Program-made: the position numbers and the translations under genes | Assembly (NCBI GenBank): GCA_031371785.1 | Contig: JANMKC010000010.1 | Location: 389-64,388, forward strand | DNA from: Flavobacteriales bacterium | GTDB lineage: Bacteria > Bacteroidota > Bacteroidia > Flavobacteriales_F > PHOS-HE28 | Direction of reading: 5' to 3' | Length of the DNA stretch: 64,000 nucleotides | The notes under the pieces: model-generated | Seen by the model: the letters and a program-made list of their open reading frames with translations, nothing else | What the model was told of the DNA's origin: nothing | The model's database searches: none | In this document: positions 1 to 64,000 of the stretch, piece after piece | How positions within the stretch are numbered: position 1 is the first letter of the stretch | Layout: every line of letters begins with the position of its first letter

Positions 1-1163
1 CTCATCTTCATGTTCATATCGTCGAGGTCGCCGTTCATCTTCATCATGCCGTTCATCATCTTCATGCCCTCGAAGTATTTCAGCGGCTCCAGCGGCGCGG
101 CCAATTGCTTGATGCCATTGCCGATCCACAACGAGGTTGAACGCGTGCGGTCCTCCGCCGTCGCGAGCAGTTCGTAGGCCGTGCTGTCGGCAGGAATGGT
201 GACGATAACATCGTAGGTCTCGGCCACGCCCATGATGAAGCGATCGACCTCCACCGGTTCCACATCACTGCCATCGCTGGCCACGACGGTCATCTTGCCT
301 CCGGCATAGTTGATCCAGAAATAAGTGGACGCACTGCCGTTGATGATCCGCAAGCGCACGCGTTCACCAGCTTTGAACTGCTTCGCTTCGCTCTCCGGTC
401 GTCCGTTGGCAAGGAAGCGATCGTAGTACACATCGCTCACGTCCATCGACTTCATGCGTTTCCATTCGTTGGTAAGCTTCGTGCCGACGTGGCCTTCCTT
501 GATCGCATCGAGGTAGCTCTGTGTGGTACCGGGTCGCAGCTTGTTCTTCTGTATCGCGAACCAGTCGTTGGCATTGTGCAGGCGGCGGTGTACTTCGAAA
601 GACTTCATGTCCGTCCAGTCGCTCAGGATCAACACCTGCTCCGGCATTGCCCCCGGGCTTGACCCGGGGTCATTGCGCTTGTGGATGATCAGTGCGCCAT
701 ACATGCCGCTCTGTTCCTGCAACCGGGTGTGCGAGTGGTACCAATAGGTTCCGCTTTGTACGAGCGGGAATTTGTATTCGGCCGTTGTTCCAGCTTTGAT
801 GGGCGCGGTGGTGAGGTAGGGAACACCATCGTTCTGGTTCGGTAGGATCAAGCCGTGCCAATGCAGTGACGTTTCCTCTTTCGCCATCTGGTTGTGTACC
901 ACGAGCAGCACCGTATCACCTTCGGTGAAGGTGAGCGTGGGCATCGGCAGTTGCCCGTTCACGGCGAAGGCCTTGCGAGGTTTGCTCGTGTAGTTGACGA
1001 TGGTATCCGTCACATACAGATCGTATCGCGTGATCTTCGGAGTGAAAGCTCCAGTGATCGCATGGCTGCCGAGCGGACGCGCTTCCTGGGCGTGCGCGAT
1101 CACTGCGGATCCCCAGAGAAGGACCGCAACGAGGCTGCGAACCGGGCGCGTTGGTGCGAACAT
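1..1163 (-). CDS. Multicopper oxidase, CopA/PcoA-like, Met-rich; 3' end runs off the window (absent from ORF track)
   Basis: Own translation of minus strand from ATG at plus 1161-1163: signal-like MFAPTRPVRSLVAVLLWGSAVIAHAQ, copper-ligand motifs SLHWHGL and GTYWYHSH, Met-rich GMKMMNGMMKMNGDLDDMNMKM at window edge. Confidence 0.85.
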   Translation of the reverse strand, partial: MFAPTRPVRSLVAVLLWGSAVIAHAQEARPLGSHAITGAFTPKITRYDLYVTDTIVNYTSKPRKAFAVNGQLPMPTLTFTEGDTVLLVVHNQMAKEETSLHWHGLILPNQNDGVPYLTTAPIKAGTTAEYKFPLVQSGTYWYHSHTRLQEQSGMYGALIIHKRNDPGSSPGAMPEQVLILSDWTDMKSFEVHRRLHNANDWFAIQKNKLRPGTTQSYLDAIKEGHVGTKLTNEWKRMKSMDVSDVYYDRFLANGRPESEAKQFKAGERVRLRIINGSASTYFWINYAGGKMTVVASDGSDVEPVEVDRFIMGVAETYDVIVTIPADSTAYELLATAEDRTRSTSLWIGNGIKQLAAPLEPLKYFEGMKMMNGMMKMNGDLDDMNMKM

Positions 1164-1186
1164 TCCCATTTCGTGCTTCGGCCTGA

Positions 1187-2077
1187 TCACTTGATCGTCT
1201 CCTGCACGCTGCCACAGCTGAGCATCATCGAACCATAGAAGGGGTTCTTGATCGGCTTCTCCTGGCTCAACCAGTCGGCCCCGCCGTTGTACATGGGGCA
1301 ATGATCATAGTACACCGGCATGGGGCGAGGCGCGACTTTCACCAGATCGTGCATATGCCCGGAAAGCGTGGAGAACGCTGTCCGCTGCTTGTCGATGTCC
1401 TTGGTCGTGGAGATCCCCATCGCCAGCTTCGCGATCGGGTCCATCACCTTCATCCACACCACGTGGACCTCTGCGGGCAACTGCTCCATCTTCACGCTCT
1501 TTACGGCGTTCATAAGCGCAGATGCCTTCGTTGCTGACATCTTCTCATCGGAAGCAACGAGCGCGTCCTTCAGTTCGAAGTACGAGTCGAACACCGGGTT
1601 GAGATCATCGCTCTTCACGTTCGGTTGCTGTGCCGGGTCAGGCATCGGCATGTCATGTCCCGCCATGGCCTGTTGATCTTGCACGCCCTCCGTGCGATGC
1701 TGGGTCGTTGATGCAGGGTCGTTCACGGCCTTGTGTTTCGTGGTGCGCTCATACTGGCAGCAGCCCGGCAATTTGGAATAAGCGGCATCCGGGGCCAGGT
1801 AGTTCTGATTGTCATAACCGGCGAGCGCGATCCGCTTGAGCACCGCGTCCACATTGGTGCGCATACTGTCATACGTGATGGTTGCCAGCTTCGCATCCGT
1901 GTCCCACTCGGCCTGTGCCACGCCTTTCTCCAGCGCTGCTCCCTCGATGGTCTTCTTGCACATGTCGCAATCGCCGTTCACGTGCACGGTAACGGTGCGC
2001 GCGTTCTTGACCTGCGCGGTGCAGGTGGTCAGCAGGCCCATGATCGGGAGAGCTGCCAGCAGTTTCAACAATTTCAT
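1187..2077 (-). CDS. Periplasmic HMA-domain protein fused to DUF3347-like domain
   Basis: Signal/lipobox MKLLKLLAALPIMGLLTTC, HMA-like fold with GDCDMC metal motif, C-terminal YYDHCPMYNGGADWLSQEKPIKNPFYGSMMLSCGS typical of DUF3347 as I recall it; sits in copper cluster. Confidence 0.75.
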   Translation of the reverse strand: MKLLKLLAALPIMGLLTTCTAQVKNARTVTVHVNGDCDMCKKTIEGAALEKGVAQAEWDTDAKLATITYDSMRTNVDAVLKRIALAGYDNQNYLAPDAAYSKLPGCCQYERTTKHKAVNDPASTTQHRTEGVQDQQAMAGHDMPMPDPAQQPNVKSDDLNPVFDSYFELKDALVASDEKMSATKASALMNAVKSVKMEQLPAEVHVVWMKVMDPIAKLAMGISTTKDIDKQRTAFSTLSGHMHDLVKVAPRPMPVYYDHCPMYNGGADWLSQEKPIKNPFYGSMMLSCGSVQETIK

Positions 2078-2218
2078 TGGTCGGTGTTGTGGGTTGATGT
2101 GGGTTTATGATCGATCGATGATCAATGTGTCTGTTGCCTTCCTGTGATGTTGATCAGCAGCAGCTTGGCAGGTCGGTGATGAACTCGGCGAGCACGCCAG
2201 CCTCGCGCATTGCGGTCT

Positions 2219-2728
2219 TCAGTGGTGATCGTCATCATGATCATCCTCGTCGTGGTCGTTCCCGCCATGATCGTGATGTGCTTCGCGAACAGCCGGCGCA
2301 AGCAGTTCGGGATCCACACCAGCACCTCCACGATAGACGAGTTGCCCACCGAGATACGATCCCACCACTAGTAACACAGCCGCGAGCAACCCGAGCAGCC
2401 GGGCCAACAAGGACGATCGTGTATTACGCATTCTCCAGCGCATCAATGCTACAGCGATGAACAAGCCCATCACAACCGTTTGCAGTTTCCAATGCCAGGT
2501 CATCATCTCATGGGCTTCAGCCGTGTGCGCGGGCACCGTGTTGTACGCGATCAACCCGCTGATCGCGGCGACGACCCCGGCAAGCACGCCCGCGACCAAC
2601 AGGCCCGTGGCTGTTCTTACCAGATCATCCCGACGCCGCCACCAGGCGTACAGATCAAGGATCACCCCGGCGAGCAGGAGCCCGATCGGGAAATGGACAA
2701 GTGCTGGGTGCAGTTCCCAAGGTTTCAT
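2219..2728 (-). CDS. DUF2231-like membrane protein with His/Asp-rich C-terminal tail
   Basis: N-terminal HPALVHFPIGLL motif, 4 hydrophobic segments, tail HHDHGGNDHDEDDHDDDHH. Confidence 0.7.
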   Translation of the reverse strand: MKPWELHPALVHFPIGLLLAGVILDLYAWWRRRDDLVRTATGLLVAGVLAGVVAAISGLIAYNTVPAHTAEAHEMMTWHWKLQTVVMGLFIAVALMRWRMRNTRSSLLARLLGLLAAVLLVVGSYLGGQLVYRGGAGVDPELLAPAVREAHHDHGGNDHDEDDHDDDHH

Positions 2729-2755
2729 GTTCGTTCTGTTCGAGCGTGCGACGCC

Positions 2756-2995
2756 TCACTTTTTTTCGACCAGTTCCATTCCGCACTTCGGGCACTTTCC
2801 GGGTTTGTCGCTGATCACTTCCGGATGCATCGGGCAGGTATAGGTGATGCTCGCCGCAGGTGTTGTGTTGCCCATGTGCGTAGCTGTGGACGTGCTGTCC
2901 TTCATGTCAGCGCCGCTGCTCTTGGACGGTGCATTGTCACATGCGGTCCAGATGAGCGCGATGAACGCGAGCGTGATATTGATGTTGGTTCTCAT
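2756..2995 (-). CDS. Small lipoprotein with one CPMHP-type heavy-metal-binding domain
   Basis: Lipobox LIWTAC; YTCPMHPEVISDKPGKCPKCGMEL motif. Confidence 0.75.
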   Translation of the reverse strand: MRTNINITLAFIALIWTACDNAPSKSSGADMKDSTSTATHMGNTTPAASITYTCPMHPEVISDKPGKCPKCGMELVEKK

Positions 2996-3175
2996 GATAG
3001 TTGATGTTGGTCTTTGGTTGCAGATGATCTTGATCCGCCACCTCCGTCATTGATAACGGGTTCACCTGTGGCGGGAAATGTCGAGCGGGTCAAGTCGCGC
3101 GAACGACTTCTTCGCGGTGCATGAAAGCACCGCAGCTGTGTTATGCTAACACAGGACTTCTTGAAAAAGCAATGA

Positions 3176-3583
3176 TCAGATCCGGAACGTCCGAAGCTCT
3201 GCCAGTCGATCGTTCACGGAACGAGGAGGCGGATGACGATCGATGAAGTTCGGGCACAACCCGAACGCCAATGGAACGGACTTCCCGATGAATACCGCTG
3301 GCAAGCCCATCACTGGAGCCAAGCTCGGTATCCGGTACTGTACATAATCCTGTTTCTCCGAAGAGGCATGTGTGAATTCACAGCAGATCGCTTTCACGGC
3401 TGGGGCGCTTCCGCCCTTCTTACCCGGACAGCACTCCGTCATGGCGCTCCACGAAGTGCGGCTGTGATCGCTCATCGAGCAGATCATCCGTGTCAACACA
3501 GGAACTGCGGTCGCGAAGAGCAAGAGGCCCGCGATCAAGATCGAAAGCCCTTTGCTCTTGCGGATGGAAATGAAGCGCAACAT
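3176..3583 (-). CDS. HYC_CC_PP-like small membrane-anchored Cys-rich protein (paralog 1)
   Basis: 135 aa, N-terminal TM, CC pairs (TECCPG, AICCEFTH), HPPP near C-terminus, tail RLAELRTFRI parallels paralog at 10518-10925. Confidence 0.6.
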   Translation of the reverse strand: MLRFISIRKSKGLSILIAGLLLFATAVPVLTRMICSMSDHSRTSWSAMTECCPGKKGGSAPAVKAICCEFTHASSEKQDYVQYRIPSLAPVMGLPAVFIGKSVPLAFGLCPNFIDRHPPPRSVNDRLAELRTFRI

Positions 3584-3725
3584 CAGGTCGCGAGTTTACT
3601 TCGGGTTCAAAGTGGTGGGGGTGGATTCCTTCATTATCCTTGGCAAGCTATTAGGCAACGAAACCCACGTCCCGGTCATAGGCCACGCTCGCACGGGATC
3701 GGTCCCGTGCAAGTGTGAGCCCTAG

Positions 3726-4241
3726 CTACTTGGCTTTGGCAGGCTGAAGTGCCATATCGCACTTGGAGCACTTGTCGCCTTTCATGCCCGTCACTTCCGG
3801 GTGCATGGGGCAGGCGTAGAGCGCCACGGGCTGCGTCATCGCCATTCCACAATGCGCGCACTTGGCATCCTTGGCACCCATCGCATCGGGGTGCATGGGA
3901 CAAGCGTACACGGCCGTGGTCATTGCCATGCCGCATTTCGGACACTTGGCGTCCTTGGCACCCATCGCATCCGGGTGCATGGGGCAGCAGTACATGGCGG
4001 CACTCGCAACAGCGACATCCTTGGGAGCCACTAAGGCCATGTGGCACTTGGGACACGTGTCGCCTTTCTTGCCAGTGACCTCGGGGTGCATGGGGCAACT
4101 GTAGACAGGTTCCTGCGCGGCAACGGCGGTACTCGCTGGGGCATGATCGTGCTGGGCAGCAACTCGCGATATGCACGGGTTCATGGTCATCAGTACAAGC
4201 GAAAGCGCCGTGCCGAGCAGGGAGGTTGAGAGGGTCTTCAT
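3726..4241 (-). CDS. Secreted protein with four tandem CPMHP-type heavy-metal-binding domains
   Basis: Start moved to MKTLSTSLLGTALSLVLM (ATG at 4239-4241). Four repeats of CPMHP(E/D)x5-7KCxxC(G/H/D)MA; underlying DNA is visibly tandem-repeated. Confidence 0.8.
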   Translation of the reverse strand: MKTLSTSLLGTALSLVLMTMNPCISRVAAQHDHAPASTAVAAQEPVYSCPMHPEVTGKKGDTCPKCHMALVAPKDVAVASAAMYCCPMHPDAMGAKDAKCPKCGMAMTTAVYACPMHPDAMGAKDAKCAHCGMAMTQPVALYACPMHPEVTGMKGDKCSKCDMALQPAKAK

Positions 4242-4399
4242 GGTTGTTGGTTGATCCGTATGTGATCCCCATTCTGCTGGGGCTGCGGAACAAGGAGCGG
4301 AAACCATGCCACTGGTCGCGGGCCAAGCAGATCCTTACTGGCGACCGCATGATCGCCGAGTATGATGCATTGCACGGCCTAATGCAGAATGGGGCGCAA

Positions 4400-6493
4400 C
4401 TACCCCAATGGATCCGCACCAGGTCTCTTTTGACCGAGCACAGACCTCAACAACTGCGCATTGATCGCCACCACCACGGTGCTCATGCTCATCAGCACCG
4501 CCCCCATTGCGGGTCCCATCACGAAGCCCGAAGAGTAGAAGACACCGGCCGCCATGGGTATCGCGAACGCGTTGTAGCCTGTTGCCCACACAAGGTTCTG
4601 GATCATCTTGCGGTAGGTGGCCTTGCCGAAAAGGATCAGTTCGAGGATGTCGTTCGGGTCACTGTTCACGAGGATGATGTCGGCGGTCTCAGCGGCCACA
4701 TCGGTTCCTGAACCTATGGCGATGCCAACATCCGCTTGTGCGAGCGCGGGCGCATCGTTCACGCCATCGCCGGTCATCGCAACGAACTCGCCTTTCTGTT
4801 GCAACGCTTTCAACAGTTCCACTTTCTGGTGCGGAAGAACCTCTGCATGGAAGCCATCAAGACCCAACGCATCGCTCACGGATTTCGCCACAGCTGCATT
4901 GTCGCCCGTGGCCATGATCACCTTGATCCCCTCCTTGCGGAAGCGATCGATGGCGGCTTTCGCCGTGGGCCTGATCGCATCGGCCAGCGCGATGGAACCG
5001 ATCAGCGCATCGTTCCGCAACACATGGATCACGGTCTCGGCTGCGTCTGCGCTGGTCTTTCCGGGGATCGCGATGTTCTTCTCTTTCAAATAGCCGGGGC
5101 TCACCACCGCGATGCGCGCACCATCCACGATCGCCTGCACACCTTTCCCGGTGATCGCTTCGAAGCCTGTGATGGTAGCAAGTGCGATGTTATCAGCCTT
5201 GGCCTTCTTCATGATCCCGGTGGCGATGGGATGCTCGGAGCTTTGCTCAAGTGCTGCGGCCAACCGCAGCAGTTCCTTTTGATCAACACCTGATGCGTAT
5301 ACATCAACGCGTGTAACGCCGAAGTCGCCCATGGTGAGCGTGCCGGTCTTGTCGAAGAGGATGGTGGTGATCTTGCGCGCGTCCTCGAACGCGGTGCGGT
5401 TGCGGATAAGCAAGCCGCGTTGCGCGGCCATCGCGGTGGAGATCGCCACTACAAGCGGAACGGCGAGACCCAGCGCATGCGGGCACGAGATCACCAGCAC
5501 GGTGACCATGCGTTCCAGCGCGTACACCATCGGGAAACCGAGAAGCAGCCACACTGTGAACGTGATCGCTCCAGCGGAAAGCGCGATGTACGTGAGCCAC
5601 TTCGCCGCGCGATCAGCGAGGTTCTGCGTGTACGACCGCGACTTCTGCGCTTCCTGCACCAGCGTGATCACCTTCGTGAGGTAACTGTCCGAGCCTGCAT
5701 GCTGCACCTTCACTTTCAGTGAGCCGTTGCCGTTCACCGACCCGCCGATCACCGCATCGTTCACGGTCTTCGCCACTGGTTTCGATTCACCCGTGAGCAA
5801 GCTTTCGTTCACGTAACTCTCGCCTTCCACCACCACGCCATCGGCAGGAACTTTCTCGCCGGGCTTGATCACGATCACGTCGTGTACTTTCAGCGTGTCC
5901 AACTTCACGTCCATGACATGGTCGCCATGCACCATGTGCGCTTCGGCGGGCATCATGCTCACCAGCAGTTCCAGCGATCGCGACGCGCCGAGCACCGAAC
6001 GCATCTCGATCCAATGCCCCAGCAACATGATGTCGATCAGCGTGACCAGTTCCCAGAAAAAGTCTTCGCCTTTCAGTCCGAACACTACTGCACCGCTGTA
6101 CAGATAAGCCACCGTGATCGCCACGGCGATCAACGTCATCATGCCGGGCGATCGCTTGCGCAGTTCTTCCACCGAACCTTGCAGGAAGGGCCAACCAGCG
6201 AAGAAGTACGCGAAGGATGAAAGCGCGAAGAGCACATACATCGATCCCGTGAACGCGATGGAGAAGCCGAAGAACTTCTGCACCATCGGCGAGAGGGCCA
6301 ACACCGGCACGGTTACGATCAGCGCGATCCAGAAGCGCCGCTTCATATCGTCGATCATCATGCGGTGATGATCGTGGCCCATGGAGCCATGTTCGGGGTT
6401 GTCGTGCGACATATCGCCCATGGGGCCATGGTCATCATGACCCTGCTGAGGCGCAGCCCTAACAGGTGTCGGTGCGTTATGATGAAGTTCCAC
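4400..6493 (-). CDS. copB: Copper-translocating P1B-type ATPase, CopB-like (His-rich N-terminus, CPH motif)
   Basis: His-rich [64 protein letters not shown]. Confidence 0.9.
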
Positions 6494-6621
6494 GGCCCTG
6501 CTCGTTCAGTCGATGCTCGCGACCATCGTCGTCACTTGGAGCATGGTTGAAGATCTCTCACCATAGCGCTCCGGCATAGCACATGGTAGCGCCTTCCTGT
6601 TCGGTCCGGAGTCCATGGTGA

Positions 6622-8865
6622 TCAGCGGCCAAGAACGATCAGGGCCTTGCTTCCGACGGCAGTTTCGGTCCGCACGGTCAGCGTGTACACGCCTTTCGCG
6701 ACGGTGCGCAGATCGGAATGGAGCATACCGTTCACCGCGTTTACCCGCTCACTGCGCACCAAGGCGCCGACCGCATCGTACAGTTCGACGGTCGCGGGTC
6801 CCTTCAGCGTTCCGAGCATCACATCCACGCGATCGCTCGCGGGGTTCGGATAGATGCTGAAGTTGAGCGCAGCGCTCTCCTGTATCCCGATCGTGTTGCC
6901 GATGCCCACATCGTCCATGTACATGTTGTTGCCGAAGTTGCTTTCGGTGACGAACATGAACTGCACATCGGGCTGGCCCAGGACAAGGCCGAGATCCACA
7001 TGCTCGGTGCGCCACTGCGCGCTGGTGGGGGTGAATGTGCTTGTGTTCACACCTGTGGTGGAAAGGGTGCTTCCCTGCTTGTCGTAGATCGTGTTCCAGT
7101 TCGCGCCGCAATCCGTGCTCGCCTTCACCATGAAGCGATCCGTGGAAGCGGTGTTGTACTGGGCATAAGCCACCGAGAATTCGAGCGTAGTACCCGGTGT
7201 GGCCGCGTAGAGATCCACGCGCGGCATCAGCAAGTAGTCCAACTGGCCGGTGATGTCCATGCTTCCCGAGTAGTGGTCCATCTTCATGCTGCCCGCCGTG
7301 TTGCCGAAGCCGCCCACGGTAGCGCGCGTCATCTTGTTGTTCGGGTTGAAATGCACGTAGTTCCAACCATCGGGCGGGAAGGTGGTCGCTGCGAACCCTT
7401 CATTGAACGGCAGGTTCTGGATCGGATCGATCACGCGGAACGCTCCTTCCATCCGGTCGTTCAGTTCGTTGGGGTCATAGGTCCCGTTCGGCCCGCTGGT
7501 GTGCGCGCTGATCACATGTGCGCCAGAAAGGACCGCAGCGACCGGAAGATCGACGTTGGTGCTCGCACCGGGCGCCAGCGTACCGGCCCAGGAATAGCTG
7601 GGTTGAACAGAGCCGTCCACGTCAACGTCAATGGTCACTTGCGTCAGGTCGTTCGACCCGGCGTTCGTAAGCGTGACGGTCGGCAGCACCGATCCCGAAC
7701 AGATGGTATTATCGGTGGAGTAGAAATTGACCGTGGCGGTGGCGTTGGCCGGTGAAACGATCGCGGTGATCGCCGCATCGTTGGCCAGCGGCGTGGGGTC
7801 GATGCGCACGGTCGTGTTGCCGGTGTTGTTCACGAACCAGATGCGCCCGTCAGGACCCACCTTCACGCCCATGATGCCCGCCTGTCCGGTGGGTATCGTG
7901 CCGAGCAGTGCCGGCGTGCCGGTGACATCATAGATCCTGATATCGCCGTTGTCATGATCGCTCACGATCAAACGCCCCATCGTATAGTCGATCCCGCAGG
8001 GTTGTGTGGTCCAGGTGTCAACGATCTCCACAACCGCGCCCTCCACCTTCTTGTAGGATCCCAGTGTTTCGTTGGCCGTTCCGGGCACGGTGAGGTTGCC
8101 GGTGATGGTCCCCGAGTTCACGTTCATGCGTTTGACCTGCTTGTTGCCGCCATCGATGAAATAGAGCCAGCCGCCGATCTTGTCCAGCACCATGTGGCTG
8201 GGCACATCCGGCACGCGCGTCACGGGCACATCGATGTAGCGCCAGATCTTGCCTGCACTGTGGTTGTCATAGCCGGGGCCATGGTCCTGCACGAAATCGT
8301 AGCGACAGATGTTGCCGTTGTATCCGTCCATCACCCAGAACACTTTCGCACTGTCCGCCGCGATGCCCATCGCATAAGGGCTTTGGTGCAGCATGTCGAT
8401 GTGGCTTCCCAATGGATAGCCGCTCAACCAATCGTTCTGGAACACCGTGGCGAAGATGTTCAGGTCACCCAACCACAACGCGGGGCCCATGAAGGTGGGC
8501 GATGAGGTATTGGTGTTCTGTATCTCGCTCACCGCGGACCATTCGCCATTGTCGGAAAATGCGAGGGCACTGGGCATCCGCATGAAGTGGCTGCTGTGCG
8601 TGTCCTTGCGGTACTCGGCCGCCTGGCCAGGAAGACCCGCATTGTGAACGATCACCATGCTGCCGCCGTCGGACGCGCCTTTGTTCACGACCCAGAGTTC
8701 GTTCGTGAACGGTTTGAAATCCAGGTCGCGCGGATCGCTTACCTGATCAGCGGAGGTAACGATGTTGGTGTAGGTGAGCGCATCGCTGAGGTAGCGGTCG
8801 ATCGCTACCTGGCCATGGGCAAGTCCGGCGGTGGCCAACGTGATGAGTGAGAGGAAGTGTTTCAT
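6622..8865 (-). CDS. Large secreted beta-propeller/Ig-like protein with T9SS C-terminal sorting domain
   Basis: Signal MKHFLSLITLATAGLAHGQ; C-terminal SIYPNPASDRVDVML...GVYTLTVRTE CTD; function unknown. Confidence 0.7.
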   Translation of the reverse strand: MKHFLSLITLATAGLAHGQVAIDRYLSDALTYTNIVTSADQVSDPRDLDFKPFTNELWVVNKGASDGGSMVIVHNAGLPGQAAEYRKDTHSSHFMRMPSALAFSDNGEWSAVSEIQNTNTSSPTFMGPALWLGDLNIFATVFQNDWLSGYPLGSHIDMLHQSPYAMGIAADSAKVFWVMDGYNGNICRYDFVQDHGPGYDNHSAGKIWRYIDVPVTRVPDVPSHMVLDKIGGWLYFIDGGNKQVKRMNVNSGTITGNLTVPGTANETLGSYKKVEGAVVEIVDTWTTQPCGIDYTMGRLIVSDHDNGDIRIYDVTGTPALLGTIPTGQAGIMGVKVGPDGRIWFVNNTGNTTVRIDPTPLANDAAITAIVSPANATATVNFYSTDNTICSGSVLPTVTLTNAGSNDLTQVTIDVDVDGSVQPSYSWAGTLAPGASTNVDLPVAAVLSGAHVISAHTSGPNGTYDPNELNDRMEGAFRVIDPIQNLPFNEGFAATTFPPDGWNYVHFNPNNKMTRATVGGFGNTAGSMKMDHYSGSMDITGQLDYLLMPRVDLYAATPGTTLEFSVAYAQYNTASTDRFMVKASTDCGANWNTIYDKQGSTLSTTGVNTSTFTPTSAQWRTEHVDLGLVLGQPDVQFMFVTESNFGNNMYMDDVGIGNTIGIQESAALNFSIYPNPASDRVDVMLGTLKGPATVELYDAVGALVRSERVNAVNGMLHSDLRTVAKGVYTLTVRTETAVGSKALIVLGR

Positions 8866-8914
8866 TCTGTCGTGGGTTTGGGTCGAGGTTGGGATTGAGA
8901 AGGGCCGCTATGTT

Positions 8915-9700
8915 TCAATGTTCTTGTTGTGTCGCTACCACGAGTTGGTCCATCAACCGCGTGTTCAACGCACCGTCATCCGCGGAGGATGGCTCGTTGA
9001 GCAGATCGATATTGGCCAGCAACTTCTGTACATCCACCGGCAGCCATGCGGTGAGGACGCCGCCTTCTGGAAGGTCCGCATGCACAGGTGCGGCAGCGGT
9101 GCGCAGCATCGCATCACCGGTGCAACGGTGGTCGAACACATGGTCACTGCCGTCGATGATGCCATCGCCGTTGCTGTCCGCGCGGCCCTCCACTTGCAGG
9201 AAGCAATATCCTGAAGCGGCCGCCCCACTGAACATCGAGCTGCCGTTCATCGGCGGTGGCGCTTGCGCGGGATCGGAGTGGTTCATGTTGGATGCGAGCC
9301 CGACCCTCATGCGCAACTCATGCAAATGGCCTGCGGTCAGCGGTCCGAGCGCGATATCATTCGACCCAAAAGCCGCGTCTACCAGCAGGTATCCATCAGG
9401 GTATGTGGCGAGCGTCGCGCCAACATCGTCGGTCGCGGAAACGTCGGAGATGAAGAACCTCAGCGTGTCCAGCTTGAACACATGGCCGAAGTCATCCGTG
9501 TAGGTACTGCCCAGCTCATAGTCGTGCCCACTGTAGCGGAAGATGACCGCGAGGTGCTGCTGCACGGTGTGGATGGTTGAGGAGGAAGGTTCCACATCCA
9601 TGGTCTTATTGGTGCAGGCGGCAAGCAGCAGCACGTATGATATAACCCCTATGCCCACCAGTTTTGGCTGATGACTTTTCATGCTCGCTCGCTTGTTCAT
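8915..9700 (-). CDS. Lipoprotein, possibly MbnP-family copper-binding protein
   Basis: Start trimmed to MNKRASMKSHQPKLVGIGVISYVLLLAAC (lipobox). LRFFISDVSA, GHLHELRMRVGL, SGYCFLQVEG resemble MbnP-family pattern from memory (unverified). Confidence 0.45.
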   Translation of the reverse strand: MNKRASMKSHQPKLVGIGVISYVLLLAACTNKTMDVEPSSSTIHTVQQHLAVIFRYSGHDYELGSTYTDDFGHVFKLDTLRFFISDVSATDDVGATLATYPDGYLLVDAAFGSNDIALGPLTAGHLHELRMRVGLASNMNHSDPAQAPPPMNGSSMFSGAAASGYCFLQVEGRADSNGDGIIDGSDHVFDHRCTGDAMLRTAAAPVHADLPEGGVLTAWLPVDVQKLLANIDLLNEPSSADDGALNTRLMDQLVVATQQEH

Positions 9701-9707
9701 CGGAACA

Positions 9708-10442
9708 TCATGTTTTGCGGATGTAGGCATGGGAGCAGGGTCCACCATACAGGATGCGCACCTTCTCCGGCTTGTCAGCCAGGAAGACATCGCAGGCCAA
9801 GCGCACACCGGGGTTTGAATCGTTGCCTTCCACCGTGAGCTCCGGCACATGATAATCCATGAATATCACCACGGCGTTTTTCGGAAGACGGGGATAGACA
9901 TGGGTGAGACAACGGACCACCAGTTCGGTGTGCTCGAAGGCGGCACCTCCGGTGCCGCAGTCGATGTGGGCGAAGGCGATCTGTTCCGGAAGGTCGCGCG
10001 GCAGTGTCACCTCGAAGTCGCCTTGATGGATGATCGGCAGCGGCACACCGCACTCCTCCATGGTGCGGGTGAAGATCTCCTTGATGTTGCGCTGCGAGCC
10101 GAATTCGATATCGAACCGGTCGTACACATGGAACTCCCGCGTCGGTTCCAGTTCCTGGATCAGGCTGGCGATCACGGCGGCCGTGCTTCCGGTATAGCAG
10201 CCCAGTTCCACGAAAGCACCGGGTACATGCGTATCGAGCAGGCGTTCGATCAAGTGCTGCATGTTCGACACCTGCTGCATGCTCACCATATCCTCGCGGT
10301 GGTCGAACCGCGGTTGCAGTTCGAACGGCAGGCGCAACATGCCCACCATCTTGTTCAGGGTCTTTACCAGGACCGAAAGTTCCCGGCGGTCCGTTCCATG
10401 GAACGGGCCTGTTGCAAGTTCATCAAATTGCTCGGTCGACAT
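9708..10442 (-). CDS. TylF/MycF-like class I SAM-dependent methyltransferase
   Basis: GAFVELGCYTGSTAA SAM-binding loop, IAFAHIDCG...AVVIFMDYH resembles macrocin O-methyltransferase family. Confidence 0.6.
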   Translation of the reverse strand: MSTEQFDELATGPFHGTDRRELSVLVKTLNKMVGMLRLPFELQPRFDHREDMVSMQQVSNMQHLIERLLDTHVPGAFVELGCYTGSTAAVIASLIQELEPTREFHVYDRFDIEFGSQRNIKEIFTRTMEECGVPLPIIHQGDFEVTLPRDLPEQIAFAHIDCGTGGAAFEHTELVVRCLTHVYPRLPKNAVVIFMDYHVPELTVEGNDSNPGVRLACDVFLADKPEKVRILYGGPCSHAYIRKT

Positions 10443-10517
10443 ACGGGATCCAAAAGGTTGAGGAAAACACGAACGCCCATGCGCTGCGCGCCCAGGCTCA
10501 CACGGACAGCAACCGCA

Positions 10518-10925
10518 TCAGATGCGCAGCACGCGGATCCCCGTCAGTCGTTCACGTCCGGAAAGCGGAGGCGGACGGCCATGCACCTCGGCCACGACCA
10601 AGGCGGGCATCGCGTCCGCTGCGGTCGCCATCGGAAATGTGCCGATCATCGCAGCCAAGCTGAACACGTTGCGCACTTCACAGGTCGCATCGTACTTCAC
10701 CGCTTGTGCATGCGTGTAGTCGCAGCAATGTTTCGTCACGCGGGGTTGATCGGCCTGTCCATCCGTATGGCAACAGGGAGCGATGCTGATCCATGCGCAG
10801 GAGGTCTTGCCCGAACTCAGGCAGTCCATGCGCCACAATGCGGGCGCGGTGGTAGCCGACAAAAGCAGCAGCGCCAAGGGCGTCACCAGCCAGTTGTTCC
10901 TGCGGATGATCCCCAAGCCACGCAT
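10518..10925 (-). CDS. HYC_CC_PP-like small membrane-anchored Cys-rich protein (paralog 2)
   Basis: 135 aa, same length and layout as 3176-3583: TM, APCCHTDG, KHCCDYTH, GRPPP, tail RLTGIRVLRI. Confidence 0.6.
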   Translation of the reverse strand: MRGLGIIRRNNWLVTPLALLLLSATTAPALWRMDCLSSGKTSCAWISIAPCCHTDGQADQPRVTKHCCDYTHAQAVKYDATCEVRNVFSLAAMIGTFPMATAADAMPALVVAEVHGRPPPLSGRERLTGIRVLRI

Positions 10926-11116
10926 TGCGCATCAAACCTAAGCAAGCCGCAGCCGTTCAGCTCCTCCCATATCGCGCCCTCTTGGGTTCCTGGTGCTGGT
11001 CGTGAAGGATGCAACACCAAGCTGCATTGGACCGAAAGATCCCAATGGTCCACACGATCATGCGGCCCGGGCGGAAGCCTTGCTCCTACTTTCACGCTCT
11101 GATCCAACACCCGCTC

Positions 11117-11896
11117 ATGCAACGACCCTTACTCCTTTCGCTTTCCCTTCTCACCGCCGCTGGTCTCACTGCCCAAACAGCCGTGGACTTCACGTTGAAC
11201 GACTGCGCGGGTGCGAGCCACCACCTGTTCGATGAACTGGATCAAGGGAAGATCGTGATCCTGGAGTTCGCCATGATCCCCTCATGCACGCCTTGCATAC
11301 AGGCTGGTGGGATCCTCCAGACCGTGCGAAACAATTTCGAGGCGACCAACCCCGGCCGGGTGAAATGGTACACATGGGGTGGCGTCGATGCCTATACCTG
11401 CGCGCAGATGAGCGATTGGGAGACCAGCCACAGCCTGGTCCCGGATGGCACCTTCATCGATGGTAGTGCGATGGCCACCAACTACGGAGGCTTCAGCATG
11501 CCCACCATCGTGGCGCTGGCGGGCACTGATCACAACAAGATCTTCGAGCAGCATGGCTTCGTGACCAACCTGCAAGGCCACATCACCGATGCCATCAACG
11601 CTGCGCTGACCGTTTCCGTGAACGAGGTACCGATGTCAACGATCAGTGCTTCGCTAGCACCGAACCCGGCGAACGACGTGGTGAACCTGAACGTGAGCAT
11701 GCGTAGCACAATGGATCTGTCCATCACCGTGTATGACAATGCTGGCCGCGTGGTGAAGAGCCTCCCCAAGCAGGCAATGACCACTGGGGCGCACACCTTG
11801 CCGATAGCCGTGGACGAACTGGCCATCGGGCCCTACTTGCTGGGCATCTCCGGTTCGTTCGGTTCGCAACGTATCCCCTTCGAAGTGGTCCGCTGA
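11117..11896 (+). CDS. Thioredoxin-fold (redoxin-like) protein with T9SS C-terminal domain
   Basis: Start trimmed to MQRPLLLSLSLLTAAGLTAQ; CxxC motif IPSCTPC; CTD ASLAPNPANDVVNLNV...GPYLLGISG. Confidence 0.65.
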   Translation: MQRPLLLSLSLLTAAGLTAQTAVDFTLNDCAGASHHLFDELDQGKIVILEFAMIPSCTPCIQAGGILQTVRNNFEATNPGRVKWYTWGGVDAYTCAQMSDWETSHSLVPDGTFIDGSAMATNYGGFSMPTIVALAGTDHNKIFEQHGFVTNLQGHITDAINAALTVSVNEVPMSTISASLAPNPANDVVNLNVSMRSTMDLSITVYDNAGRVVKSLPKQAMTTGAHTLPIAVDELAIGPYLLGISGSFGSQRIPFEVVR

Positions 11897-11908
11897 ACTC
11901 CGTTGATC

Positions 11909-12598
11909 ATGAAGATATCTTGCATAGGTCTGGTCGCATGGTCGCTCGCAAGTGCCAGTGGACTCCAAGCGCAGACGTTCACGGTGACGCCCAACGACAC
12001 GATGTGGGTGGTCGTGCCACCATCTGGGATCTCGATCTTCGATATCTACCAGGAGAACATCACCAGCGCCGCGATCGACTTCGTATGGTCACCGGTGTTC
12101 AGCGACATTCCGGCGGGCTGGGATTATTCGATGTGCGATCTCGGGCATTGTTATATCGGCCTGCCGGCGACCGGCGCGATGGATCCCGTTCAGCCGGGTG
12201 AACAAGGCTTCCTTGGCCTGAACCTGAACCCGCAGAACATCAGCGGCAGTGGAATGGTGCAGTTGCTGGTGAACGACGTGAACGATCCCAACAACGGCCA
12301 GGTGCTCACGTGGATATTCGAGTCGCAGGCCACGATCGGCATCAACGAGGCTTCGCCGTTCGCGAATGTCAGTGTTTACCCTAACCCTGCTGAAGAGGCG
12401 ATGACGGTGTCCGGGTTCTTCGACGTGCGACCCGAACACCTCACGGCCATTGACGCGATGGGAAGGCGGATCGCCTTGGCGGCGAACATGGGTGGGAAGA
12501 CGATCACAGTGGACCTCACCTCGCTGGCGGCTGGCCACTATGTGCTGGAGATGTCACAGGGCGACCAGTTGTTGCGCCGCCCCTTCATCAAGCGCTGA
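11909..12598 (+). CDS. Hypothetical secreted protein with T9SS C-terminal domain
   Basis: Signal MKISCIGLVAWSLASASGLQAQ; CTD VSVYPNPAEEAMTVSG...GHYVLEMSQG. Confidence 0.65.
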   Translation: MKISCIGLVAWSLASASGLQAQTFTVTPNDTMWVVVPPSGISIFDIYQENITSAAIDFVWSPVFSDIPAGWDYSMCDLGHCYIGLPATGAMDPVQPGEQGFLGLNLNPQNISGSGMVQLLVNDVNDPNNGQVLTWIFESQATIGINEASPFANVSVYPNPAEEAMTVSGFFDVRPEHLTAIDAMGRRIALAANMGGKTITVDLTSLAAGHYVLEMSQGDQLLRRPFIKR

Positions 12599-12599
12599 C

Positions 12600-13460
12600 G
12601 TGTTCCGGTGGCGTGACCTGGTGTTCGCTGTCGCGCTGGTCTGCACTACCGGTGCGTATGCTTCCATCGCCCGCACGGTCCACATCGATCGGGGCATCTT
12701 CACGACCGTTCATGGAACCACCTTCCCGTGGTTGGCCTTCAACAGCACGCCGCTGTTCGATCCGTTGAACGCGGTGATCGTTCTTTCTCCGGGCGATGTG
12801 TTGGAACTCACCGTGGTGAACAACGACACCACGGTGCATGGTATCGCCATCGCTGGGGTTCTGTCGCAACCCGGCAGCATCCTTCCCGGCGATTCGCTCA
12901 CCGTGGAGCTGGTCACCACCATCGAGCGGAACTACATCTACAGCGACCCGACCGCGTATCCGAAGAACACCTATCTCGGTCTGGCGGGGATGATCTGCGT
13001 CACCGCCGCCACCAGCCAGGTCTATTTCTGGAACATCAAGGAACACGAGCGATCGTTCAATGACACGCTCGCGAGCGGTGGCACGGTGGATTGGAGCACC
13101 TATGATCCGGATTATTTCACCATCAACGGCCTGAGCCATCCCGATCTGCAGAACGACCTCACGGCGAAGATCAACTGCACGCTGGGTGACACGGTACGCA
13201 TCTTCGTCACGAACACCGGACAAAGCGCGCACGCGATCCACTTCCACGGCTTCCATTGCACGGCGCTGTACAATTCTGACGCGTTACGGACCGGCTGGAG
13301 CAAGGACACCTGGCCGCTGCGTTCCATGCAGTGCGCGTTGCTGGAATTCGTTGCGGACAAGGTCGGCCGATACTCCGTGCATGATCACAACCTCGTAGCC
13401 GTGAGCGGTGGCGGCACACACCCCAATGGCATGTTCATCATTACCGATGTGGTGCCCTGA
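12600..13460 (+). CDS. Cupredoxin/multicopper-oxidase-like protein with degenerate copper sites, no T9SS domain
   Basis: GTG at 12600, 2 nt after upstream stop; HAIHFHGFH (HxHxHG-like) and YSVHDHNLVAVSGGGTHPNGM, where the expected HCH is HDH. Confidence 0.6.
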   Translation: MFRWRDLVFAVALVCTTGAYASIARTVHIDRGIFTTVHGTTFPWLAFNSTPLFDPLNAVIVLSPGDVLELTVVNNDTTVHGIAIAGVLSQPGSILPGDSLTVELVTTIERNYIYSDPTAYPKNTYLGLAGMICVTAATSQVYFWNIKEHERSFNDTLASGGTVDWSTYDPDYFTINGLSHPDLQNDLTAKINCTLGDTVRIFVTNTGQSAHAIHFHGFHCTALYNSDALRTGWSKDTWPLRSMQCALLEFVADKVGRYSVHDHNLVAVSGGGTHPNGMFIITDVVP

Positions 13461-14682
13461 TCCCCTGTTCCGGTCGTTGATGATCACGGGCTGTATGGCG
13501 GGTGGACTGGTCACGTCCGCACAGAACACCATCACCTACAATTGCATCCTGCGTAGCAACGCGGGTGAACAGACCATGTGGGACGGCGTGAGCTTCCGGG
13601 TCTATGGCATCACGTCCTTGTTGGCGGAATCACCGCACGCTCCCGCAAAGACGCTCTTCTGCAACGAGGGGGATTCCGTCGTGCTCAGTACGCTCAGTTT
13701 CTCGCAGGGCGAGCATCACACCATCCATTTGCACGGCTTGGATGTGGACACGCGCAATGATGGCGATCCCGCTACGTCGTTCTACCTCGCGCACGCGCAG
13801 GACACGACCTACTCGTTCCGGGCAACGCATGCAGGCACTTATCTCTATCACTGTCACGTGGCTGATGTGGTACACGTGCAAATGGGCATGTACGGGTTGA
13901 TCGTAGTGAAGGCGGCGGGCGGTGCGCATACCGCGTGGACGGGAGGCCCGGCCTATGACCAGGACAAGAACTGGATCATGTCGGAAATGGACCGATCATG
14001 GCACGATACCATCCCGGTGCATGACCTGGTGTTGGACACTGTACACATACCGCCGTACCGTCCGGACTATTTCCTGATCAATGGCATGTCGCACCAGGAA
14101 CTCGCGGACGATTCGATCCGCATCAGCGCAGCGGTGGGAGAGAACGTCTACCTCCGCATGGGCAACATCGGTTTTTTCACCAACCGGCTCGTGTTCCCGC
14201 CGGAAGTGGATGCCGAAGTGATCGACTCCGATGGCCGCCCCATCCCGAACCCTTTCCACACCGACACGCTGGACATGATGCCGGGCGAACGGTATGGCGT
14301 GATGCTGACGCCACTGCAAGAGTTCGATGGCTCCCTCGCCATGGGCTACGTGAACATGAACACCGGTTCGCTGTGGGATACGCAGCAAGTGCCCATCCAT
14401 GTGCAAGGGATGATCGGTATCGATGAAGCAAGTATGTCCGTGGATGCGATGATCCATCCGAACCCGGGCAGTGATGCGATCATGATCACGCTTCCGGATG
14501 CCATGGCCTCCGCCGCGGATCACTTTGTGATCATCGACATCCTCGGGGAACAACTCCTGCAAGGCGGATTCGCTCGCAACGCACCAATGGATGTGAGCCG
14601 TCTGGCCCAAGGCTCCTACACACTGCGGTTGTTCGATGTGCGAGGTGTGCCCTTGGCGGTGGGGCGGTTCGTGAGGGAGTAA
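13447..14682 (+). CDS. Multicopper-oxidase-like cupredoxin protein with intact T1-type motif and T9SS C-terminal domain
   Basis: ATG at 13447 overlaps upstream stop by 14 nt (alternative ATG at 13480); HHTIHLHGL, YLYHCHVADVVHVQMGMYG; CTD MIHPNPGSDAIMITL...GSYTLRLFD. Confidence 0.7.
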   Translation: MWCPDPLFRSLMITGCMAGGLVTSAQNTITYNCILRSNAGEQTMWDGVSFRVYGITSLLAESPHAPAKTLFCNEGDSVVLSTLSFSQGEHHTIHLHGLDVDTRNDGDPATSFYLAHAQDTTYSFRATHAGTYLYHCHVADVVHVQMGMYGLIVVKAAGGAHTAWTGGPAYDQDKNWIMSEMDRSWHDTIPVHDLVLDTVHIPPYRPDYFLINGMSHQELADDSIRISAAVGENVYLRMGNIGFFTNRLVFPPEVDAEVIDSDGRPIPNPFHTDTLDMMPGERYGVMLTPLQEFDGSLAMGYVNMNTGSLWDTQQVPIHVQGMIGIDEASMSVDAMIHPNPGSDAIMITLPDAMASAADHFVIIDILGEQLLQGGFARNAPMDVSRLAQGSYTLRLFDVRGVPLAVGRFVRE

Positions 14683-14909
14683 GGAACCAAACGTCCGTTG
14701 AGTTCACAGAAGATCCACGCATTGGGTTTTTCTGTTCTTCCGCACGGACCCCGCCGATCAAGAATGGATCCACGCATGCCATAGCCGATCCCTTGGAACA
14801 CCCAAGTGATCAACTATAATGCAGGGATACCGGGCACCCAGTCCTTGACTTGATGACCTTTCAAGAGAACCTGCGCGAGTTGGAAGGCGACCCGCAGGCA
14901 CACGATGTT

Positions 14910-17174
14910 TCAGAACCTGTAGCTCACGATCCCTTTCAGGAAGAACGGTGTGCCGGGTGTGAAGTGCAGTTCATCCACCGGTGTCGCTTCTCCGCGCAGG
15001 CGGCTTTCCGTGTCGAACTGTGCCTGGTTCCATTCGGTGTTCAGCAGGTTCTCCGCGCTCACGCCCACCTCCCAATGCGGGAGGCGATAGCTCATACCCG
15101 CATCGACCAGGAAATATCCTTCAGCCACCACGGAGTTCATCTCGTTCGCGGGCCGGTCAGCGATGTAGCGATAGCGCGCGGTGGCGTTCAAGCCCCGGTC
15201 GCGCTTGTAGGCGAGGCCGCCAATGGTGGTGAATTGCGGAGCCAAGGGTATGCGGTTCTCATCGCTCGGCACATCGAGGATCTCGCCATGCGAGTAGTTC
15301 ACATCCGCATCGGCGAAGATGTGGTCGGTCAGTTGGTAGCGCACGCCGAAGTCCGCCCCTAGGCGCTGCGTGGGGGTGTTGATCTCCGCCGTTCCACCGT
15401 CCCCAACGTACACGATCTCGCTTTCCAGCAAGAGCCCCCATACCGCCACGTTCATGATCACGCGTGATGCGGGCTTGAAGGTGCTGCCGATATCCGCACC
15501 GTACGCTGAAGGGAGGCTGTTCGCCGCGCGGCCCAGCACCACCGAGCGGGCATCGTTGCTGTGGAACCCGATGCCGCTGCGCAGGTAGAACTGCGTCTTC
15601 TCCGTAGCCTGATAGTACAGGTTGAGCTTCGGGCTCACGCGGCCCAACATGCGCGTGCCACTGAGCGAATCGAAGCGGTCCTCCGTGTAGTTGAAGTTGT
15701 ACACGTCGAAGCGCGCGCCGAGGTTCAGCGACCATTTCTGGCCAAGGTCCAAGGTGCCATCGAGATAGGCGCTCGTGTTCAACTGATCCAGCTGGCCGCT
15801 GCGGATGGTGTCCAGCAGCACCCGTTCCTGCACATGCAATAGGCGTATTTCGCTCATGTCATAGCGCGCGCCCAGCCCGAAGGTCCACTTCAACGGTTTG
15901 TCGCCGAGCAACGCATGTTGCGTATAGCTGCCGGCATAGCCCACGATGTGGCGGTTGTCGCGCTGGTTGATCATGTCGCCATGCACCGTGTCCTCCAGGA
16001 AGAAGGTGAAGTTGCTGAAGAGGTTGAAATCATATTTCACATAGTAGACCTGGTTCTTCAGCACGGCCTCATTGTGCAAGCGCGTAGTGAGGATCGCGTT
16101 CACGTTGGTGCGTGTGGTATGGCCACCCTCTTTGTTGTCGATGGCACCGAAGCGATCGATCAAGCCTTCGTTCACCGCGCGTTGCGGAACCTGCCCGCTG
16201 GCGTTCCAATTCGCGCCGAACGTGGACACGGTGAAGGCCAAGTGCGTCCGATCGCCAAACTGGCCACTGTACTTGCCGAAGCCATTGAAGCGGTTGAAAT
16301 CCTGCTTGCTTTCGAAATACGCATCGGTGCGCACGAACTCGCCCGCAACGTAGAGGTTCTCGTTCTTCCGGCTGAAGAGGTGCTTGTCGCCGAGCAGGTC
16401 CAGCAGGGCAATGCCGCGGAAGGTGTTGAACATGCCGCCCTCCACTTTGAGCACGCTGTTGTCCAAATGATCGCGGGTGTCGAACTCCACCGTGCCGCTG
16501 GTGGCGAGATCGCCGAAGCGCGCATTGTACGGCCCCTTGTGTACGTTGATGTGATCGATCGTTTCCGGGATCACGAAGTGCAGGTCCGCATAGCCCTGCC
16601 CGTGCGCATGGCTCACCATATTGACGGGCATACCGTCCACGCTCATGAAGAGGTCCGTGCCATGGTCACAGTCGAATCCGCGGATGAAGATCTGTTCGGC
16701 CTTGCCGCCACCCGCATGTTGGGCGATGAAGAGCCCCGGTACCATTTTCAAGAGGTCCTGTGCGGTCTGCACAGGCCGTAGATCACGGTCCAGCGCGCCG
16801 ATGGTCTGGGTGAGCGTGATCTCGCTGCGGGGTGACACGGATACTTCCTTCAGGTCGATGGCGGTGGGTGCGATCGCTACATCGAGGGTCTGGTCACCGT
16901 CGATCCGGATGGACTTCTCTTGTGTCGCGAAACCGATGAAGGCGATGCGCATCGTGTAGTCACCTGAATTCAATCCGCTGATGCTGTACGTGCCGTTGGC
17001 ATCTGCGGTGGCGCTGCGGGGGGTGTTCATCAGCATGATGCTCGCGCCCACCACGGGATCATTGTGATCGTCCGCCACGCGCCCACGCAACGTGAAGGTT
17101 TGGGACATGGTCAGCATCGAAAACCCGAGGGCGGCGACGCTGAGGAAAACACGATGGGGTAGTTGGTGTTGCAT
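14910..17174 (-). CDS. TonB-dependent receptor with CarboxypepD_reg-like N-terminal domain
   Basis: Start trimmed to MQHQLPHRVFLSVAALGFSMLTMSQ; TLRGRVADD...GDYTMRIAFIGF, plug region, long beta-barrel ending IVSYRF. Confidence 0.85.
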   Translation of the reverse strand: MQHQLPHRVFLSVAALGFSMLTMSQTFTLRGRVADDHNDPVVGASIMLMNTPRSATADANGTYSISGLNSGDYTMRIAFIGFATQEKSIRIDGDQTLDVAIAPTAIDLKEVSVSPRSEITLTQTIGALDRDLRPVQTAQDLLKMVPGLFIAQHAGGGKAEQIFIRGFDCDHGTDLFMSVDGMPVNMVSHAHGQGYADLHFVIPETIDHINVHKGPYNARFGDLATSGTVEFDTRDHLDNSVLKVEGGMFNTFRGIALLDLLGDKHLFSRKNENLYVAGEFVRTDAYFESKQDFNRFNGFGKYSGQFGDRTHLAFTVSTFGANWNASGQVPQRAVNEGLIDRFGAIDNKEGGHTTRTNVNAILTTRLHNEAVLKNQVYYVKYDFNLFSNFTFFLEDTVHGDMINQRDNRHIVGYAGSYTQHALLGDKPLKWTFGLGARYDMSEIRLLHVQERVLLDTIRSGQLDQLNTSAYLDGTLDLGQKWSLNLGARFDVYNFNYTEDRFDSLSGTRMLGRVSPKLNLYYQATEKTQFYLRSGIGFHSNDARSVVLGRAANSLPSAYGADIGSTFKPASRVIMNVAVWGLLLESEIVYVGDGGTAEINTPTQRLGADFGVRYQLTDHIFADADVNYSHGEILDVPSDENRIPLAPQFTTIGGLAYKRDRGLNATARYRYIADRPANEMNSVVAEGYFLVDAGMSYRLPHWEVGVSAENLLNTEWNQAQFDTESRLRGEATPVDELHFTPGTPFFLKGIVSYRF

Positions 17175-17481
17175 GCTATGCGCCTTAGCTCGGTGTTGGG
17201 GCGAGTTGCAGGTCCGACTGTCAGGCAGACATACGGGATCACGGGCCGATCGGATCGGCACGAAACCCTTGGCCGTTTGCTTTCTTCCCGCAGGGGTTGC
17301 CGACCATCCGATCGTGCGCTCTCGTGGATCTCTTGCGGGCGACCCTGCGCACCACGATGTGTTCACGCGCCATTAATGTCCATCGGTCGTTGGAACACAT
17401 ATTTCTCACCGAGGAGACCCTGTGGGAGGAGAAGAAGCGATGGCCCTGCATGGCAAGACAGGAAGGGCACGAAGGCAACGG

Positions 17482-18672
17482 TCACCCCGCACTCGTCGCC
17501 GAAGGATCCCGCGTACGTGCCAGCAAGGCTATCACCAGCAAGGTGCCCACTGCGGTTACCGCGAAGGTGACGGCTGGGCCGAACGTGAACCAGAGCAGCC
17601 CCGCCAGCGAACTGGCCAACAATGCGCAAATGCTTTGGAAGCCTGCGTATGTGCCAATGGCCGTTGCGGTATCCTTCGGGTCCGTGGTCTCGGTGATCCA
17701 TGCCTTGGCGATTCCTTCCGTAGCGGCGGCGTAGAGGCCATAGAGGAAGAAGAGAAGGGCGATGAAGGGCAGACTTCCACCGACAGCCATACCTAGGTAC
17801 ACCACGGCGAAGAACCCGAACCCGATAAGCAGGGTGGGTTTCAGGCCGACCCGGTCGGCGAGGATGCCAAGGGGAAATGCGGCCAGCGCATAAACAAGGT
17901 TGTAGAAGATGTACGCCCCGATGGTCTGTGCGTCGGTGAGCCCGGCATTCTTGGCTTGCAGGAGGAGGAAGACATCGCTGCTGTTGAAGAGCGCGAACAG
18001 CAGGAGACCTGCGGCGAGTTTGCGATATGCGACCGGACTGCGTTGCCAATAACGTGTGAACGCGAAGAACGAGATCGGAACTTTCTTGACCGTAGGTGCT
18101 GTGCGTACATCCTTCAATAGGAATGAGGCAGCGATGGACAGCAGCCCTGGAGCGAAGGCGATGAAGAAGAGCGGCACATATTGGCCCGGGTGGTAGTGCA
18201 GATAGAGCAACGCCGCTGCTGGCCCGAGCACCGCGCCGAAAGTGTCCATGCTCCTATGGAACCCGAAGACCTTGCCCTTGGTGCCAGGCGCGGCCGAATC
18301 GCTGAGCATTGCATCGCGCGCTCCGGTGCGGATGCCCTTGCCCAGCCGGTCGATGGTGCGGGCGAAGAAGATCCACAGCGGTGCCACGAACAGGCCCATG
18401 AGCGGCTTGCTGATGGAGCTGAGCGCATAGCCCAACTGGACGAAAGGTGCGCGTCGACCGCTTGCGTCCGACCATTGCCCGAAGTAGCCCTTGCTCAAGC
18501 CCGCGGTTGCCTCGGCAAAGCCTTCCAGCACACCGATCAGCACGATGGAAAAGCCGATGCTTTTCAAATAGATCGGCATCACCGGGTACAGCATTTCGCT
18601 GGCCATGTCCGTGAACATGCTCACCAACGAAAGGATCCAGACCGTCCGGGTGATGGGACTCTTCCCCGGCAT
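17482..18672 (-). CDS. MFS transporter
   Basis: Start trimmed to MPGKSPITRTVWILSLVSMFTDMASEMLYPVMPIYL; about 12 hydrophobic segments; start lies 3 nt after the TBDR stop. Confidence 0.8.
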   Translation of the reverse strand: MPGKSPITRTVWILSLVSMFTDMASEMLYPVMPIYLKSIGFSIVLIGVLEGFAEATAGLSKGYFGQWSDASGRRAPFVQLGYALSSISKPLMGLFVAPLWIFFARTIDRLGKGIRTGARDAMLSDSAAPGTKGKVFGFHRSMDTFGAVLGPAAALLYLHYHPGQYVPLFFIAFAPGLLSIAASFLLKDVRTAPTVKKVPISFFAFTRYWQRSPVAYRKLAAGLLLFALFNSSDVFLLLQAKNAGLTDAQTIGAYIFYNLVYALAAFPLGILADRVGLKPTLLIGFGFFAVVYLGMAVGGSLPFIALLFFLYGLYAAATEGIAKAWITETTDPKDTATAIGTYAGFQSICALLASSLAGLLWFTFGPAVTFAVTAVGTLLVIALLARTRDPSATSAG

Positions 18673-18674
18673 GT

Positions 18675-20843
18675 TCAAAGGAAAATGCGCACACCGCCAT
18701 TCACAACGAGCCCTTCGAGCGGTGCATAGATGTCGCGGAACTGCGGCTGCGTGATGCTTCCTGTGTAGATCGTATCCCAACGCGATTGGCGGCGGTCCGT
18801 GAGGTTCTCGCCGTTCAGGAACACGGCGAGGTGCTTCCATTGTTTCTCGATCAATGCGCCGAGCATCACATAGCCACGACCGGTCGCGCCGTCGTTCAGC
18901 GTTTGTTCGCTCACCGCGATCCCTTCAATGCCGATGCGCCAACTCTTGGGCACTTCGTAGGTGAGCACTACGTTGCCCCGGTGTGCTGGTGTGAGCGGCT
19001 GTTGCCGATCGCCTCCATCAAAATGCTGTCGCGTGTCGGTGTAGGTGTAGCCCACGTACACCGCGAATTCCTCGAATTTGATCTTCACATTCGTTTCGGC
19101 ACCCTGTGTTGCGATGTGGCCATCGGCGTTCATGGCCCCGATCAACGGATCGTTCAACCGTGTGTAGAACACCAGTTGGTCGATGCTCAGGAAGATCTCG
19201 TCCAGTTGCGCACGGAAGTTCACATCAGCGTTTCCCCCGAAACTGGTCTCCGCTCGAATGCCATGCGGATCATTGCTCTCCAGACCCGCATACCCGTCCT
19301 GTTCGGTGGTCTCATTGAAGGGGCTCGGCATCTTGTAGCCGAAGCCACCGCCCGCGCGGGCGGTCCAATGTTGCTTGTCACGCCACACGATGTTCAGACG
19401 GGGCAATGTGAAAAGGCCCGTTGGTCGTGAATGCGGTGTCGGGTCGTTCTGGTCTATGCGCAAGCCGGTCTCCAGCGCCACGCGATCGTTGATGTCGTAG
19501 GTATGCTGCACGAATGCGCCTTCGGTGGTGTTGTATTGGCGGTGTTCGGCCGTGCCGTAGGTCGCCCTGAACACATCGTTCCATAGGTTCAGGCCAGCCA
19601 CCAACGAGCTGCGGCCCCGCTTGCGGCTCATGTTCGCCTCCAGGAACGACGAAACCTGATCGCCCTGGAAGTCACGGTCCGCCAACCCCAATGATCGATC
19701 GAAGAAGCTGGCGCTGCCTTTGATCTGCAACAGCCATTCCTCGTTCACCCGATGGCTCACGGCGAACTGTGCCGACGAGCGGAAGGTCTTGTTGCGCTCG
19801 AAATACCGGTGCGTGCTATCCGCCTGCCCGGCGATCACGCGCATATCACCGCCAAGCCGATCCTCGGTGGTCAGGTTCACACCGATCCAAGCCGTGGTGC
19901 GCTCGCTGAAGTACAGAAAGAGCTTTGGGTTCAGTGTGAAGCGGTCGTACTTCGGTATAGCGGAGAGCCCGATACCCGCGGGGTCGTATGCGTCGTTGCC
20001 ATTGTATGCCCCAAGGCAGGTCAGGCCCACCTTCTTCCACTTCTGTGCATAGAACAGGCTGGCATCGCGGCCTCTGGCGCTGTTGGCATTGAGCAAGGCG
20101 GTCAGTTCGGTTTTGTCTTGCGGCGTCTTGCTGATCAGGTTCACCAAGCCTGCTATAGCGCCACCTCCATAGAGCGTGGACGCGCTGCCCTTGATGTACT
20201 CGACCTGCTGGAGGTCGAGCGGCTGGATCTGCATGATGCTGAGCCCACCTTGGAAACCGCCGTAGAGCGGCAGGCCATCCTTCAGGATCTGCGTGTACCG
20301 CCCGTCCAATCCTTGTATGCGGATGTTCGCCGTGCCGCTTACCGCGCTGGTCTGTTGCGTGGCAATGCCGGTGCTTTCGTTCAGCAGCATGCGGATGTTG
20401 CCGGGCTGCATGCTGCTCTTCTCTTCCAGTTCTTCGCTGCCGATCACCTCCACGCGGGTAGGCACATCCCTGATGCTGCGACCGGTCCGCGTGGTCTGTA
20501 CCACCACCTCATCCAGTTCGCTCGCGGCGGGTTCCATGTACACCTCGAATACCCGTGCCGGGTCGGACAACGGGAAGGACACCTCAAGCGTACGTGCGGC
20601 GTATCCGATGAAGCTGAACCGTATGGTGAATGTGCCATCGGGGATGTTCGCGACCATCACTTGGCCATTGCCGTCCGAAGCACCGCCAAGCTTCAACGCT
20701 TCAATGAACACCGAGACCCCTGGCATCGTCCCACGGTCATGTTCATCCTTGATCACCGTATGGAATACGTTCTGTGCATGCACTTGGAACGATACGCACA
20801 ACGCTGCGACGAATGGGGTAAGGATCTTCAGCATGCTGGGCAT
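18675..20843 (-). CDS. TonB-dependent receptor with CarboxypepD_reg-like N-terminal domain
   Basis: Signal MPSMLKILTPFVAALCVSFQVHAQ; GTFTIRFSFIGY, plug and barrel-type sequence. Confidence 0.85.
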   Translation of the reverse strand: MPSMLKILTPFVAALCVSFQVHAQNVFHTVIKDEHDRGTMPGVSVFIEALKLGGASDGNGQVMVANIPDGTFTIRFSFIGYAARTLEVSFPLSDPARVFEVYMEPAASELDEVVVQTTRTGRSIRDVPTRVEVIGSEELEEKSSMQPGNIRMLLNESTGIATQQTSAVSGTANIRIQGLDGRYTQILKDGLPLYGGFQGGLSIMQIQPLDLQQVEYIKGSASTLYGGGAIAGLVNLISKTPQDKTELTALLNANSARGRDASLFYAQKWKKVGLTCLGAYNGNDAYDPAGIGLSAIPKYDRFTLNPKLFLYFSERTTAWIGVNLTTEDRLGGDMRVIAGQADSTHRYFERNKTFRSSAQFAVSHRVNEEWLLQIKGSASFFDRSLGLADRDFQGDQVSSFLEANMSRKRGRSSLVAGLNLWNDVFRATYGTAEHRQYNTTEGAFVQHTYDINDRVALETGLRIDQNDPTPHSRPTGLFTLPRLNIVWRDKQHWTARAGGGFGYKMPSPFNETTEQDGYAGLESNDPHGIRAETSFGGNADVNFRAQLDEIFLSIDQLVFYTRLNDPLIGAMNADGHIATQGAETNVKIKFEEFAVYVGYTYTDTRQHFDGGDRQQPLTPAHRGNVVLTYEVPKSWRIGIEGIAVSEQTLNDGATGRGYVMLGALIEKQWKHLAVFLNGENLTDRRQSRWDTIYTGSITQPQFRDIYAPLEGLVVNGGVRIFL

Positions 20844-21340
20844 GATCTACCCGTTACACGGGATGAGCATGTGATCTCTGTTCCGTATCGGGGAACAAGT
20901 TAGCCTCACGATGGGTGCCCATTCTAACGCGAGCGTCTTTCAGCAGCCGAAGCGTTCCTCGGTCGACGAAGCATGGCGAAGGAGACGCGCGAAGGCTTGC
21001 CGCGCTCGTGGCTTTTGAAAGCGACCTCGTACGACGCACGAGCGAAGACGCGCGCGCGAAAAACGGAGGTTGCAAGCGCATGGCACGCGGGAAACACCCG
21101 AGCGCCGGGGTGGGTGCTGGATGTGGAACCAATATTAGCGCGTTGACAGGGCTTCGCGAATTCAGTTCCGCTGCCCGTTGAAGTAGTTTCGGCCCGTTGC
21201 CCGGTGATGCCTTTGTACCGAACCTGCAAGGGGTCGTACGTCGACAAGCACCGGGCAACGCTATTCAGACGCGAGTGTGTTACCTTCGAGCAAGGAAGGA
21301 ACCCTTGGCCAGCGAACGTTCCAGGAAGTACACGGCAACC

Positions 21341-22201
21341 ATGAAACTGTTGGCGATCACCTGCTCGCTCGCATTCTGCCTCGGCCTATTGGCCCGCGCG
21401 CAGCAGCCTGCGCCACCCCGTCCGCCAAAGGCCTCCTCGCCTTGGTCCCTCGTCATTTCCTTCCAGAACGAATTCGAGCTGGATGGTCACATCCAAGTGC
21501 GTGAATGGCAATTCGTGGGCGACAAGCTCGACCTCAAAAAGGACCTGGGCATGGCCCAATGGCGCTCGCTCGCCATGGCAGGGGAATACCACCTGAAGCA
21601 CCATGCATCCGTGTCGCTCTCTGTGGAGGACTTCTTCTTCCATGGCCATGCCACTGTCAATAAGGACATCTGGTTCAACGGTGTACACATGAGCGGTTCC
21701 GATGGACTAACGTCAAGCAGCACCGAACTGTACAGGATAGTGCTCACCTACGAGAAGAAGATCCATGCGGAACGAAAGCTCCATCCCTCGCTATGCATAG
21801 GGCTCATCACCGACTTTCTCACCTTCCGCGTCGTGGGCCGGGTGCTCCCGGACTCGTGGGGCACAGAGCAGCGCGAGAAATTCGCCCGCCAGACCTTGCC
21901 CTTCCCGTATGTGGGCGCGAAGGTCTTTGGCGAGCTTGGGTCCACCAATTTCCTGGTGGCGGAGTTTGGTGGCACCTGCATCCCGGAGTTCAAGAGCTTT
22001 TTTGTCGAAGGCAGTCAAATGCGGCTACAGTATGCCACCGCACAGGGCGGGCTGGATTACGGCTACCGCCTAAGGAAGTCCAGCCTCCAAGTTGGTATTC
22101 TCTATCGCACGCTCAGGATCTTGCAGGAGAGCACCGAAGACACCAACGAGTTCCTCTTCCAAGCGCTTGGCATCCGGCTCCGGTTCGAGCACGCGTTCTG
22201 A
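21341..22201 (+). CDS. Hypothetical outer-membrane beta-barrel-like protein
   Basis: Start trimmed to MKLLAITCSLAFCLGLLARAQ; alternating-hydrophobic strands; terminal LRFEHAF aromatic residue. Confidence 0.5.
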   Translation: MKLLAITCSLAFCLGLLARAQQPAPPRPPKASSPWSLVISFQNEFELDGHIQVREWQFVGDKLDLKKDLGMAQWRSLAMAGEYHLKHHASVSLSVEDFFFHGHATVNKDIWFNGVHMSGSDGLTSSSTELYRIVLTYEKKIHAERKLHPSLCIGLITDFLTFRVVGRVLPDSWGTEQREKFARQTLPFPYVGAKVFGELGSTNFLVAEFGGTCIPEFKSFFVEGSQMRLQYATAQGGLDYGYRLRKSSLQVGILYRTLRILQESTEDTNEFLFQALGIRLRFEHAF

Positions 22202-22405
22202 AGCCACGAACGAAAGAGGGCTACTCGAACAACTTCTCCTGCCCCTTCTTCCCCGTCTCCTTCTTCGCCTTTTGAATTTCATATCAGGCACTCTCGGATG
22301 CGCAGGGTCCGACCTGCTTTCGCCAAAGCGCTCTGGCAGGGGAAAAGCGGGACGCGCCGGAAGTTCAAGGCAATGCGGTAGCCGAACTATCTTATGATCA
22401 CCGGC

Positions 22406-22858
22406 CTATCCCAGTTCCACTTCCTCTGCCTTGCGGTCGAAGAGCCAGGCCAGCAATTCCTCTTCGGTGCGGAAGTAACCCACTTGGAAGGTGAACGCGC
22501 CTGCGGAATGGTCCATGATCCGGTCCACGCTCATCTGGTTGAAGAAATCGCTGGAGGGCAAGAGCGCCATCTTCCTGAGCACGCCGGCCTGGATCAGTCG
22601 TGGGAACCAATCCTCATTGGTCCATTTCTCTTCGGGTTGCAGAATGGCGCTCATGTGCCTGAGGTCGGCCAGCCAATAAGTCACTTTGTTGCGGCGAACG
22701 AAATCGAGCGCGAACTCCAGGCCCCGGCGGTAGTCGGTGCCGGTCGCGTAGGTCGTCCATCGCAGCACGATCATGCGCTGCCCGGGGTGGTAAGTGATCT
22801 TCAGGAAAGGCTCATGGAAGAGCAGTTGCTCATCGGTGCGATCCTCGTTCCAGCTCAT
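22406..22858 (-). CDS. Hypothetical cytoplasmic protein (STAS/SpoIIAA-like fold is a guess)
   Basis: Start trimmed to MSWNEDRTDEQLLFHEPFLKITYHPGQRMIVLRW; good third-position GC coding pattern; no motif recognised. Confidence 0.45.
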   Translation of the reverse strand: MSWNEDRTDEQLLFHEPFLKITYHPGQRMIVLRWTTYATGTDYRRGLEFALDFVRRNKVTYWLADLRHMSAILQPEEKWTNEDWFPRLIQAGVLRKMALLPSSDFFNQMSVDRIMDHSAGAFTFQVGYFRTEEELLAWLFDRKAEEVELG

Positions 22859-23049
22859 GGGTGGGTGATAGGCCTCCAAATTACATGATCCGGAAGCAGG
22901 ACCGGGGATCTCTTCGGACGAACGACTGTTATGCCGTTTGAAAGCCTCTCTTGTATCGGGCTTTTCGCGCTCATGGTGCGGAGGTATCGAAGCATGGGCG
23001 CGACCGCCACAACACCACCGCGCTACCTTCGACCCTGAAATTCCCGCCC

Positions 23050-24498
23050 ATGAACCGATCATTCCTCCTCCTGCTCGTCGTGCTTCCCCTCACCCAGCTC
23101 CGCGCGCAAACCCTATTATGGGGTCCGGAACTTTCCTGCGGAACCATGAGTGAAAGCAACCTGCGCCCGCGGGTGCAACTGAACGCCGACGGCGGTGCGG
23201 TGGTGTTGTGGGGGCGCTCTTCCCCTGCGGCCAACTTCGTGGCGGTGGGCGACGGATCAGCGTTCAGCTCGGCTATGCAGGTGAGCCCGGCGGATGTGGA
23301 GCTTGGCGTGGCGAACTGGATGGGCAGCAGCTTGGCTGCGGAAGGAAACACCATTTGGGCCGTGATGAAAGTGGCGCCCGAGGATATGAACCCCTGCTAT
23401 GTGGTGCGCTCGGATGATGGCGGCTACACATGGAGCGACACGATGCGCGTGGATCCGATGGATGGTCTGCTCTCGCGATTCCCTTCCATCGTGGTGGTGC
23501 CCGGTGCGGGGCCGGTGGTGCAGTACATGCAATTCACTGGTGGGTTCGCTGGTGATGCGCACTATGTGACCACGCGCATGGTCGGTGGCCTGTTCCAAGC
23601 CCCTGTGCAGGTAAGCTCGCCCTTCGCTCCCGGCGAGGTGTGCGACTGCTGCCCCGGCCAGGTGGTTGCAAGCGGCAACACACTGGTATCGCTCTACCGC
23701 AATGCGGGATCGAACATCCGCGTGATCTGGGGCGGTGCCAGCAGCGATGGCGGTGCCACCTGCACGGCCGGTGCGCAGTTGGATGCCACCGATTGGTTCC
23801 TCGATGCCTGTCCTTCTTCTGGCCCCGCCGCATACATCACCGGCGATTCGATCCGCTCGGTCTGGATGTCGGGCGGCAGCGGGATGACGCGCGTGTATCT
23901 CGGCAGTGCGCATCTCCCCGATCTTGTTCCCGGAGCGCAGCGCATGGTGTACGCGGGTATCCCGTCGAGCACTACGCAGAACTATCCGCGCATAGCAGGC
24001 AGTGGCGACACGCTCGGCATCGTATGGCAACAGAACGGTGGTGGCAATTGGGCCATCCTCTTCAGCCATAGCACCACCGGTGCGGCAGGACTCTCCTTAC
24101 CGGACACGCTGGCCATCGGCGGTTCTGGTGCAATGGCAACGCCGGATATCACCTTCGCCAATGGCACTTTCCACATCGTTTGGAGCGACAACAGCGCGGA
24201 TGTTGTGCGCTACCGTTCCGCCACGGTGCTCAACACAACGGGGATCGCCGCACCCCTGCAACGCTCCGCATTGCGTCTTTGGCCTGTGCCAGCGAGCGAT
24301 GTGCTGTTCGTTGACGCCTCGCTCCTCAACGCGGCCCGCTTCGAAGTGGTCGATCCGCTGGGCCGATCGCTCCTGCGCGGGCCGTGTACGCCGTCAATGG
24401 CCGTGGATGTGGCCCCCCTTGCGAGCGGCAGCTATACCCTTCGCCTTTTCGATGCGCACAGCTTGGGCGTGGCGGCCGGGAGGTTCGTGAAAGAGTAG
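23050..24498 (+). CDS. BNR/Asp-box (sialidase-fold-like) secreted protein with T9SS C-terminal domain
   Basis: Start trimmed to MNRSFLLLLVVLPLTQLRAQ; Asp-box RSDDGGYTWSD; CTD LRLWPVPASDVLFVDA...GSYTLRLFD. Confidence 0.65.
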   Translation: MNRSFLLLLVVLPLTQLRAQTLLWGPELSCGTMSESNLRPRVQLNADGGAVVLWGRSSPAANFVAVGDGSAFSSAMQVSPADVELGVANWMGSSLAAEGNTIWAVMKVAPEDMNPCYVVRSDDGGYTWSDTMRVDPMDGLLSRFPSIVVVPGAGPVVQYMQFTGGFAGDAHYVTTRMVGGLFQAPVQVSSPFAPGEVCDCCPGQVVASGNTLVSLYRNAGSNIRVIWGGASSDGGATCTAGAQLDATDWFLDACPSSGPAAYITGDSIRSVWMSGGSGMTRVYLGSAHLPDLVPGAQRMVYAGIPSSTTQNYPRIAGSGDTLGIVWQQNGGGNWAILFSHSTTGAAGLSLPDTLAIGGSGAMATPDITFANGTFHIVWSDNSADVVRYRSATVLNTTGIAAPLQRSALRLWPVPASDVLFVDASLLNAARFEVVDPLGRSLLRGPCTPSMAVDVAPLASGSYTLRLFDAHSLGVAAGRFVKE

Positions 24499-24518
24499 CA
24501 ACGAAAGCTCCGACCGGC

Positions 24519-25019
24519 TCACATGGTGGCCCCATGCGCCTGCGGCAAATGCCCCATGGCCGCGAAGGCGATGGCCATGCCCACGCCTCCCATCACATAG
24601 AGGCAGAGCACCACGATCATCAATACGCCGATATAGCCGTAGAAGGAACGGTGCGCTTGCAACGCGCTGCTGAAGCTGTCCGCATCGAAGGGTCCGCGCA
24701 GCGCCTTCAATGTCCGCGAGGCATACTGGTAAAGGAAGAGGGTGGGGAAGAAATAGATCACGGCCGAGATGAGGAAGATCACCAGGTAGATGGTTCCGAG
24801 CATGCTCGTATCGAAGGGCATGGCGTTGCCCGTCATCTGCGACTGCATAGCCATGATCTTTCCAAGAAACGAACCCATGAACGCGCCGAAAACCACCATG
24901 AGCCCGAGCATGATGAAACCCACGATGGCCAGGAAGCGCGCCCACTTGGCGGTGCCGCGGATCTGGTCGGCATCGGCCGGTGAAAGTTGTGTAGGGTTGT
25001 TGAGGGTGGAGAAGGTCAT
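24519..25019 (-). CDS. Hypothetical multi-pass membrane protein (DUF5362-like by recollection)
   Basis: Four hydrophobic segments, e.g. ARFLAIVGFIMLGLMVVFGAF. Confidence 0.5.
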   Translation of the reverse strand: MTFSTLNNPTQLSPADADQIRGTAKWARFLAIVGFIMLGLMVVFGAFMGSFLGKIMAMQSQMTGNAMPFDTSMLGTIYLVIFLISAVIYFFPTLFLYQYASRTLKALRGPFDADSFSSALQAHRSFYGYIGVLMIVVLCLYVMGGVGMAIAFAAMGHLPQAHGATM

Positions 25020-25031
25020 GGGGCAAGGGTA

Positions 25032-25496
25032 TTACTTGTCGGTACCAAGTCGTGGCAGCTCGATCTCATCGGGCACCACGTAGAGGCCGGGGAACTCATC
25101 GCTGAGATCAGCGCGCAATTTGTCCGCAGGCAGCTTGCTGCGCAGGTCGCCCACACGAACACGGAAATTGGGCGCGAAGTAGCTCAGGTAGGCGGGCACG
25201 TTCGGATGGCGCCCCAAGAAAGAGCGACGGATCTCCTCGGCCTTGGTGCGATCGCCGAGGAAGAGCTGCACGCGGTAGCCTTTCAGCGGTTGCTTCTTCG
25301 ATGCGTACTCTTTCATCAACGACGAGATGCGGGCGCTCTCGTGTATCGTCACGTGGCCGGTGTCGCCGCTCACCGCGATGGGCTTCGATACCATTGGCGT
25401 GGTGACCGGTGCGGATGGCGTGAAGACGCGCGGGTCCGTTTGCGCGCGCAGTTGAACAGCGAGCGAGAGGGCTAGGAAGATGGGCAGATGATGCAT
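25032..25496 (-). CDS. SPOR-domain protein
   Basis: Start trimmed to MHHLPIFLALSLAVQLRAQ; C-terminal GYRVQLFLGDRTKAEEIRRSF...FRVRVGDLRSKLPADKL SPOR-like repeat. Confidence 0.65.
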   Translation of the reverse strand: MHHLPIFLALSLAVQLRAQTDPRVFTPSAPVTTPMVSKPIAVSGDTGHVTIHESARISSLMKEYASKKQPLKGYRVQLFLGDRTKAEEIRRSFLGRHPNVPAYLSYFAPNFRVRVGDLRSKLPADKLRADLSDEFPGLYVVPDEIELPRLGTDK

Positions 25497-25538
25497 CGGT
25501 GCGAAGGTATTGGTGGTGGTTGGTTGTCGGAGAAATGC

Positions 25539-25620
25539 AGTGGGCAGTAGCAGTAGGCAGCGGCAGTAGGCTGCGGAACGTGTGCGGTACATCTGCCTAC
25601 TGCTACTGCCGCTGCCCACT
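25539..25620. repeat. Low-complexity long hairpin (cagtag/ctactg units)
   Basis: gcagtagcagtaggcag (25544-25560) is the exact reverse complement of ctgcctactgctactgc (25593-25609); outer agtgggcag/ctgcccact also pair. Confidence 0.8.
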
Positions 25621-25758
25621 CTCGAACTCTTCTCCTGGACCGGAAAAAACCCAAGCCCGACACGGTTATCGACGGCATCCGAATTCTTAGAACGATTCTA
25701 AATAGATGACATGTGCGTGACATTTTTCGCTGCGACTTTCGTCGTATCGGTCGGCGGC

Positions 25759-25766
25759 TACTTTTG
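25759..25766 (+). promoter_or_regulatory. Candidate Bacteroidota -7 promoter box (TAnnTTTG) for the act operon
   Basis: tacttttg 43 nt upstream of actA ATG; AT-rich region with palindrome ttagaacgattctaa at 25687-25701. Confidence 0.4.
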
Positions 25767-25808
25767 CGCCGCGCCGATCGACCGTGATCCGCGCCCAAAT
25801 CGTCCGGA

Positions 25809-27131
25809 ATGCCGCTCCCACCAAGGATCCACAAGAGTTTCACCGGGCTCCTCCACACTACCCTCGCCTTCGCTTTACTGATCTCGACGACCCTCTTGCA
25901 CGCGCAAGCGGACAAGGCGATGTACGCCACAGGAGAGAAAACCTTCAAGGCGAACTGCGGCAGTTGCCACAAGCCGGACACCAAGCTCACCGGCCCGGCA
26001 CTGAAGGGCGCGAAGGCCAAGTGGGAAGGCAAGGGCAACATCCACGCGTGGATCAAGAACAGCCAGGCTGAACTGAAGACCGGCGACCCGATGGCGGTGG
26101 CCATTTGGGCGGAGTACAAGCCCACCATCATGACACCGAATGCGGTGTCGGACGCGGATATCGACGCCATCCTTTATTACGTCGACAACTATGTCCCGAA
26201 GGTCATCGTCAAGGGTCCAGAACCTCCGTTGCCTCCAGGTGGACGGCCCCAGGACGGCGCATGGCAGTGGCTCGTAATCGTGACACTGCTCCTCTTGGTG
26301 GTGGTGCTCTCCCTTGGAGGAGTGAAGCACCAGCTGCGGAACGCGTTGCGCGAGCGCGAAGGCCAGGAGCCGCTGCCCGAGCGCAGCATCTGGGGCAACA
26401 TCAAGCATTGGGCGTGGACGCACAAAGCATGGGCATCCGTAGCGGGTCTGCTCATTTTCGTCTGGCTTTTCCTGCAAGCATGGGATTGGGCCTACCACAT
26501 AGGAGTGTATGGCGGCGATGAAGTGGCACATTACAAACCCGAACAACCGATCAAGTTCAACCACACGCTGCACGCGGGCAAAATGGCGATCAACTGCCAG
26601 TACTGCCACAGCAGCGCGGAGAAGAGCAAGCACGCCGGCATCCCCAGCGCGAACGTGTGCATGAACTGCCACAAAGCGATCGATCAAGGACCCACTACGG
26701 GCAAGGACGAGATCGCCAAGATCTATGCGGCGGTGGGCTGGGATCCGGAGAAGAAAGTGTACACCGGCAAGGAGAACCCGATCAAGTGGGTGAAGGTGCA
26801 TGTGCTGCCTGACCATGTGGCCTTCAACCATTCTGTTCACGTCGCCGTGGGGAAGATCGAATGCCAGAAATGCCATGGCCCGGTGGACACCAAGATGGAC
26901 GTCGCTGAGCAATGGAGCCCGCTCACCATGGGCTGGTGCATCCAGTGCCACAACGAGACCGAAGTGCCACAGATGGCCGCCGGTGCCGCACCCAATGGCT
27001 ACTACCAGGAGATCCACCGGCGACTCACCGAGACACCGATGGGCAACAAGGAACTGCAGAAATATTTGGAGGACGAGAAGATCACAGTGAGGGAGCTAGG
27101 CGGTTGGGAATGCGCCAAGTGCCACCAATAA
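25809..27131 (+). CDS. actA: Alternative complex III subunit ActA, multihaem cytochrome c with N-terminal monohaem cytochrome c domain
   Basis: Six CxxCH motifs (CGSCH, CQYCH, CMNCH, CQKCH, CIQCH, CAKCH); first gene of actABCDEF order. Confidence 0.85.
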   Translation: MPLPPRIHKSFTGLLHTTLAFALLISTTLLHAQADKAMYATGEKTFKANCGSCHKPDTKLTGPALKGAKAKWEGKGNIHAWIKNSQAELKTGDPMAVAIWAEYKPTIMTPNAVSDADIDAILYYVDNYVPKVIVKGPEPPLPPGGRPQDGAWQWLVIVTLLLLVVVLSLGGVKHQLRNALREREGQEPLPERSIWGNIKHWAWTHKAWASVAGLLIFVWLFLQAWDWAYHIGVYGGDEVAHYKPEQPIKFNHTLHAGKMAINCQYCHSSAEKSKHAGIPSANVCMNCHKAIDQGPTTGKDEIAKIYAAVGWDPEKKVYTGKENPIKWVKVHVLPDHVAFNHSVHVAVGKIECQKCHGPVDTKMDVAEQWSPLTMGWCIQCHNETEVPQMAAGAAPNGYYQEIHRRLTETPMGNKELQKYLEDEKITVRELGGWECAKCHQ

Positions 27132-27147
27132 GAACACGCGCGGAACG

Positions 27148-30100
27148 ATGTCGACCACCAAACAATACTGGCAGGACCTGGGCGAGCTGACCGATGCGCC
27201 GCAGGTCCCCACGAACGAGTTCAATACGCCCCTGCCCCTCGCGGAAGCGCTTTCCAACACGGGCCTTACGGGTGCCACTACCGGCCGCCGTGATTTCCTG
27301 AAGTTCCTCGGCTTCTCCCTCAGCGCCGCCACGCTCGCCGCCTGCGAAACGCCGGTGATCAAGAGCATTCCCTATGTGAACAAGCCGGAGGAGATCACTC
27401 CCGGCGTTGCGAACTGGTATGCGAGCACCTACTACGACGGTGAGGATTTCGGCAGTGTGCTGGTGAAGACCCGCGAAGGCCGTCCCATCCACATCAAGGG
27501 CAACACACGCTTCGGGATCAACAGGAACCCGGACACCAAGAAAGGGTCGATCAACGCGCGCATCAACAGCAGCGTGATCACACTCTATGATAACGAGCGC
27601 GTGCAAGGCCCGGTGATGAACGAGGGCGAAAAAGGATGGAGCACTACCACGTGGGCCGCTGCTGACAAGGCCATTGGAGCGAATCTCGCGAAGATCAGTG
27701 CCAGTGGAAAGCGCATCGTGCTGTTGACCAATACGGTGATCAGCCCCAGCGCGAAGCAGGCGATCGACCTGTTCAAGAACAAGATCGGCGGAACGGCGCT
27801 GGCGCAGGGAAGTGATGATGGATTGAGCGTGCAAGTGGGTTCCAAAGTGGACCACGTGCAATACGACACCATCAGCTACGCGGGCATCACGAACGCCAAC
27901 CAGAAGAGCTTCGGCAAGCGTGTGTTCCCGAGCTATGACCTCACCAAGGCCGACGTGCTCGTAGGTATTGGCGCGGATTTCCTGAGCACCTGGGGCAGCA
28001 CCACGGAGAACACCTGGCAATATGCCGTACGTCGTCGTCCGGAAGATGCGACCGCCGAGAAACCGATGAGCCGCCACTGGCAGTTCGAAGCATTGATGAG
28101 CCTGACCGGTGCGAACGCGGATCAGCGTGCGGCCGTGAAGCCGAGCCAGGTCCCCGCCGTGGTGATGGGCCTGCACGATGCCATCGCGAAGAAGATCGGC
28201 GGTGCGACGGCAGGTGCAGCATCCATCGATGCGCACACCGATGAAGCCATCGCCGTATGCGCTGCCGAACTCATGGCCGCGAAAGGCAAGAGCCTGGTCG
28301 TATGCGGCTTCAATGAAGAAGGCACGCAAGTGCTGGTGAACAGCATCAACATGATGCTGGGCAATTATGGAAGCACGATCGATCTGGCGAACCACACGTA
28401 CTTCAAGCAAGGCGATGACGCTGCGGTGCAGCAACTGGTGAAGGATATGAACGCGGGTGCCGTCGGTGCGATCCTGATCGTGGGTGTGAATCCCGCCTAC
28501 AGCTTGCCCAATGCGGCCGAGTTCGCCGCAGGCCTGAAGAAAGTGGACCTGAGCGTGAGCTTCAGCGGCTACAGCGATGAGACCGCGAGCCTGTGCAGCA
28601 GCATACTCCCTGACCACCATTGGCTCGAAAGCTGGAACGACTTCATGCCGAAGCCGGGCCGTTACGCGCTCGCGCAGCCGACGATCACGCCGCTCTTCAG
28701 CACGCGCCAATGGCCGGAGACCCTGCTGAAGTGGAGCGGCAACGACAGCAACTGGCACGACTACATACAAGGGGTGTGGCAAGCCAACATGGCCGCGCAC
28801 GCTGAAACTCCCGGATCCTTCATCGAGGCGTGGGACATGAGCGTCCACAACGGCGTGTTCGATGCGTACACCAATGCTGCGGAGCCCGCCGTGTTCGCAG
28901 GCAACATCACAGAAGCCGCGGCCAATGCGAAGAAGAGCGTGGCAGGTGCCGCTACGGGCGATGGCTCTTACGAGGTGCAGCTCTATACCAAGGAATCCAT
29001 CGGCAGCGGCTTGCACGCCAACAACCCGTGGTTGCAGGAAATGCCCGATCCGCTCACCAAGTGTACGTGGGACAACTATGTGTGCATGGCCCCAGCGGAC
29101 TTGATGCGCATCACGGGCAAGAAGGACATCAAGTCGCTTTCCATCGGGCAGGACGAACCCGCGCATGTGGTGAAGGTGTCGGTGAACGGCACCGAACTGG
29201 AACTGCCGGTGATCCCGGCCCCAGGTCAAACTCCCGGAACGATCAGCGTTGCGCTCGGCTATGGCCGCGGTGCGAAAGGCGAACGCGTAGGCCGCGCCGC
29301 GTGCTTGCGCAATGACGACGGTTCACCCGCACCCATCGGGCAGAACGCCTATCCGTGGACCAACGTGATCAATGGTGCGGTGAGCTATGCGGCGATGAGC
29401 GGCAAGGTGGAGGGCACATCGAAAACCTATCCGCTCGGCCTCACGCAAACGCAGCTCACCGGCATGGACCGTGAGAGCATCATCAAGGAAACAACGTTCG
29501 CGGTGTGGGCGAAGCACGAGCCCAAGGAGTCCTACAACGAGATCGAGATGATCACGGTGCATGAGGACGTGAACCACGATGGCCAGATCGACGCGCAGGA
29601 CAAAGTGCCCGCTTCCGAAGTGAACCTGTGGAAGGACCATGCGGTGGCCGAAGTGGGCCACCACTGGGGCATGACGATCGACCTGAACAGTTGCATCGGC
29701 TGCGGGGCGTGCATCACAGCGTGCAACAGCGAGAACAACATTCCGGTGGTGGGCAAGGATGAAGTGCGCCGCAGCCGCGAGATGCACTGGATGCGGATCG
29801 ATCGCTACTACAGCAGCGACATGACGCACGCCAAAGGCAGGGCAGAGGGCATGGGCAAGATCGAGCGCTACCTCTTGATGGAGGAGCCATCGGCCCAACC
29901 GCGCGTGTTCTTCATGCCGGTGATGTGCCAGCACTGCAACCACGCTCCCTGCGAAACGGTGTGCCCGGTGGCCGCCACCACGCACAGCCTCGAAGGCCTC
30001 AACATGATGGCCTACAACCGGTGCATCGGCACGCGTTACTGCGCGAACAATTGCCCGTACAAAGTGCGCCGCTTCAATTGGTTCAACTACGTCACGGAGA

Positions 30101-30489
30101 AATTCGGCCAGGTGAATCCCGCGTGGGACGAGCTCGGTCGCATGGTGCTGAACCCCGACGTGACGGTGCGCAGCCGTGGGGTGATCGAGAAGTGCAGCCT
30201 CTGCGTGCAGCAGATCCAAGGCGGCAAGATCGCGGCGAAGAAGGCCGGCACGCCAGTGATGGACGGCGCGATCGAGACCGCATGCAGCGCCGGATGCCCC
30301 ACGAACGCTATCACCTTCGGCGACCTGAACGACAGCAAGAGCAAGGCCCTGGCGCTGAGCCAGGACGAACGTGCCTACCACATGCTCGAAGAGATCGGCG
30401 TGAAACCGAACGTCAGTTACCTGGCCCGGGTGCGCAACCGCGAAGAAGAGCCGGAGGTAGCCGAAACAACCGAAGAAGCCCACCACTAG
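27148..30489 (+). CDS. actB: Alternative complex III subunit ActB (Tat-signal molybdopterin-oxidoreductase-like plus 4Fe-4S domain)
   Basis: Tat motif GRRDFLKFLG; C-terminal ferredoxin Cys clusters CIGCGACITAC, CQHCNHAPCETVCP, CIGTRYCANNCP. Confidence 0.9.
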   Translation: MSTTKQYWQDLGELTDAPQVPTNEFNTPLPLAEALSNTGLTGATTGRRDFLKFLGFSLSAATLAACETPVIKSIPYVNKPEEITPGVANWYASTYYDGEDFGSVLVKTREGRPIHIKGNTRFGINRNPDTKKGSINARINSSVITLYDNERVQGPVMNEGEKGWSTTTWAAADKAIGANLAKISASGKRIVLLTNTVISPSAKQAIDLFKNKIGGTALAQGSDDGLSVQVGSKVDHVQYDTISYAGITNANQKSFGKRVFPSYDLTKADVLVGIGADFLSTWGSTTENTWQYAVRRRPEDATAEKPMSRHWQFEALMSLTGANADQRAAVKPSQVPAVVMGLHDAIAKKIGGATAGAASIDAHTDEAIAVCAAELMAAKGKSLVVCGFNEEGTQVLVNSINMMLGNYGSTIDLANHTYFKQGDDAAVQQLVKDMNAGAVGAILIVGVNPAYSLPNAAEFAAGLKKVDLSVSFSGYSDETASLCSSILPDHHWLESWNDFMPKPGRYALAQPTITPLFSTRQWPETLLKWSGNDSNWHDYIQGVWQANMAAHAETPGSFIEAWDMSVHNGVFDAYTNAAEPAVFAGNITEAAANAKKSVAGAATGDGSYEVQLYTKESIGSGLHANNPWLQEMPDPLTKCTWDNYVCMAPADLMRITGKKDIKSLSIGQDEPAHVVKVSVNGTELELPVIPAPGQTPGTISVALGYGRGAKGERVGRAACLRNDDGSPAPIGQNAYPWTNVINGAVSYAAMSGKVEGTSKTYPLGLTQTQLTGMDRESIIKETTFAVWAKHEPKESYNEIEMITVHEDVNHDGQIDAQDKVPASEVNLWKDHAVAEVGHHWGMTIDLNSCIGCGACITACNSENNIPVVGKDEVRRSREMHWMRIDRYYSSDMTHAKGRAEGMGKIERYLLMEEPSAQPRVFFMPVMCQHCNHAPCETVCPVAATTHSLEGLNMMAYNRCIGTRYCANNCPYKVRRFNWFNYVTEKFGQVNPAWDELGRMVLNPDVTVRSRGVIEKCSLCVQQIQGGKIAAKKAGTPVMDGAIETACSAGCPTNAITFGDLNDSKSKALALSQDERAYHMLEEIGVKPNVSYLARVRNREEEPEVAETTEEAHH

Positions 30490-30493
30490 GACC

Positions 30494-31885
30494 ATGCACA
30501 GCGAATCATCGCTCCGCGAGCCGCTCATCCTGGGCCACCGCACGTACCACGACATCACCAACGACCTGGTGAAGCCGATCGAGGACAAAGCGTCCCGTGC
30601 GTGGTACGTGCTCATCACCATCGCGGCGCTCATCGCCGCGTACGGCATCGGCTGCATCATGTACCTCTTCAGCAAGGGCATCGGGGTGTGGGGCTTGAAC
30701 AAGACCGTTGACTGGGCATGGGACATCACCAACTTCGTTTGGTGGGTCGGTATCGGCCACGCCGGCACGCTCATCAGCGCGGTGCTCCTGCTCTTCCGCC
30801 AGAAGTGGCGCATGGCGGTGAACCGCAGCGCCGAGGCGATGACCATTTTCGCCGTGATCATGGCCGCCACTTTCCCCATGATCCACATGGGCCGCATCTG
30901 GATGGCCTCCTGGGTGTTCCCGTTGCCCAACCAGTTCGGTTCGCTGTGGGTAAACTTCAACAGTCCGCTGCTCTGGGACGTGTTCGCGATCAGCACATAC
31001 TTCTCGGTAAGTGTGGTGTTCTGGTACATCGGCCTGATCCCCGACTTCGCCACCATACGCGACAAAGTGGTGAAGCCTTGGCAGAAGAAATTCTATGGGA
31101 TCCTCAGCTTCGGTTGGACCGGCAACGCCAAAGCATGGACCCGCTTCGAGGAAGTGAGCTTGGTGCTGGCGGGTCTCAGCACGCCACTGGTATTCTCCGT
31201 TCACTCCGTGGTAAGTATGGACTTCGCCACCTCGGTGGTTCCGGGTTGGCATACGACGATCTTCCCGCCCTACTTCGTGAGCGGTGCGGTGTTCAGCGGA
31301 TTCGCCATGGTGCAAACACTGTTGCTGGTGATGCGCAAGACGATGAGACTTGAAGCGTACGTGACGATCAAGCACATCGAGTACATGAACATCATCATCA
31401 TCGTTACCGGGTCGATCGTGGGCGTTGCCTACATCACCGAGTTGTTCATCAGCTGGTACGGTGGTGTGGAATACGAGAGCTACGCGTTCATCAACCGCGC
31501 GACGGGTCCTTACTGGTGGGCGTACTGGGCGATGATGACCTGCAACGTGATCAGTCCGCAGCTCTTCTGGGTGCGCAGCTGGCGCCGCAACCTGGTCTTC
31601 ACCTTCTTCATGAGCCTGGTGGTGAACACGGGCATGTGGTTCGAGCGCTTCGTGATCATCGTTACCAGTTTGCACCGCGACTACCTTCCGAGCAGCTGGA
31701 CGATGTTCCACCCAACTTGGGTGGACGTGGGGATCTTCCTCGGCACCATCGGCATCTTCTTCACCCTTTACCTGCTCTTCGCCCGTTTCTTCCCCGTGCT
31801 GGCGTTGAACGAGTTGAAGTCGATCCTGAAGAACAGTGGCGAGAGCTACAAGAAGAACGGCCATTCCAACCTTCCTCATCATTGA
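30494..31885 (+). CDS. actC: Alternative complex III subunit ActC (NrfD/PsrC-family quinol-interacting membrane subunit)
   Basis: Polytopic membrane protein, WDITNFVWWVGIGHAGTLISA, position after actB. Confidence 0.85.
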   Translation: MHSESSLREPLILGHRTYHDITNDLVKPIEDKASRAWYVLITIAALIAAYGIGCIMYLFSKGIGVWGLNKTVDWAWDITNFVWWVGIGHAGTLISAVLLLFRQKWRMAVNRSAEAMTIFAVIMAATFPMIHMGRIWMASWVFPLPNQFGSLWVNFNSPLLWDVFAISTYFSVSVVFWYIGLIPDFATIRDKVVKPWQKKFYGILSFGWTGNAKAWTRFEEVSLVLAGLSTPLVFSVHSVVSMDFATSVVPGWHTTIFPPYFVSGAVFSGFAMVQTLLLVMRKTMRLEAYVTIKHIEYMNIIIIVTGSIVGVAYITELFISWYGGVEYESYAFINRATGPYWWAYWAMMTCNVISPQLFWVRSWRRNLVFTFFMSLVVNTGMWFERFVIIVTSLHRDYLPSSWTMFHPTWVDVGIFLGTIGIFFTLYLLFARFFPVLALNELKSILKNSGESYKKNGHSNLPHH

Positions 31886-31888
31886 CCG

Positions 31889-32422
31889 ATGGCTGAAAAG
31901 ATCATCTACGCGGTATACGAGGACCCTGAGCAGCTGAAGAGCGCGGCGCGGAAGCTGGTGACGGCGGGCGTGAAAGTGCGCGACGTGTTCAGCCCGTTCC
32001 CCATCCACGGCATCGACCCCATCATCGGCATCACGCGCACACGTTTGGGCATCGCCTCCTTCATGTTCGGGATCAGCGGCACCTCGCTCGCGCTGCTCAC
32101 CATGTGGTACATGATGATCCACGACTGGCCGATGGACATCGGTGGCAAACCCAACTGGACGCTCTACCATAACCTGCCTGCCTTCATTCCGGTGACCTTC
32201 GAATTCACCGTGCTCTGCGCCGCTCACGGCATGGCCATCACCTACCTGATCCGCAACAAGACCTTGCCGGGCATGCCGGGCCGCAACCCCGATCCGCGCA
32301 GCACCGATGACAAGTTCATCATGGAACTGCGCACGGAGGAGAACCACGGACATAGCGCTGAGGCCATGACCGCGATGCTGCGCGAGACGCCTGTGTTCGA
32401 GATCAACGAACGCCAATGCTGA
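31889..32422 (+). CDS. actD: Alternative complex III subunit ActD (DUF3341)
   Basis: AVYEDPEQLKSAARKL..VRDVFSPFPIHGID plus two TM segments; gene order. Confidence 0.8.
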   Translation: MAEKIIYAVYEDPEQLKSAARKLVTAGVKVRDVFSPFPIHGIDPIIGITRTRLGIASFMFGISGTSLALLTMWYMMIHDWPMDIGGKPNWTLYHNLPAFIPVTFEFTVLCAAHGMAITYLIRNKTLPGMPGRNPDPRSTDDKFIMELRTEENHGHSAEAMTAMLRETPVFEINERQC

Positions 32423-33198
32423 AGCCTATGAGCAAGCAACTGTTCATCCTCGGCACGATCCTCGGCGCTGTTGTGCTGATGAGTTCCTGCGGCGGCGAGA
32501 AAGACAGTCCGGGCATCGAATACATGCCGGACATGTACCGCGGCCCAGCGATCGAAGCCTACGTGGACTACGGCCAGGACCCCTACTACTTCGGTGACAG
32601 CACGGTGATCCATGAGCGGAACACGCAAAGTGCGCGGCTCCCGGCTCCCGGTAGTATCCCATTCGCGGCGGACCAGAGCAAGGCGGCGTTCAACTTCCCC
32701 TATCCGTACGCCAACACGCCGGAGGATTATGAGCGCGCGGGTATCGAACTGCACAGCCCGATCGCGATGACCGAAGAGACGGTGGCGAAAGGCAAGGTGA
32801 TCTTCATCAAATTCTGCATGCACTGCCACGGCGAGCACGGCCAGGGGGATGGCAAAGTGGTGAGCGAAGGGAATTATCCGCCGCCGCCGCCCTACAACGG
32901 ATCACAGCTCGCGTCACTTCCTGAAGGCAAGATGTTCCACTCGCTCACGTATGGAAAGAACATCGGCATGGGCAGCCACGCGAGCCAGTTGAACAAGGAG
33001 GAGCGGTGGATGGTGATCCAGTACGTGAAATTCCTGCAGGCGGGTGAGAAGATGCCGGGCGCGGCGATGCCGGCCGACAGCACACCTTCGCCAGGCTTCG
33101 GCGCACAAGGCACGAAGACCGCCCCGACGACCATGCCTGCGGGTTCCACCGGCAAGGCCAGCACAGCCCCCGGTTCTTCGACCGCAGTGAACCGATAA
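32416..33198 (+). CDS. actE: Alternative complex III subunit ActE (monohaem cytochrome c lipoprotein)
   Basis: Lipobox VVLMSSC, single CMHCH haem motif; start could be 32428. Confidence 0.8.
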   Translation: MLKPMSKQLFILGTILGAVVLMSSCGGEKDSPGIEYMPDMYRGPAIEAYVDYGQDPYYFGDSTVIHERNTQSARLPAPGSIPFAADQSKAAFNFPYPYANTPEDYERAGIELHSPIAMTEETVAKGKVIFIKFCMHCHGEHGQGDGKVVSEGNYPPPPPYNGSQLASLPEGKMFHSLTYGKNIGMGSHASQLNKEERWMVIQYVKFLQAGEKMPGAAMPADSTPSPGFGAQGTKTAPTTMPAGSTGKASTAPGSSTAVNR

Positions 33199-33208
33199 GA
33201 CAGCAGCG

Positions 33209-34435
33209 ATGAACTTCACCTTCAGCAAACGGGCCCGCACCTTGAGCATGGTGCTCATGGTGGTGGGCGTGGTGCTCGCGGCGATCGGCTACTTCAGTTT
33301 GAAGAGCGATCCGTACACTGCGGAAAGCGCAGGCCAGAACTTCTGGTCCGCGCTCTTCATCAATGGCTTCTTCTTCTTCGGCATATCGCTCGGCACCTTG
33401 TTCTTCTACTCATTGCAGTTCGCCACGGAGAGCAGCTGGAGCGTGCTGGTGCGCCGCGTGTACGAAGGGGTGTTCAGCTACCTGCCGATCGGTGCCGGTG
33501 TGGTCATTGTCTGCCTCCTTGCGGGCCAGCTCGGCCTGCATCACACATGGAGCTGGATGGACCATCGCGCATTGGACCATAACGATCCCGCGCACTACGA
33601 CAAGCTGATCGAGTACAAGCAGCCCTTCCTGAACCCGGTGTTCTTCTGGGCGCGCACGATCGCGTTCATCGGCATCTTCGCCTTCGCCGCGAATTGGTTC
33701 CGCCAGCAGAGCCTGAAGATGGACGGTCTTTCGGGCGATGACCTGGTGCGGCAACACTTGCTCACCTATCGGCGCAGCGCGCTCTTCCTGGTGTTGTTCG
33801 CGGTGTTCAGCAGCGTGATGGCGTGGGACTGGCTGATGAGCATCGACGTGCATTGGTTCAGCACACTGTACGGCTGGTACGTGTTCGCCGGCATGTGGTG
33901 CGCGGCGATGATCACCGGCGTGGTACTGGTGCTCTACCTGAAGAGCAAGGGTTACCTGCCCCAAGTGAACAACAGCCACATCCACGACATGGGCAAGTGG
34001 GTCTTCGCCACCAGCTTCCTGTGGACCTACCTTTACTTCAGCCAGTTCATGTTGTACTGGTACGCGAACATCCCGGAAGAGGTGACCTATTTCGCGCAAC
34101 GCATCGATCATCACCCAACGCTCATGTGGGGCATGTTCTTCATCAACTTCGCCGTACCGATGGTGCTGCTGATGAGCCGGGATGCCAAGCGCAACCCGCG
34201 CTTCCTCATCGGGGTGGGCACGATCATCATCATCGGCCATTGGCTGGACACCTGCCAATTGGTGCTGCCCGGTTCCATGGGCGAGAACTTCAACCATATC
34301 GGAGCGCTGGAGGTGGGCCTCTTCCTGTTCTTCCTCGGGGTGTTCGTCACGCGCGTGCTGAGCACGCTCACCAAGGCACCGCTCACCGTGGTGAACAGTC
34401 CGTACCTCGAAGAGAGCGTACATCACAGCATCTGA
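33209..34435 (+). CDS. actF: Alternative complex III subunit ActF (membrane subunit)
   Basis: Polytopic membrane protein directly after actE, before cox genes. Confidence 0.8.
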   Translation: MNFTFSKRARTLSMVLMVVGVVLAAIGYFSLKSDPYTAESAGQNFWSALFINGFFFFGISLGTLFFYSLQFATESSWSVLVRRVYEGVFSYLPIGAGVVIVCLLAGQLGLHHTWSWMDHRALDHNDPAHYDKLIEYKQPFLNPVFFWARTIAFIGIFAFAANWFRQQSLKMDGLSGDDLVRQHLLTYRRSALFLVLFAVFSSVMAWDWLMSIDVHWFSTLYGWYVFAGMWCAAMITGVVLVLYLKSKGYLPQVNNSHIHDMGKWVFATSFLWTYLYFSQFMLYWYANIPEEVTYFAQRIDHHPTLMWGMFFINFAVPMVLLMSRDAKRNPRFLIGVGTIIIIGHWLDTCQLVLPGSMGENFNHIGALEVGLFLFFLGVFVTRVLSTLTKAPLTVVNSPYLEESVHHSI

Positions 34436-34458
34436 ACAAAGAGAAACGCTACAAGAGA

Positions 34459-34596
34459 AACGCAGAGACGCAGAGGAGAAATGCGGAGGAACGCGGAGAC
34501 ATATTCCAGAACTGCCATTGCCGAAGGCGGTCTCTGCGTGAACGACATGCGGCAGGGATCCCTCTGCGTAGCCCCGCGCCTCCGCGCCTCTGCGTT
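34459..34596. repeat. REP-like imperfect palindromic element (aacgcagag ... ctctgcgtt family), copy 1
   Basis: acgcagag twice in left half, ctctgcgt three times in right half; termini aacgcagag (34459-34467) and ctctgcgtt (34588-34596) are reverse complements; second copy at 63740-63863. Confidence 0.75.
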
Positions 34597-34641
34597 AGCA
34601 TATGAACCAACCAGCCGCGATACGCGTTGATCCACTGACCC

Positions 34642-35925
34642 ATGATGACGTTGTTGATCCTTGCGGTGATCGTGCTCGGCATATTGGCCGTGACGCGCCT
34701 GAGCCGCGTGTACGAACTGACCGCCGCGCTGCGCGATAAGCGCGAAGAGGAGATCAGCGACCGCGACAGCAAGATGAACGCGCGCCTGCTGATGGCCTTC
34801 CCCTTCGCGTACTTCGCCTTCTTCCTCTGGCTCACCGTCCACTACAAGAAGCACATGCTTCCGGTAAGCGCCAGTGAGAATGGCGTATGGCTCGACGACC
34901 TGATGAACTTCAACTGGGCGATCCTGATCGTCGCCTTCTTCATCACGAACATCCTGCTGTTCTACTTCGCTGGCAAGTACTACCACCGCAAAGACCGCCG
35001 GGCCTACTACTACCCGCACAACAACAAGTGGGAACTAGCGTGGACGATCGTACCGGCCATCGTGATGATCGCCATCATCATCTACGGGCTGAACGTCTGG
35101 AACCGCATTACCGCTGCACCGCCCGCAGGCACACCACAGGTCGAGCTGTACGCGCAGCAGTTCAACTGGACCGCCCGCTATCCGGGGCTTGACGGCAAGC
35201 TGGGCGCAACGGATTTCCGGCTGATCAACGACAAGAACCCGCTGGGCATCGTAACGCCGGGATCGATCAAGGAGCGGCTCGATGAACTTGATACGTTGAT
35301 CGCAGCGGATGAAAAGCGCTTGGTGAACGAGGATGCCTACCTGCCACCGGACAGGAAGGACGAACTGGAGATCCACCTCACGCACGAGCGCCGTGTAGCG
35401 GGCCGCGTGGTGAACCTGCGCACATTGATGGAGCAGGACATCGCGGAGAAAGGTGAAGCCAGCCAGTACAAGTACGGTGCTGACGACATCGTGGTGAAGG
35501 AATTCCACCTGCCGGTGCGCGTGCCGGTGGAACTGGTGATCCGCAGCAAGGATGTGATCCACAGCGCCTTCATGCCGCACATGCGCGCGCAGATGAACGC
35601 GGTGCCGGGCATGACCACGCGGATCCACATGAAACCGACGATCACCACGGACAGCATGCGCACCATCATGCACGATCCGGCCTTTGAATACCTGCTTCTG
35701 TGCAACAAGATCTGCGGTGCCAACCACTTCAACATGCAGATGCCGCTGACGGTGGAACCCGAAGGGGCTTACAACGTCTGGCTCGCTCAGCAGAAAGGCT
35801 TCGAGACGGGAGGACCCGCGAAGACGGAAGCCGCACCGATGGACACAACCCAAGCCAAGGCGACGACCGCCACGGCCATGAACGAAACTCCGGCCCTTCC
35901 GCCGGGGGAACCGAAAAAGAACTGA
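34642..35925 (+). CDS. coxB: Cytochrome c oxidase subunit II
   Basis: Two N-terminal TM helices, cupredoxin domain with VIHSAF and CuA-type CNKICGANHFNM. Confidence 0.85.
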   Translation: MMTLLILAVIVLGILAVTRLSRVYELTAALRDKREEEISDRDSKMNARLLMAFPFAYFAFFLWLTVHYKKHMLPVSASENGVWLDDLMNFNWAILIVAFFITNILLFYFAGKYYHRKDRRAYYYPHNNKWELAWTIVPAIVMIAIIIYGLNVWNRITAAPPAGTPQVELYAQQFNWTARYPGLDGKLGATDFRLINDKNPLGIVTPGSIKERLDELDTLIAADEKRLVNEDAYLPPDRKDELEIHLTHERRVAGRVVNLRTLMEQDIAEKGEASQYKYGADDIVVKEFHLPVRVPVELVIRSKDVIHSAFMPHMRAQMNAVPGMTTRIHMKPTITTDSMRTIMHDPAFEYLLLCNKICGANHFNMQMPLTVEPEGAYNVWLAQQKGFETGGPAKTEAAPMDTTQAKATTATAMNETPALPPGEPKKN

Positions 35926-35927
35926 CG

Positions 35928-37736
35928 ATGAGTTCCGTAGCGACCGCCCCTGCCGCCGTGCAAAGCCATGGCCACGCGGAACATCACCACCACGAGGAGA
36001 GCTTCATCTCGAAGTACGTCTTCTCGCAGGATCACAAGATGATCAGCAAGCAGTTCCTGGTCACCGCGATCATCATGGCCTGGGTGGCCGTGGTGATGTC
36101 GATCATGTTCCGCCTGCAACTGGCGTGGCCCAATGAGGGCTTCGCGTTCACACACTTCTTCCTCGGCGACAAATGGGCACCGGCCGGTGTGCTGAAGCCC
36201 GACATGTACCTCGCGCTGGTCACCATCCACGGCACCATCATGGTGTTCTTCGTGCTTACCGGTGGCTTGAGCGGCACGTTCGCGAACCTGTTGATCCCCT
36301 TCCAAGTGGGCGCGCGCGATATGGCGAGCGGCTTCCTGAACATGCTTTCGTACTGGGCCTTCTTCATCAGCAGCGTACTGATGATCAGCTCGCTCTTCGT
36401 GGAAGGTGGCCCCGCTTCCGCAGGCTGGACGATCTACCCGCCCTTGAGCGCATTGCCCCAAGCCATTTCGGGTTCGGACACCGGAATGACCTTGTGGATA
36501 TCGAGCATGGCGGTCTTCATCGCCAGTGCGCTGCTCGGCGGTTTGAACTACATCGTCACGGTCCTCAACCTGCGCACTGCCGGCATGAAGATGACACGGC
36601 TGCCGCTCACGGTGTGGGCGCTGTTCATCACGGCTGTGCTGGGCGTGCTCTCCTTCCCCGTGCTGCTCAGCGCTTCGTTGCTGCTGATGCTCGACCGCCT
36701 GCTGGGAACCAGCTTCTACCTGAGCGAGATCCACATCGGTGGTGAGCCGCTGGACCACATGGGTGGAAGCCCCATCCTTTTCCAGCACCTGTTCTGGTTC
36801 CTGGGCCACCCGGAAGTGTACATCGTGCTGCTGCCGGCCTTGGGCATCACCTCGGAAGTGATCGCCACGAACAGCCGCAAGCCCATCTTCGGATATCGCG
36901 CGATGATCGGATCCATTCTTGCGATCGGCTTCCTGAGCTTCATCGTGTGGGGCCACCACATGTTCATCACCGGCATGAACCCTTTCCTCGGAAGCGTGTT
37001 CGTGTTCACCACCCTGCTCATAGCGATCCCCAGCGCGGTGAAGGTGTTCAACTACATCACCACGTTGTGGCGCGGCAACATCGTGCTCTCACCGGCCATG
37101 CTCTTCAGCATCGGGCTGGTGGCCACCTTCATCGCAGGCGGCCTCACCGGCATCATCCTCGCGGACAGCGCGCTGGACATCCCGATCCACGACACCTACT
37201 TCGTCGTTGCGCACTTCCACATCGTGATGGGCATGAGCGCCATTTTCGGCATGTTCGCCGGCATCTACCATTGGTTCCCGCGCATGTACGGCCGCATGAT
37301 GAACACCAAGCTCGGCTACGCGCACTTCTGGGTCACCTTCATCTGTGCGTTCGGCGTGTTCTTCCCCATGCACTACATCGGCTTGGCCGGTGCGCCGCGC
37401 CGCTACTACAGCTACAGCGAGTTCACCATGTTCAACGGGGTCATCGACCTGAACATCCTGGTCACCTTCTTCGCCATCACCGGTGCGCTCGCGCAGATCC
37501 TCTTCACCTACAACTTCTTCCACAGCATCTGGCGCGGGCAGAAGAGCGTGCAGAACCCGTGGAAGAGCAACACCCTGGAGTGGACCTCACCCGTGAAGCC
37601 CATGCACGGCAACTGGGCCGGCCCGCTGCCCACGGTGTACCGCTGGCCTTATGACTACAGCAAGCCCGGCAAGGCGGAGGATTTCGTTCCTCAGAACGTG
37701 CCGCTGGAAGAAGGTGAGGAGGAGGTACACGGGTGA
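35928..37736 (+). CDS. ctaD: Cytochrome c oxidase subunit I
   Basis: Start trimmed to MSSVATAPAAV (ATG 35928, 2 nt after coxB stop); LFWFLGHPEVYIVLLPALG, WGHHMF, VVAHFHIVM. Confidence 0.92.
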   Translation: MSSVATAPAAVQSHGHAEHHHHEESFISKYVFSQDHKMISKQFLVTAIIMAWVAVVMSIMFRLQLAWPNEGFAFTHFFLGDKWAPAGVLKPDMYLALVTIHGTIMVFFVLTGGLSGTFANLLIPFQVGARDMASGFLNMLSYWAFFISSVLMISSLFVEGGPASAGWTIYPPLSALPQAISGSDTGMTLWISSMAVFIASALLGGLNYIVTVLNLRTAGMKMTRLPLTVWALFITAVLGVLSFPVLLSASLLLMLDRLLGTSFYLSEIHIGGEPLDHMGGSPILFQHLFWFLGHPEVYIVLLPALGITSEVIATNSRKPIFGYRAMIGSILAIGFLSFIVWGHHMFITGMNPFLGSVFVFTTLLIAIPSAVKVFNYITTLWRGNIVLSPAMLFSIGLVATFIAGGLTGIILADSALDIPIHDTYFVVAHFHIVMGMSAIFGMFAGIYHWFPRMYGRMMNTKLGYAHFWVTFICAFGVFFPMHYIGLAGAPRRYYSYSEFTMFNGVIDLNILVTFFAITGALAQILFTYNFFHSIWRGQKSVQNPWKSNTLEWTSPVKPMHGNWAGPLPTVYRWPYDYSKPGKAEDFVPQNVPLEEGEEEVHG

Positions 37737-37750
37737 CCGATATTGGTTGG

Positions 37751-37836
37751 TAGTTGTTGGTTGTTGGTTGTTCGGCTGGGATGACGGACACTTGGTCTGT
37801 ATTCACTAACAACGAACAACCATCAACCAACAACCA
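37751..37836. repeat. Low-complexity long hairpin (ggttgtt/aacaacc units) just after the ctaD stop
   Basis: Hand pairing of 37751-37774 with 37813-37836 gives 22 of 24 bp with a 38-nt loop; no U-tract. Confidence 0.75.
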
Positions 37837-37842
37837 AGAAGG

Positions 37843-38469
37843 GTGTTCCGCACAAGCTTGCTTGTTCTGATCTTTTGCAACGTAGGCTCAGCGCCTGCGC
37901 AGCTCGTAGACAGCGTGCGGCACTTCCTGGAGGAACCGCCGAAGCTGGTGGTGAAGTTGGACACGCACGGCTCCTTCATCAGCAACGAGAGCGTGCAGTT
38001 CGCGGGCATCAAGGTGGGCTATGAGCATGGGGGCCGCGTGCAGTACGGCATCGGCTACAGCTTCCTCTTCTCGCCGGTGGAGCATGATGTGCTGGTGCCG
38101 GGCGAAGGCACGGTGACCACGCACCTGCGTTTCGGATACGTGACACCCTACTTCGACTACGCCTTCTACGCCAAGGGCCCATGGGAACTGCGCATACCCG
38201 TGCAGATCGGCATCGGTGGCGGCTCGGTGGTGTACAATGATGCGACCGGCCGCACGCGACGCTTGCAGCACAGCACGGTCTTCCTTTACGAGCCGAGCAT
38301 CACCGTCCAGTATCGCTTCCTGAAGTACTTCGCCATCGGTGGCGGTTGGGGCTACCGTCTGGTGCTGCGCTCCAGTGCGAGCTTGAACGACAGCCTTACC
38401 GCGCCCATCTACACCTTCGGGCTGCGGGTGTTCTTCGGGGATCTGTGGAAGGCGGTGAAGGGAGGGTGA
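37843..38469 (+). CDS. Hypothetical outer-membrane beta-barrel-like protein
   Basis: GTG start, signal-like FRTSLLVLIFCNVGSAPAQ, Gly/aromatic-rich alternating strands. Confidence 0.45.
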   Translation: MFRTSLLVLIFCNVGSAPAQLVDSVRHFLEEPPKLVVKLDTHGSFISNESVQFAGIKVGYEHGGRVQYGIGYSFLFSPVEHDVLVPGEGTVTTHLRFGYVTPYFDYAFYAKGPWELRIPVQIGIGGGSVVYNDATGRTRRLQHSTVFLYEPSITVQYRFLKYFAIGGGWGYRLVLRSSASLNDSLTAPIYTFGLRVFFGDLWKAVKGG

Positions 38470-38510
38470 GCGGAACCGGCAGTAGAAACCCGGTGAAAGG
38501 GTAGGACCGC

Positions 38511-39500
38511 CTAAAGCGTCTGGAGATCCGAATGGAACTGGGGCAACGTTGTGGCCTGCATCTGCACGGGTTGATCGATCCCTTGCGTGATCGTGATAGG
38601 TGTGAAAGTGGAATAGTACTGCCCATCGACCACGGAAAGAGCGACCACCGTACCGGTGAGGCCGGTGGCCACAGGGAAGCCCGCCCGTATTTGCGATCCG
38701 TTGCCCTGCTCCATATAGATCATGCAGTTCAGCGCAGGAAGCACGACCCAACAGGTGGTGTTCGACCGGCCGTATCCGGAGGGGAGCGAAATGGTCACAT
38801 CCGTGCTGTCCCCACCGGGTGGCGGGAAATTATCGCAGTTGATGAAGGTGAAGGGGGGCCATTCAGTCCCACCATTGTTTGCTGGCCAAGGCCCCACATA
38901 GTTCATGCTGGTCCACACCGAACTGTCCTGCAGCACGCTGTCTTCCACTGCGAGTCCACCTTCTTCCACCCAGCGCAAGGCATCATTCGCGTCCAGTTCC
39001 CCGGCGAACTGTCTCATCGCGGGGTCGGGTTGGCCTGCGGGTATGGGAATATGGAAGTGTACGGCATTGGGCACCACGTTCACCTGCACGCCGTTGTGTG
39101 TGGCGCGCACCCGTATCTCTCCGCCACTGTTCAGGATACCCCGATGGCCATTGCTCCTTTCCCCTACGGTCTGCATGTTCAACCACACCATGTCCTTGGT
39201 GGTAAGGGCCTCCACCAGTTCCACCTGCACCGAGCCCGGCACCAGCACTCCGTTACCATCGCGGAACGCGTTCGGGCCGATGGTAAGCTGTGTGGCGTTC
39301 ACACCATGGACATCGCCTCCGGTGGAGGCGATGACCGAGAAGGTCTGCGTCGCGTTGGTGCGGTTCTGTTCAAAGACCGCGAGCAGTTCGTTGGAAGGTG
39401 CGGTGCCATCACCCTTGTGGCAGGCGATGAAGGGCAACACAAGGAGACAACACAGAAGATGGATGGTGGATCCGCGCACGGGAGGAAGGTTTGATAGCAT
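38511..39500 (-). CDS. Hypothetical lipoprotein
   Basis: Start trimmed to MLSNLPPVRGSTIHLLCCLLVLPFIAC (lipobox); no recognised domain. Confidence 0.5.
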   Translation of the reverse strand: MLSNLPPVRGSTIHLLCCLLVLPFIACHKGDGTAPSNELLAVFEQNRTNATQTFSVIASTGGDVHGVNATQLTIGPNAFRDGNGVLVPGSVQVELVEALTTKDMVWLNMQTVGERSNGHRGILNSGGEIRVRATHNGVQVNVVPNAVHFHIPIPAGQPDPAMRQFAGELDANDALRWVEEGGLAVEDSVLQDSSVWTSMNYVGPWPANNGGTEWPPFTFINCDNFPPPGGDSTDVTISLPSGYGRSNTTCWVVLPALNCMIYMEQGNGSQIRAGFPVATGLTGTVVALSVVDGQYYSTFTPITITQGIDQPVQMQATTLPQFHSDLQTL

Positions 39501-39703
39501 GACGAGGGGATCGGTTGAAAGGCTGCTTGATGTAAGACCGATCACCGGCGACAGTTGTACCCAAAGCACATAGGTGTCCAAGCACTGGCCTTTGCATTGG
39601 GCCAAGTGTGCGGCGATGACGAAAGGGCTTTTCGCCTTCACGGTGCTACCGATCGCAATGCGCTACGGCACCCGCGATCCGCCGCTGCATCATCACAACC
39701 TGC

Positions 39704-41584
39704 TCACGGCAATTGCTCCGTGATGATGTTCGTAGGTATGGTGCTGCCCACGTTCACGAGAATGGGATCGCGGTCGTTCGCCGCGCCCGTGTACTTCACG
39801 GTGCCATCGAGGTTCATGTCCTCGGCGCGATAACCGGTGGTGGTACTGTTCGGCGTGGTGCCGCCGATGGCCACCAGGATAGCGTCGCGATCATTGCCGC
39901 TGCCGGTGTATTTCACCTGCGTGTCTCGCGCGCAATTGCCCGCCCACAACGTTCGCTTCGTCCCCACGGTCTTGCGTGCGTTTGTGCCGTACGCGGCGGT
40001 GGTTGCCACGCGGAAGTCCACCGTGGCGGCGGTGGTATTGTTGAGGGCGATGGCGGTACTCGTCATAACGCCGAGGTGGTTGCGGTGCCGCACGGCCACA
40101 TAGTAGTTGCCAGCGGGCACGCCGAAATTCAAAGGCGAGGTGCCGTTCGCGTTCACAATATCGCCATCGCGCTGCACGAGCGCCTGCCGCGTGGCCACGA
40201 TGGTGGAAGGCGAAGAGGAGGAGCGCAACTCCACTCGCACCCAATCCACGATGGCGTTGTTGCCGGTGGTAGCGAGCACGGTGGTGGTGGTGGCCTCCGC
40301 GCCACCGCCCGCGACCTGCGGTAAGCCGAGCGAAGTGTACGGTTGTGCGAGCGGGATACGGTTCTGCATGCGCAGGCTGTCCGCCATCACCAATGTGGTG
40401 CTGTTGAAGGGTCCGTCGAGGAAGATCTTCGGATCCACCTTCACGTTCACCGAAGGATCGATGATGCGGTAGATCTTGCCGGTGTTCGTGTTGGCCACAT
40501 AGAGTTCGTTGTTCTGGTCCTCACCGAAGGCGACGAGGCCGGAGGAACCCGCGAGCATCAGGGTGTCATTGATCCAGCCGCCCATGCCATTGGGGCGCAG
40601 GGAGAGGATGCGGCCGTGGCAATAGTCCGTGTACAGATAGCGCCCGACCAATTGCGGGAACCGCGCACCGCGATATACCCGTCCGCCGGTTATGGCGCAT
40701 GAGCCATCGCTGTGGTTATGCGCCGCGATGGGAAAGACGTAATTGGCAGGAGGCAGGCAACCGATGCTCAGGTCATAGCTGGCATTCCCTTCATAGCAGC
40801 GCCAGCCGAAGTCGGGTCCGGTATTGGTGTTCGCCGACCAGCGGTCCACTTCCTCCCAAAGATTCTGGCCAACGTCACCGATCCACAGATCGCCATTGGC
40901 CACATCGAAGCAGAAGCGCCACGGGTTGCGCAGGCCCGATGCCCAGATCTCGTGCATCTTCACAGGGTCGGTAGCGTACGGGTTCGTCGGCGGGATGGCG
41001 TACGGGTTGCCGCTATGCACATCGATGCGCAGCATTTTGCCGAAGGGCAGGGTCATGTCATGCGCGCGGTTCTGGGGATCGCCCCCGCTGCCGCCATCGC
41101 CCAGGCCGATGTAGAGGAAGCCGTCGGGGCCTAAAGCGAGATCGCCGCCGTTGTGGTTGTCATAGGGTTGTGCCACGGAGAAGAGGATCACCTCGCTGCT
41201 CTTGGCCGCGCTGTCCGCATCGCCGGTCACATTGAACCGCGAAATGCGCGTGGTGCCATTGCCGGAGCCATTGATGTAGTTGACATAGAAGAAGCCGTTC
41301 TGCGCATAGAGCGGATCGAAGACCAGCCCGAGCAAACCCTGCTCACCTCCGGCTTGGCTCACGCGATCGCTGATGTCGAGGAAGGTCTTCGAGGTGAGTG
41401 CGCCATTGCCGTCGATGATGCGGATGCGGCCGCCTTGCTGTGCGATGAAGAGGCGTGCATCGCCGGCGCTCACGATATCGATCGGACTGGAGAAGCCGGC
41501 TGCTACGAATTCGAGGCTGACGGTGGGTTGTGCGATCAGTGTGAACGACAGGGCGAGGGCCATTGCCGCGAATAAATGTTTCAT
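39704..41584 (-). CDS. PQQ-dependent sugar (glucose/sorbosone) dehydrogenase-like beta-propeller with C-terminal extension
   Basis: GEQGLLGLVFDP, DNHNGGDLALGPDGFLYIGLGDGGSGGDPQN, GLRNPWRF, GDVGQNLWEE; roughly 230-aa C-terminal extension with repeated KYTGxxNDRDxILV. Confidence 0.8.
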   Translation of the reverse strand: MKHLFAAMALALSFTLIAQPTVSLEFVAAGFSSPIDIVSAGDARLFIAQQGGRIRIIDGNGALTSKTFLDISDRVSQAGGEQGLLGLVFDPLYAQNGFFYVNYINGSGNGTTRISRFNVTGDADSAAKSSEVILFSVAQPYDNHNGGDLALGPDGFLYIGLGDGGSGGDPQNRAHDMTLPFGKMLRIDVHSGNPYAIPPTNPYATDPVKMHEIWASGLRNPWRFCFDVANGDLWIGDVGQNLWEEVDRWSANTNTGPDFGWRCYEGNASYDLSIGCLPPANYVFPIAAHNHSDGSCAITGGRVYRGARFPQLVGRYLYTDYCHGRILSLRPNGMGGWINDTLMLAGSSGLVAFGEDQNNELYVANTNTGKIYRIIDPSVNVKVDPKIFLDGPFNSTTLVMADSLRMQNRIPLAQPYTSLGLPQVAGGGAEATTTTVLATTGNNAIVDWVRVELRSSSSPSTIVATRQALVQRDGDIVNANGTSPLNFGVPAGNYYVAVRHRNHLGVMTSTAIALNNTTAATVDFRVATTAAYGTNARKTVGTKRTLWAGNCARDTQVKYTGSGNDRDAILVAIGGTTPNSTTTGYRAEDMNLDGTVKYTGAANDRDPILVNVGSTIPTNIITEQLP

Positions 41585-41756
41585 GTGTCCGTGGGTTCTT
41601 TTCCACCGCGCAGGCAGATCTGTGCCATGCGTTTTTGTGGGATCGCAGATCCGGGAACGGCGGGACCGTGCGGCGTAAGAATGCCGCTAAAAGAAGTCGG
41701 CAGGTATGGGATATTCTTCCCCGATCGGGGTATTGTGTTGCACAACTGCCCGGTGA

Positions 41757-42062
41757 AAAAGCGATCAGCTCACCAACGAGGTGGTGTTCTCGGTGGATGC
41801 GAGTACGACTGTCACGTCGAGCGCAGTCGAGACGCGAGAACTGCACGTGTGGCCGAACCCGGCGAGCGATGTGCTGATGATCGAAGGCACGAGTTCGGCC
41901 GCTCAAGCAGATGTGCTGGACATCACGGGTCGCGTGGTGGTATCCGAACGCATGAACGGAACACGATCGGCGATCGACATCGCGAGCCTGTCTTCCGGCA
42001 TGTACACGTTACGCGTTCATGCGGGCGATCGCATGATCACTTGCGTGTTCACGAAGTATTGA
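41757..42062 (+). pseudogene. Orphan T9SS C-terminal sorting domain ORF (probable 3' remnant of a cargo gene)
   Basis: Frame opens after TGA at 41754-41756; encodes only LHVWPNPASDVLMIEG...GMYTLRVHAGD CTD, with no signal peptide or cargo domain. Confidence 0.5.
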
Positions 42063-42072
42063 CGCATCCATC

Positions 42073-43212
42073 ATGAGCCGTTCCGTTCGTATCAGCGCTG
42101 CTTTGGTCGCAATGGCGCTCACGCTCTCCGCTTCCGCGCAAACCGTTCTCATTCCGGATGAGGACCTGCAGGTGTATCTGCACAGCAAATGTGCGGCATG
42201 TATGGATACGGTTAGCGGGTTGATGGATGTGGGGATGTGGAACGCGAACCCGCCGAGCGCAGTGAACATCCCGCTGTCCATCGTGCAGGATGCTGTGCTC
42301 GATCTCACGGGTATTGACCAGTTGATCATCCCGTTCCTCTCGTTCGATTGGTCGGGAGGTCCAGGACCGGCGGTGATCTTTCCCGCTTACCCGGCGGGTC
42401 TTCAAGGCATGAGCGTTGACGCGGTGGACTTCGCCCAGTTCCCCGATGTCGCCACGCTCACACCGGCTTTCAAGTCCTTCGGCTGCTTGTATTGCGGGAT
42501 CACGGATATCCCTTCGTTCCAGACGCCGATGGAGTTCTTCAACATCTTCGGAGCCGACTTGAACAGTGGGGCCAACGTGGTGCCCTCCACCGTTACGGAA
42601 CTCATCCTGCAGAGCTGCCAGATCTCCATTTGCCACCTCCCGCCGGTGATGCAAGACCCCACCATGACCGACAATTTCATTTCGAGCATCCCACAGTTCC
42701 CGGACTCCCTCCTGTCGATCAGCTTGGACGGCAACCAGCTTACAGCCTTGCCGCCATTGCCGGAAACGTTGATCACGCTCAGCGTGCGCACCAACCCGAT
42801 CACGACGCTTCCGCCGTTGCCCGATGGACTACATGACCTGATCGTTGGCGGTACCGCGCTGGCCGCCCCCTTCACCTCGCTGCCCTCGGGCCTGCTGGTC
42901 TTTTATGCTTACGACCTGTCCACTGACGTGACCCCGCCCGTGCTGCCCGCGGGCCTGCAGTACATGGCTGTGGCGAACACGCCGGTCAGTTCATTGCCAG
43001 CGCTTCCGCCAGCCCTGCTCAACCTGAACGTGTCCAACACGCCACAACTCGCTTGCCTGCCGCTTCTGCCGAACGGGTTGGTGCAACTGTATGCTCAGGA
43101 CGCAGGGTTCAACTGCCTGCCGAACGCCGTCATCCGCGCCACACCGGGAAACCTGTTGACAGCAAGCGACGACGCTGGGCGTTTTGTGATGCCCGCGTCG
43201 GTGGCCTATTGA
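42073..43212 (+). CDS. Secreted leucine-rich-repeat protein (short bacterial LPxLPxxL type)
   Basis: Signal MSRSVRISAALVAMALTLSASAQ; repeats LTALPPLPETLITLSVRTNPITTLPPLPDGLHDL.., SSLPALPPALLNLNVSNTPQLACLPLLPNGL. Confidence 0.7.
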   Translation: MSRSVRISAALVAMALTLSASAQTVLIPDEDLQVYLHSKCAACMDTVSGLMDVGMWNANPPSAVNIPLSIVQDAVLDLTGIDQLIIPFLSFDWSGGPGPAVIFPAYPAGLQGMSVDAVDFAQFPDVATLTPAFKSFGCLYCGITDIPSFQTPMEFFNIFGADLNSGANVVPSTVTELILQSCQISICHLPPVMQDPTMTDNFISSIPQFPDSLLSISLDGNQLTALPPLPETLITLSVRTNPITTLPPLPDGLHDLIVGGTALAAPFTSLPSGLLVFYAYDLSTDVTPPVLPAGLQYMAVANTPVSSLPALPPALLNLNVSNTPQLACLPLLPNGLVQLYAQDAGFNCLPNAVIRATPGNLLTASDDAGRFVMPASVAY

Positions 43213-43691
43213 TGATATCCATTAACGTTGTCGCGGCCATCCGTAAGTTAGCGATGGATCATGAACAGAACAAGAGCATGAGGGAGAATACCAGACCGAA
43301 GGATAGCCTGTCGCTCCGTTTGATCGTTGCGGTGGGTATCCTGCTCACCGGAACCGCTGCCATACTGCTTTCTTGGTCGTTCGCAGTACCGGATCCCGGA
43401 ACCCTGGTGGGCACTTATATACCTGTTCCCCAACTTCTGGGATTGCCGTCTTCCGCCCCTACGCGACTCACCATCGATCCCAACGGCAAGATGCGTTTGG
43501 ACTTCGGCGCTGGTCGCGCAGCGGACAGCGGAGGGGTACATTGGGATGCGAAGGAGTTGACCTTCCGTTCCAAGTATGATTCCTTGGAAATGCGTGTACG
43601 CGTGGTTCCGGACTGGTTCTCCTATCATGTATTCGTCCGCGTGCATCCCGGACTTGGCCGTTACGAGGAATACGAATTCCGCAGGTTATGA
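43212..43691 (+). CDS. Hypothetical single-pass membrane protein
   Basis: ATG at 43212 overlaps the LRR gene stop (TGATG); TM LRLIVAVGILLTGTAAILLSW. Confidence 0.5.
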   Translation: MISINVVAAIRKLAMDHEQNKSMRENTRPKDSLSLRLIVAVGILLTGTAAILLSWSFAVPDPGTLVGTYIPVPQLLGLPSSAPTRLTIDPNGKMRLDFGAGRAADSGGVHWDAKELTFRSKYDSLEMRVRVVPDWFSYHVFVRVHPGLGRYEEYEFRRL

Positions 43692-45364
43692 CGGGATTGC
43701 GACCGTTGACAGGCAAAAGAACGGATCCAACGACCCGGGCGGTCGCGTTGATGATGCTCGCGTTCATGCTTTTGCTCGCGGCGGTTCCCGGTGTCCATGC
43801 GGTCACCGGTATTCAATGGGGATCGGTGCTCGATTTCTATCGCGATGAAGCGTACGTGCGCACCATTCTCGAAGGTCACTTTGGCGCCGACCCGTTCTAC
43901 AAGGGCGAGCACCTTTGGTATGCTCCCCTGATCTACCTGATCGAGGCAGGCCTGTGCAAGCTTACCAGCCTGCCACCGGAAGTGCTGCTCGTTCGGGCAG
44001 GACCCTGGTTGATCCTGCTCGCGCCCATCGCCTTCTTCGCCATGGTCTGGTATTTCCGGGGTCCCGTCACGGCGGTATGCTCCACCGCGATCTACCTCTT
44101 CTTCGCGGTGCGGCATGAACCCGGCTGGGCAGTGGCCACCTATACGCCATGGCTCATTCCGGTAAGCTTGCTCCAAGCCTTCTTTTACATCGAATTGATC
44201 CTCATCGACAAGGCATTCCGCACGCGGCGCCTGCTTCCCTCCGTATGGGCAGGGCTCGGCGCTGGGTTCACCTTCATGGGCCATGCCGCACCGGGCCTTA
44301 TCGCTGTCCTCATGATCGGAACGCTGACCGCGTGGGATATGCTTCGCACATGGCGCGCAGGCGAACATGCGGACGCAGGTCGGCGCTTGCTGACCAGTTC
44401 GACGGCAGCCCTGGCCTTCGTGCTGGCGAGCCTGCCATTCCTCTGGTATGTGGTGGGGTACTATTCGCTCCACTTGGTGAATCGTGCACCCTTCATCTTC
44501 ACCTACTATGCCCTTACCATAAGCGACTTGCGGGCGTTCCTCTTCCACAACATCCATTGGGTGAACCTTATTGGCCTGATAGGACTGGTAATATTCCTGG
44601 TCGAAGCGGTCCATGCACGCGCGAAAAGTTCCACCACGCTGGTCCTCTGGTTCGGCATCAGCTTGGTCCTTTTCACATATGGCTATGCCGTAAGCGTGCT
44701 CGATAGCCACTATGACATCCATCTTCCGGGCACTGCGCCCACATTCCATTACTACTTCTATATGAAGGCCGCGTTGTCCGTGTTCGCGGGTGCATTGCTG
44801 TACGACGGTTTCCAACTCTTCCGCCGTGCTATTGGTAAGCGCATGCGCGGTGATGCCGTGGCCGAAGGATCGGAGACGTTGCGTTCCCGTGTTGCCTTAA
44901 TGACCCTTTGGGTGATCCCGATCCTGATGGTTTATCCGTCTTATGCTTATCGCAATGACCTCTTCGTCCAACGAGCTCGTTGCATCAAGTTCGCGGAGGA
45001 CACGCTGCGCACGACTGTGTTCGAGTGGGTTCGGGAAGAGATGACATGGAACGATGTGCTCCTGTGCAATGCTGACCTCAGCTGCTTTCCTGTGATGGCC
45101 ACCGGTCGGAATTTCGTATGTACGGCGAACACGATGCCCAATCCGTATGTGGATCATTTGGAGCGTTACCTCGACAACGGACGAATGCTCGCGTCCCTTG
45201 CGGGAAACCAGGTGCCGGACCCGGCATTGTTCAACAAATACCAGGTCACGCATCTGCTCTTGACCACTGCGGAAGATCGGGCGATGGTGCAACGCGCCAG
45301 CCTGTTCCCGCTCGAACTGCACAGGAACGGGTCCTATGTGCTCTATGCCCGGCCGCACTGGTGA
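43688..45364 (+). CDS. Polytopic membrane protein, GT-C-fold glycosyltransferase-like (ArnT/PMT-like, tentative)
   Basis: ATGA overlap with upstream gene; more than 10 hydrophobic segments plus soluble C-terminal domain; no motif verified. Confidence 0.45.
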   Translation: MTGLRPLTGKRTDPTTRAVALMMLAFMLLLAAVPGVHAVTGIQWGSVLDFYRDEAYVRTILEGHFGADPFYKGEHLWYAPLIYLIEAGLCKLTSLPPEVLLVRAGPWLILLAPIAFFAMVWYFRGPVTAVCSTAIYLFFAVRHEPGWAVATYTPWLIPVSLLQAFFYIELILIDKAFRTRRLLPSVWAGLGAGFTFMGHAAPGLIAVLMIGTLTAWDMLRTWRAGEHADAGRRLLTSSTAALAFVLASLPFLWYVVGYYSLHLVNRAPFIFTYYALTISDLRAFLFHNIHWVNLIGLIGLVIFLVEAVHARAKSSTTLVLWFGISLVLFTYGYAVSVLDSHYDIHLPGTAPTFHYYFYMKAALSVFAGALLYDGFQLFRRAIGKRMRGDAVAEGSETLRSRVALMTLWVIPILMVYPSYAYRNDLFVQRARCIKFAEDTLRTTVFEWVREEMTWNDVLLCNADLSCFPVMATGRNFVCTANTMPNPYVDHLERYLDNGRMLASLAGNQVPDPALFNKYQVTHLLLTTAEDRAMVQRASLFPLELHRNGSYVLYARPHW

Positions 45365-45431
45365 TCGGTCGTCGTTATGCCATCGTGCCCGCATTTTCCA
45401 TAGGGTCGGTCGCATGCCGACGGCAGTGATG

Positions 45432-45625
45432 CTGATGCCAGAGTGATCCACTCACCTACCCACCGTTGTTGTCTTGAGCAACTGGCATCAGAAGAAGACC
45501 AACCCATCAACAGACCTCTATCATAATTCATCCATTCCCTCTCCTCGGGAGAGGGATCAAGCTTCATAGTCCCGATCCTTCGGGGGGTGAGGGCACACAG
45601 CCAAGGCTGAATTATGATAGAGGTC
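45432..45625. other. Nested-hairpin element (MITE-like or structured RNA) between convergent genes
   Basis: ctgatgccag (45432-45441) pairs with ctggcatcag (45482-45491). Perfect 18-bp inverted repeat gacctctatcataattca (45513-45530) with tgaattatgatagaggtc (45608-45625) encloses ccctctcc-tcg-ggagaggg and cccga-tcct-tcggg. Confidence 0.7.
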
Positions 45626-45639
45626 CATGCCGCGCTCGC

Positions 45640-47970
45640 TCACCGCTGGATCTCGACCTGATCGGTGTTCCAAGCGGAACGCGCGGGTAGCCTCAACACC
45701 ATGGGCGCTCTTGACTTGACAAGCGGTCTGGGGGTCATACGCCGCTCGGTCTTTCGTCGGCTACGCTCCATGATCGATCGTGCCATCAGGTAGCACACCG
45801 TGCTTTCGGCCCCTTGGTTCAGGTTCACACTGTGCTCTTCCAACCCATCGTAGCAGCCGCCGGACGCGTTGTTGTACATCACTTGCGCCAAGTGGTTGCG
45901 GCCGAGGAACCATTCGAAGGCGATGTTCATTTTGCGATGATATTCCTCTTCTGCGAAGACTTCATGGAAGAGCGCCAGCGCGGAAACAGTGTATGCTGCA
46001 TCGATGGGCTGTTCGCCGAACGGATGCGGTTCCACGCCCGGTTCCAGCCATGTGCGGTTGGAGATGATGCGCAGCATATCCTCCTTGAACATGCAGCTCA
46101 GGAGGAAGCCGAACGCGGTGCGTGCCGTATCGCGGAAGGCAATGCGCTTGGTTTCCAAAAAGGCGAGCAACAAGGCTTCAGGCAATACCGCGTTGCCGTA
46201 TGTGAGAATGGGTTCGAACCATCCCCATTCCGTTGTGGCCGTGCTGCGGTAGCAGTTCAACAGGCGCTGCCCCAACCGGTCCACCAGATCCGTAATGTGC
46301 TGGCTCGACCTCACCGAGTTGTACGCGTGAAGGCCCTTGATGGCGAAGCTCACCGCTCGGGGTGACGTGAGATCCGCCACCCACGGCAGGCTGGCCCACA
46401 GCGCATGCTCCGCTTTGCGCGACATCTCAGCCGATAGAACATGCTCGTGGGCAACACATACACCCAATGCCCATACCGCGCGGCCATTGCTGTCGTCCAG
46501 GTTCTCCCGCTCGTTCTGCCGAGTGAACCCGCCGTGCTGGTCCGTGTAGTTCAGGAAATGCCCGTTCTCCTGTTGGCAACGAAGGATGTAGTCGAGGTAG
46601 CGTAACATCAACAACGTGTCCATCCCGGCTCCGCCTTCATTGTCGGCATGCATGCACCCGGCGATAAGCGCACGGGCATTGTCGTCCACTGTGTGCCCCG
46701 AAGCGAGATCGGGTTCGCTGATGTCGCAGAACTGCACCATGCCGATGGGAGTGGTGAGCCGCGCCATGTGACGCAAGGAGACCACAGGCCATTTGAACCG
46801 GAGGTGAGCGGTACCCTTTGCCCGTTCCGCGAAGGAACGCGCGTGCGCGATGGCGACATTTTCCCATGCGCTCGCGCGCATGCGGTGCAGGGCATTGCGG
46901 CCCATGCGGTCCATGCGTTCGGGATCCATCAGGAGATCGATCGCCGCTTCTGCCAGTTGTTGTGGGCTCTTGAAGTCGATCAACACGCCCGTTCCATCAT
47001 CGAGCACTTCCGCCGCGTGCGGAATGCGCGTGGAGATGACCGGACAGCCACAGCCCATGGCGTACGCGAAGGTGCCGCTCACCGCTTGCTCCGGGTCCTT
47101 GGAGGTGAACAGGTAAACGTCCGTGAGCTGCAAGTATTCCAACAGTTCGCCGAGTTCCAAGTAGCGGTCCACGAACCGCACATGGTCCTTCAATCCGAGT
47201 TCCTCCACCTTGCGCTCCAACATGTTGCGGTACGCTTCACCCTCCTGACGTACCACTTCAGGATGCGTCCGTCCGAGCACCAGGTACAGGACATTCGGCG
47301 AATGTTCCTTGATGGTCACCAACGCATCAAGCGCGGTCTCGATGCTCTTGTTGGAACTGAGCAGGCCGAAGGTGGAAAGCACTTGGCGGTCCTGCAGCCC
47401 GTACTTCTCTTTCATCAGCTGTTTGTCCTTCCACTTCACTGTATGCGTTCCGTGCGGCATCACGGTGATCTTGTCGGCGCTGATGCGATAGTCCTCGCGC
47501 AGGATGCGCGCGGAACGTTCGGTGAGCACGATGACGCCGATCGCCATGTCTGCGAGGGAACGGATCATCTCCAAGCGTTCTTGTTGTGGTGCCGGTAGTA
47601 CCGTGTGGAATGTGATGGTGACCGGTTTGTGGATCATTTGAAGGAACCGCAACAAATACTGTCCATGTCCTCCGGTGTACAGGCCGAACTCATGTTGCAC
47701 CCATACGCTTTGGATGTGCGGATCATGGTCCACCTCAAAGGCCAAGCGATCGTGATCGTCCGGATCGGATGTGTTCAGCGTGTGGGTTACCTCTTGTGGA
47801 TAGTTCCGCAGGACCGCGGGATCCTCCAAGGCGCAGATCGCATAGCGCAATGGTGCGCTGAACGTGCGGTTCAATGCGGACACCAGGTCCTGCGTGTAGG
47901 TGGCGATACCGCATACGCGCGGAGGATAGGAAGTGAGGACCAGGACCTGGTCCCGGGAAGTGCTCATCAT
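45640..47970 (-). CDS. GT4-family glycosyltransferase fused to a C-terminal alpha/alpha-toroid-like domain
   Basis: N-terminal half is GT-B/GT4-like (VLTSYPPRVCGIATY, EQAVSGTFAYAMGCGCPVISTRIPHAAEVL); roughly 380-aa helical C-terminal half. Confidence 0.7.
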   Translation of the reverse strand: MMSTSRDQVLVLTSYPPRVCGIATYTQDLVSALNRTFSAPLRYAICALEDPAVLRNYPQEVTHTLNTSDPDDHDRLAFEVDHDPHIQSVWVQHEFGLYTGGHGQYLLRFLQMIHKPVTITFHTVLPAPQQERLEMIRSLADMAIGVIVLTERSARILREDYRISADKITVMPHGTHTVKWKDKQLMKEKYGLQDRQVLSTFGLLSSNKSIETALDALVTIKEHSPNVLYLVLGRTHPEVVRQEGEAYRNMLERKVEELGLKDHVRFVDRYLELGELLEYLQLTDVYLFTSKDPEQAVSGTFAYAMGCGCPVISTRIPHAAEVLDDGTGVLIDFKSPQQLAEAAIDLLMDPERMDRMGRNALHRMRASAWENVAIAHARSFAERAKGTAHLRFKWPVVSLRHMARLTTPIGMVQFCDISEPDLASGHTVDDNARALIAGCMHADNEGGAGMDTLLMLRYLDYILRCQQENGHFLNYTDQHGGFTRQNERENLDDSNGRAVWALGVCVAHEHVLSAEMSRKAEHALWASLPWVADLTSPRAVSFAIKGLHAYNSVRSSQHITDLVDRLGQRLLNCYRSTATTEWGWFEPILTYGNAVLPEALLLAFLETKRIAFRDTARTAFGFLLSCMFKEDMLRIISNRTWLEPGVEPHPFGEQPIDAAYTVSALALFHEVFAEEEYHRKMNIAFEWFLGRNHLAQVMYNNASGGCYDGLEEHSVNLNQGAESTVCYLMARSIMERSRRKTERRMTPRPLVKSRAPMVLRLPARSAWNTDQVEIQR

Positions 47971-49040
47971 GATGCGTTCTTTTTCAATTGTTCCAACAGC
48001 GCGGACAGCTTCACGGAAGCAACCGCCACACGTTCATCCGCCGCACCGTAATAGATGTAGAGGTCATCATCGAACACAGCAGTGCCGGAGGGGAAGACGA
48101 TGTTCTTCACGTAGCCTTCCTTCTCCCAGGATTCCTGCGGCGAGATCAACGGCTTCTTCAACCGGCCGATCACCTTCCGTGGATCATGGGGATCGAGCAG
48201 CGCAGCACACGCGTGGTATACGAAGCCGTGGGGCGTGTCCTCAGCCGAATGATATATGATGAGCCAGCCATCGTCCGTCTCGATCGGTGGCGCCCCCCCA
48301 CCGATGTGGCTGGACTCATGCGGCAGCAATGGATCCATGACGATGTGTTGTTCGAGGTCCATGAGATACTTCTCCCAGAACCCCTTGTCCAATTCCTTCG
48401 GGTCGTCGAAGAACACGATCTGGATACCGGGGTGTATGCGGTGCAGCATCGCGAACCGGCCCTTGATCTTCCGTGGGAAGAACATGATGTTCTTGTCCCA
48501 CAGCAAGAGCTTGTCAGCCATGTCCTCTCCCAGACCATGCTCCTTCAACATCTTGTAGTGGAAGAGGTATTTCTGGTTCAGACCAGGGCAGCAGTCGATG
48601 AGCTTCTTGAACTCACGATAGGTGAACTGCGGCGTGATCACCGGATGCTTCGTGAAGGTCTGCAGGTCCTTCGACGTGGCATACGCGCCAAGCGCGTTCA
48701 TGCGGTCGTACACGGTGTACGTGAGGTAATAGGTGTCATCGATCTTCACGATGCGCGGGTCCTCGATGCCCTGCGACTCGTACGGGTGCTCGGGGATCAT
48801 CAGCGGCTTGTCCGCCCGCATGGCTACTTCCCGTGGTCCGTTCAAAATGCAATGACCAACAGCGGAATAGTTACCATGGCGTACAGCGCGGTAGAACATG
48901 TGTACATCACCACCCACGCGGATGCACGCGGGGTTGAGCGCACCGGCGTTCTCGAATCCGAGGTCGCTTTTGTCCAGAACCACTCCGTGGCGCACCACTT
49001 CCAGTTCCATTTGCGTGTGTGTCATAGTTCCGCTGATCAT
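47967..49040 (-). CDS. GH130-family glycoside phosphorylase/hydrolase-like protein
   Basis: NPACIRVGGDVHMFYRAV, GIEDPRIVKIDDTYYLTYT, WDKNIMFFPRKI, DDLYIYYGAADERVAVASV; ATGA overlap with downstream GT4 gene. Confidence 0.75.
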   Translation of the reverse strand: MISGTMTHTQMELEVVRHGVVLDKSDLGFENAGALNPACIRVGGDVHMFYRAVRHGNYSAVGHCILNGPREVAMRADKPLMIPEHPYESQGIEDPRIVKIDDTYYLTYTVYDRMNALGAYATSKDLQTFTKHPVITPQFTYREFKKLIDCCPGLNQKYLFHYKMLKEHGLGEDMADKLLLWDKNIMFFPRKIKGRFAMLHRIHPGIQIVFFDDPKELDKGFWEKYLMDLEQHIVMDPLLPHESSHIGGGAPPIETDDGWLIIYHSAEDTPHGFVYHACAALLDPHDPRKVIGRLKKPLISPQESWEKEGYVKNIVFPSGTAVFDDDLYIYYGAADERVAVASVKLSALLEQLKKNAS

Positions 49041-49049
49041 CTTGTCGGG

Positions 49050-49241
49050 TTATCGGGTATGCTGCATTACAACTACGGGTTCACGCTTGCCGGTCTTGCC
49101 CAAATCGTGGCCTTCGTATTCATCCAGCTGGCCGACACCGCTTTTCGGTGTGCCCTGCCCGCTCTTTTTGCCGTCGCCCTTCTTGTCTTGCTTGACATCG
49201 TGAGCTTTGGTCGTGCTCACTTTCTCATCGCGCTTTGTCAT
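49050..49241 (-). CDS. Small Lys-rich hydrophilic protein (63 aa), hypothetical
   Basis: Ends 9 nt before the GH130 start, same strand; GC-rich third positions; no homology recognised. Confidence 0.35.
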   Translation of the reverse strand: MTKRDEKVSTTKAHDVKQDKKGDGKKSGQGTPKSGVGQLDEYEGHDLGKTGKREPVVVMQHTR

Positions 49242-49574
49242 TGTAGCAGGTTTTGAATTTGCTGGGCTGGCAAGTCGGCCCTCGGAACTTCCACGGCCTT
49301 CGTGTTGAGTTGGTGCAAACGATCATCCGATCAGGTGGGCATTCGGCGTGAATGCGCTGATCGCTTGACACCACTGTGATCCGCGCGGATCGGTGACAAA
49401 GGATCGGTCGATCTAATTGAGGCGCGATGGGGTGATCACGCCTCAATGCGCATGATGACGGGATCACCGGGGTGGTCTTGCCCCATATCCTGCTCTGCCC
49501 CAAGCGCCTTTGGTTGAAGGACGATCCTCAGGGTCGATCTACCTGCCGGCCTTCCGCGTTCATGAATGTCAGGC

Positions 49575-49717
49575 TCAGCCTTCGAGCGTCCGCTTCACCT
49601 CCACCATCTCGAACGCTTCCACGTTGTCACCCACCTTGATGTCGTTGAAGTTCTTGATGCTGAGGCCACACTCATAGCCATGCGTCACCTCCTTCGCATC
49701 GTCCTTGAAGCGCTTGA
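49575..49717 (-). pseudogene. Detached copy of the infB 3' end (last 46 codons plus stop)
   Basis: Encodes [46 protein letters not shown], against ...RTLDG* in infB; 128 of 131 core nt identical to 50753-50883. Confidence 0.85.
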
Positions 49718-49765
49718 ACCAACGCGAGGGTCTTCGGCGTTATCCGGAAGCCATTGCGGATCGGC

Positions 49766-49773
49766 TACTTTTG
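49766..49773 (+). promoter_or_regulatory. TAnnTTTG-type box immediately upstream of the first cassette gene
   Basis: cggctacttttg, same 12-mer core as upstream of actA; only 4 nt before ATG 49778. Confidence 0.3.
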
Positions 49774-49777
49774 TTCC

Positions 49778-50227
49778 ATGCTTCTTTGCGAGTACTCTTC
49801 GGGGGGGTTGTTGGACCTTCTCGCGAAGTTCGCGCCCATCGGAACGGCCTTCGGCGTGGTGGTGGCCGGTCTCACCTATTGGTGGAACGTACGGCAGAAA
49901 CGTTCCGAACTGATGCTGAAGCTCTACGAGAAATTCTACGAAGGGACCTTGCACAAGGACATGCGACGCAGGATCGACTACCGGACCTTGGAGAACGATC
50001 TGGCCGCCGATCCGTTACTGGAAGAGAAACTGGTGGACTACCTGAACTTCTTCGAGTTCATGGCCTCGATGTGGTCGCTTGGCCAACTGAAGGCGGTGGA
50101 GATCGAGAAGCTCTTCGCCTATTACCTGGACCTGATCGCTTCCTCGGAATACCTGTCCGGCTATCTGCGGAAGAACGGGTTCGAGGACATGGAACGCTAT
50201 ATGGCCCAGCGTGGGCAAAAAGGATGA
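49778..50227 (+). CDS. Hypothetical N-terminally membrane-anchored helical protein (DUF4760-like architecture, unverified)
   Basis: ATG 49778 (ORF track starts at TTG 49754); TM FAPIGTAFGVVVAGLTYWW followed by a helical domain of about 110 aa. Confidence 0.55.
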   Translation: MLLCEYSSGGLLDLLAKFAPIGTAFGVVVAGLTYWWNVRQKRSELMLKLYEKFYEGTLHKDMRRRIDYRTLENDLAADPLLEEKLVDYLNFFEFMASMWSLGQLKAVEIEKLFAYYLDLIASSEYLSGYLRKNGFEDMERYMAQRGQKG

Positions 50228-50703
50228 CAAGGAACGTTGACCATTTGTTCGTCTACGGCACGTTGCGGCCCGGATCATCGGCGCATGCGCGCCGCATCCT
50301 CAAGAGCAGTGCGGAGCATGTCGGCAAGGGCGAAGTGCGCTCGGCCCGTATGTTCGATCTGGGCGAATATCCCGGTGCCGTGCGGACCCGGAGCAAGCGC
50401 GAGTTCATCATCGGCGATGTCTTCCGCATCAATAAGAGCAAACTGTCCGAAGTGATGGAGGCCTTGGATGCCTATGAGGAGTTCGACCCCAGCGACCCCA
50501 AGGGCTCGCTCTATGTGCGCAAGATCACCAATGTGAAGGTGGAGGATACGGATCTGAAGGCGTGGATCTATTGGTTCAATCGCCCGGTGGAACAGGCGGT
50601 ACCGATCGAGGAAGGAGATTACAGCCGCGTGGCCGTGCGCTATGCGACAAGCCGCAACGCGCGCGTTTCCCTGCCGCGCCGTTCGAAGGCACGGGTCGTT
50701 TAG
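50224..50703 (+). CDS. Gamma-glutamylcyclotransferase-like (GGCT/AIG2-like) protein
   Basis: ATGA overlap with upstream gene; N-terminal LFVYGTLRPG motif, GEYPGAV, VFRI...LDAYEEF...YVRK layout typical of the AIG2/GGACT fold. Confidence 0.6.
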   Translation: MTRNVDHLFVYGTLRPGSSAHARRILKSSAEHVGKGEVRSARMFDLGEYPGAVRTRSKREFIIGDVFRINKSKLSEVMEALDAYEEFDPSDPKGSLYVRKITNVKVEDTDLKAWIYWFNRPVEQAVPIEEGDYSRVAVRYATSRNARVSLPRRSKARVV

Positions 50704-50740
50704 TGCTGCTGTTCCGGCGCGCGATGAGCGCTTGTGCGAC

Positions 50741-53404
50741 CTATCCGTCCAACGTCCGCTTCACCTCCACCATCTCGAACGCTTCCACGTTGTCACCCAC
50801 CTTGATGTCGTTGAAGTTCTTGATGCTGAGTCCGCACTCATAGCCATGCGTCACTTCCTTCGCATCGTCCTTGAAGCGCTTGAGGTCGCTGAGGTCGCCG
50901 GTATAGATCACGATGCCGTCGCGGATCAAACGCACCTTGGCGTTGCGCGCGATCTTGCCGTCGAGCACGTAGCAGCCTGCCACGGTGCCCACCTTGGATA
51001 TCTTGAAGGTGTTGCGCACTTCCGCCGTGCCCATGATCTTCTCCTCCTCCTTCGGCGCGAGCATGCCTTCCATGGCCTGCTTCAGCTCCTCGATGGCGTT
51101 GTAGATGATCGAATACAGGCGGATCTCGATCTCCTCGCTTTCCGCCAGCTTGCGCGCACCCACCGTAGGGCGCACCTGGAAGCCGACGATGATAGCGTTG
51201 GAGGCCGATGCGAGCAGCACGTCACTTTCGGCGATGGGGCCCACGGCCTTGTGGATCACGTTCACCTTGATGTTCTCGGTGCTCAGTTTGAGCAGTGAAT
51301 CGGTGAGCGCTTCCACGGAACCGTCCACGTCGCCTTTCACGATCACATTGAGCTCCTTGAAATCGCCGATCGCCAAGCGGCGGCCGATCTCGTCGAGGGT
51401 GATGTGCTTGCGCGTGCGCATGCCCTGCTCGCGCTGAAGTTGCTGGCGACGCGTGGCGATCTGGCGCGCTTCGCGATCGTCCTCCATCACATGGAAGTGA
51501 TCGCCCGCGTTGGGCGCACCGTCCAGACCGAGGATCGATATCGGCGTTGATGGGCCCGCTTCCGTAACAGCTTGGCCGCGTTCGTTGAACATGTTCCGCA
51601 CGCGGCCGCTGTACTGGCCCACGAGCAGTACCTCGCCCTTGTGCAGGGTGCCCGCCTCCACCAGCAGGGTGGTCACGTAACCGCGACCCACTTCCAATGT
51701 GCTCTCGATCACCACGCCCATGGCGCGTTTGCCAGGGTCGGCCTTCAGGTCCAACAGATCAGCTTCGAGAAGCACCTTCTCCAGGAGCTGGTCCACCCCG
51801 GTGCCCTTCTTCGCACTGATCTCCTGCGTCTGGTATTTGCCGCCCCACTCCTCCACCAGGATGTTCATCTGGCTGAGCTGATCGCGGATCTTCTCCGCGT
51901 TGGCGTTGGGCTTGTCGATCTTGTTGAAGGCGAAGACCATGGGTACGCCGGCGGCTTGCGCATGGTTTATCGCTTCGCGCGTCTGCGGCATCACGCTGTC
52001 GTCCGATGCGATCACGATGATGGCGATGTCCGTGACCTGCGCGCCGCGTGCACGCATGGCGGTAAAGGCTTCGTGGCCCGGCGTATCGAGGAAGGCGATG
52101 CGCTTGCCGTTCTCCAGTTCAACACTGTACGCGCCGATGTGCTGGGTGATGCCTCCGGCCTCGCCCGCGATCACGTTCGCTTTGCGGATGTGGTCGAGCA
52201 GGGAGGTTTTGCCATGGTCCACGTGGCCCATGACCGTGACGATGGGCGCGCGATGCACAACGCGCGTCGGATCGTCCACCTCCTCCATCACGTTCTCCTC
52301 GTTGTCCGCACCGACGAACTCCACGGTGAAGCCATACTCTTCCGCGATCACCGCGAGCGTTTCCGCATCGAGGCGCTGATTGATGCTCACCATCATGCCC
52401 AACGCGAAACAGGCCTTGATGATGTCCGTTACCGGCACGCTCATCATGGAGGCCAGTTCGCTCGCCGTCACGAATTCGGTCACCTTCAAGGTCTTGCCAG
52501 CGAGATCGCGGGCGGCCTGTTCCTCCTCGAAGCGTTGGAAGCGTTGATCCCGTTTCTCGCGGCGTACTTTCTGGCCACGGCCTTTACCGCCTCCAGTGAG
52601 GCGGGCGAGCGTTTCGCTCACCTTGCGCTTCACCGCGTTCTCGTCCAACTCGCCGGGACGACCGGTGGAAGGTGGGGTGCGCTGCTCTTGCTGAACGGTG
52701 CGCTCCACGTTCACCGGGCCGGGCTTCACGATGCGCTTGCGGCGACCACGATCGTTGTCTCCGGGGCGTTCGCTCGGCTTGCGTTCCCGCTCAACGGGCA
52801 GCTCGATCTTGCCCAGGCTTTTCACTCCTGTGAGCTTCGCCACGTTCACGCGGATGGTCTCCGGCTCGGCGACAGGCTCAGGCGCACGGGCAGGGGCAAT
52901 AGCGGCCGGGGCAGAAGCAGGGACAGGAGCAGTGGCTTCCGGCTCTGCCTTGGCGGTCTTTTTCGCGGTTTTCTTGGGTGGGTCCAGATCGATCTTGCCC
53001 AGGGTCTTCGGGCCTTCGACCTTGTCGGCCTTGGCCTTGATCACTTCATCCGGTGGCTTCGCGACAGGAGGGACAGCTTGTGTTTCTGGGGCAGGCGCAG
53101 GGGCAAGCGCAGGGGCAGGGACGGGAGGTGCCTTGCGCGGTGCCTCTTTCGAAACGCTGTGCATGATCACGCTCTCACGCTCCTGGCGCGCTTGCACGGT
53201 CTGCTTGCTCGCTTCCTTCTCCGCTTTGTCGGTTCCGAATTGCCCTAGCAGCAACTCATACTCCGCTCCGCTGATCTTGGCGTTGGGGTTCTGCTCCACG
53301 GAGTAGCCCTTGGAGGCCAGGAATTCCACCACGGTGTGCAACCCTTGGTTGAACTCGCGAGCCACCTTGCTCAATCGCACTGTCTTGTCCGCCGTTTCGC
53401 TCAT
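50741..53404 (-). CDS. infB: Translation initiation factor IF-2
   Basis: [25 protein letters not shown] GTPase motifs; disordered Ala/Pro/Lys-rich N-terminal region. Confidence 0.95.
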
Positions 53405-53513
53405 TCAACTCCCCGACTTGTCGGGGTCCCCTTGGTTTTGTTTCCCTTCTGCTTGGATGATGCGTCCATCGCCCTTGCCGTCTATCTCATGCGGGCGACG
53501 CGAGCGTCTCCCC

Positions 53514-54752
53514 TTACTTGTCCAATTCCATCTTCAGGATCCTCAATACCTCCGTAACCGTTTCCTCTTCCAGGTCCGTGCGCTTCACCAGTTCCTCTGC
53601 GCCGATCTCCACCACACTGCGTGCGGTATCACAACCGATGCCTTTCAGCTCGTCGATGATCCAGTGGTCGATCTCGTCGGCGAATTCCTCCAGGTCCACG
53701 TCATCGGTCACTTCGTCGCTGTCGCGATACACGTCGATGTCGTAGCCGGTGAGCCTTCCGGCGAGCTTGATGTTGTGGCCGCCCTTGCCGATGGCCAACG
53801 CCACCTGGTCAGGCTTCATGTACACCTCGGCGCGCTTGTTCTCCACGTCCAGTTTGATGTTGCCGATCTTGGCGGGGCTCAGTGCGCGCTGGATCAGCAG
53901 TTGGTCGTTGGCCGTGTAGTTGATCACGTCGATGTTCTCGTTCCTGAGCTCGCGAACGATGCCGTGGATGCGTGAGCCTTTCATGCCCACGCACGCGCCC
54001 ACTGGATCGATGCGATCATCATAGCTCTCCACGGCGACCTTGGCGCGCTCGCCCGGTTCACGCACGATGCGCTTGATGGTGATGAGGCCGTCGGCCACTT
54101 CGGGTACTTCCTGCTCGAACAGCTTCTCGAGGAACTCCGGCGCGGTGCGGCTCAGGATCACGCGCGGACTGTTGTTGTACATCTCCACCTTCCACACCAC
54201 GGCGCGCACGTTGTCGCCTTTCTTGAAGAAGTCCGTCTTGATCTGCTGGTCCTTGGGCATGATCAGCTCATTGCCCTCATCGTCCAGGATCAATGTTTCG
54301 CGTTTCCAGATCTGGTACACCTCACCGGTGATGATCTCGCCGACGCGCTCCTTGTATTTGTTGTAGAGGTGGTCCTTCTCCAGTTCCATGATGCGGCCTT
54401 GGAGGTTCTGCTTGATGGAAAGGATATTGCGCCGCAGGAAATCGTTGATCTTCAGTTCTTGGCTCACCTCCTCGCCTACTTCGAAGTCAGGTTCGATCTT
54501 GCGCGCCTCGGCCAGTTCGATCTCCAGCGCGTCGTCCTCGCTCATGCCGTCCTCCACGATCACGCGGTTCAGCCAGATCTCCAGATCACCCTTGTCGGGG
54601 TTGATGATGACGTCCACGTTGGCTTCTTCGCCGTACTTCTTTTTCACGACGCCTTTGAACACGTCTTCCAGGATGCCCATCATGGTCACCCGGTCAATGT
54701 TCTTCATGTCCTTGAACTCGGAGAAGGACTCAATAAGGTTCACGGTGCTCAT
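53514..54752 (-). CDS. nusA: Transcription termination/antitermination factor NusA
   Basis: S1 and KH regions (GACVGMKGSRIHGIVRELRNENIDVI); rimP-nusA-infB order. Confidence 0.93.
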   Translation of the reverse strand: MSTVNLIESFSEFKDMKNIDRVTMMGILEDVFKGVVKKKYGEEANVDVIINPDKGDLEIWLNRVIVEDGMSEDDALEIELAEARKIEPDFEVGEEVSQELKINDFLRRNILSIKQNLQGRIMELEKDHLYNKYKERVGEIITGEVYQIWKRETLILDDEGNELIMPKDQQIKTDFFKKGDNVRAVVWKVEMYNNSPRVILSRTAPEFLEKLFEQEVPEVADGLITIKRIVREPGERAKVAVESYDDRIDPVGACVGMKGSRIHGIVRELRNENIDVINYTANDQLLIQRALSPAKIGNIKLDVENKRAEVYMKPDQVALAIGKGGHNIKLAGRLTGYDIDVYRDSDEVTDDVDLEEFADEIDHWIIDELKGIGCDTARSVVEIGAEELVKRTDLEEETVTEVLRILKMELDK

Positions 54753-54762
54753 GGCACTTGCT

Positions 54763-55227
54763 TCAGTTGAATTGGATGCTTGCTTGTGTCGACTTGATGT
54801 CGGCGAACACGATCGCCGTTGTGTCCTTGTCCAATTTAGCCGGGCGGCCCTTCACCTTGCTGGGTTGTTCGATGCGGACGGTGATGCCCTTATCATCGAA
54901 CGAGACCAGTTGGGCGCGCAGGAGCGTTCCATCGGTGCGCAGCACTTCCACGATGCGGCCGATGTGCTTCTGGAATTGGCGCTTCACCTTGAAGGGCCTG
55001 CCCATGCCGGGGCTGCTCACTTCCAGCTCCACGTCATCCAGCGCTTCGCCGAAGGCGTCGCGCAATCCGCGATTGATGGAGGTGAGATCGCTCAGGGTGA
55101 TCGCCTTGTCATTGTCCACCTCCACAATGGCCTTGCCGCTGGGGCGCACTTCGGCATGCACCAGGAAATGCGGTGTGTCCGCCAACTGGCGTTCCAATGC
55201 TTCGGTGAGCGTGGTCGTGGTGATCAT
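54763..55227 (-). CDS. rimP: Ribosome maturation factor RimP
   Basis: 154 aa, LEVSSPGMGRPFKVKRQFQKHIGR; directly upstream of nusA. Confidence 0.85.
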   Translation of the reverse strand: MITTTTLTEALERQLADTPHFLVHAEVRPSGKAIVEVDNDKAITLSDLTSINRGLRDAFGEALDDVELEVSSPGMGRPFKVKRQFQKHIGRIVEVLRTDGTLLRAQLVSFDDKGITVRIEQPSKVKGRPAKLDKDTTAIVFADIKSTQASIQFN

Positions 55228-55251
55228 TTCCGTCCTTCACCGGTGGGGAAC

Positions 55252-55276
55252 AAAAAAGAGGGGCGGTCCCCTCTTT
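55252..55276 (-). terminator. Rho-independent terminator after the kinase gene
   Basis: Minus strand reads aaagagggg-accg-cccctcttt followed by tttg; 9-bp stem, 4-nt loop, U-tract. Confidence 0.7.
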
Positions 55277-55351
55277 CCTCTTGCCCGCCGCGAATCGGGT
55301 GCGAATGTAGTGATCGCGGGGGAATGTCGGGTGAAGGGTTCGGTGGGCCGT

Positions 55352-56000
55352 TCAGGGCTTGATGCCCACCAGCTTGCCGTCGCGCATCACCCACACCTTG
55401 GTACCGTGCATCTTGGCGATACGGCGCGCTTCCTTGGCGGCGCGCTTCAAGGCCAGGGTGATCTCTTGGACCTTTTTGCTCGGCTTCTTTGTGCTCATGG
55501 ATGGAGCGTCGCCTGAAGTGTCATAGACCGTGTGCTCATCCGCCAGTGCGCAATAGTCCTTTTCGAAGTTGGACCATCCACGCTTGAAACGCCGCAGCAC
55601 ATCCGCCCTCGGTACGTTGTGCCCGCCTTGGGCCACACGCGACGCGATCCGCTTCATGCAGATCTCCGGCGAGTCCAACTTAAAGAACACGATCTCGATG
55701 CGGTAGCCCATCGCCTTCCACCGCTTGAACAGTTCGAGGTAGGTGCGGCCGCTCAATGTGCTCTCCAATGCGAAGGATTCCTTGGCAGCCGCAAGGCGTT
55801 CAAGTTCTTCGAGAAGGATCCGGCCAGCCGCTCGTAAAGCACGTTCCGGTTTCAATGGCGAAAGGCCTGCGGCGATGAAGTCCGCGTTGATGAAGTTCTC
55901 GATGCCCGCGAACTGCAGGAGGTAGCTCTTCGCGAACGTCGTCTTGCCTGCGCCGTTCGGACCGGCGATGATGATGCATGTGGGGTTGTGGCATCGTCAT
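55352..56000 (-). pseudogene. Zeta-toxin/COG4185-like P-loop kinase, interrupted by a +1 frameshift near codon 7; C-terminal antitoxin-like extension
   Basis: ATG at 56000 gives MTMPQP, then the frame is lost in the run of four C (plus gggg 55982-55985). Shifting one base gives TCIIIAGPNGAGKTTFAKSYLL..FALESTLSGR..GGHNVPRADVLRRF. Confidence 0.7.
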
Positions 56001-56689
56001 TTCACCTTCACCCGAATGCCGGCCAATGCTTGGAGTTCACCTCTTTCAACGATACGGATGTCAGAGATCTCCACTACATCATTGATCTGGACTTGTTGCA
56101 GCGCCTCCTTGATCTCGGTGGGCAACGATCCGGCTCGGCTCTCTCCGGAAAAAACAGTGGTGCAATCACGCACAATCGATACTCGGTAGTGCTTCATTTC
56201 TGGACGTTCATACTGGTAGCCCATATCGTCCAGGCGTTGGGCCACATACTTAGCGAATACGCCTGCGCCAGCTTTCACATCCGATATCCCGATCACTGTG
56301 TCGCTATAGCATACGCCGGCGTAGAACGGGACAGGCAGTGGCAGAGGTCTAACCCAGAACTCGCGACTGGCCGAGTACATCTTCCCGTGTTGTTCCCATT
56401 TGACAGTCAAGAACAGGAGGGCGCCCGTTGAAGACGGTGTAACAGAATATGAGCACCCAGAACCCTTCCCCGTTCCTTGTGACACGGAAATGTTCAGGGC
56501 AGCACAATCAACTCCAGGCACAGCGACTTCCAATGGATTCTCAATGCCGCAATAGAGAAAATCCCAGTTGTGGTGGGTCGGTGAGACGACCACGGAGACC
56601 TGGCCTGGATCGGTCTCTTGTGCTTGCAGCACGCTAGGTAGCAGCACCTGCAAGCACAGACCTACTTGGATACAATGTCTTGCGAACAT
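55997..56689 (-). CDS. Secreted GldM-C-terminal-like domain protein
   Basis: Signal MFARHCIQVGLCLQVLLPSVLQAQ; FLYCGIENPLEVAVPGV and FWVRPLPLPVPFYAG resemble GldM repeat domains (from memory). Confidence 0.5.
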   Translation of the reverse strand: MFARHCIQVGLCLQVLLPSVLQAQETDPGQVSVVVSPTHHNWDFLYCGIENPLEVAVPGVDCAALNISVSQGTGKGSGCSYSVTPSSTGALLFLTVKWEQHGKMYSASREFWVRPLPLPVPFYAGVCYSDTVIGISDVKAGAGVFAKYVAQRLDDMGYQYERPEMKHYRVSIVRDCTTVFSGESRAGSLPTEIKEALQQVQINDVVEISDIRIVERGELQALAGIRVKVK

Positions 56690-56722
56690 GGAAAAGATCC
56701 CACACGTACTGTCAAAAGCGAC

Positions 56723-58666
56723 TTAGGCACTGGCGCTCACCTTCTTCGCCCCCTTCTGCGGCAGCATCTCCTTCACCGCTGCCACGAGCGCCACATCATC
56801 AAAGCCGCACTCCGCATAGAGTTCCTTCTGCGAGCCGTGCTCGATGAAATGGTCCGGGATGCCGAGGCGTTTCACTTGCGCGTGGTAGCCATTGTCCGCC
56901 ATGAACTCCAGCACGGCGCTGCCCATGCCGCCCTGGATGCAACCATCCTCGATGGTGATCACATGCTTGAACTTGCTGAAGACTTCGTGCAACAACATCT
57001 CGTCGATCGGCTTCGCGAAGCGCATGTCATAGTGCGCGACTGAATAGCCTTCGGCCTGCAATGCGTCGATCCCCTTCGCGGCGATGTTCCCGATGTGCCC
57101 AATGCTCAATACCGCAATGTCATTGCCTGAACGCACTTTTCGTCCAGTACCGATGCTGATCTCCTTGAAGGGCGTCTTCCATTCGGTCATAACGCCTTCG
57201 CCGCGCGGGTAACGGATGCTGAACGGGCCGCAGTCGCGCAATTGCGCAGTGTACATCAGGTTGCGCAATTCCTCCTCGTTCATCGGTGCGCTCACGATCA
57301 TGTTCGGGATGCACCTGAAGTAGGCGATGTCGAACGCACCGTGGTGCGTGGGACCATCCGCACCGGCGAGACCGCCGCGATCGAGGCAGAAGATCACGTG
57401 GAGTTTCTGCAAGGCCACATCGTGCACCACTTGATCATACGCGCGTTGCATGAACGAACTGTAGATGTTGCAGAACGGGATCATGCCCTGCGTCGCAAGA
57501 CCAGCGGAGAACGTCACGGCGTGCTGCTCGGCGATGCCCACGTCGAACGCGCGATCGGGCATCGCCTTCATCATGATGTTGAGCGAGGAGCCTGTTGGCA
57601 TCGCGGGCGTGATGCCGACGATCTTCTCGTTCTTTTCTGCAAGCTCCACGATCGTGTGGCCGAACACATCCTGGTACTTCGGCGGCTGTGGACTTTTCGG
57701 CACCACCTTGATGATCTCGCCGGTCTCTTTGTTGAAGAGGCCCGGTGCGTGCCAAACCGTTGGGCTGCCCGCCTCCGCAGGTGCGTACCCCTTGCCCTTC
57801 ACGGTGATCGCGTGCAAGAGTTTAGGGCCGGGGATGTCGCGCAGGTCCTTCATCACCTTCACCAAGCGCTCCACGTCGTGGCCATCCACCGGACCGAAGT
57901 AGCGGAACTTGAGGCTCTCGAAAAGATTGCTCTGTTTCAGCAGCGCGGTCTTCAATGCGGCGTCGAATTTCTGCGCGATGGCCTGCGCGTTCGGACCGAA
58001 CTTGCTGATCTTGCCCAGGATCTTCCACACGTCGTCCTTCACCTTGTTGTAGGTGTGGCTCGTGGTGATGTCCGTCAAGTATTCCTTCAGCGCACCGACG
58101 TTCGGGTCGATGCTCATGCAGTTGTCATTGAGCACTACGAGCAGATCGCTGTTCGCTGTGCCGCCGTGGTTGAGCGCTTCGAAGGCCATGCCTGCGGTCA
58201 TCGCGCCATCGCCGATCACCGCCACCACCTGCCGGTTCTTCTCGTGCTTCAGTTTGCTGGCCACTGCCATGCCGAGCGCGCCGCCGACGGAAGTCGAACT
58301 GTGCCCCACACCGAACGTGTCGTACTCGCTCTCGCTGCGTTTCGGGAAACCGCTGAGGCCTTTGTACAGGCGATTGGTGTGGAAGATCTCGCGTCTCCCT
58401 GTCAGGATCTTGTGGCCATACGCTTGATGGCCCACGTCCCACACGAGCTGGTCATATGGCGTGTTGAAGACGTAGTGCAATGCGACGGTGAGCTCCACCA
58501 CGCCGAGGCTCGCGCCGAAGTGGCCGCCCTTCACGCTCACCATGTCGATGATGAAATCGCGAAGCTCAGTACATACCTGGTCGAGCTGGTTCTCGTTGAG
58601 CTTGCGCAGATCCGCGGGGAACTCGATGCGTTCCAATAATGGATAACGGTGCGGCTGATCGCTCAT
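56723..58666 (-). CDS. dxs: 1-deoxy-D-xylulose-5-phosphate synthase
   Basis: Start trimmed to MSDQPHRYPLLERI; GGHFGASLG, GDGAMTAGMAFEALNH, transketolase-like C-terminal half. Confidence 0.95.
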   Translation of the reverse strand: MSDQPHRYPLLERIEFPADLRKLNENQLDQVCTELRDFIIDMVSVKGGHFGASLGVVELTVALHYVFNTPYDQLVWDVGHQAYGHKILTGRREIFHTNRLYKGLSGFPKRSESEYDTFGVGHSSTSVGGALGMAVASKLKHEKNRQVVAVIGDGAMTAGMAFEALNHGGTANSDLLVVLNDNCMSIDPNVGALKEYLTDITTSHTYNKVKDDVWKILGKISKFGPNAQAIAQKFDAALKTALLKQSNLFESLKFRYFGPVDGHDVERLVKVMKDLRDIPGPKLLHAITVKGKGYAPAEAGSPTVWHAPGLFNKETGEIIKVVPKSPQPPKYQDVFGHTIVELAEKNEKIVGITPAMPTGSSLNIMMKAMPDRAFDVGIAEQHAVTFSAGLATQGMIPFCNIYSSFMQRAYDQVVHDVALQKLHVIFCLDRGGLAGADGPTHHGAFDIAYFRCIPNMIVSAPMNEEELRNLMYTAQLRDCGPFSIRYPRGEGVMTEWKTPFKEISIGTGRKVRSGNDIAVLSIGHIGNIAAKGIDALQAEGYSVAHYDMRFAKPIDEMLLHEVFSKFKHVITIEDGCIQGGMGSAVLEFMADNGYHAQVKRLGIPDHFIEHGSQKELYAECGFDDVALVAAVKEMLPQKGAKKVSASA

Positions 58667-58687
58667 GCGGGGTGGTGCGCGGTAGAA

Positions 58688-58695
58688 CAAAAGTA
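58688..58695 (-). promoter_or_regulatory. Candidate TAnnTTTG -7 box for dxs
   Basis: Minus strand reads tacttttg, ending 21 nt upstream of the dxs ATG. Confidence 0.4.
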
Positions 58696-58818
58696 GATAA
58701 GCGCGGGTTCGCGGGAAGCAACGCAGCCTTGGTAGTTGTTCGTGTACGGCGGTTGATCAGGCGACCCCTACCTTTCGCGGAAGCGATCCGTTATCGCACA
58801 TTCAACCCCCACCCCCAC

Positions 58819-59505
58819 ATGCGCATTTCTACACGTCTTTTCCTCAGCCCCCTTCCGCTTTGCATCGCGCTTGCCGCCAACGCACAGGGCAGCCAGGTGG
58901 ATTGCAACAATGTATCGCTCGCGTTCAGTTCGTGGTATGTCGGCCCGTCGTTCCCGGTCCTCACGGACACCATCCACTATGTGGACCCGATGCTGATCGC
59001 CTACCCGCAAGCGGAACTGATCCTGCTGGACCAGAGCATCATCACCGTTGTGGGGTCGCCGCCGGTCCAAACTCTGCTCCAGTACCCGGACTATTCCACC
59101 ATGGACCTGTCATACGATCTCCAATTCGTAACCACTGATTTCAGCGATCCGACCTTCGTTCCAGCGCTGGTGCATCTGTTCCATGTCGTTTCCCCAGGCG
59201 ATTCGGATGTCACCTGTTACATGCCTTTGGAGATCGTGCTGATCGGCGGCACGGCTGGGATCGATGAGTACGCGAACACCGGGGTCATGATGTGGCCGAT
59301 CCCCGTTGTGGACGAATTGCATTTTCGTAGCGTTGCGCCTTTGCGTTCCGTTGAGGTCATCGCGGCCGATGGGCGCATGATGCTGCGGAGCGCGATCAGT
59401 GGAGATGAAACGCTGATCGATCCCACACCATTACCCTGCGGAGTTTTCGTTGCGGTGATCACAACGGACAAGGGTGTCGTGCGGCGCCGGTTCCTGAAAA
59501 ACTGA
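58819..59505 (+). CDS. Hypothetical secreted protein with T9SS C-terminal domain
   Basis: Start trimmed to MRISTRLFLSPLPLCIALAANAQ; CTD MMWPIPVVDELHFRS...GVFVAVITTDKG. Confidence 0.6.
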   Translation: MRISTRLFLSPLPLCIALAANAQGSQVDCNNVSLAFSSWYVGPSFPVLTDTIHYVDPMLIAYPQAELILLDQSIITVVGSPPVQTLLQYPDYSTMDLSYDLQFVTTDFSDPTFVPALVHLFHVVSPGDSDVTCYMPLEIVLIGGTAGIDEYANTGVMMWPIPVVDELHFRSVAPLRSVEVIAADGRMMLRSAISGDETLIDPTPLPCGVFVAVITTDKGVVRRRFLKN

Positions 59506-59599
59506 TCGCTTGTAGTTGCGAGGCATGATGATTGACGAACCCGTGCGGATCAAACCAGTGCATGACCGCATCGTCCAACCGGTCCGAACCCGATCAACC

Positions 59600-60547
59600 A
59601 TGAGAACGCTGCTTCTTCTTTCGCTCTGCCTCTTGCTCTCTGCCCCCCACTTGCGAGCGCAGGATGTTGCCGTGCCGGACAGCACAGGTTTGCCCGGCGA
59701 CAACTTCAGCCTGCAAGGTGCCTTGGAACTGTTCAAGAATTCCCCCGATCTGGAAAGCTTCGAGAAGGCGTTGAACACCGAGACCAACAAGGTGAACAAC
59801 CTGGACCTCGATCAGAACGGCGACATCGACTACGTGCGCGTGATGGACCATGTGGAAGGGGATGCGCATGCGATCGCATTGCAGGTGGCCATCTCGGCGA
59901 CCGAAACGCAGGATGTGGCCGTGATCGAACTGGAGAAGACAGCCGCTGACAAGGCGATCGTGCAGATCCGCGGTGACGAGGACATGTACGGAGCGGAAAC
60001 GATCATGGAACCCAGCGACCAGAAGGAGGAAGTGAAGGACACCAAAGGACCGGCGGCCCCTGAGCTTGTGGATACATGGGTGGAAGTGAACGTGTGGGGC
60101 TGGCCTGGTGTGCAATGGTGTTTCGGCACCGGCTTCATGCTGTGGGAATCACCATGGTATTGGGATTACTATCCTCCGTGGTGGAGACCTTGGCGGCATT
60201 GTGGCTGGCACACATGGTGGGGCTATACCTACCACTATCATCACTGGTACCATCCCGCTTACGGTTGTCGCGTGGTGCATGCGCACCAGGTGTATGTGCA
60301 GCACAGGAGATCAAGCCCGGTGGTACATGAACGCTATGAAAGGGCACGGCAGCAGCACGCCGCGACGCGCCCCATGGAGAGGCCCGCGAACGAACGGCCG
60401 ATGAACAAAGGCAAGGGCGTGAAGAACCCACGACCCACCCATGTTCAAAGGCCACCTGCCAGAACATCCCCCACCGCACGACCCGCGAAAGGAAACGGCC
60501 GCACCGGGCGTCCGGCACAAGGTGGAAAGGCGAAGCCTTCGCGTTGA
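59600..60547 (+). CDS. Hypothetical secreted protein with Trp/Tyr/His-rich segment and basic Pro-rich tail
   Basis: Start trimmed to MRTLLLLSLCLLLSAPHLRAQ; WESPWYWDYYPPWWRPWRHCGWHTWWGYTYHYHHWYHPAYGC. Confidence 0.55.
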   Translation: MRTLLLLSLCLLLSAPHLRAQDVAVPDSTGLPGDNFSLQGALELFKNSPDLESFEKALNTETNKVNNLDLDQNGDIDYVRVMDHVEGDAHAIALQVAISATETQDVAVIELEKTAADKAIVQIRGDEDMYGAETIMEPSDQKEEVKDTKGPAAPELVDTWVEVNVWGWPGVQWCFGTGFMLWESPWYWDYYPPWWRPWRHCGWHTWWGYTYHYHHWYHPAYGCRVVHAHQVYVQHRRSSPVVHERYERARQQHAATRPMERPANERPMNKGKGVKNPRPTHVQRPPARTSPTARPAKGNGRTGRPAQGGKAKPSR

Positions 60548-60607
60548 TCGCTGAGGCAACCACAGACCGGCAATGTTGGGTCATGCAGGTGATCCAACTT
60601 CGCCGGA

Positions 60608-62200
60608 ATGAACCAACAGTCCCTTGCCGTTCTCGCGTCATTGACGCTGGTACACAGCACCGTGCTGCACGCGCAATCCGTCAACTGGTTGCATAGTGCG
60701 ACCGTGGCTTATCAATTGAACCCTGACCTCATCAAGCATTTGGTGAGCCCCGCTCCCGATGGCGCGGTGAACATCGCCCGGATGGACAGCGTCACACAAC
60801 CCTACGGCGTCGATGCTTACGGCCGGTACGTGATCGAGCTCCGGAATATGCAAGGCCTCGTCCAATGGAGCATTCCGCTGCGCGATAAAGTGCTCGTGCA
60901 AAGCATGGCCACCGATCCCGATGGGGTCGTCTATGTCGGTGGAATGTTCATGGAGGACATGGCGGTGGAGGAAGACACGTTGCTCGTTGCCGGAGGGCAG
61001 TTCGACACGCATCCGTTCCTGATGGCGATCGACAACACCGGGCACTTGTTCTGGCTGCGCGATCTGTACCCCGATTATCCGAACGCGTCCATGATCCCCT
61101 TCATCAACGTGGACCCCAACCACCTCGGATGGTACAGTGTGGGCGATTTCCTCACGACTTCGCTCGTTGAATTCAACGGTGTAGGGCAGGACCTGCAAAC
61201 GCGTGTGATCGAGGGCGCGAAGCTGATCGGTGGTTTCGACTTCGATCCGCAGAACAACATGTTCGTCTCCGGCTCAACCGGCAGCGGCCCGCCGTTCACC
61301 TTCGGAGGGCAGAGCTGGACGGTGACGGAGAGCTACGCGATGTTCGTGTTGCGCATGGACCCCGCGGGAAATGCGAACTGGGTGCATTTCATGCACGACC
61401 AGACCTTTCAGCGGCCTTGTGTGGTGGCCGATGAGAATGGCAATGCGTTCGTTTCAGGCGAATTGCTCGACAGCGCCTCTTTTGGAGGCATACACTTCCA
61501 TGGCCCGGATTGGATCTATGACATGTTCATCACCAAGGTGGATGGCGAAGGGAACTTCCTCTGGGGCGCGGAGAGCGCACCTCCTGGCGGGCCACTGACC
61601 GGCGACTTCGAGCGTAGCGCAGGAACGTGCGTGGCCACGGGACCGGGCGGTCGCGCTTATCTGCTGGGCCGCGTCCGTGGATCAGTGGACTGGGGCAATG
61701 GCGTAGTGCCCAATATCATCACATTAGGTGCAAGCGCGGAGTCGGTCGTGTGCTTCGATGCCGATGGCACAGCCCGGTGGCAGGTGGTGGGCCAGATCAC
61801 GGGCTATGCTTCTCCTCAAAGCATTTGTGTCGATGCGGAGGGCGTGATCCATTGCGGCACGCACGCCAGCGGTGCGTTCGAACTCGGCGGCATCACCGTG
61901 GATGCTGGTGGACAACAAGCGGCTATCGCCCAATTGCAGGACGACCTGAACACCGGCGTGACCGATCTCCGATCAACAACGGGACTTGTCGCCTTTCCTA
62001 ACCCGGCGCACGGAACGATCAACGTGATGAACCATGCCGATCGGACATTCGCAGCGGAACTGATCGATGCCCAAGGTCGATGCCTGCGATCGCTCCGGCT
62101 ATCGAACGGCATGAACACGATCGATCTCACAGGTCTCGATGCAGGGATCTACATGCTGCATCGCATGGACGGCGCATCGGTGCGCGTGGTGAAGGAGTAA
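60608..62200 (+). CDS. Secreted beta-propeller-like protein with T9SS C-terminal domain
   Basis: Signal MNQQSLAVLASLTLVHSTVLHAQ; CTD LVAFPNPAHGTINVMN...GIYMLHRMDG. Confidence 0.65.
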   Translation: MNQQSLAVLASLTLVHSTVLHAQSVNWLHSATVAYQLNPDLIKHLVSPAPDGAVNIARMDSVTQPYGVDAYGRYVIELRNMQGLVQWSIPLRDKVLVQSMATDPDGVVYVGGMFMEDMAVEEDTLLVAGGQFDTHPFLMAIDNTGHLFWLRDLYPDYPNASMIPFINVDPNHLGWYSVGDFLTTSLVEFNGVGQDLQTRVIEGAKLIGGFDFDPQNNMFVSGSTGSGPPFTFGGQSWTVTESYAMFVLRMDPAGNANWVHFMHDQTFQRPCVVADENGNAFVSGELLDSASFGGIHFHGPDWIYDMFITKVDGEGNFLWGAESAPPGGPLTGDFERSAGTCVATGPGGRAYLLGRVRGSVDWGNGVVPNIITLGASAESVVCFDADGTARWQVVGQITGYASPQSICVDAEGVIHCGTHASGAFELGGITVDAGGQQAAIAQLQDDLNTGVTDLRSTTGLVAFPNPAHGTINVMNHADRTFAAELIDAQGRCLRSLRLSNGMNTIDLTGLDAGIYMLHRMDGASVRVVKE

Positions 62201-62203
62201 GGA

Positions 62204-63244
62204 TCACTTCTTCAGGAACGCATCCCAACCTTGCGCCGTGAGCGGGTGCAAACCATTCTGCTTGTCCACTAGGTGCATGCCCTCGGATGCATTCGTCATG
62301 TGCCCGATCACGGTGAGGTCCGGGTTGCCCTTGATCTTGTCGTAGTCGCCTTGCGCAATGGTGAAGAGCAACTCGTAATCCTCGCCACCGCTCAGCGCGC
62401 ATACAGTAGGATCGAGCTCGAAGTCGCGCGCGGTCTGGTAGGTTGAAGGATCGATCGGCAACTTTTCGTCGTACAGTTTCACACCGGTAGTGCTGCGCCT
62501 GCACAAATGGATCGTTTCGCTCGCCAATCCGTCGCTGATGTCGATCATGCTCGTGGGCCGCACATCGAGCTTCTTCAACAGATCGATGATGTCCTTGCGC
62601 GCTTCCGGCTTCAGTTGGCGTTGGATGATGTAGTCGTGACCAGTGAGATCCGGCTGCGCACCGGTGTCTTCGAACACGGCCTTCTCGCGCTTGAGGATCT
62701 GCAGGCCCATGTAGGCACCACCAAGATCACCGCTCACCACCAGGAGATCGTTCTCCTTCGCACCGCCGCGATAGATGATGTCCTCCTTCTTCGCCGCGCC
62801 GATGGCCGTGATGCTGATCACCAATCCCTTGTTGCTCGCACAGGTATCGCCGCCCACCAGATCGACCCCGTACTGTCCGCACGCGAGCAGCATGCCTTCG
62901 TACAGCTCATCGATCGCTTCCACCGGAAAACGATTGCTGATCGCGAGCGCCACCAGCACCTGTCGCGGTTGTGCGTTCATCGCATACACATCGCTCAGGT
63001 TCACCACGATGCTCTTGTAGCCGAGATGCTTCAGCGGCACATAGCCCAGATCGAAATGGATGCCTTCCACCAGCATGTCAGTGGTTACCACTTGATGCAG
63101 TCCTTGCGGGTCGATGACGGCAGCATCATCCCCAATGCCCTTGATGGTACTTGGCTGTGCGATCGCCACACGCGAAGCGATGCGTTCAATAAGACCGAAT
63201 TCGCCAAGGGCGGACAGTTCAGTACGGGCGGTTTCTTCTGACAT
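62204..63244 (-). CDS. thiL: Thiamine-monophosphate kinase
   Basis: Start trimmed to MSEETARTELSALGEFGLIERI; GIGDDAAVI, AIR-synthase-like fold motifs. Confidence 0.88.
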   Translation of the reverse strand: MSEETARTELSALGEFGLIERIASRVAIAQPSTIKGIGDDAAVIDPQGLHQVVTTDMLVEGIHFDLGYVPLKHLGYKSIVVNLSDVYAMNAQPRQVLVALAISNRFPVEAIDELYEGMLLACGQYGVDLVGGDTCASNKGLVISITAIGAAKKEDIIYRGGAKENDLLVVSGDLGGAYMGLQILKREKAVFEDTGAQPDLTGHDYIIQRQLKPEARKDIIDLLKKLDVRPTSMIDISDGLASETIHLCRRSTTGVKLYDEKLPIDPSTYQTARDFELDPTVCALSGGEDYELLFTIAQGDYDKIKGNPDLTVIGHMTNASEGMHLVDKQNGLHPLTAQGWDAFLKK

Positions 63245-63410
63245 CCTTGAGTCTTCTTTCTTTCGACTTGCGAGCGAACAAGCCGCGAAACTATCCTCTT
63301 CCTCCGCGAACCACGGCTGCACTTCGGTGTTCACCCCATCAGCGCTGCCTCCCGCGTGCTACCTTTGGCCTCCGCTTCGTTTAGACACATTCTAAATAAG
63401 CGAATGAGCC

Positions 63411-63737
63411 ATGATCAAGGTCAGCGAGAACGCCAAGTCCGAAGTCGCCAAACTGCTAGGTATGGAAGGCCGTGGCCCGAACCATTTCGTCCGTGTAGGT
63501 GTGAAAGGCGGTGGTTGCTCCGGCCTCATGTACGACCTGGACTTCGACGACCAGATGAAGGACGGCGACAAGGTTTTCGAGGACAACGGAGTGAAAGTGG
63601 TGGTGGACAAGAAGAGCCTGCTCTATCTGCTCGGCACCACGCTCGATTTCAGCGGCGGCCTCAATGGCAAGGGCTTCCAGTTCATCAATCCGAACGCGAG
63701 CCGGACCTGCGGGTGCGGGGAGAGCTTCTCGATCTGA
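63411..63737 (+). CDS. A-type iron-sulfur cluster carrier (IscA/SufA/ErpA family)
   Basis: 108 aa, GGGCSG and C-terminal CGCGESF motifs; upstream of sufB. Confidence 0.9.
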   Translation: MIKVSENAKSEVAKLLGMEGRGPNHFVRVGVKGGGCSGLMYDLDFDDQMKDGDKVFEDNGVKVVVDKKSLLYLLGTTLDFSGGLNGKGFQFINPNASRTCGCGESFSI

Positions 63738-63739
63738 AG

Positions 63740-63863
63740 AACGCAGAGTCGCTGAGACGCAAAGGAGCGCAGAGAAAATGATGAAGACCCAACACATGGC
63801 AGCAAGTACGAAACGCAGAGGAACAATCCCTCAGCGTCCTCCGCGTCTTTGCGCCTCTGCGTT
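63740..63863. repeat. REP-like imperfect palindromic element (aacgcagag ... ctctgcgtt family), copy 2
   Basis: aacgcagag at 63740-63748 and ctctgcgtt at 63855-63863; shares gcgcctctgcgtt with copy 1; internal acgcagag-like units. Confidence 0.7.
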
Positions 63864-63876
63864 TTGCATTTGAGCC

Positions 63877-64000
63877 ATGGCCCAGGACACCGACGATATC
63901 CTCCGCGAGGTCACCTCGAAAGAGTATGCCTACGGCTTCGTCACGGACATCGAGAGCGAGAAGGCGGCGAAGGGGCTGAACGAGGACATCGTGCGCTTCA
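63877..64000 (+). CDS. sufB: Fe-S cluster assembly protein SufB (5' part; continues past the window; absent from ORF track)
   Basis: Own translation MAQDTDDILREVTSKEYAYGFVTDIESEKAAKGLNEDIVRF matches the SufB N-terminal pattern. Confidence 0.8.
   Translation, partial: MAQDTDDILREVTSKEYAYGFVTDIESEKAAKGLNEDIVRF

Follow-up and report, generated by a model that had tools for sequence, protein, structure and literature searches.

The best-described counterpart of the locus reported here is the e14 element of Escherichia coli K-12, in which the icd gene is completed by a 3' end that the element carries, the resident end is left behind as icdC, and the two copies differ by synonymous and D/E changes (PMC13626634). 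A second relevant class comprises the CIMEs, decayed remnants of ICEs or IMEs that have kept attL and attR and lost their genes for integration and transfer (PMC5704250). Replacement of a gene end around an insert is already well known from prophages, and we rate the example described below, at infB and without a recombinase, as an unusually clean case. Campbell-type insertion and homology-facilitated illegitimate recombination are a further way to such an arrangement, in which one crossover duplicates a short homologous segment and no enzyme of an element takes part. Most known events of either kind come from constructs made in the laboratory or from experiments on transformation, and we know of no description of the natural fixation of a two-gene module at an essential translation gene by such an event.

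In the 64-kb stretch of DNA that we analysed (the window), the 3' end of infB is present twice in direct orientation with 1023 bp between the copies (Table 1), an arrangement reported in a preliminary description of this DNA and confirmed here by a repeat search and by alignment. The repeat search returned a direct repeat of 139 nt at 96% identity (49579-49717 and 50745-50883, start-to-start distance 1166 nt), and the homology reaches 143 nt once the diverged last four codons are counted. The 64-kb window contained no other long repeat of its kind, and a search for further copies with a 26-nt repeat probe returned both known places only, with 0 matches expected by chance. The copies agree fully over the first 28 nt of the repeat, a block that contains the palindrome AAGCGCTT at the 5' edge of the homology; the longest identical run between them is 78 nt. 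The central part of the repeat is invariant clade-wide, synonymous sites included, and one 26-mer is common to 54 metagenome contigs. Both copies translate alike, with 44 shared residues followed by (E/D)G and a stop.

The proximal copy closes an intact infB gene in the operon order rimP-nusA-infB, the product of which matched the Pfam families IF-2 (3.9e-40), GTP_EFTU (1.5e-34) and IF2_N and showed 85% amino acid identity to the infB product of a Flavobacteriales MAG. In the protein collection the full-length product forms a singleton cluster and a full-length D886E form, the hypothetical unoccupied allele, was absent; the contig index held no record of the window's GH130 and infB proteins. 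The distal copy is an orphan, without a usable start and with an in-frame stop just upstream. An independent assembly of run SRR20217216 at k=31 reproduced both insert junctions, together with a distal-specific SNP at 49689, at 100%; its contig L001 corresponds to window positions 49688-50782. A simple assembly artefact, which the preliminary description had named among the outcomes that would refute its reading, is therefore unlikely.

Table 1. Features of the infB locus (window coordinates)
Feature	Position	Strand	Remarks
Spacer from orphan infB end to GH130 gene	49041..49574		Breakpoint at one end of a ~25-kb inversion, judged against the clade order infB/SPOR/ACIII
Hairpin, 13-bp stem	49415..49447	(-)	-12.7 kcal/mol, z = -3.1; ~130 nt downstream of the orphan end
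Distal repeat copy	49575..49717	(-)	Orphan infB 3' fragment, 46 codons and stop TGA, …KRTLEG
Insert between repeats, 1023 bp	49718..50740		Host-like GC and GC3
TACTTTTG	49766..49773	(+)	Fits presumed Bacteroidota -7 consensus TAnnTTTG just upstream of ORF1; candidate promoter, by inference only
ORF1, 149 aa	49778..50227	(+)	N-terminal transmembrane helix and all-helical DUF4760-like domain
ORF2, 159 aa	50224..50703	(+)	Gamma-glutamyl cyclotransferase-like, GGACT/AIG2
Proximal repeat copy	50741..50883	(-)	Functional infB 3' end, …KRTLDG, stop TAG
infB, IF-2 translation initiation factor, 887 aa, intact	50741..53404	(-)	Pfam; last 143 nt are the proximal repeat

As with e14 and phage 21 at icd, the gene runs into the insert and ends in what appears to be an imported 3' end, leaving an orphan direct-repeat pseudogene at the far side; the copies likewise differ by synonymous and conservative D/E changes, and deletion between the repeats would restore a chimeric functional gene. 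Unlike e14, which measures ~15 kb and carries an integrase and an excisionase adjoining icd, the infB insert is 1.0 kb long and holds two cargo genes, with no recombinase in 64 kb; its target is infB, with no recurrence among 125 related infB loci. Of the traits that mark an e14-type insertion, gene-end direct repeats with an orphan and coding-neutral differences are seen at infB, while a recombinase is absent from the ORFs scanned across the window and same-site elements are absent from the 125 loci, from the 111 loci and from viral contigs. The locus resembles a CIME in its direct repeats containing a conserved gene end, with cargo between them and no recombinase, although the repeats are only putative att sites. 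CIMEs are recognised through cognate ICEs or IMEs that share their att specificity, whereas none was found for infB in the 125 related loci, the viral contigs or the literature searched, and streptococcal ICE repeats span 12-54 bp (PMC4701971) compared with 143 bp at infB.

Between the two copies, 9 of 143 nt are different, whereas identity to the nearest other infB genes is 85-89% over this part of the gene. Six of the differences are synonymous, one exchanges D and E, and two convert stop TAG into stop TGA. Those in the core read GAA/GAG, TGC/TGT and GGA/GGC (proximal/distal), and the final codons are TTG-GAC-GGA-TAG in the proximal and CTC-GAA-GGC-TGA in the distal copy, which matches exactly the synonymous core and the LEG* and LDG* endings first described. 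The bias toward synonymous change claimed at the same time holds for the six, with the amendment that the D/E difference, implied by LEG versus LDG, is a conservative non-synonymous one. In simulations, 9 random substitutions left frame and stop intact and changed no more than one amino acid with P = 3e-5, and 7 substitutions placed in sense codons changed no more than one amino acid with P = 2e-4. A pattern at P ~3e-5 implies that both copies were once functional infB alleles, as opposed to one being an in-situ duplicate in decay, and the earlier proposal that both copies evolved under coding constraint is supported. The LEG ending occurs in 11 of 18 close infB homologues, LDG being atypical. 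Because LEG* is the clade majority, we interpret the distal copy as the displaced resident infB end, and the proximal copy would then be at least partly imported. At the SNPs in the first 50 nt relatives are split between both states, so the assignment of these positions as resident or imported is uninformative.

The insert consists of two overlapping intact genes with flanks of 60 nt and 37 nt, and the cargo GC3 of 0.77-0.79 equals that of the host. ORF1, the true start of which may be a TTG at 49808 or 49811, matched Pfam DUF4760 (PF15956) at E 1.5e-3 and 19.2 bits, below the gathering cutoff of 25, whereas its homologues and fused forms reach DUF4760 at 26-32 bits. The ORF1 family is conserved (844 representatives), and an AF2 model of ORF1 had a pLDDT of 84.7, with no match at E < 0.8 in a fold search against the PDB. 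The start ATG of ORF2 overlaps the ORF1 stop (ATGA). ORF2 matched PF06094 at 2.2e-22 and 80.3 bits, above the gathering cutoff of 22.8, with further matches to phrog_2520 (7e-18) and to PDB 1xhs (1.5e-6), the E. coli YtfP protein of the same GGACT/AIG2 family. ORF1-like domains were fused to ORF2-like ones in 10 of 10 longer homologues tested, and ORF1 and ORF2 homologues were neighbours at all sites examined, including three other chromosomal sites elsewhere. This comparison of homologues shows the DUF4760-like and GGACT-like proteins to form an obligate, sometimes fused, pair. Set against known GGACT/AIG2 and DUF4760 proteins, the present pair is putatively membrane-tethered and has no PADLOC defence match (PADLOC-DB gave none for ORF1, ORF2 or a 92-aa ORF at E <= 0.1). 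NCBIfam supplied no function for the cargo proteins, the protein clusters of which have one member each, and DUF4760 is scarcely mentioned in the literature searched.

In relatives, infB is followed by a SPOR-domain gene and then by the ACIII operon (order infB-SPOR-ACIII) without the insert, as seen in L002, L003 and L093 and at over 35 of the 54 metagenome loci, and in no relative was the DNA downstream of infB homologous to the insert. A search of 80 genome and 54 metagenome loci for a second infB end was negative, and a duplicated end was seen at none of 125 related infB loci. The SPOR/ACIII flank of relatives lies in the window 25 kb away and inverted; no repeats were found at the inversion breakpoints. 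A clean empty site, in which infB is followed by 49574 and the sequence leftward of it, was not found among relatives because the ~25-kb inversion has rearranged the downstream flank in this lineage, and the exact empty-site pattern across the orphan stop (ACGCTCGAAGGCTGAGCCTGACATT) had 0 matches in JGI metagenomes. As regards the empty site anticipated in the preliminary description, relatives lack the insert, and the exact infB/49574 junction was not found among them. The spacer between infB and SPOR holds differing, unrelated genes in L003, L098, L111, L122, L125, L135 and L145, with 0 duplications. Comparison of these loci shows the spacer 3' of infB to be a hotspot of accessory-gene turnover in this Bacteroidota clade.

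We favor, tentatively and with a probability of roughly 45%, an origin in which DNA of a close relative was captured through homology. The incoming DNA would have been ~1.17 kb from a closely related lineage, consisting of the infB 3' end of that lineage and the two-gene module, and would have entered by one reciprocal crossover within the last 143 nt of infB. The intermediate could have been a circle, as in Campbell-type insertion, or equivalently a one-ended homologous join combined with an illegitimate one; as in Campbell-type insertion, the donor and recipient alleles would become the two copies. The crossover itself was most likely homology-driven, with the host recombination machinery acting on highly conserved infB sequence. 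We infer the intermediate, the close-relative donor and the crossover enzyme alike. The product would read infB (5' resident, 3' imported), cargo, orphan resident infB end, keeping the essential gene intact, and RecA-mediated loss of the insert through the 143-bp repeats should stay possible, which would leave a chimeric functional infB comparable to the outcome of e14 excision for icd.

Capture from a relative is favored by the repeat itself, with its independently assembled junctions, by copies that read as two functional alleles with the resident type of ending in the distal one, by relatives that lack the insert, by the closeness of the donor, as judged from the 9 differences in 143 nt and the host-like cargo GC3, by the turnover in the infB-SPOR spacer, by a cargo that makes up one functional unit, and by the lack of any sign of a dedicated element in the window, the 125 loci, the 111 relatives, the viral contigs and the surroundings of cargo homologues elsewhere. 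It is weakened by the identical 28-nt block, the AAGCGCTT palindrome of which could suit the core site of a recombinase, by the failure to find either a donor genome with infB followed by this cargo or a clean empty site, and by the possibility that a matching recombinase is encoded in the genome beyond the 64-kb window. Direct repeats of a gene 3' end, one of them completing the gene, are moreover the classic footprint of a site-specific integrase, and integrases are often lost. The usual outcome of homology-facilitated illegitimate recombination is that recipient DNA is replaced, not that it is duplicated, and RecA-mediated Campbell insertion of very small circles has, to our knowledge, seldom been documented in nature.

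A possible but doubtful alternative, the one put forward in the preliminary description, is that the insert is what remains of a site-specific integrative element (prophage, ICE or IME), the attP of which carried a 143-nt mimic of the infB end and the integrase and other functions of which were later deleted. What is left would then be attL, attR and two cargo genes, that is, a CIME to be moved only by a recombinase acting in cis or trans. The architecture is the same as that of icd-e14-icdC (PMC13626634), the CIME concept is established (PMC5704250), tyrosine integrases often target the 3' ends of housekeeping and translation genes (PMC4701971), and the identical 28-nt block sits where an e14-type core would be expected. 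Against such a remnant, no trace of an integrase was found in an interval that two intact cargo genes fill, leaving it recombinase-free; the content of this interval, DUF4760-like and GGACT genes only, agrees with the earlier report of no integrase or transposase between the repeats. The ORFs scanned across the 64-kb window likewise contained no integrase, transposase or recombinase domain, no integrase family recurred beside or downstream of infB in 111 relatives, and no viral contig carried an infB end (queried with the C-terminus) or ORF1-family cargo. The loci of cargo homologues (L082-L090) had no flanking repeats and no pieces of infB, infB was not met as an integration target in the literature searched, and the streptococcal direct repeats are far shorter than 143 bp (PMC4701971). 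Nothing in these data shows a dedicated infB-targeting element or integrase. The proposal of an integrating element bearing its own infB end is therefore upheld as to an incoming end that probably displaced the resident one (LDG* proximal, LEG* orphan) and is not upheld as to its site-specific nature, given the lack of recombinase domains in the ORFs scanned across the window, the 0 duplicated ends in 125 loci and the repeat-free cargo elsewhere. The accompanying remark that integration is uncommon at the 3' ends of core translation genes was overstated, in that streptococcal ICEs regularly target rplL, rpsI, rpmG and lysS (PMC4701971).

It is improbable that the 1.17-kb unit is an active cassette without a recombinase, which circularises through the 143-bp repeats, passes to new, related hosts by transformation or in vesicles and uses the ultra-conserved end of their infB as a homology landing pad for re-insertion. 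The unit is compact and self-contained with the repeats exactly at its bounds, and the center of the repeat is invariant at synonymous sites clade-wide (the 26-mer of the 54 metagenome contigs), as such a landing pad might be. Contig L001 ends 53 nt before the point predicted from the window alone, a sign that distal-type sequence may also occur in another configuration in this sample; in k=31 contigs, a circle and the integrated form look the same. However, this early end is equally explained by a co-occurring related strain, L091 having the same 30-mer, and the locus is a singleton, with no second case in 125 related loci, single-member cargo clusters and cargo relatives that occur elsewhere without association with infB. 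If true, the cassette would represent a minimal RecA- or trans-recombinase-dependent transfer of accessory modules in which infB is never damaged.

That strain mixtures in the metagenome were stitched at shared infB sequence, by assembly or binning, is very unlikely. The source is a MAG contig (66,964 nt), the locus is inverted relative to all relatives, and the early end of L001 implies heterogeneity of the sample, all of which would suit such an artefact; but the junction between cargo and truncated infB, at K841, lies inside one non-branching k=31 contig with the distal-specific SNP, two full infB alleles stitched together would yield one hybrid gene and not a truncated second copy, and identical runs of no more than 78 nt allow assemblers with longer k-mers to resolve the copies.

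Least credible is a history in which the infB end was tandemly duplicated in situ, DNA was then inserted or rearranged, and the copies diverged last; we reject it on the synonymous-biased pattern of differences. The copies are direct, near each other and mutually closer than to any other infB, at a rearrangement-prone locus with an inversion breakpoint within 534 nt, but neutral decay of the orphan is very unlikely to yield six synonymous differences, one conservative change and a two-step change from stop to stop (P = 3e-5 for random substitutions, and an estimated ~0.02 even with one-fifth of the changes in the constrained functional copy). The cargo, moreover, occurs only once, between the copies. 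The statement in the preliminary description that this arrangement is not expected of a decaying in-situ duplicate is thus borne out. An IS element or transposon, recognizable by a transposase, terminal inverted repeats and a target-site duplication of 2-15 bp, was rejected, there being no transposase, no inverted repeats at the insert ends and a non-identical duplication of 143 bp.

The locus offers a clean natural example of an essential gene serving as an insertion point while remaining undamaged, with a replacement 3' end supplied by the incoming DNA. It adds infB, of which the literature searched contained no published case, to the genes with a duplicated end around an insert, and its minimal form, with two cargo genes but without a recombinase, leads one to ask whether plain homologous recombination can leave the footprint that usually passes as proof of a site-specific integrase. 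The case is relevant to island-finding software, which reads such repeats as att sites.

As for signals in the surrounding DNA, a sigma-70 promoter scan of the locus returned none, and scans of the locus for tRNA/tmRNA and against Rfam gave no match. Terminator-like sites at the locus did not exceed the number expected by chance, and no DNA hairpin at either insert junction was significant. The motif TACTTTTG matches TAnnTTTG, which we take to be the Bacteroidota -7 promoter consensus, and is a candidate promoter element just upstream of ORF1. The spacer hairpin, downstream of the orphan end, could be what was once the terminator of infB.

The rimP-nusA-infB genes lie on the minus strand of the window, where a repeat search recovered the end of infB twice as a 139-nt direct repeat of 96% identity (49579-49717 and 50745-50883), the sole long repeat of this type in 64 kb. 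Once the diverged last four codons are counted the homology reaches 143 nt (49575-49717 and 50741-50883) with a spacer of 1023 bp, and a 26-nt probe from the repeat has two matches in the window, both in these copies, where 0 are expected by chance. Translation of both copies ends …EVKRTL(E/D)G*, and because the reading frame is closed upstream of the left copy, that copy is an orphan fragment. Nine bases differ between the proximal copy used by infB and the distal orphan: GAA/GAG, TGC/TGT, GGA/GGC, TTG/CTC (2 bases), GAC/GAA (D/E), GGA/GGC and TAG/TGA (2 bases). Distal-type sequence in the repeat reads GAG…TGT…GGC…CTCGAAGGCTGA, the infB upstream sequence reads …GACC, and a donor would be expected to carry infB ending in TTGGACGGATAG, followed by GTCGCACAAGCGCTC. 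When nine random substitutions were simulated 200,000 times, an outcome that kept frame and stop and altered no more than one amino acid was obtained with P = 3e-5, and the same approach with seven substitutions limited to sense codons gave P = 2e-4. These differences and P values show that the preliminary description of the two copies was correct in every detail. A 13-bp-stem hairpin lacking a T-tract (49415-49447, minus strand; -12.7 kcal/mol, z = -3.1), ~130 nt downstream of the orphan end, may be the former infB terminator.

Among 18 close infB homologues, 11 end …RTLEG, as the orphan does, and none ends in LDG; the heptamer that follows the stop of the orphan (GCCTGAC) also resembles the one after the stop of infB in a nearest genome, L002 (TCCTGAC). 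On the simplest reading, the orphan is the resident end, since displaced, and infB now finishes in an imported one, in line with the earlier proposal that an incoming version displaced the resident one. As the two copies differ at only 9 of 143 nt, and so are nearer to one another than to any other infB (85-89% identical in the same part), the donor would be a close relative. Alternatively, a central block of 78 nt that is identical between the copies was homogenised, or codon bias alone constrains it, a possibility suggested by the clade-wide invariance of 26 nt within the infB end. This 26-mer, ATCAAGAACTTCAACGACATCAAGGT (50807-50832 and 49641-49666), is invariant, synonymous sites included, across 54 metagenome contigs (L094-L147) and close relatives, which is probably explained by strong C/G-ending codon bias at two-fold degenerate residues.

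The 1023-bp insert is occupied by two plus-strand genes with a stop/start overlap, ATGA, and a GC3 (0.77-0.79) equal to that of the host genes. ORF1 is clearly conserved (EKFYE, LVDYLNFFEF) in a family of 844 representatives, and its AF2 model is confident (pLDDT 84.7) with no fold match in the PDB. Wherever ORF1 homologues were located they adjoin an ORF2 homologue, mostly with the identical 4-nt overlap: the pair is flanked in loci L082-L088 by LUD_dom and metallophosphatase genes, in L090 by tpiA and a beta-lactamase-family gene, and it is also present in L089. All 10 longer homologues tested fuse DUF4760 and GGACT in the order of the cassette genes. Constant adjacency and these fusions argue that the cargo is one functional unit, and the pair is an uncharacterised, probably membrane-tethered enzyme module with ~840 family representatives; neither gene matched PADLOC models. 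In L088 a hicA/hicB-like toxin-antitoxin pair (1688-2133) directly follows the DUF4760-GGACT pair and is absent from the otherwise syntenic L082-L087.

Features of the infB locus, its cargo and the loci compared with it (window coordinates unless a locus is named)
Feature	Position	Strand or orientation	Remarks
infB	50741-53404	minus	887 aa; IF2_N, GTP_EFTU, IF-2 domains
ORF1	49778-50227	plus	149 aa; N-terminal transmembrane helix and all-helical domain; weak DUF4760 match
ORF2	50224-50703	plus	159 aa; GGACT/AIG2-like, PF06094 2e-22; YtfP 1xhs; phrog_2520
SPOR gene	25032-25619	opposite to usual order	25 kb from infB
ACIII	from 25809	opposite to usual order	25 kb from infB
COX	34642-37736		within inverted segment
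infB-SPOR spacer insertions in relatives	L003 8700-11600; L111 1680-3490; L122 7263-8624; L125 9409-10615; L098, L135, L145		
Fused DUF4760-GGACT proteins			P0145, P0147, P0160, P0182, P0195, P0200, P0214, P0224, P0225, P0233

T9SS tails and GldM mark the host as a Bacteroidota/Flavobacteriales-like MAG. Of 54 metagenome contigs chosen by sharing the invariant 26-mer, more than 35 agree with the nearest genomes (L002, L003, L093) in having infB followed by a convergent SPOR-domain gene and the ACIII operon, and in none of the nearest genomes or metagenome contigs compared does infB adjoin the cargo, GH130 or the glycosyltransferase. The content of the infB-SPOR spacer varies, with unrelated single genes (two in L003) in the loci tabulated, among them genes for a T9SS-tailed protein of 550 aa and a putative outer-membrane protein of 387 aa; none of these insertions carries a duplicated infB end. 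The spacer is a hotspot for accessory genes in the clade. Given the distance and orientation of SPOR and ACIII, a ~25-kb segment of the window (about 24.5-49.5 kb) is inverted relative to the relatives' order, with one breakpoint within the 534 nt between the orphan end and GH130; the repeat search of the window found no repeats at the breakpoints. Owing to this rearrangement of the downstream flank, no clean empty site could be found. Elsewhere in the window, a copper-handling cluster (1187-14682) encodes an HMA/DUF3347 protein, a P-type ATPase, MbnP, multicopper oxidases and T9SS-tailed proteins, and includes an ORF without a Pfam match that has 84-90-nt Cys/His-rich tandem repeats at 2760-4105.

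The arrangement corresponds to a single reciprocal crossover between the chromosomal infB end and DNA carrying an allelic infB end beside the cargo, an outcome that three routes would produce. Since no test for a dedicated element was positive and accessory genes make this locus a hotspot in general, we tentatively favor a homology-driven route (probability roughly 0.45), in which a circularised fragment would insert by a Campbell-type event or a one-ended homologous exchange would be completed by an illegitimate join. Rather less probable is a site-specific element later reduced to att sites and two genes, as in a CIME, a decayed element that keeps its att sites (PMC5704250). Such a remnant would account for the footprint, which is that of the prophage e14, whose insertion at icd likewise replaces the gene's 3′ end and leaves an orphan icdC (PMC13626634), and the 28 nt at the 5′ edge of the repeat, identical in both copies and containing a AAGCGCTT palindrome, could be its core site. 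The integrating-element remnant first proposed retains its gene-end replacement footprint, but what sets e14/icd-class elements apart, a recombinase and recurrence, was not found: the insert contains only its two cargo genes, and scans of ORFs over the 64 kb revealed no domain of an integrase or transposase; a second infB-end copy occurs in 0 of 125 related loci that extend 300 nt or more downstream of infB; no integrase family was seen two or more times in the ORFs that first follow infB (111 loci); no viral contig carries an infB end or the cargo; and no repeats flank cargo homologues at other loci. The locus is also CIME-like, although a cognate element for it is not known. The target class is not exceptional, contrary to the view that core translation genes are uncommon targets, as streptococcal ICEs commonly integrate in the 3′ ends of translation genes, albeit with repeats of 12-54 bp rather than 143 nt (PMC4701971); infB itself seems unreported as such a target, and our literature search found no account of it as an attachment site. 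The third route, a recombinase-less cassette that is still mobile, is improbable; the chance that the locus represents a minimal homology-guided cassette is small.

That the duplication is an artefact was a concern of the preliminary description and is slightly less probable still. L001, a 1095-nt contig from an independent k=31 assembly of SRR20217216, contradicts it by matching window 49688-50782 at 100%, spanning both the junction of the insert with the truncated infB copy, including the distal-specific SNP at 49689, and the junction with the proximal stop codon; stitching of two strains at shared infB sequence, moreover, predicts a single hybrid gene and no truncated second copy. Least probable is an in-situ duplication of the infB end, which the substitution pattern between the copies contradicts, as the preliminary description had held of a decaying one. 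The right end of L001 (50782) is the exact branch point required in the k=31 graph of the window, and its left end, at 49688, falls 53 nt short of the 49635 predicted from that graph alone, which suggests that SRR20217216 also holds a distal-type 30-mer beside a different neighbour. A full-length infB with D886E was absent from the protein collection searched. This second neighbour may belong to an infB allele, unoccupied or excised, or else just to a related strain that co-occurs in the sample, and the latter account draws on contig L091, which carries the same distal-type 30-mer.

Follow-up and report, generated by a model that had tools for sequence, protein, structure and literature searches.

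Why does a Flavobacteriales genome carry two small genes between two copies of the end of infB, and what do these genes do? The window is the whole stretch of DNA that was analysed (64,000 nucleotides), and within it the two genes and their flanks are arranged as follows.

49575-49717, - strand: copy A, a detached infB 3' fragment with the last 47 codons and its own TGA stop (49575-49577)
49718-49777, + strand: 60-nt junction and upstream region of gene 1, holding TACTTTTG (49766-49773)
49778-50227, + strand: gene 1, a 149-aa predicted single-pass membrane protein with a TM segment at about residues 13-37 and a putatively cytoplasmic, all-helical DUF4760-like domain
50224-50703, + strand: gene 2, a 159-aa predicted GGACT/AIG2-like protein, in ATGA overlap with gene 1
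50704-50740, no strand: 37-nt spacer that separates gene 2 from infB; their stop codons face each other
50741-50883, - strand: copy B, the 3' end of the intact infB and the other direct-repeat arm

The intact infB runs from 50741 to 53404 on the - strand. The direct repeat is 139 nt long with 96% identity (49579-49717 and 50745-50883, spacing 1166), and both copies encode the last 47 codons of IF-2 and the stop codon. The segment between them is 1,027 bp and holds only gene 1 and gene 2. The same cargo was found in an independent Logan assembly (run SRR20217216), on a contig of 1,095 bp whose ends lie within the repeats. An earlier interpretation made without database searches (the sequence-only reading) had described inserted DNA with exactly two genes and an ATGA stop/start overlap. 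The insertion is real, since the repeat flanks the two-gene segment, and both the open reading frames and the overlap, in which ATGA is common to the gene 1 stop and the gene 2 start, were borne out. The length of gene 1 was counted from its ATG; a TTG upstream at 49754 would give 157 aa.

Eight codons differ between the two repeat arms; six of these changes leave the amino acid or the stop as it was, and another is an E/D exchange. The differences are almost only synonymous (P ~1e-3 vs random change), and in the last four codons each arm resembles a different close relative. From these codons the arms look like two slightly different functional versions of the infB terminus. Related genomes showed neither an empty site nor a second copy, and no same-species empty site was found among the two closest relatives (IF-2 88% identical) or in a scan of metagenome infB termini. 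Nor did the far end of the 24.5-kb inverted block contain a third copy of the fragment. Among the other loci that carry the pair, flanking repeats were absent except for an unrelated repeat in L023.

CIME-like elements are what remains of integrative elements that insert at gene 3' ends: they are flanked by att sites and lack an integrase. The infB insertion resembles them in that the cargo lies between direct repeats of the 3' end of the target gene, the gene regains its full frame through the arm attached to it, and the arms differ as two functional alleles do. It differs from them in that no integrase or recombinase lies within or next to the 1-kb segment and in the length of the repeat (139 nt). 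In this genome the module forms a 1-kb insertion at the infB 3' end and has a -7 promoter box of its own; integration or recombination may have brought a surrogate infB end, and the footprint is as would be expected, with no recombinase left behind. The putative promoter is TACTTTTG, which matches the Bacteroidota -7 box TAnnTTTG; this pattern occurs only five times on both strands of the whole window. TACYTTTG is also found just 5' of gene 1 in all three other Flavobacteriales-type loci (L010, L015, L023). Rfam, promoter and terminator scans of 48.5-51.5 kb gave no meaningful match.

Gene 2 is clearly a GGACT/AIG2-like protein as judged by profile, motif and predicted fold. It matches Pfam GGACT (PF06094) with 80.3 bits (cut-off 22.8, E 2.2e-22) over profile positions 1-119 of 120, while the ChaC profile gives only E 0.17. 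It carries FVYGTLRPG, with loop residues Y11, G12, T13 and L14, as well as LDAYEE and a basic C-terminal tail. The AlphaFold2 model has a pLDDT of 90.6, and its best Foldseek matches are PH0828, YtfP, YkqA, mouse and human GGACT, and GGCT (PDB entries 1v30, 1xhs, 2qik, 1vkb, 3jub and 3cry, all probability 1.00). The YGTLRPG signature and the GGCT/AIG2-like layout that the sequence-only reading had assigned to the second protein agree with all three lines of evidence. In PHROGs, gene 2 matched only a generic phage GGCT family (phrog_2520). We also considered gene 2 as a truncated GGACT-DUF2188 fusion, and this was rejected because there is no DUF2188 remnant 3' of its stop codon.

The active-site residues of GGACT, including the Y-G-(T/S)-L loop, have been listed (PMC2954230). 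The YGTL loop is invariant in the paired family (60/60 members), and together with the YPG, the LDxYE motif, an Arg and the WxY it belongs to a set that is 90-100% conserved. A catalytic Glu had been implied for gene 2, but the protein has Asp65 at that position (GDVF vs GEVY of YtfP), so that an acid is retained with a side chain one carbon shorter than that of Glu. Among 59 paired-family members, this position is E in 26, D in 27 and T, N, R or Q in six, and thus an acid is kept in 53. By the residue they carry, those six members could not use the canonical mechanism.

Several known proteins can be compared with gene 2. Mammalian GGACT/A2LD1 (PDB 3JUB, 3JUC, 1VKB; PF06094) has the same fold (Foldseek probability 1.00, TM ~0.6), the same N-terminal Y-G-T-L loop and an acid on the equivalent strand. 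However, it is soluble and stand-alone and has the catalytic Glu82, whereas gene 2, at 21-22% identity, has Asp65, the basic tail and an obligate membrane-anchor partner gene. Escherichia coli YtfP (1XHS), Bacillus subtilis YkqA (2QIK) and Pyrococcus horikoshii PH0828 (1V30) are its closest solved relatives, both in sequence (YtfP, E 1.5e-6) and in fold, and they are also uncharacterised. Unlike the paired module, their solved chains have no DUF4760-like domain. BtrG-type enzymes of antibiotic biosynthesis and glutathione-degrading ChaC/GGCT enzymes belong to the same superfamily and release 5-oxoproline from a gamma-glutamyl amide, as we propose for gene 2. The pair differs from these in its surroundings, which are housekeeping contexts with no biosynthetic gene cluster.

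Gene 1 has a single hydrophobic segment, LLAKFAPIGTAFGVVVAGL (mean Kyte-Doolittle 1.78), with no K/R before it and three after it. One N-terminal hydrophobic segment is present in all 53 gene-1 family members tested. Around it, K+R averages 3.4 in the C-terminal flank and 0.6 in the N-terminal flank, and the C-terminal flank is the richer one in 51 of the 53. The predicted topology is single-pass, N-out/C-in. The AlphaFold2 model is all-helical (pLDDT 84.7), and the family-invariant motifs include EEKLVDYLNFFEF and GFE. One N-terminal TM helix followed by an all-helical domain had been read from the sequence, and the segment analysis and the model agree with it.

Gene 1 itself scores 19.2 bits against Pfam DUF4760 (PF15956), which is below the cut-off of 25, with the N-terminal two-thirds of the model aligned. 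Its fused and unfused relatives P0265, P0267, P0302, P0315 and P0348 score 26-32 bits, above the gathering threshold, and precomputed DUF4760 matches exist for relatives P0003-P0008. DUF4760 had been named as a candidate family for the first protein, and a DUF4760-like assignment holds; by these profile scores gene 1 is best described as a divergent DUF4760 subfamily. What sets the subfamily apart from DUF4760 at large is the EExLVDYLNFFEF motif and the obligate GGACT pairing, and we found no description of either in the literature searched. NCBIfam gave no match for gene 1 or gene 2, and PHROGs gave only a weak family of unknown function for gene 1. Foldseek found one phage protein among viral models that shares the gene 1 fold (A0A3G8F6F1, TM 0.78) and no match in the PDB at E <= 1e-3. 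Since no structural relative of the DUF4760-like domain has been solved, we assume its role as anchor or regulator from where it lies. We know of no function assigned to DUF4760 at all.

The two genes belong together. Among GTDB species-representative genomes with readable downstream DNA, a gene-1 homologue was followed at once by a GGACT gene on the same strand in 54 of 54 loci, and these loci span at least seven phyla. The same pairing was seen in metagenome loci L001-L011 and L080, and the gene-1 subfamily comprises 844 cluster representatives. At 60 junctions, the 4-nt overlap was the commonest arrangement (27 loci) and a 1-nt overlap occurred in five. Furthermore, at least 11 natural fusions into a single polypeptide were identified (L028, at 5749-6825, L054 and nine out of nine long matches tested). 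GGACT carries no signal peptide. In the fusions it comes after the helical domain, and a short linker of ~8-20 residues leads into the FVYGTL strand. Pairwise distances of gene 1 and gene 2 correlate with r = 0.87, a value that none of 2000 Mantel permutations reached, and gene 1 has a median dN/dS of 0.10, gene 2 one of 0.13. The two genes co-evolve under purifying selection. Some GGACT homologues at ~40% identity are unpaired (L081), indicating that the enzyme fold does not need the gene 1 partner.

The possibility that two unrelated genes lie side by side by chance in this window is refuted by the adjacency, the fusions, the co-evolution and the coupling, and we give it practically no weight. 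The sequence-only reading would have fallen had the genes not co-occurred elsewhere, and the recurrence of the pair is decisive in its favour on this point. Its statement that such a pair was uncharacterised was borne out: in the literature searched, GGACT was not linked to DUF4760 or phage defence, DUF4760 appeared only in a gene table, and searches on GGCT with anti-phage systems and on AIG2-like proteins in bacteria found nothing relevant. The pair is a widespread uncharacterised module of a membrane anchor protein and a gamma-glutamyl cyclotransferase-type enzyme, sometimes fused.

The neighbours of the pair, 150 ORFs from ~40 loci assigned with Pfam, are mostly housekeeping genes (Sdh, FtsH, TatC, MetRS, QueA, PurF and peptidases). 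In ~19 Chitinophagaceae species, including cultured isolates of Pollutibacter (Pollutibacter soli) and Puia, the order is sdhC-sdhA-[gene 1-gene 2]-sdhB on one strand, with gaps of 0-77 nt before the pair and 4-15 nt after it. Outside this family, the pair adjoins infB, metG, queA, tatC, purF, ftsH/LUD or ispDF. The alphaproteobacterial loci do not share the position between sdhA and sdhB; there the pair is found between metG and a short-chain dehydrogenase/reductase (SDR) gene. Peptidase genes recur near the pair: M16 in Acidobacteriota, a tricorn-type S41 protease in L023, and S9 and M28 elsewhere. It is a weak association, and the cases are not all independent, since several come from Acidobacteriota loci that are related to each other.

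We propose that the two proteins form a gamma-glutamyl(amine) cyclotransferase of two subunits that is anchored to the membrane on its cytoplasmic side, a proposal that we consider evenly balanced between right and wrong. Gene 1 would be the anchor, crossing the inner membrane once and exposing its helical DUF4760-like domain to the cytoplasm, and gene 2 would be the GGACT-fold catalytic subunit that docks on this domain, with translational coupling fixing the ratio of the two. At the cytoplasmic membrane face, the free alpha-amino group of a gamma-glutamyl moiety would attack the gamma-amide to give 5-oxoproline and a free amine. The enzyme would act on a gamma-glutamyl-amine or an isopeptide, and candidates are gamma-glutamyl-epsilon-lysine from peptide breakdown, a gamma-glutamylated polyamine and an amine-bearing lipid head group. 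Folds, topology, strict pairing, coupling, fusions, co-evolution and purifying selection come from the data above; the physical complex, its chemistry and its substrate class are what we infer here.

Two other readings keep the pair as a working unit and change what it does. The GGACT-fold subunit might not, or not always, be a cyclotransferase and might serve as a ligand-binding or scaffolding module on the membrane protein. The Asp in half of the family and the T, N, R or Q in six of 59 members would fit this. The crTP part 2 domain, with PDB 9i09 and 9i08 among the Foldseek matches of gene 2, uses the GGCT fold non-catalytically, according to a preprint on the Paulinella transit-peptide domain (bioRxiv 10.1101/2025.01.15.633182). 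However, the set of 90-100% conserved residues around the YGTL loop is a conserved active-site pattern and the acid is kept in 90% of members, and we regard a non-enzymatic role as decidedly unlikely. The tight one-strand order inside sdhCAB raises the idea that the module is an assembly or accessory factor of a neighbouring membrane machine, especially respiratory complex II (succinate dehydrogenase), and none of the 17 sdh-embedded loci has a separate -7 promoter box upstream of the pair. But the sdh context is confined to one family, the neighbours elsewhere are others, the pair has its own promoter box in Flavobacteriales, and a single ancestral operon insertion explains the sdh pattern. 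We regard such a role as very unlikely.

A third reading is that of a small toxin-antitoxin (TA), abortive-infection or anti-phage module, in which the membrane protein would sense an envelope or phage perturbation or neutralise the enzyme, and GGACT would destroy an essential gamma-glutamyl metabolite. The sequence-only reading had seen a resemblance to sensor/effector or toxin/immunity modules of defence islets. Like type II TA modules, the pair consists of two small overlapping genes scattered among housekeeping genes, compact and translationally coupled with the small partner upstream. It is patchy across phyla with insertion sites that vary between lineages, it is a repeat-flanked insertion in the window, and GGCT-family morons are encoded by phages (phrog_2520). 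HicAB lies directly beside the pair in L006 and a KAP NTPase beside the fused gene in L054, and the 150 neighbours include single strong PADLOC matches to PifA, AbiD and PDC-S03. The other PADLOC matches are mostly AAA/ABC ATPase models (IetA, TRIP13, QatA, AriA) and were read as probable cross-matches to FtsH and ABC proteins. Credible defence neighbours number only ~3-5 of 150, and PADLOC-DB 2.0 together with Pfam showed no recurrent defence-island location among these ORFs. Of the two neighbourhood properties that had been raised, conservation of the pair across genomes stood, while enrichment near defence genes did not.

The proteins themselves speak against this reading as well. Neither gene matched a PADLOC-DB 2.0 family at E <= 1, and the pair has no known toxin or antitoxin family or DNA-binding domain. 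With tblastn, no relatives of gene 1 were found in 72,556 plasmids and 50,697 phage genomes, and its profile found none among IMG/VR viral contigs. The carriage on mobile elements or strain-variable presence of type II TA modules was not seen; the pair is fixed inside sdhCAB in the ~19 Chitinophagaceae species with dN/dS ~0.1, and its inheritance is long and vertical. The natural fusions speak for subunits that work together and against a toxin with its antidote. The resemblance to a defence islet did not hold up, and we regard a TA or defence role as unlikely. On balance, the data favour a metabolic enzyme held at the membrane over a phage-defence or toxin system.

Bacteria commonly encode GGACT/AIG2-like proteins, and for almost none of them are we aware of a substrate. 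The finding that a GGACT enzyme has an obligate membrane-anchoring partner in one DUF4760 subfamily gives a testable hypothesis for both families, and the cultured Pollutibacter soli and Puia strains with the sdhCAB-embedded pair are a defined experimental system. A plausible-looking but unsupported 'defence system' candidate is removed from consideration. The infB locus offers a clear-cut case in which 1 kb of DNA free of any recombinase has been inserted where an essential gene has its 3' end, with repeats that look like two functional alleles. More speculatively, DUF4760-like/GGACT might be an unrecognised membrane system with a dedicated role, which we think rather unlikely in either of two versions. 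It might de-gamma-glutamylate a membrane-proximal amine (lipid head group, polyamine or protein lysine) and act as a complex II accessory in Chitinophagaceae, or it might be a conditional effector that destroys a gamma-glutamyl metabolite on envelope perturbation, as a new defence or stress module. If either version were true, the DUF4760 family would gain its first member to which a role can be assigned.

Gene 1 (DUF4760-like) and gene 2 (GGACT/AIG2-like) are translationally coupled through an ATGA that holds both the gene 1 stop and the gene 2 start, and the pair is convergent with infB:

49778-50227, + strand, gene 1, ORF of 149 aa
50224-50703, + strand, gene 2, ORF of 159 aa
50741-53404, - strand, infB, convergent with the pair
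53514-54752, - strand, nusA, preceding infB

The two genes are the only cargo of a 1,027-bp segment bounded by a direct repeat of 139 nt with 96% identity (49579-49717 and 50745-50883). Each repeat arm corresponds to the infB 3' end, and the detached copy retains the codons for the final 47 residues of IF-2 plus a stop codon of its own (49575-49577). Identical cargo was found on a 1,095-bp contig that ends inside the repeats in an independent Logan assembly (run SRR20217216), and the GC content of the cargo is like that of the surrounding DNA. Thus the ORFs, the repeat, the independent assembly and the matching GC content confirm the sequence-only reading, which had described two coupled genes with an ATGA overlap in inserted DNA. 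A lysine-rich ORF of 63 aa (49050-49241, - strand) lies between the detached infB copy and a GH130-like gene (47967-49040); the 333 nt between this ORF and the infB copy contained no convincing ORF, terminator or Rfam match.

The gene 1 product crosses the membrane once, through a single hydrophobic segment near its N-terminus; since the basic flank is C-terminal of this segment, an N-out, C-in topology is predicted, as in 51 of 53 family members tested. The model (pLDDT 84.7) is all-helical, and in it a long helix (residues 8-55) leads into a helical bundle, so the N-terminal TM helix and all-helical domain read from the sequence were borne out. A search of this model against the PDB gave no structural relative, and BFVD gave one unnamed phage relative. 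The suggested DUF4760 assignment stood in part: the window protein scored 19.2 bits, below the cut-off of 25, but its relatives were above the threshold. Since they pass it, the gene 1 product would represent a divergent DUF4760 subfamily, of which the invariant motifs are EExLVDYLNFFEF and GFE.

The gene 2 product is a GGACT/AIG2-like protein. It matched Pfam PF06094 with 80 bits (cut-off 22.8), and among proteins of solved structure its nearest relative by sequence is E. coli YtfP. The best structural matches of its AlphaFold2 model (pLDDT 90.6) were PH0828, YtfP, YkqA, mouse and human GGACT, and GGCT. The Y-G-T-L loop, which is among the GGACT active-site residues (PMC2954230), is also present, and together the profile, the fold and the loop agree with the enzyme family first proposed. 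Asp65 (GDVF) occupies the position of the catalytic Glu (YtfP: GEVY); Asp is found here in the window protein and half of the family, and 6 of 59 members have no acid at this position. In Flavobacteriales-type relatives the GGACT protein (~215 aa in total) carries a C-terminal DUF2188 domain (homologous loci L010 2321-2968, L011, L015 5446-6084, L023 5976-6569 and L007 703-1269; proteins P0013 and P0014). The window protein has a short basic tail in its place, and no DUF2188 remnant was found downstream of gene 2.

Upstream of gene 1, and separated from its ATG by 4 nt, there is a Bacteroidota -7 box (TAnnTTTG), TACTTTTG (49766-49773). This motif occurs only five times in the 64-kb window, and its form TACYTTTG precedes gene 1 in the three other Flavobacteriales-type loci (L010 1827-1834, L015 4957-4964, L023 5531-5538) and in 0 of 17 loci where the pair is embedded between sdhA and sdhB. 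Since the box is rare and shared within the lineage, the cargo is predicted to carry its own promoter. With so little room between box and ATG, the gene 1 transcript could lack a leader, or a downstream TTG (49808 or 49811) could serve as the start codon.

The two genes recur together, as the proposed co-occurrence check had asked. Wherever a gene 1 homolog could be placed on DNA, a GGACT gene directly followed it, both in metagenome loci (L001-L011) and in GTDB species representatives, where a profile-guided scan gave 57 loci and the GGACT gene was present in all 54 with readable downstream sequence. Judged by their record titles, the GTDB organisms belong to Bacteroidota (Chitinophagaceae, Sphingobacteriales and Flavobacteriales), Planctomycetota, Acidobacteriota, Pseudomonadota, Nitrospira, Gemmatimonadales and the candidate division FCPU426, with one PVC-group MAG. 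Among 60 dereplicated loci the genes overlap by 4 nt in 27 and by 1 nt in five, and most other junctions are gaps or overlaps of no more than ~25 nt. Both parts are fused into a single polypeptide in two loci (L028 and L054), and an exhaustive HMMER search, which gave 844 cluster representatives of the gene 1 family (E ≤ 1e-3), revealed the fusion in nine out of nine long proteins tested. Pairwise distances of the two genes are correlated (r = 0.87; Mantel 0/2000) with means of 0.61 and 0.62, and the genes thus co-evolve at the same rate. Both are under purifying selection (median dN/dS 0.10 for gene 1 and 0.13 for gene 2). The obligate pairing is one-directional, as GGACT homologs exist without a gene 1 partner: on a Terriglobales contig, an unpaired homolog of ~40% identity has a different, secreted upstream neighbor.

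The sequence-only reading had also likened the pair to a toxin/immunity module of a defense islet. A few loci hint at such a role. The window pair is itself a repeat-flanked insertion, L006 has a HicA/HicB-like pair inserted immediately behind the module (1688-2133), a KAP-family NTPase adjoins the fused gene in L054 (6953-9148), and in L017 the pair is followed after 60 nt by a tRNA-Leu and then a tyrosine integrase (6924-8366). However, neither protein matches PADLOC, and no gene 1 relatives were found in IMG/VR viral contigs, 50,697 phage genomes or 72,556 plasmids. The expected enrichment near known defense genes did not appear either: among 150 ORFs located no more than 3 kb from the pair at ~40 distinct loci, PADLOC gave single strong matches to PifA (probably the KAP NTPase of L054), AbiD and PDC-S03, and otherwise AAA/ABC ATPase models, which we interpret as cross-hits from FtsH and ABC proteins. 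Pfam identified these neighbors as Sdh subunits, LUD, FtsH, TatC, peptidases, thioredoxin-reductase-like proteins and similar. The pair lies between metG and an SDR gene in alphaproteobacteria, between rmlD-like and queA genes in Pirellulaceae, next to tatC or M16 peptidases in Acidobacteriota, between purF and 6PGD, and after ftsH-LUD in a Flavitalea-like organism.

In ~19 species of Chitinophagaceae the pair is embedded in a core respiratory operon, in the same-strand order sdhC(b558)-sdhA-[pair]-sdhB. It is separated from sdhA by 0-77 nt and from sdhB by 4-15 nt, and sdhC, sdhA and sdhB each score above their NCBIfam cut-offs. Cultured carriers include Pollutibacter soli JS81, Puia dinghuensis and Puia sp. 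P3. This arrangement is found at:

L022, 3168-7651, sdh-embedded pair
L042, 3212-6785, sdh-embedded pair
L061, 3235-7581, sdh-embedded pair
L035-L039, L044-L050, L055, L056, L062, L065 and L067, further sdh-embedded pairs

Long-term vertical retention inside this operon and the natural fusions of both parts do not sit easily with a toxin-antidote module or a defense module of fast turnover. Defense is the most exciting reading, and it is not supported. In the Sphingobacteriales contig L017, a 37-nt intergenic motif (AAATAGTATCTTT..GAAAGCCCAAACC) that may be a promoter or regulatory repeat is present in five copies (137-173, 3310-3346, 3843-3879, 5720-5756 and 5944-5980), two of them just upstream of the pair.

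The window belongs to an uncultured member of the Flavobacteriales, and the best matches of its IF-2 are 88% identical. In the two closest relatives (L070 and L071), infB is followed by a convergent gene for a secreted 156-aa protein and an alternative complex III cluster, a gene group that also includes cytochromes c. The same genes are inverted and ~24.5 kb away in the window (25032-30975), so the infB 3' end is both the insertion site and a breakpoint of a ~24.5 kb rearrangement, whose other breakpoint showed no repeat. The repeat arms differ in eight codons; six of these differences leave the residue or stop unaltered and one is an E/D exchange (P ~1e-3 against random change), and the last four codons are far more diverged than the preceding 131 nt (arms 49575-49718 and 50741-50884). 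Since the differences are mostly synonymous, the arms look like two functional infB alleles joined by recombination and not like a duplication that deteriorated at the site. Such a pattern is consistent with the cargo having arrived along with a surrogate end for infB, which might have occurred by site-specific integration followed by recombinase loss, or by recombination with a related genome. L023, a Flavobacteriales MAG, is a second case of a 3'-end gene repeat bounding inserted DNA: a 130-nt direct repeat of 82% identity (1108-1237 and 5256-5385), made of a glycosyltransferase gene 3' end, flanks a block that ends 175 nt upstream of the pair and includes a tricorn-type protease gene.

In our reading, the module encodes a GGACT-type enzyme of two subunits that is tethered to the membrane. 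The helical domain of gene 1 would dock the enzyme at the cytoplasmic face of the membrane and may shape or gate its pocket; in the fusions, a short linker stands directly before the active-site strand. Canonical chemistry would convert a gamma-glutamyl amide to 5-oxoproline and a free amine, and the substrate might be a gamma-glutamyl-amine or isopeptide. M16 (insulinase-type) peptidase genes recur 0.5-5 kb from the pair in Acidobacteriota (L021, L025, L032, L043, L052, L057, L068). Mammalian GGACT, of the same superfamily and the closest characterized relative of the gene 2 enzyme, cleans up gamma-glutamyl isopeptides after proteolysis. The peptidase neighbors (M16, and in other phyla tricorn-type S41, S9 and M28) hint weakly at isopeptide clean-up after proteolysis and at a link of the pair to peptide catabolism. 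The novelty of the module lies in its DUF4760-like membrane partner, which is obligate and in some cases fused to the enzyme; a literature search found nothing on this partner. The module is robust, widespread and uncharacterized, and the experimental path to it is clear.
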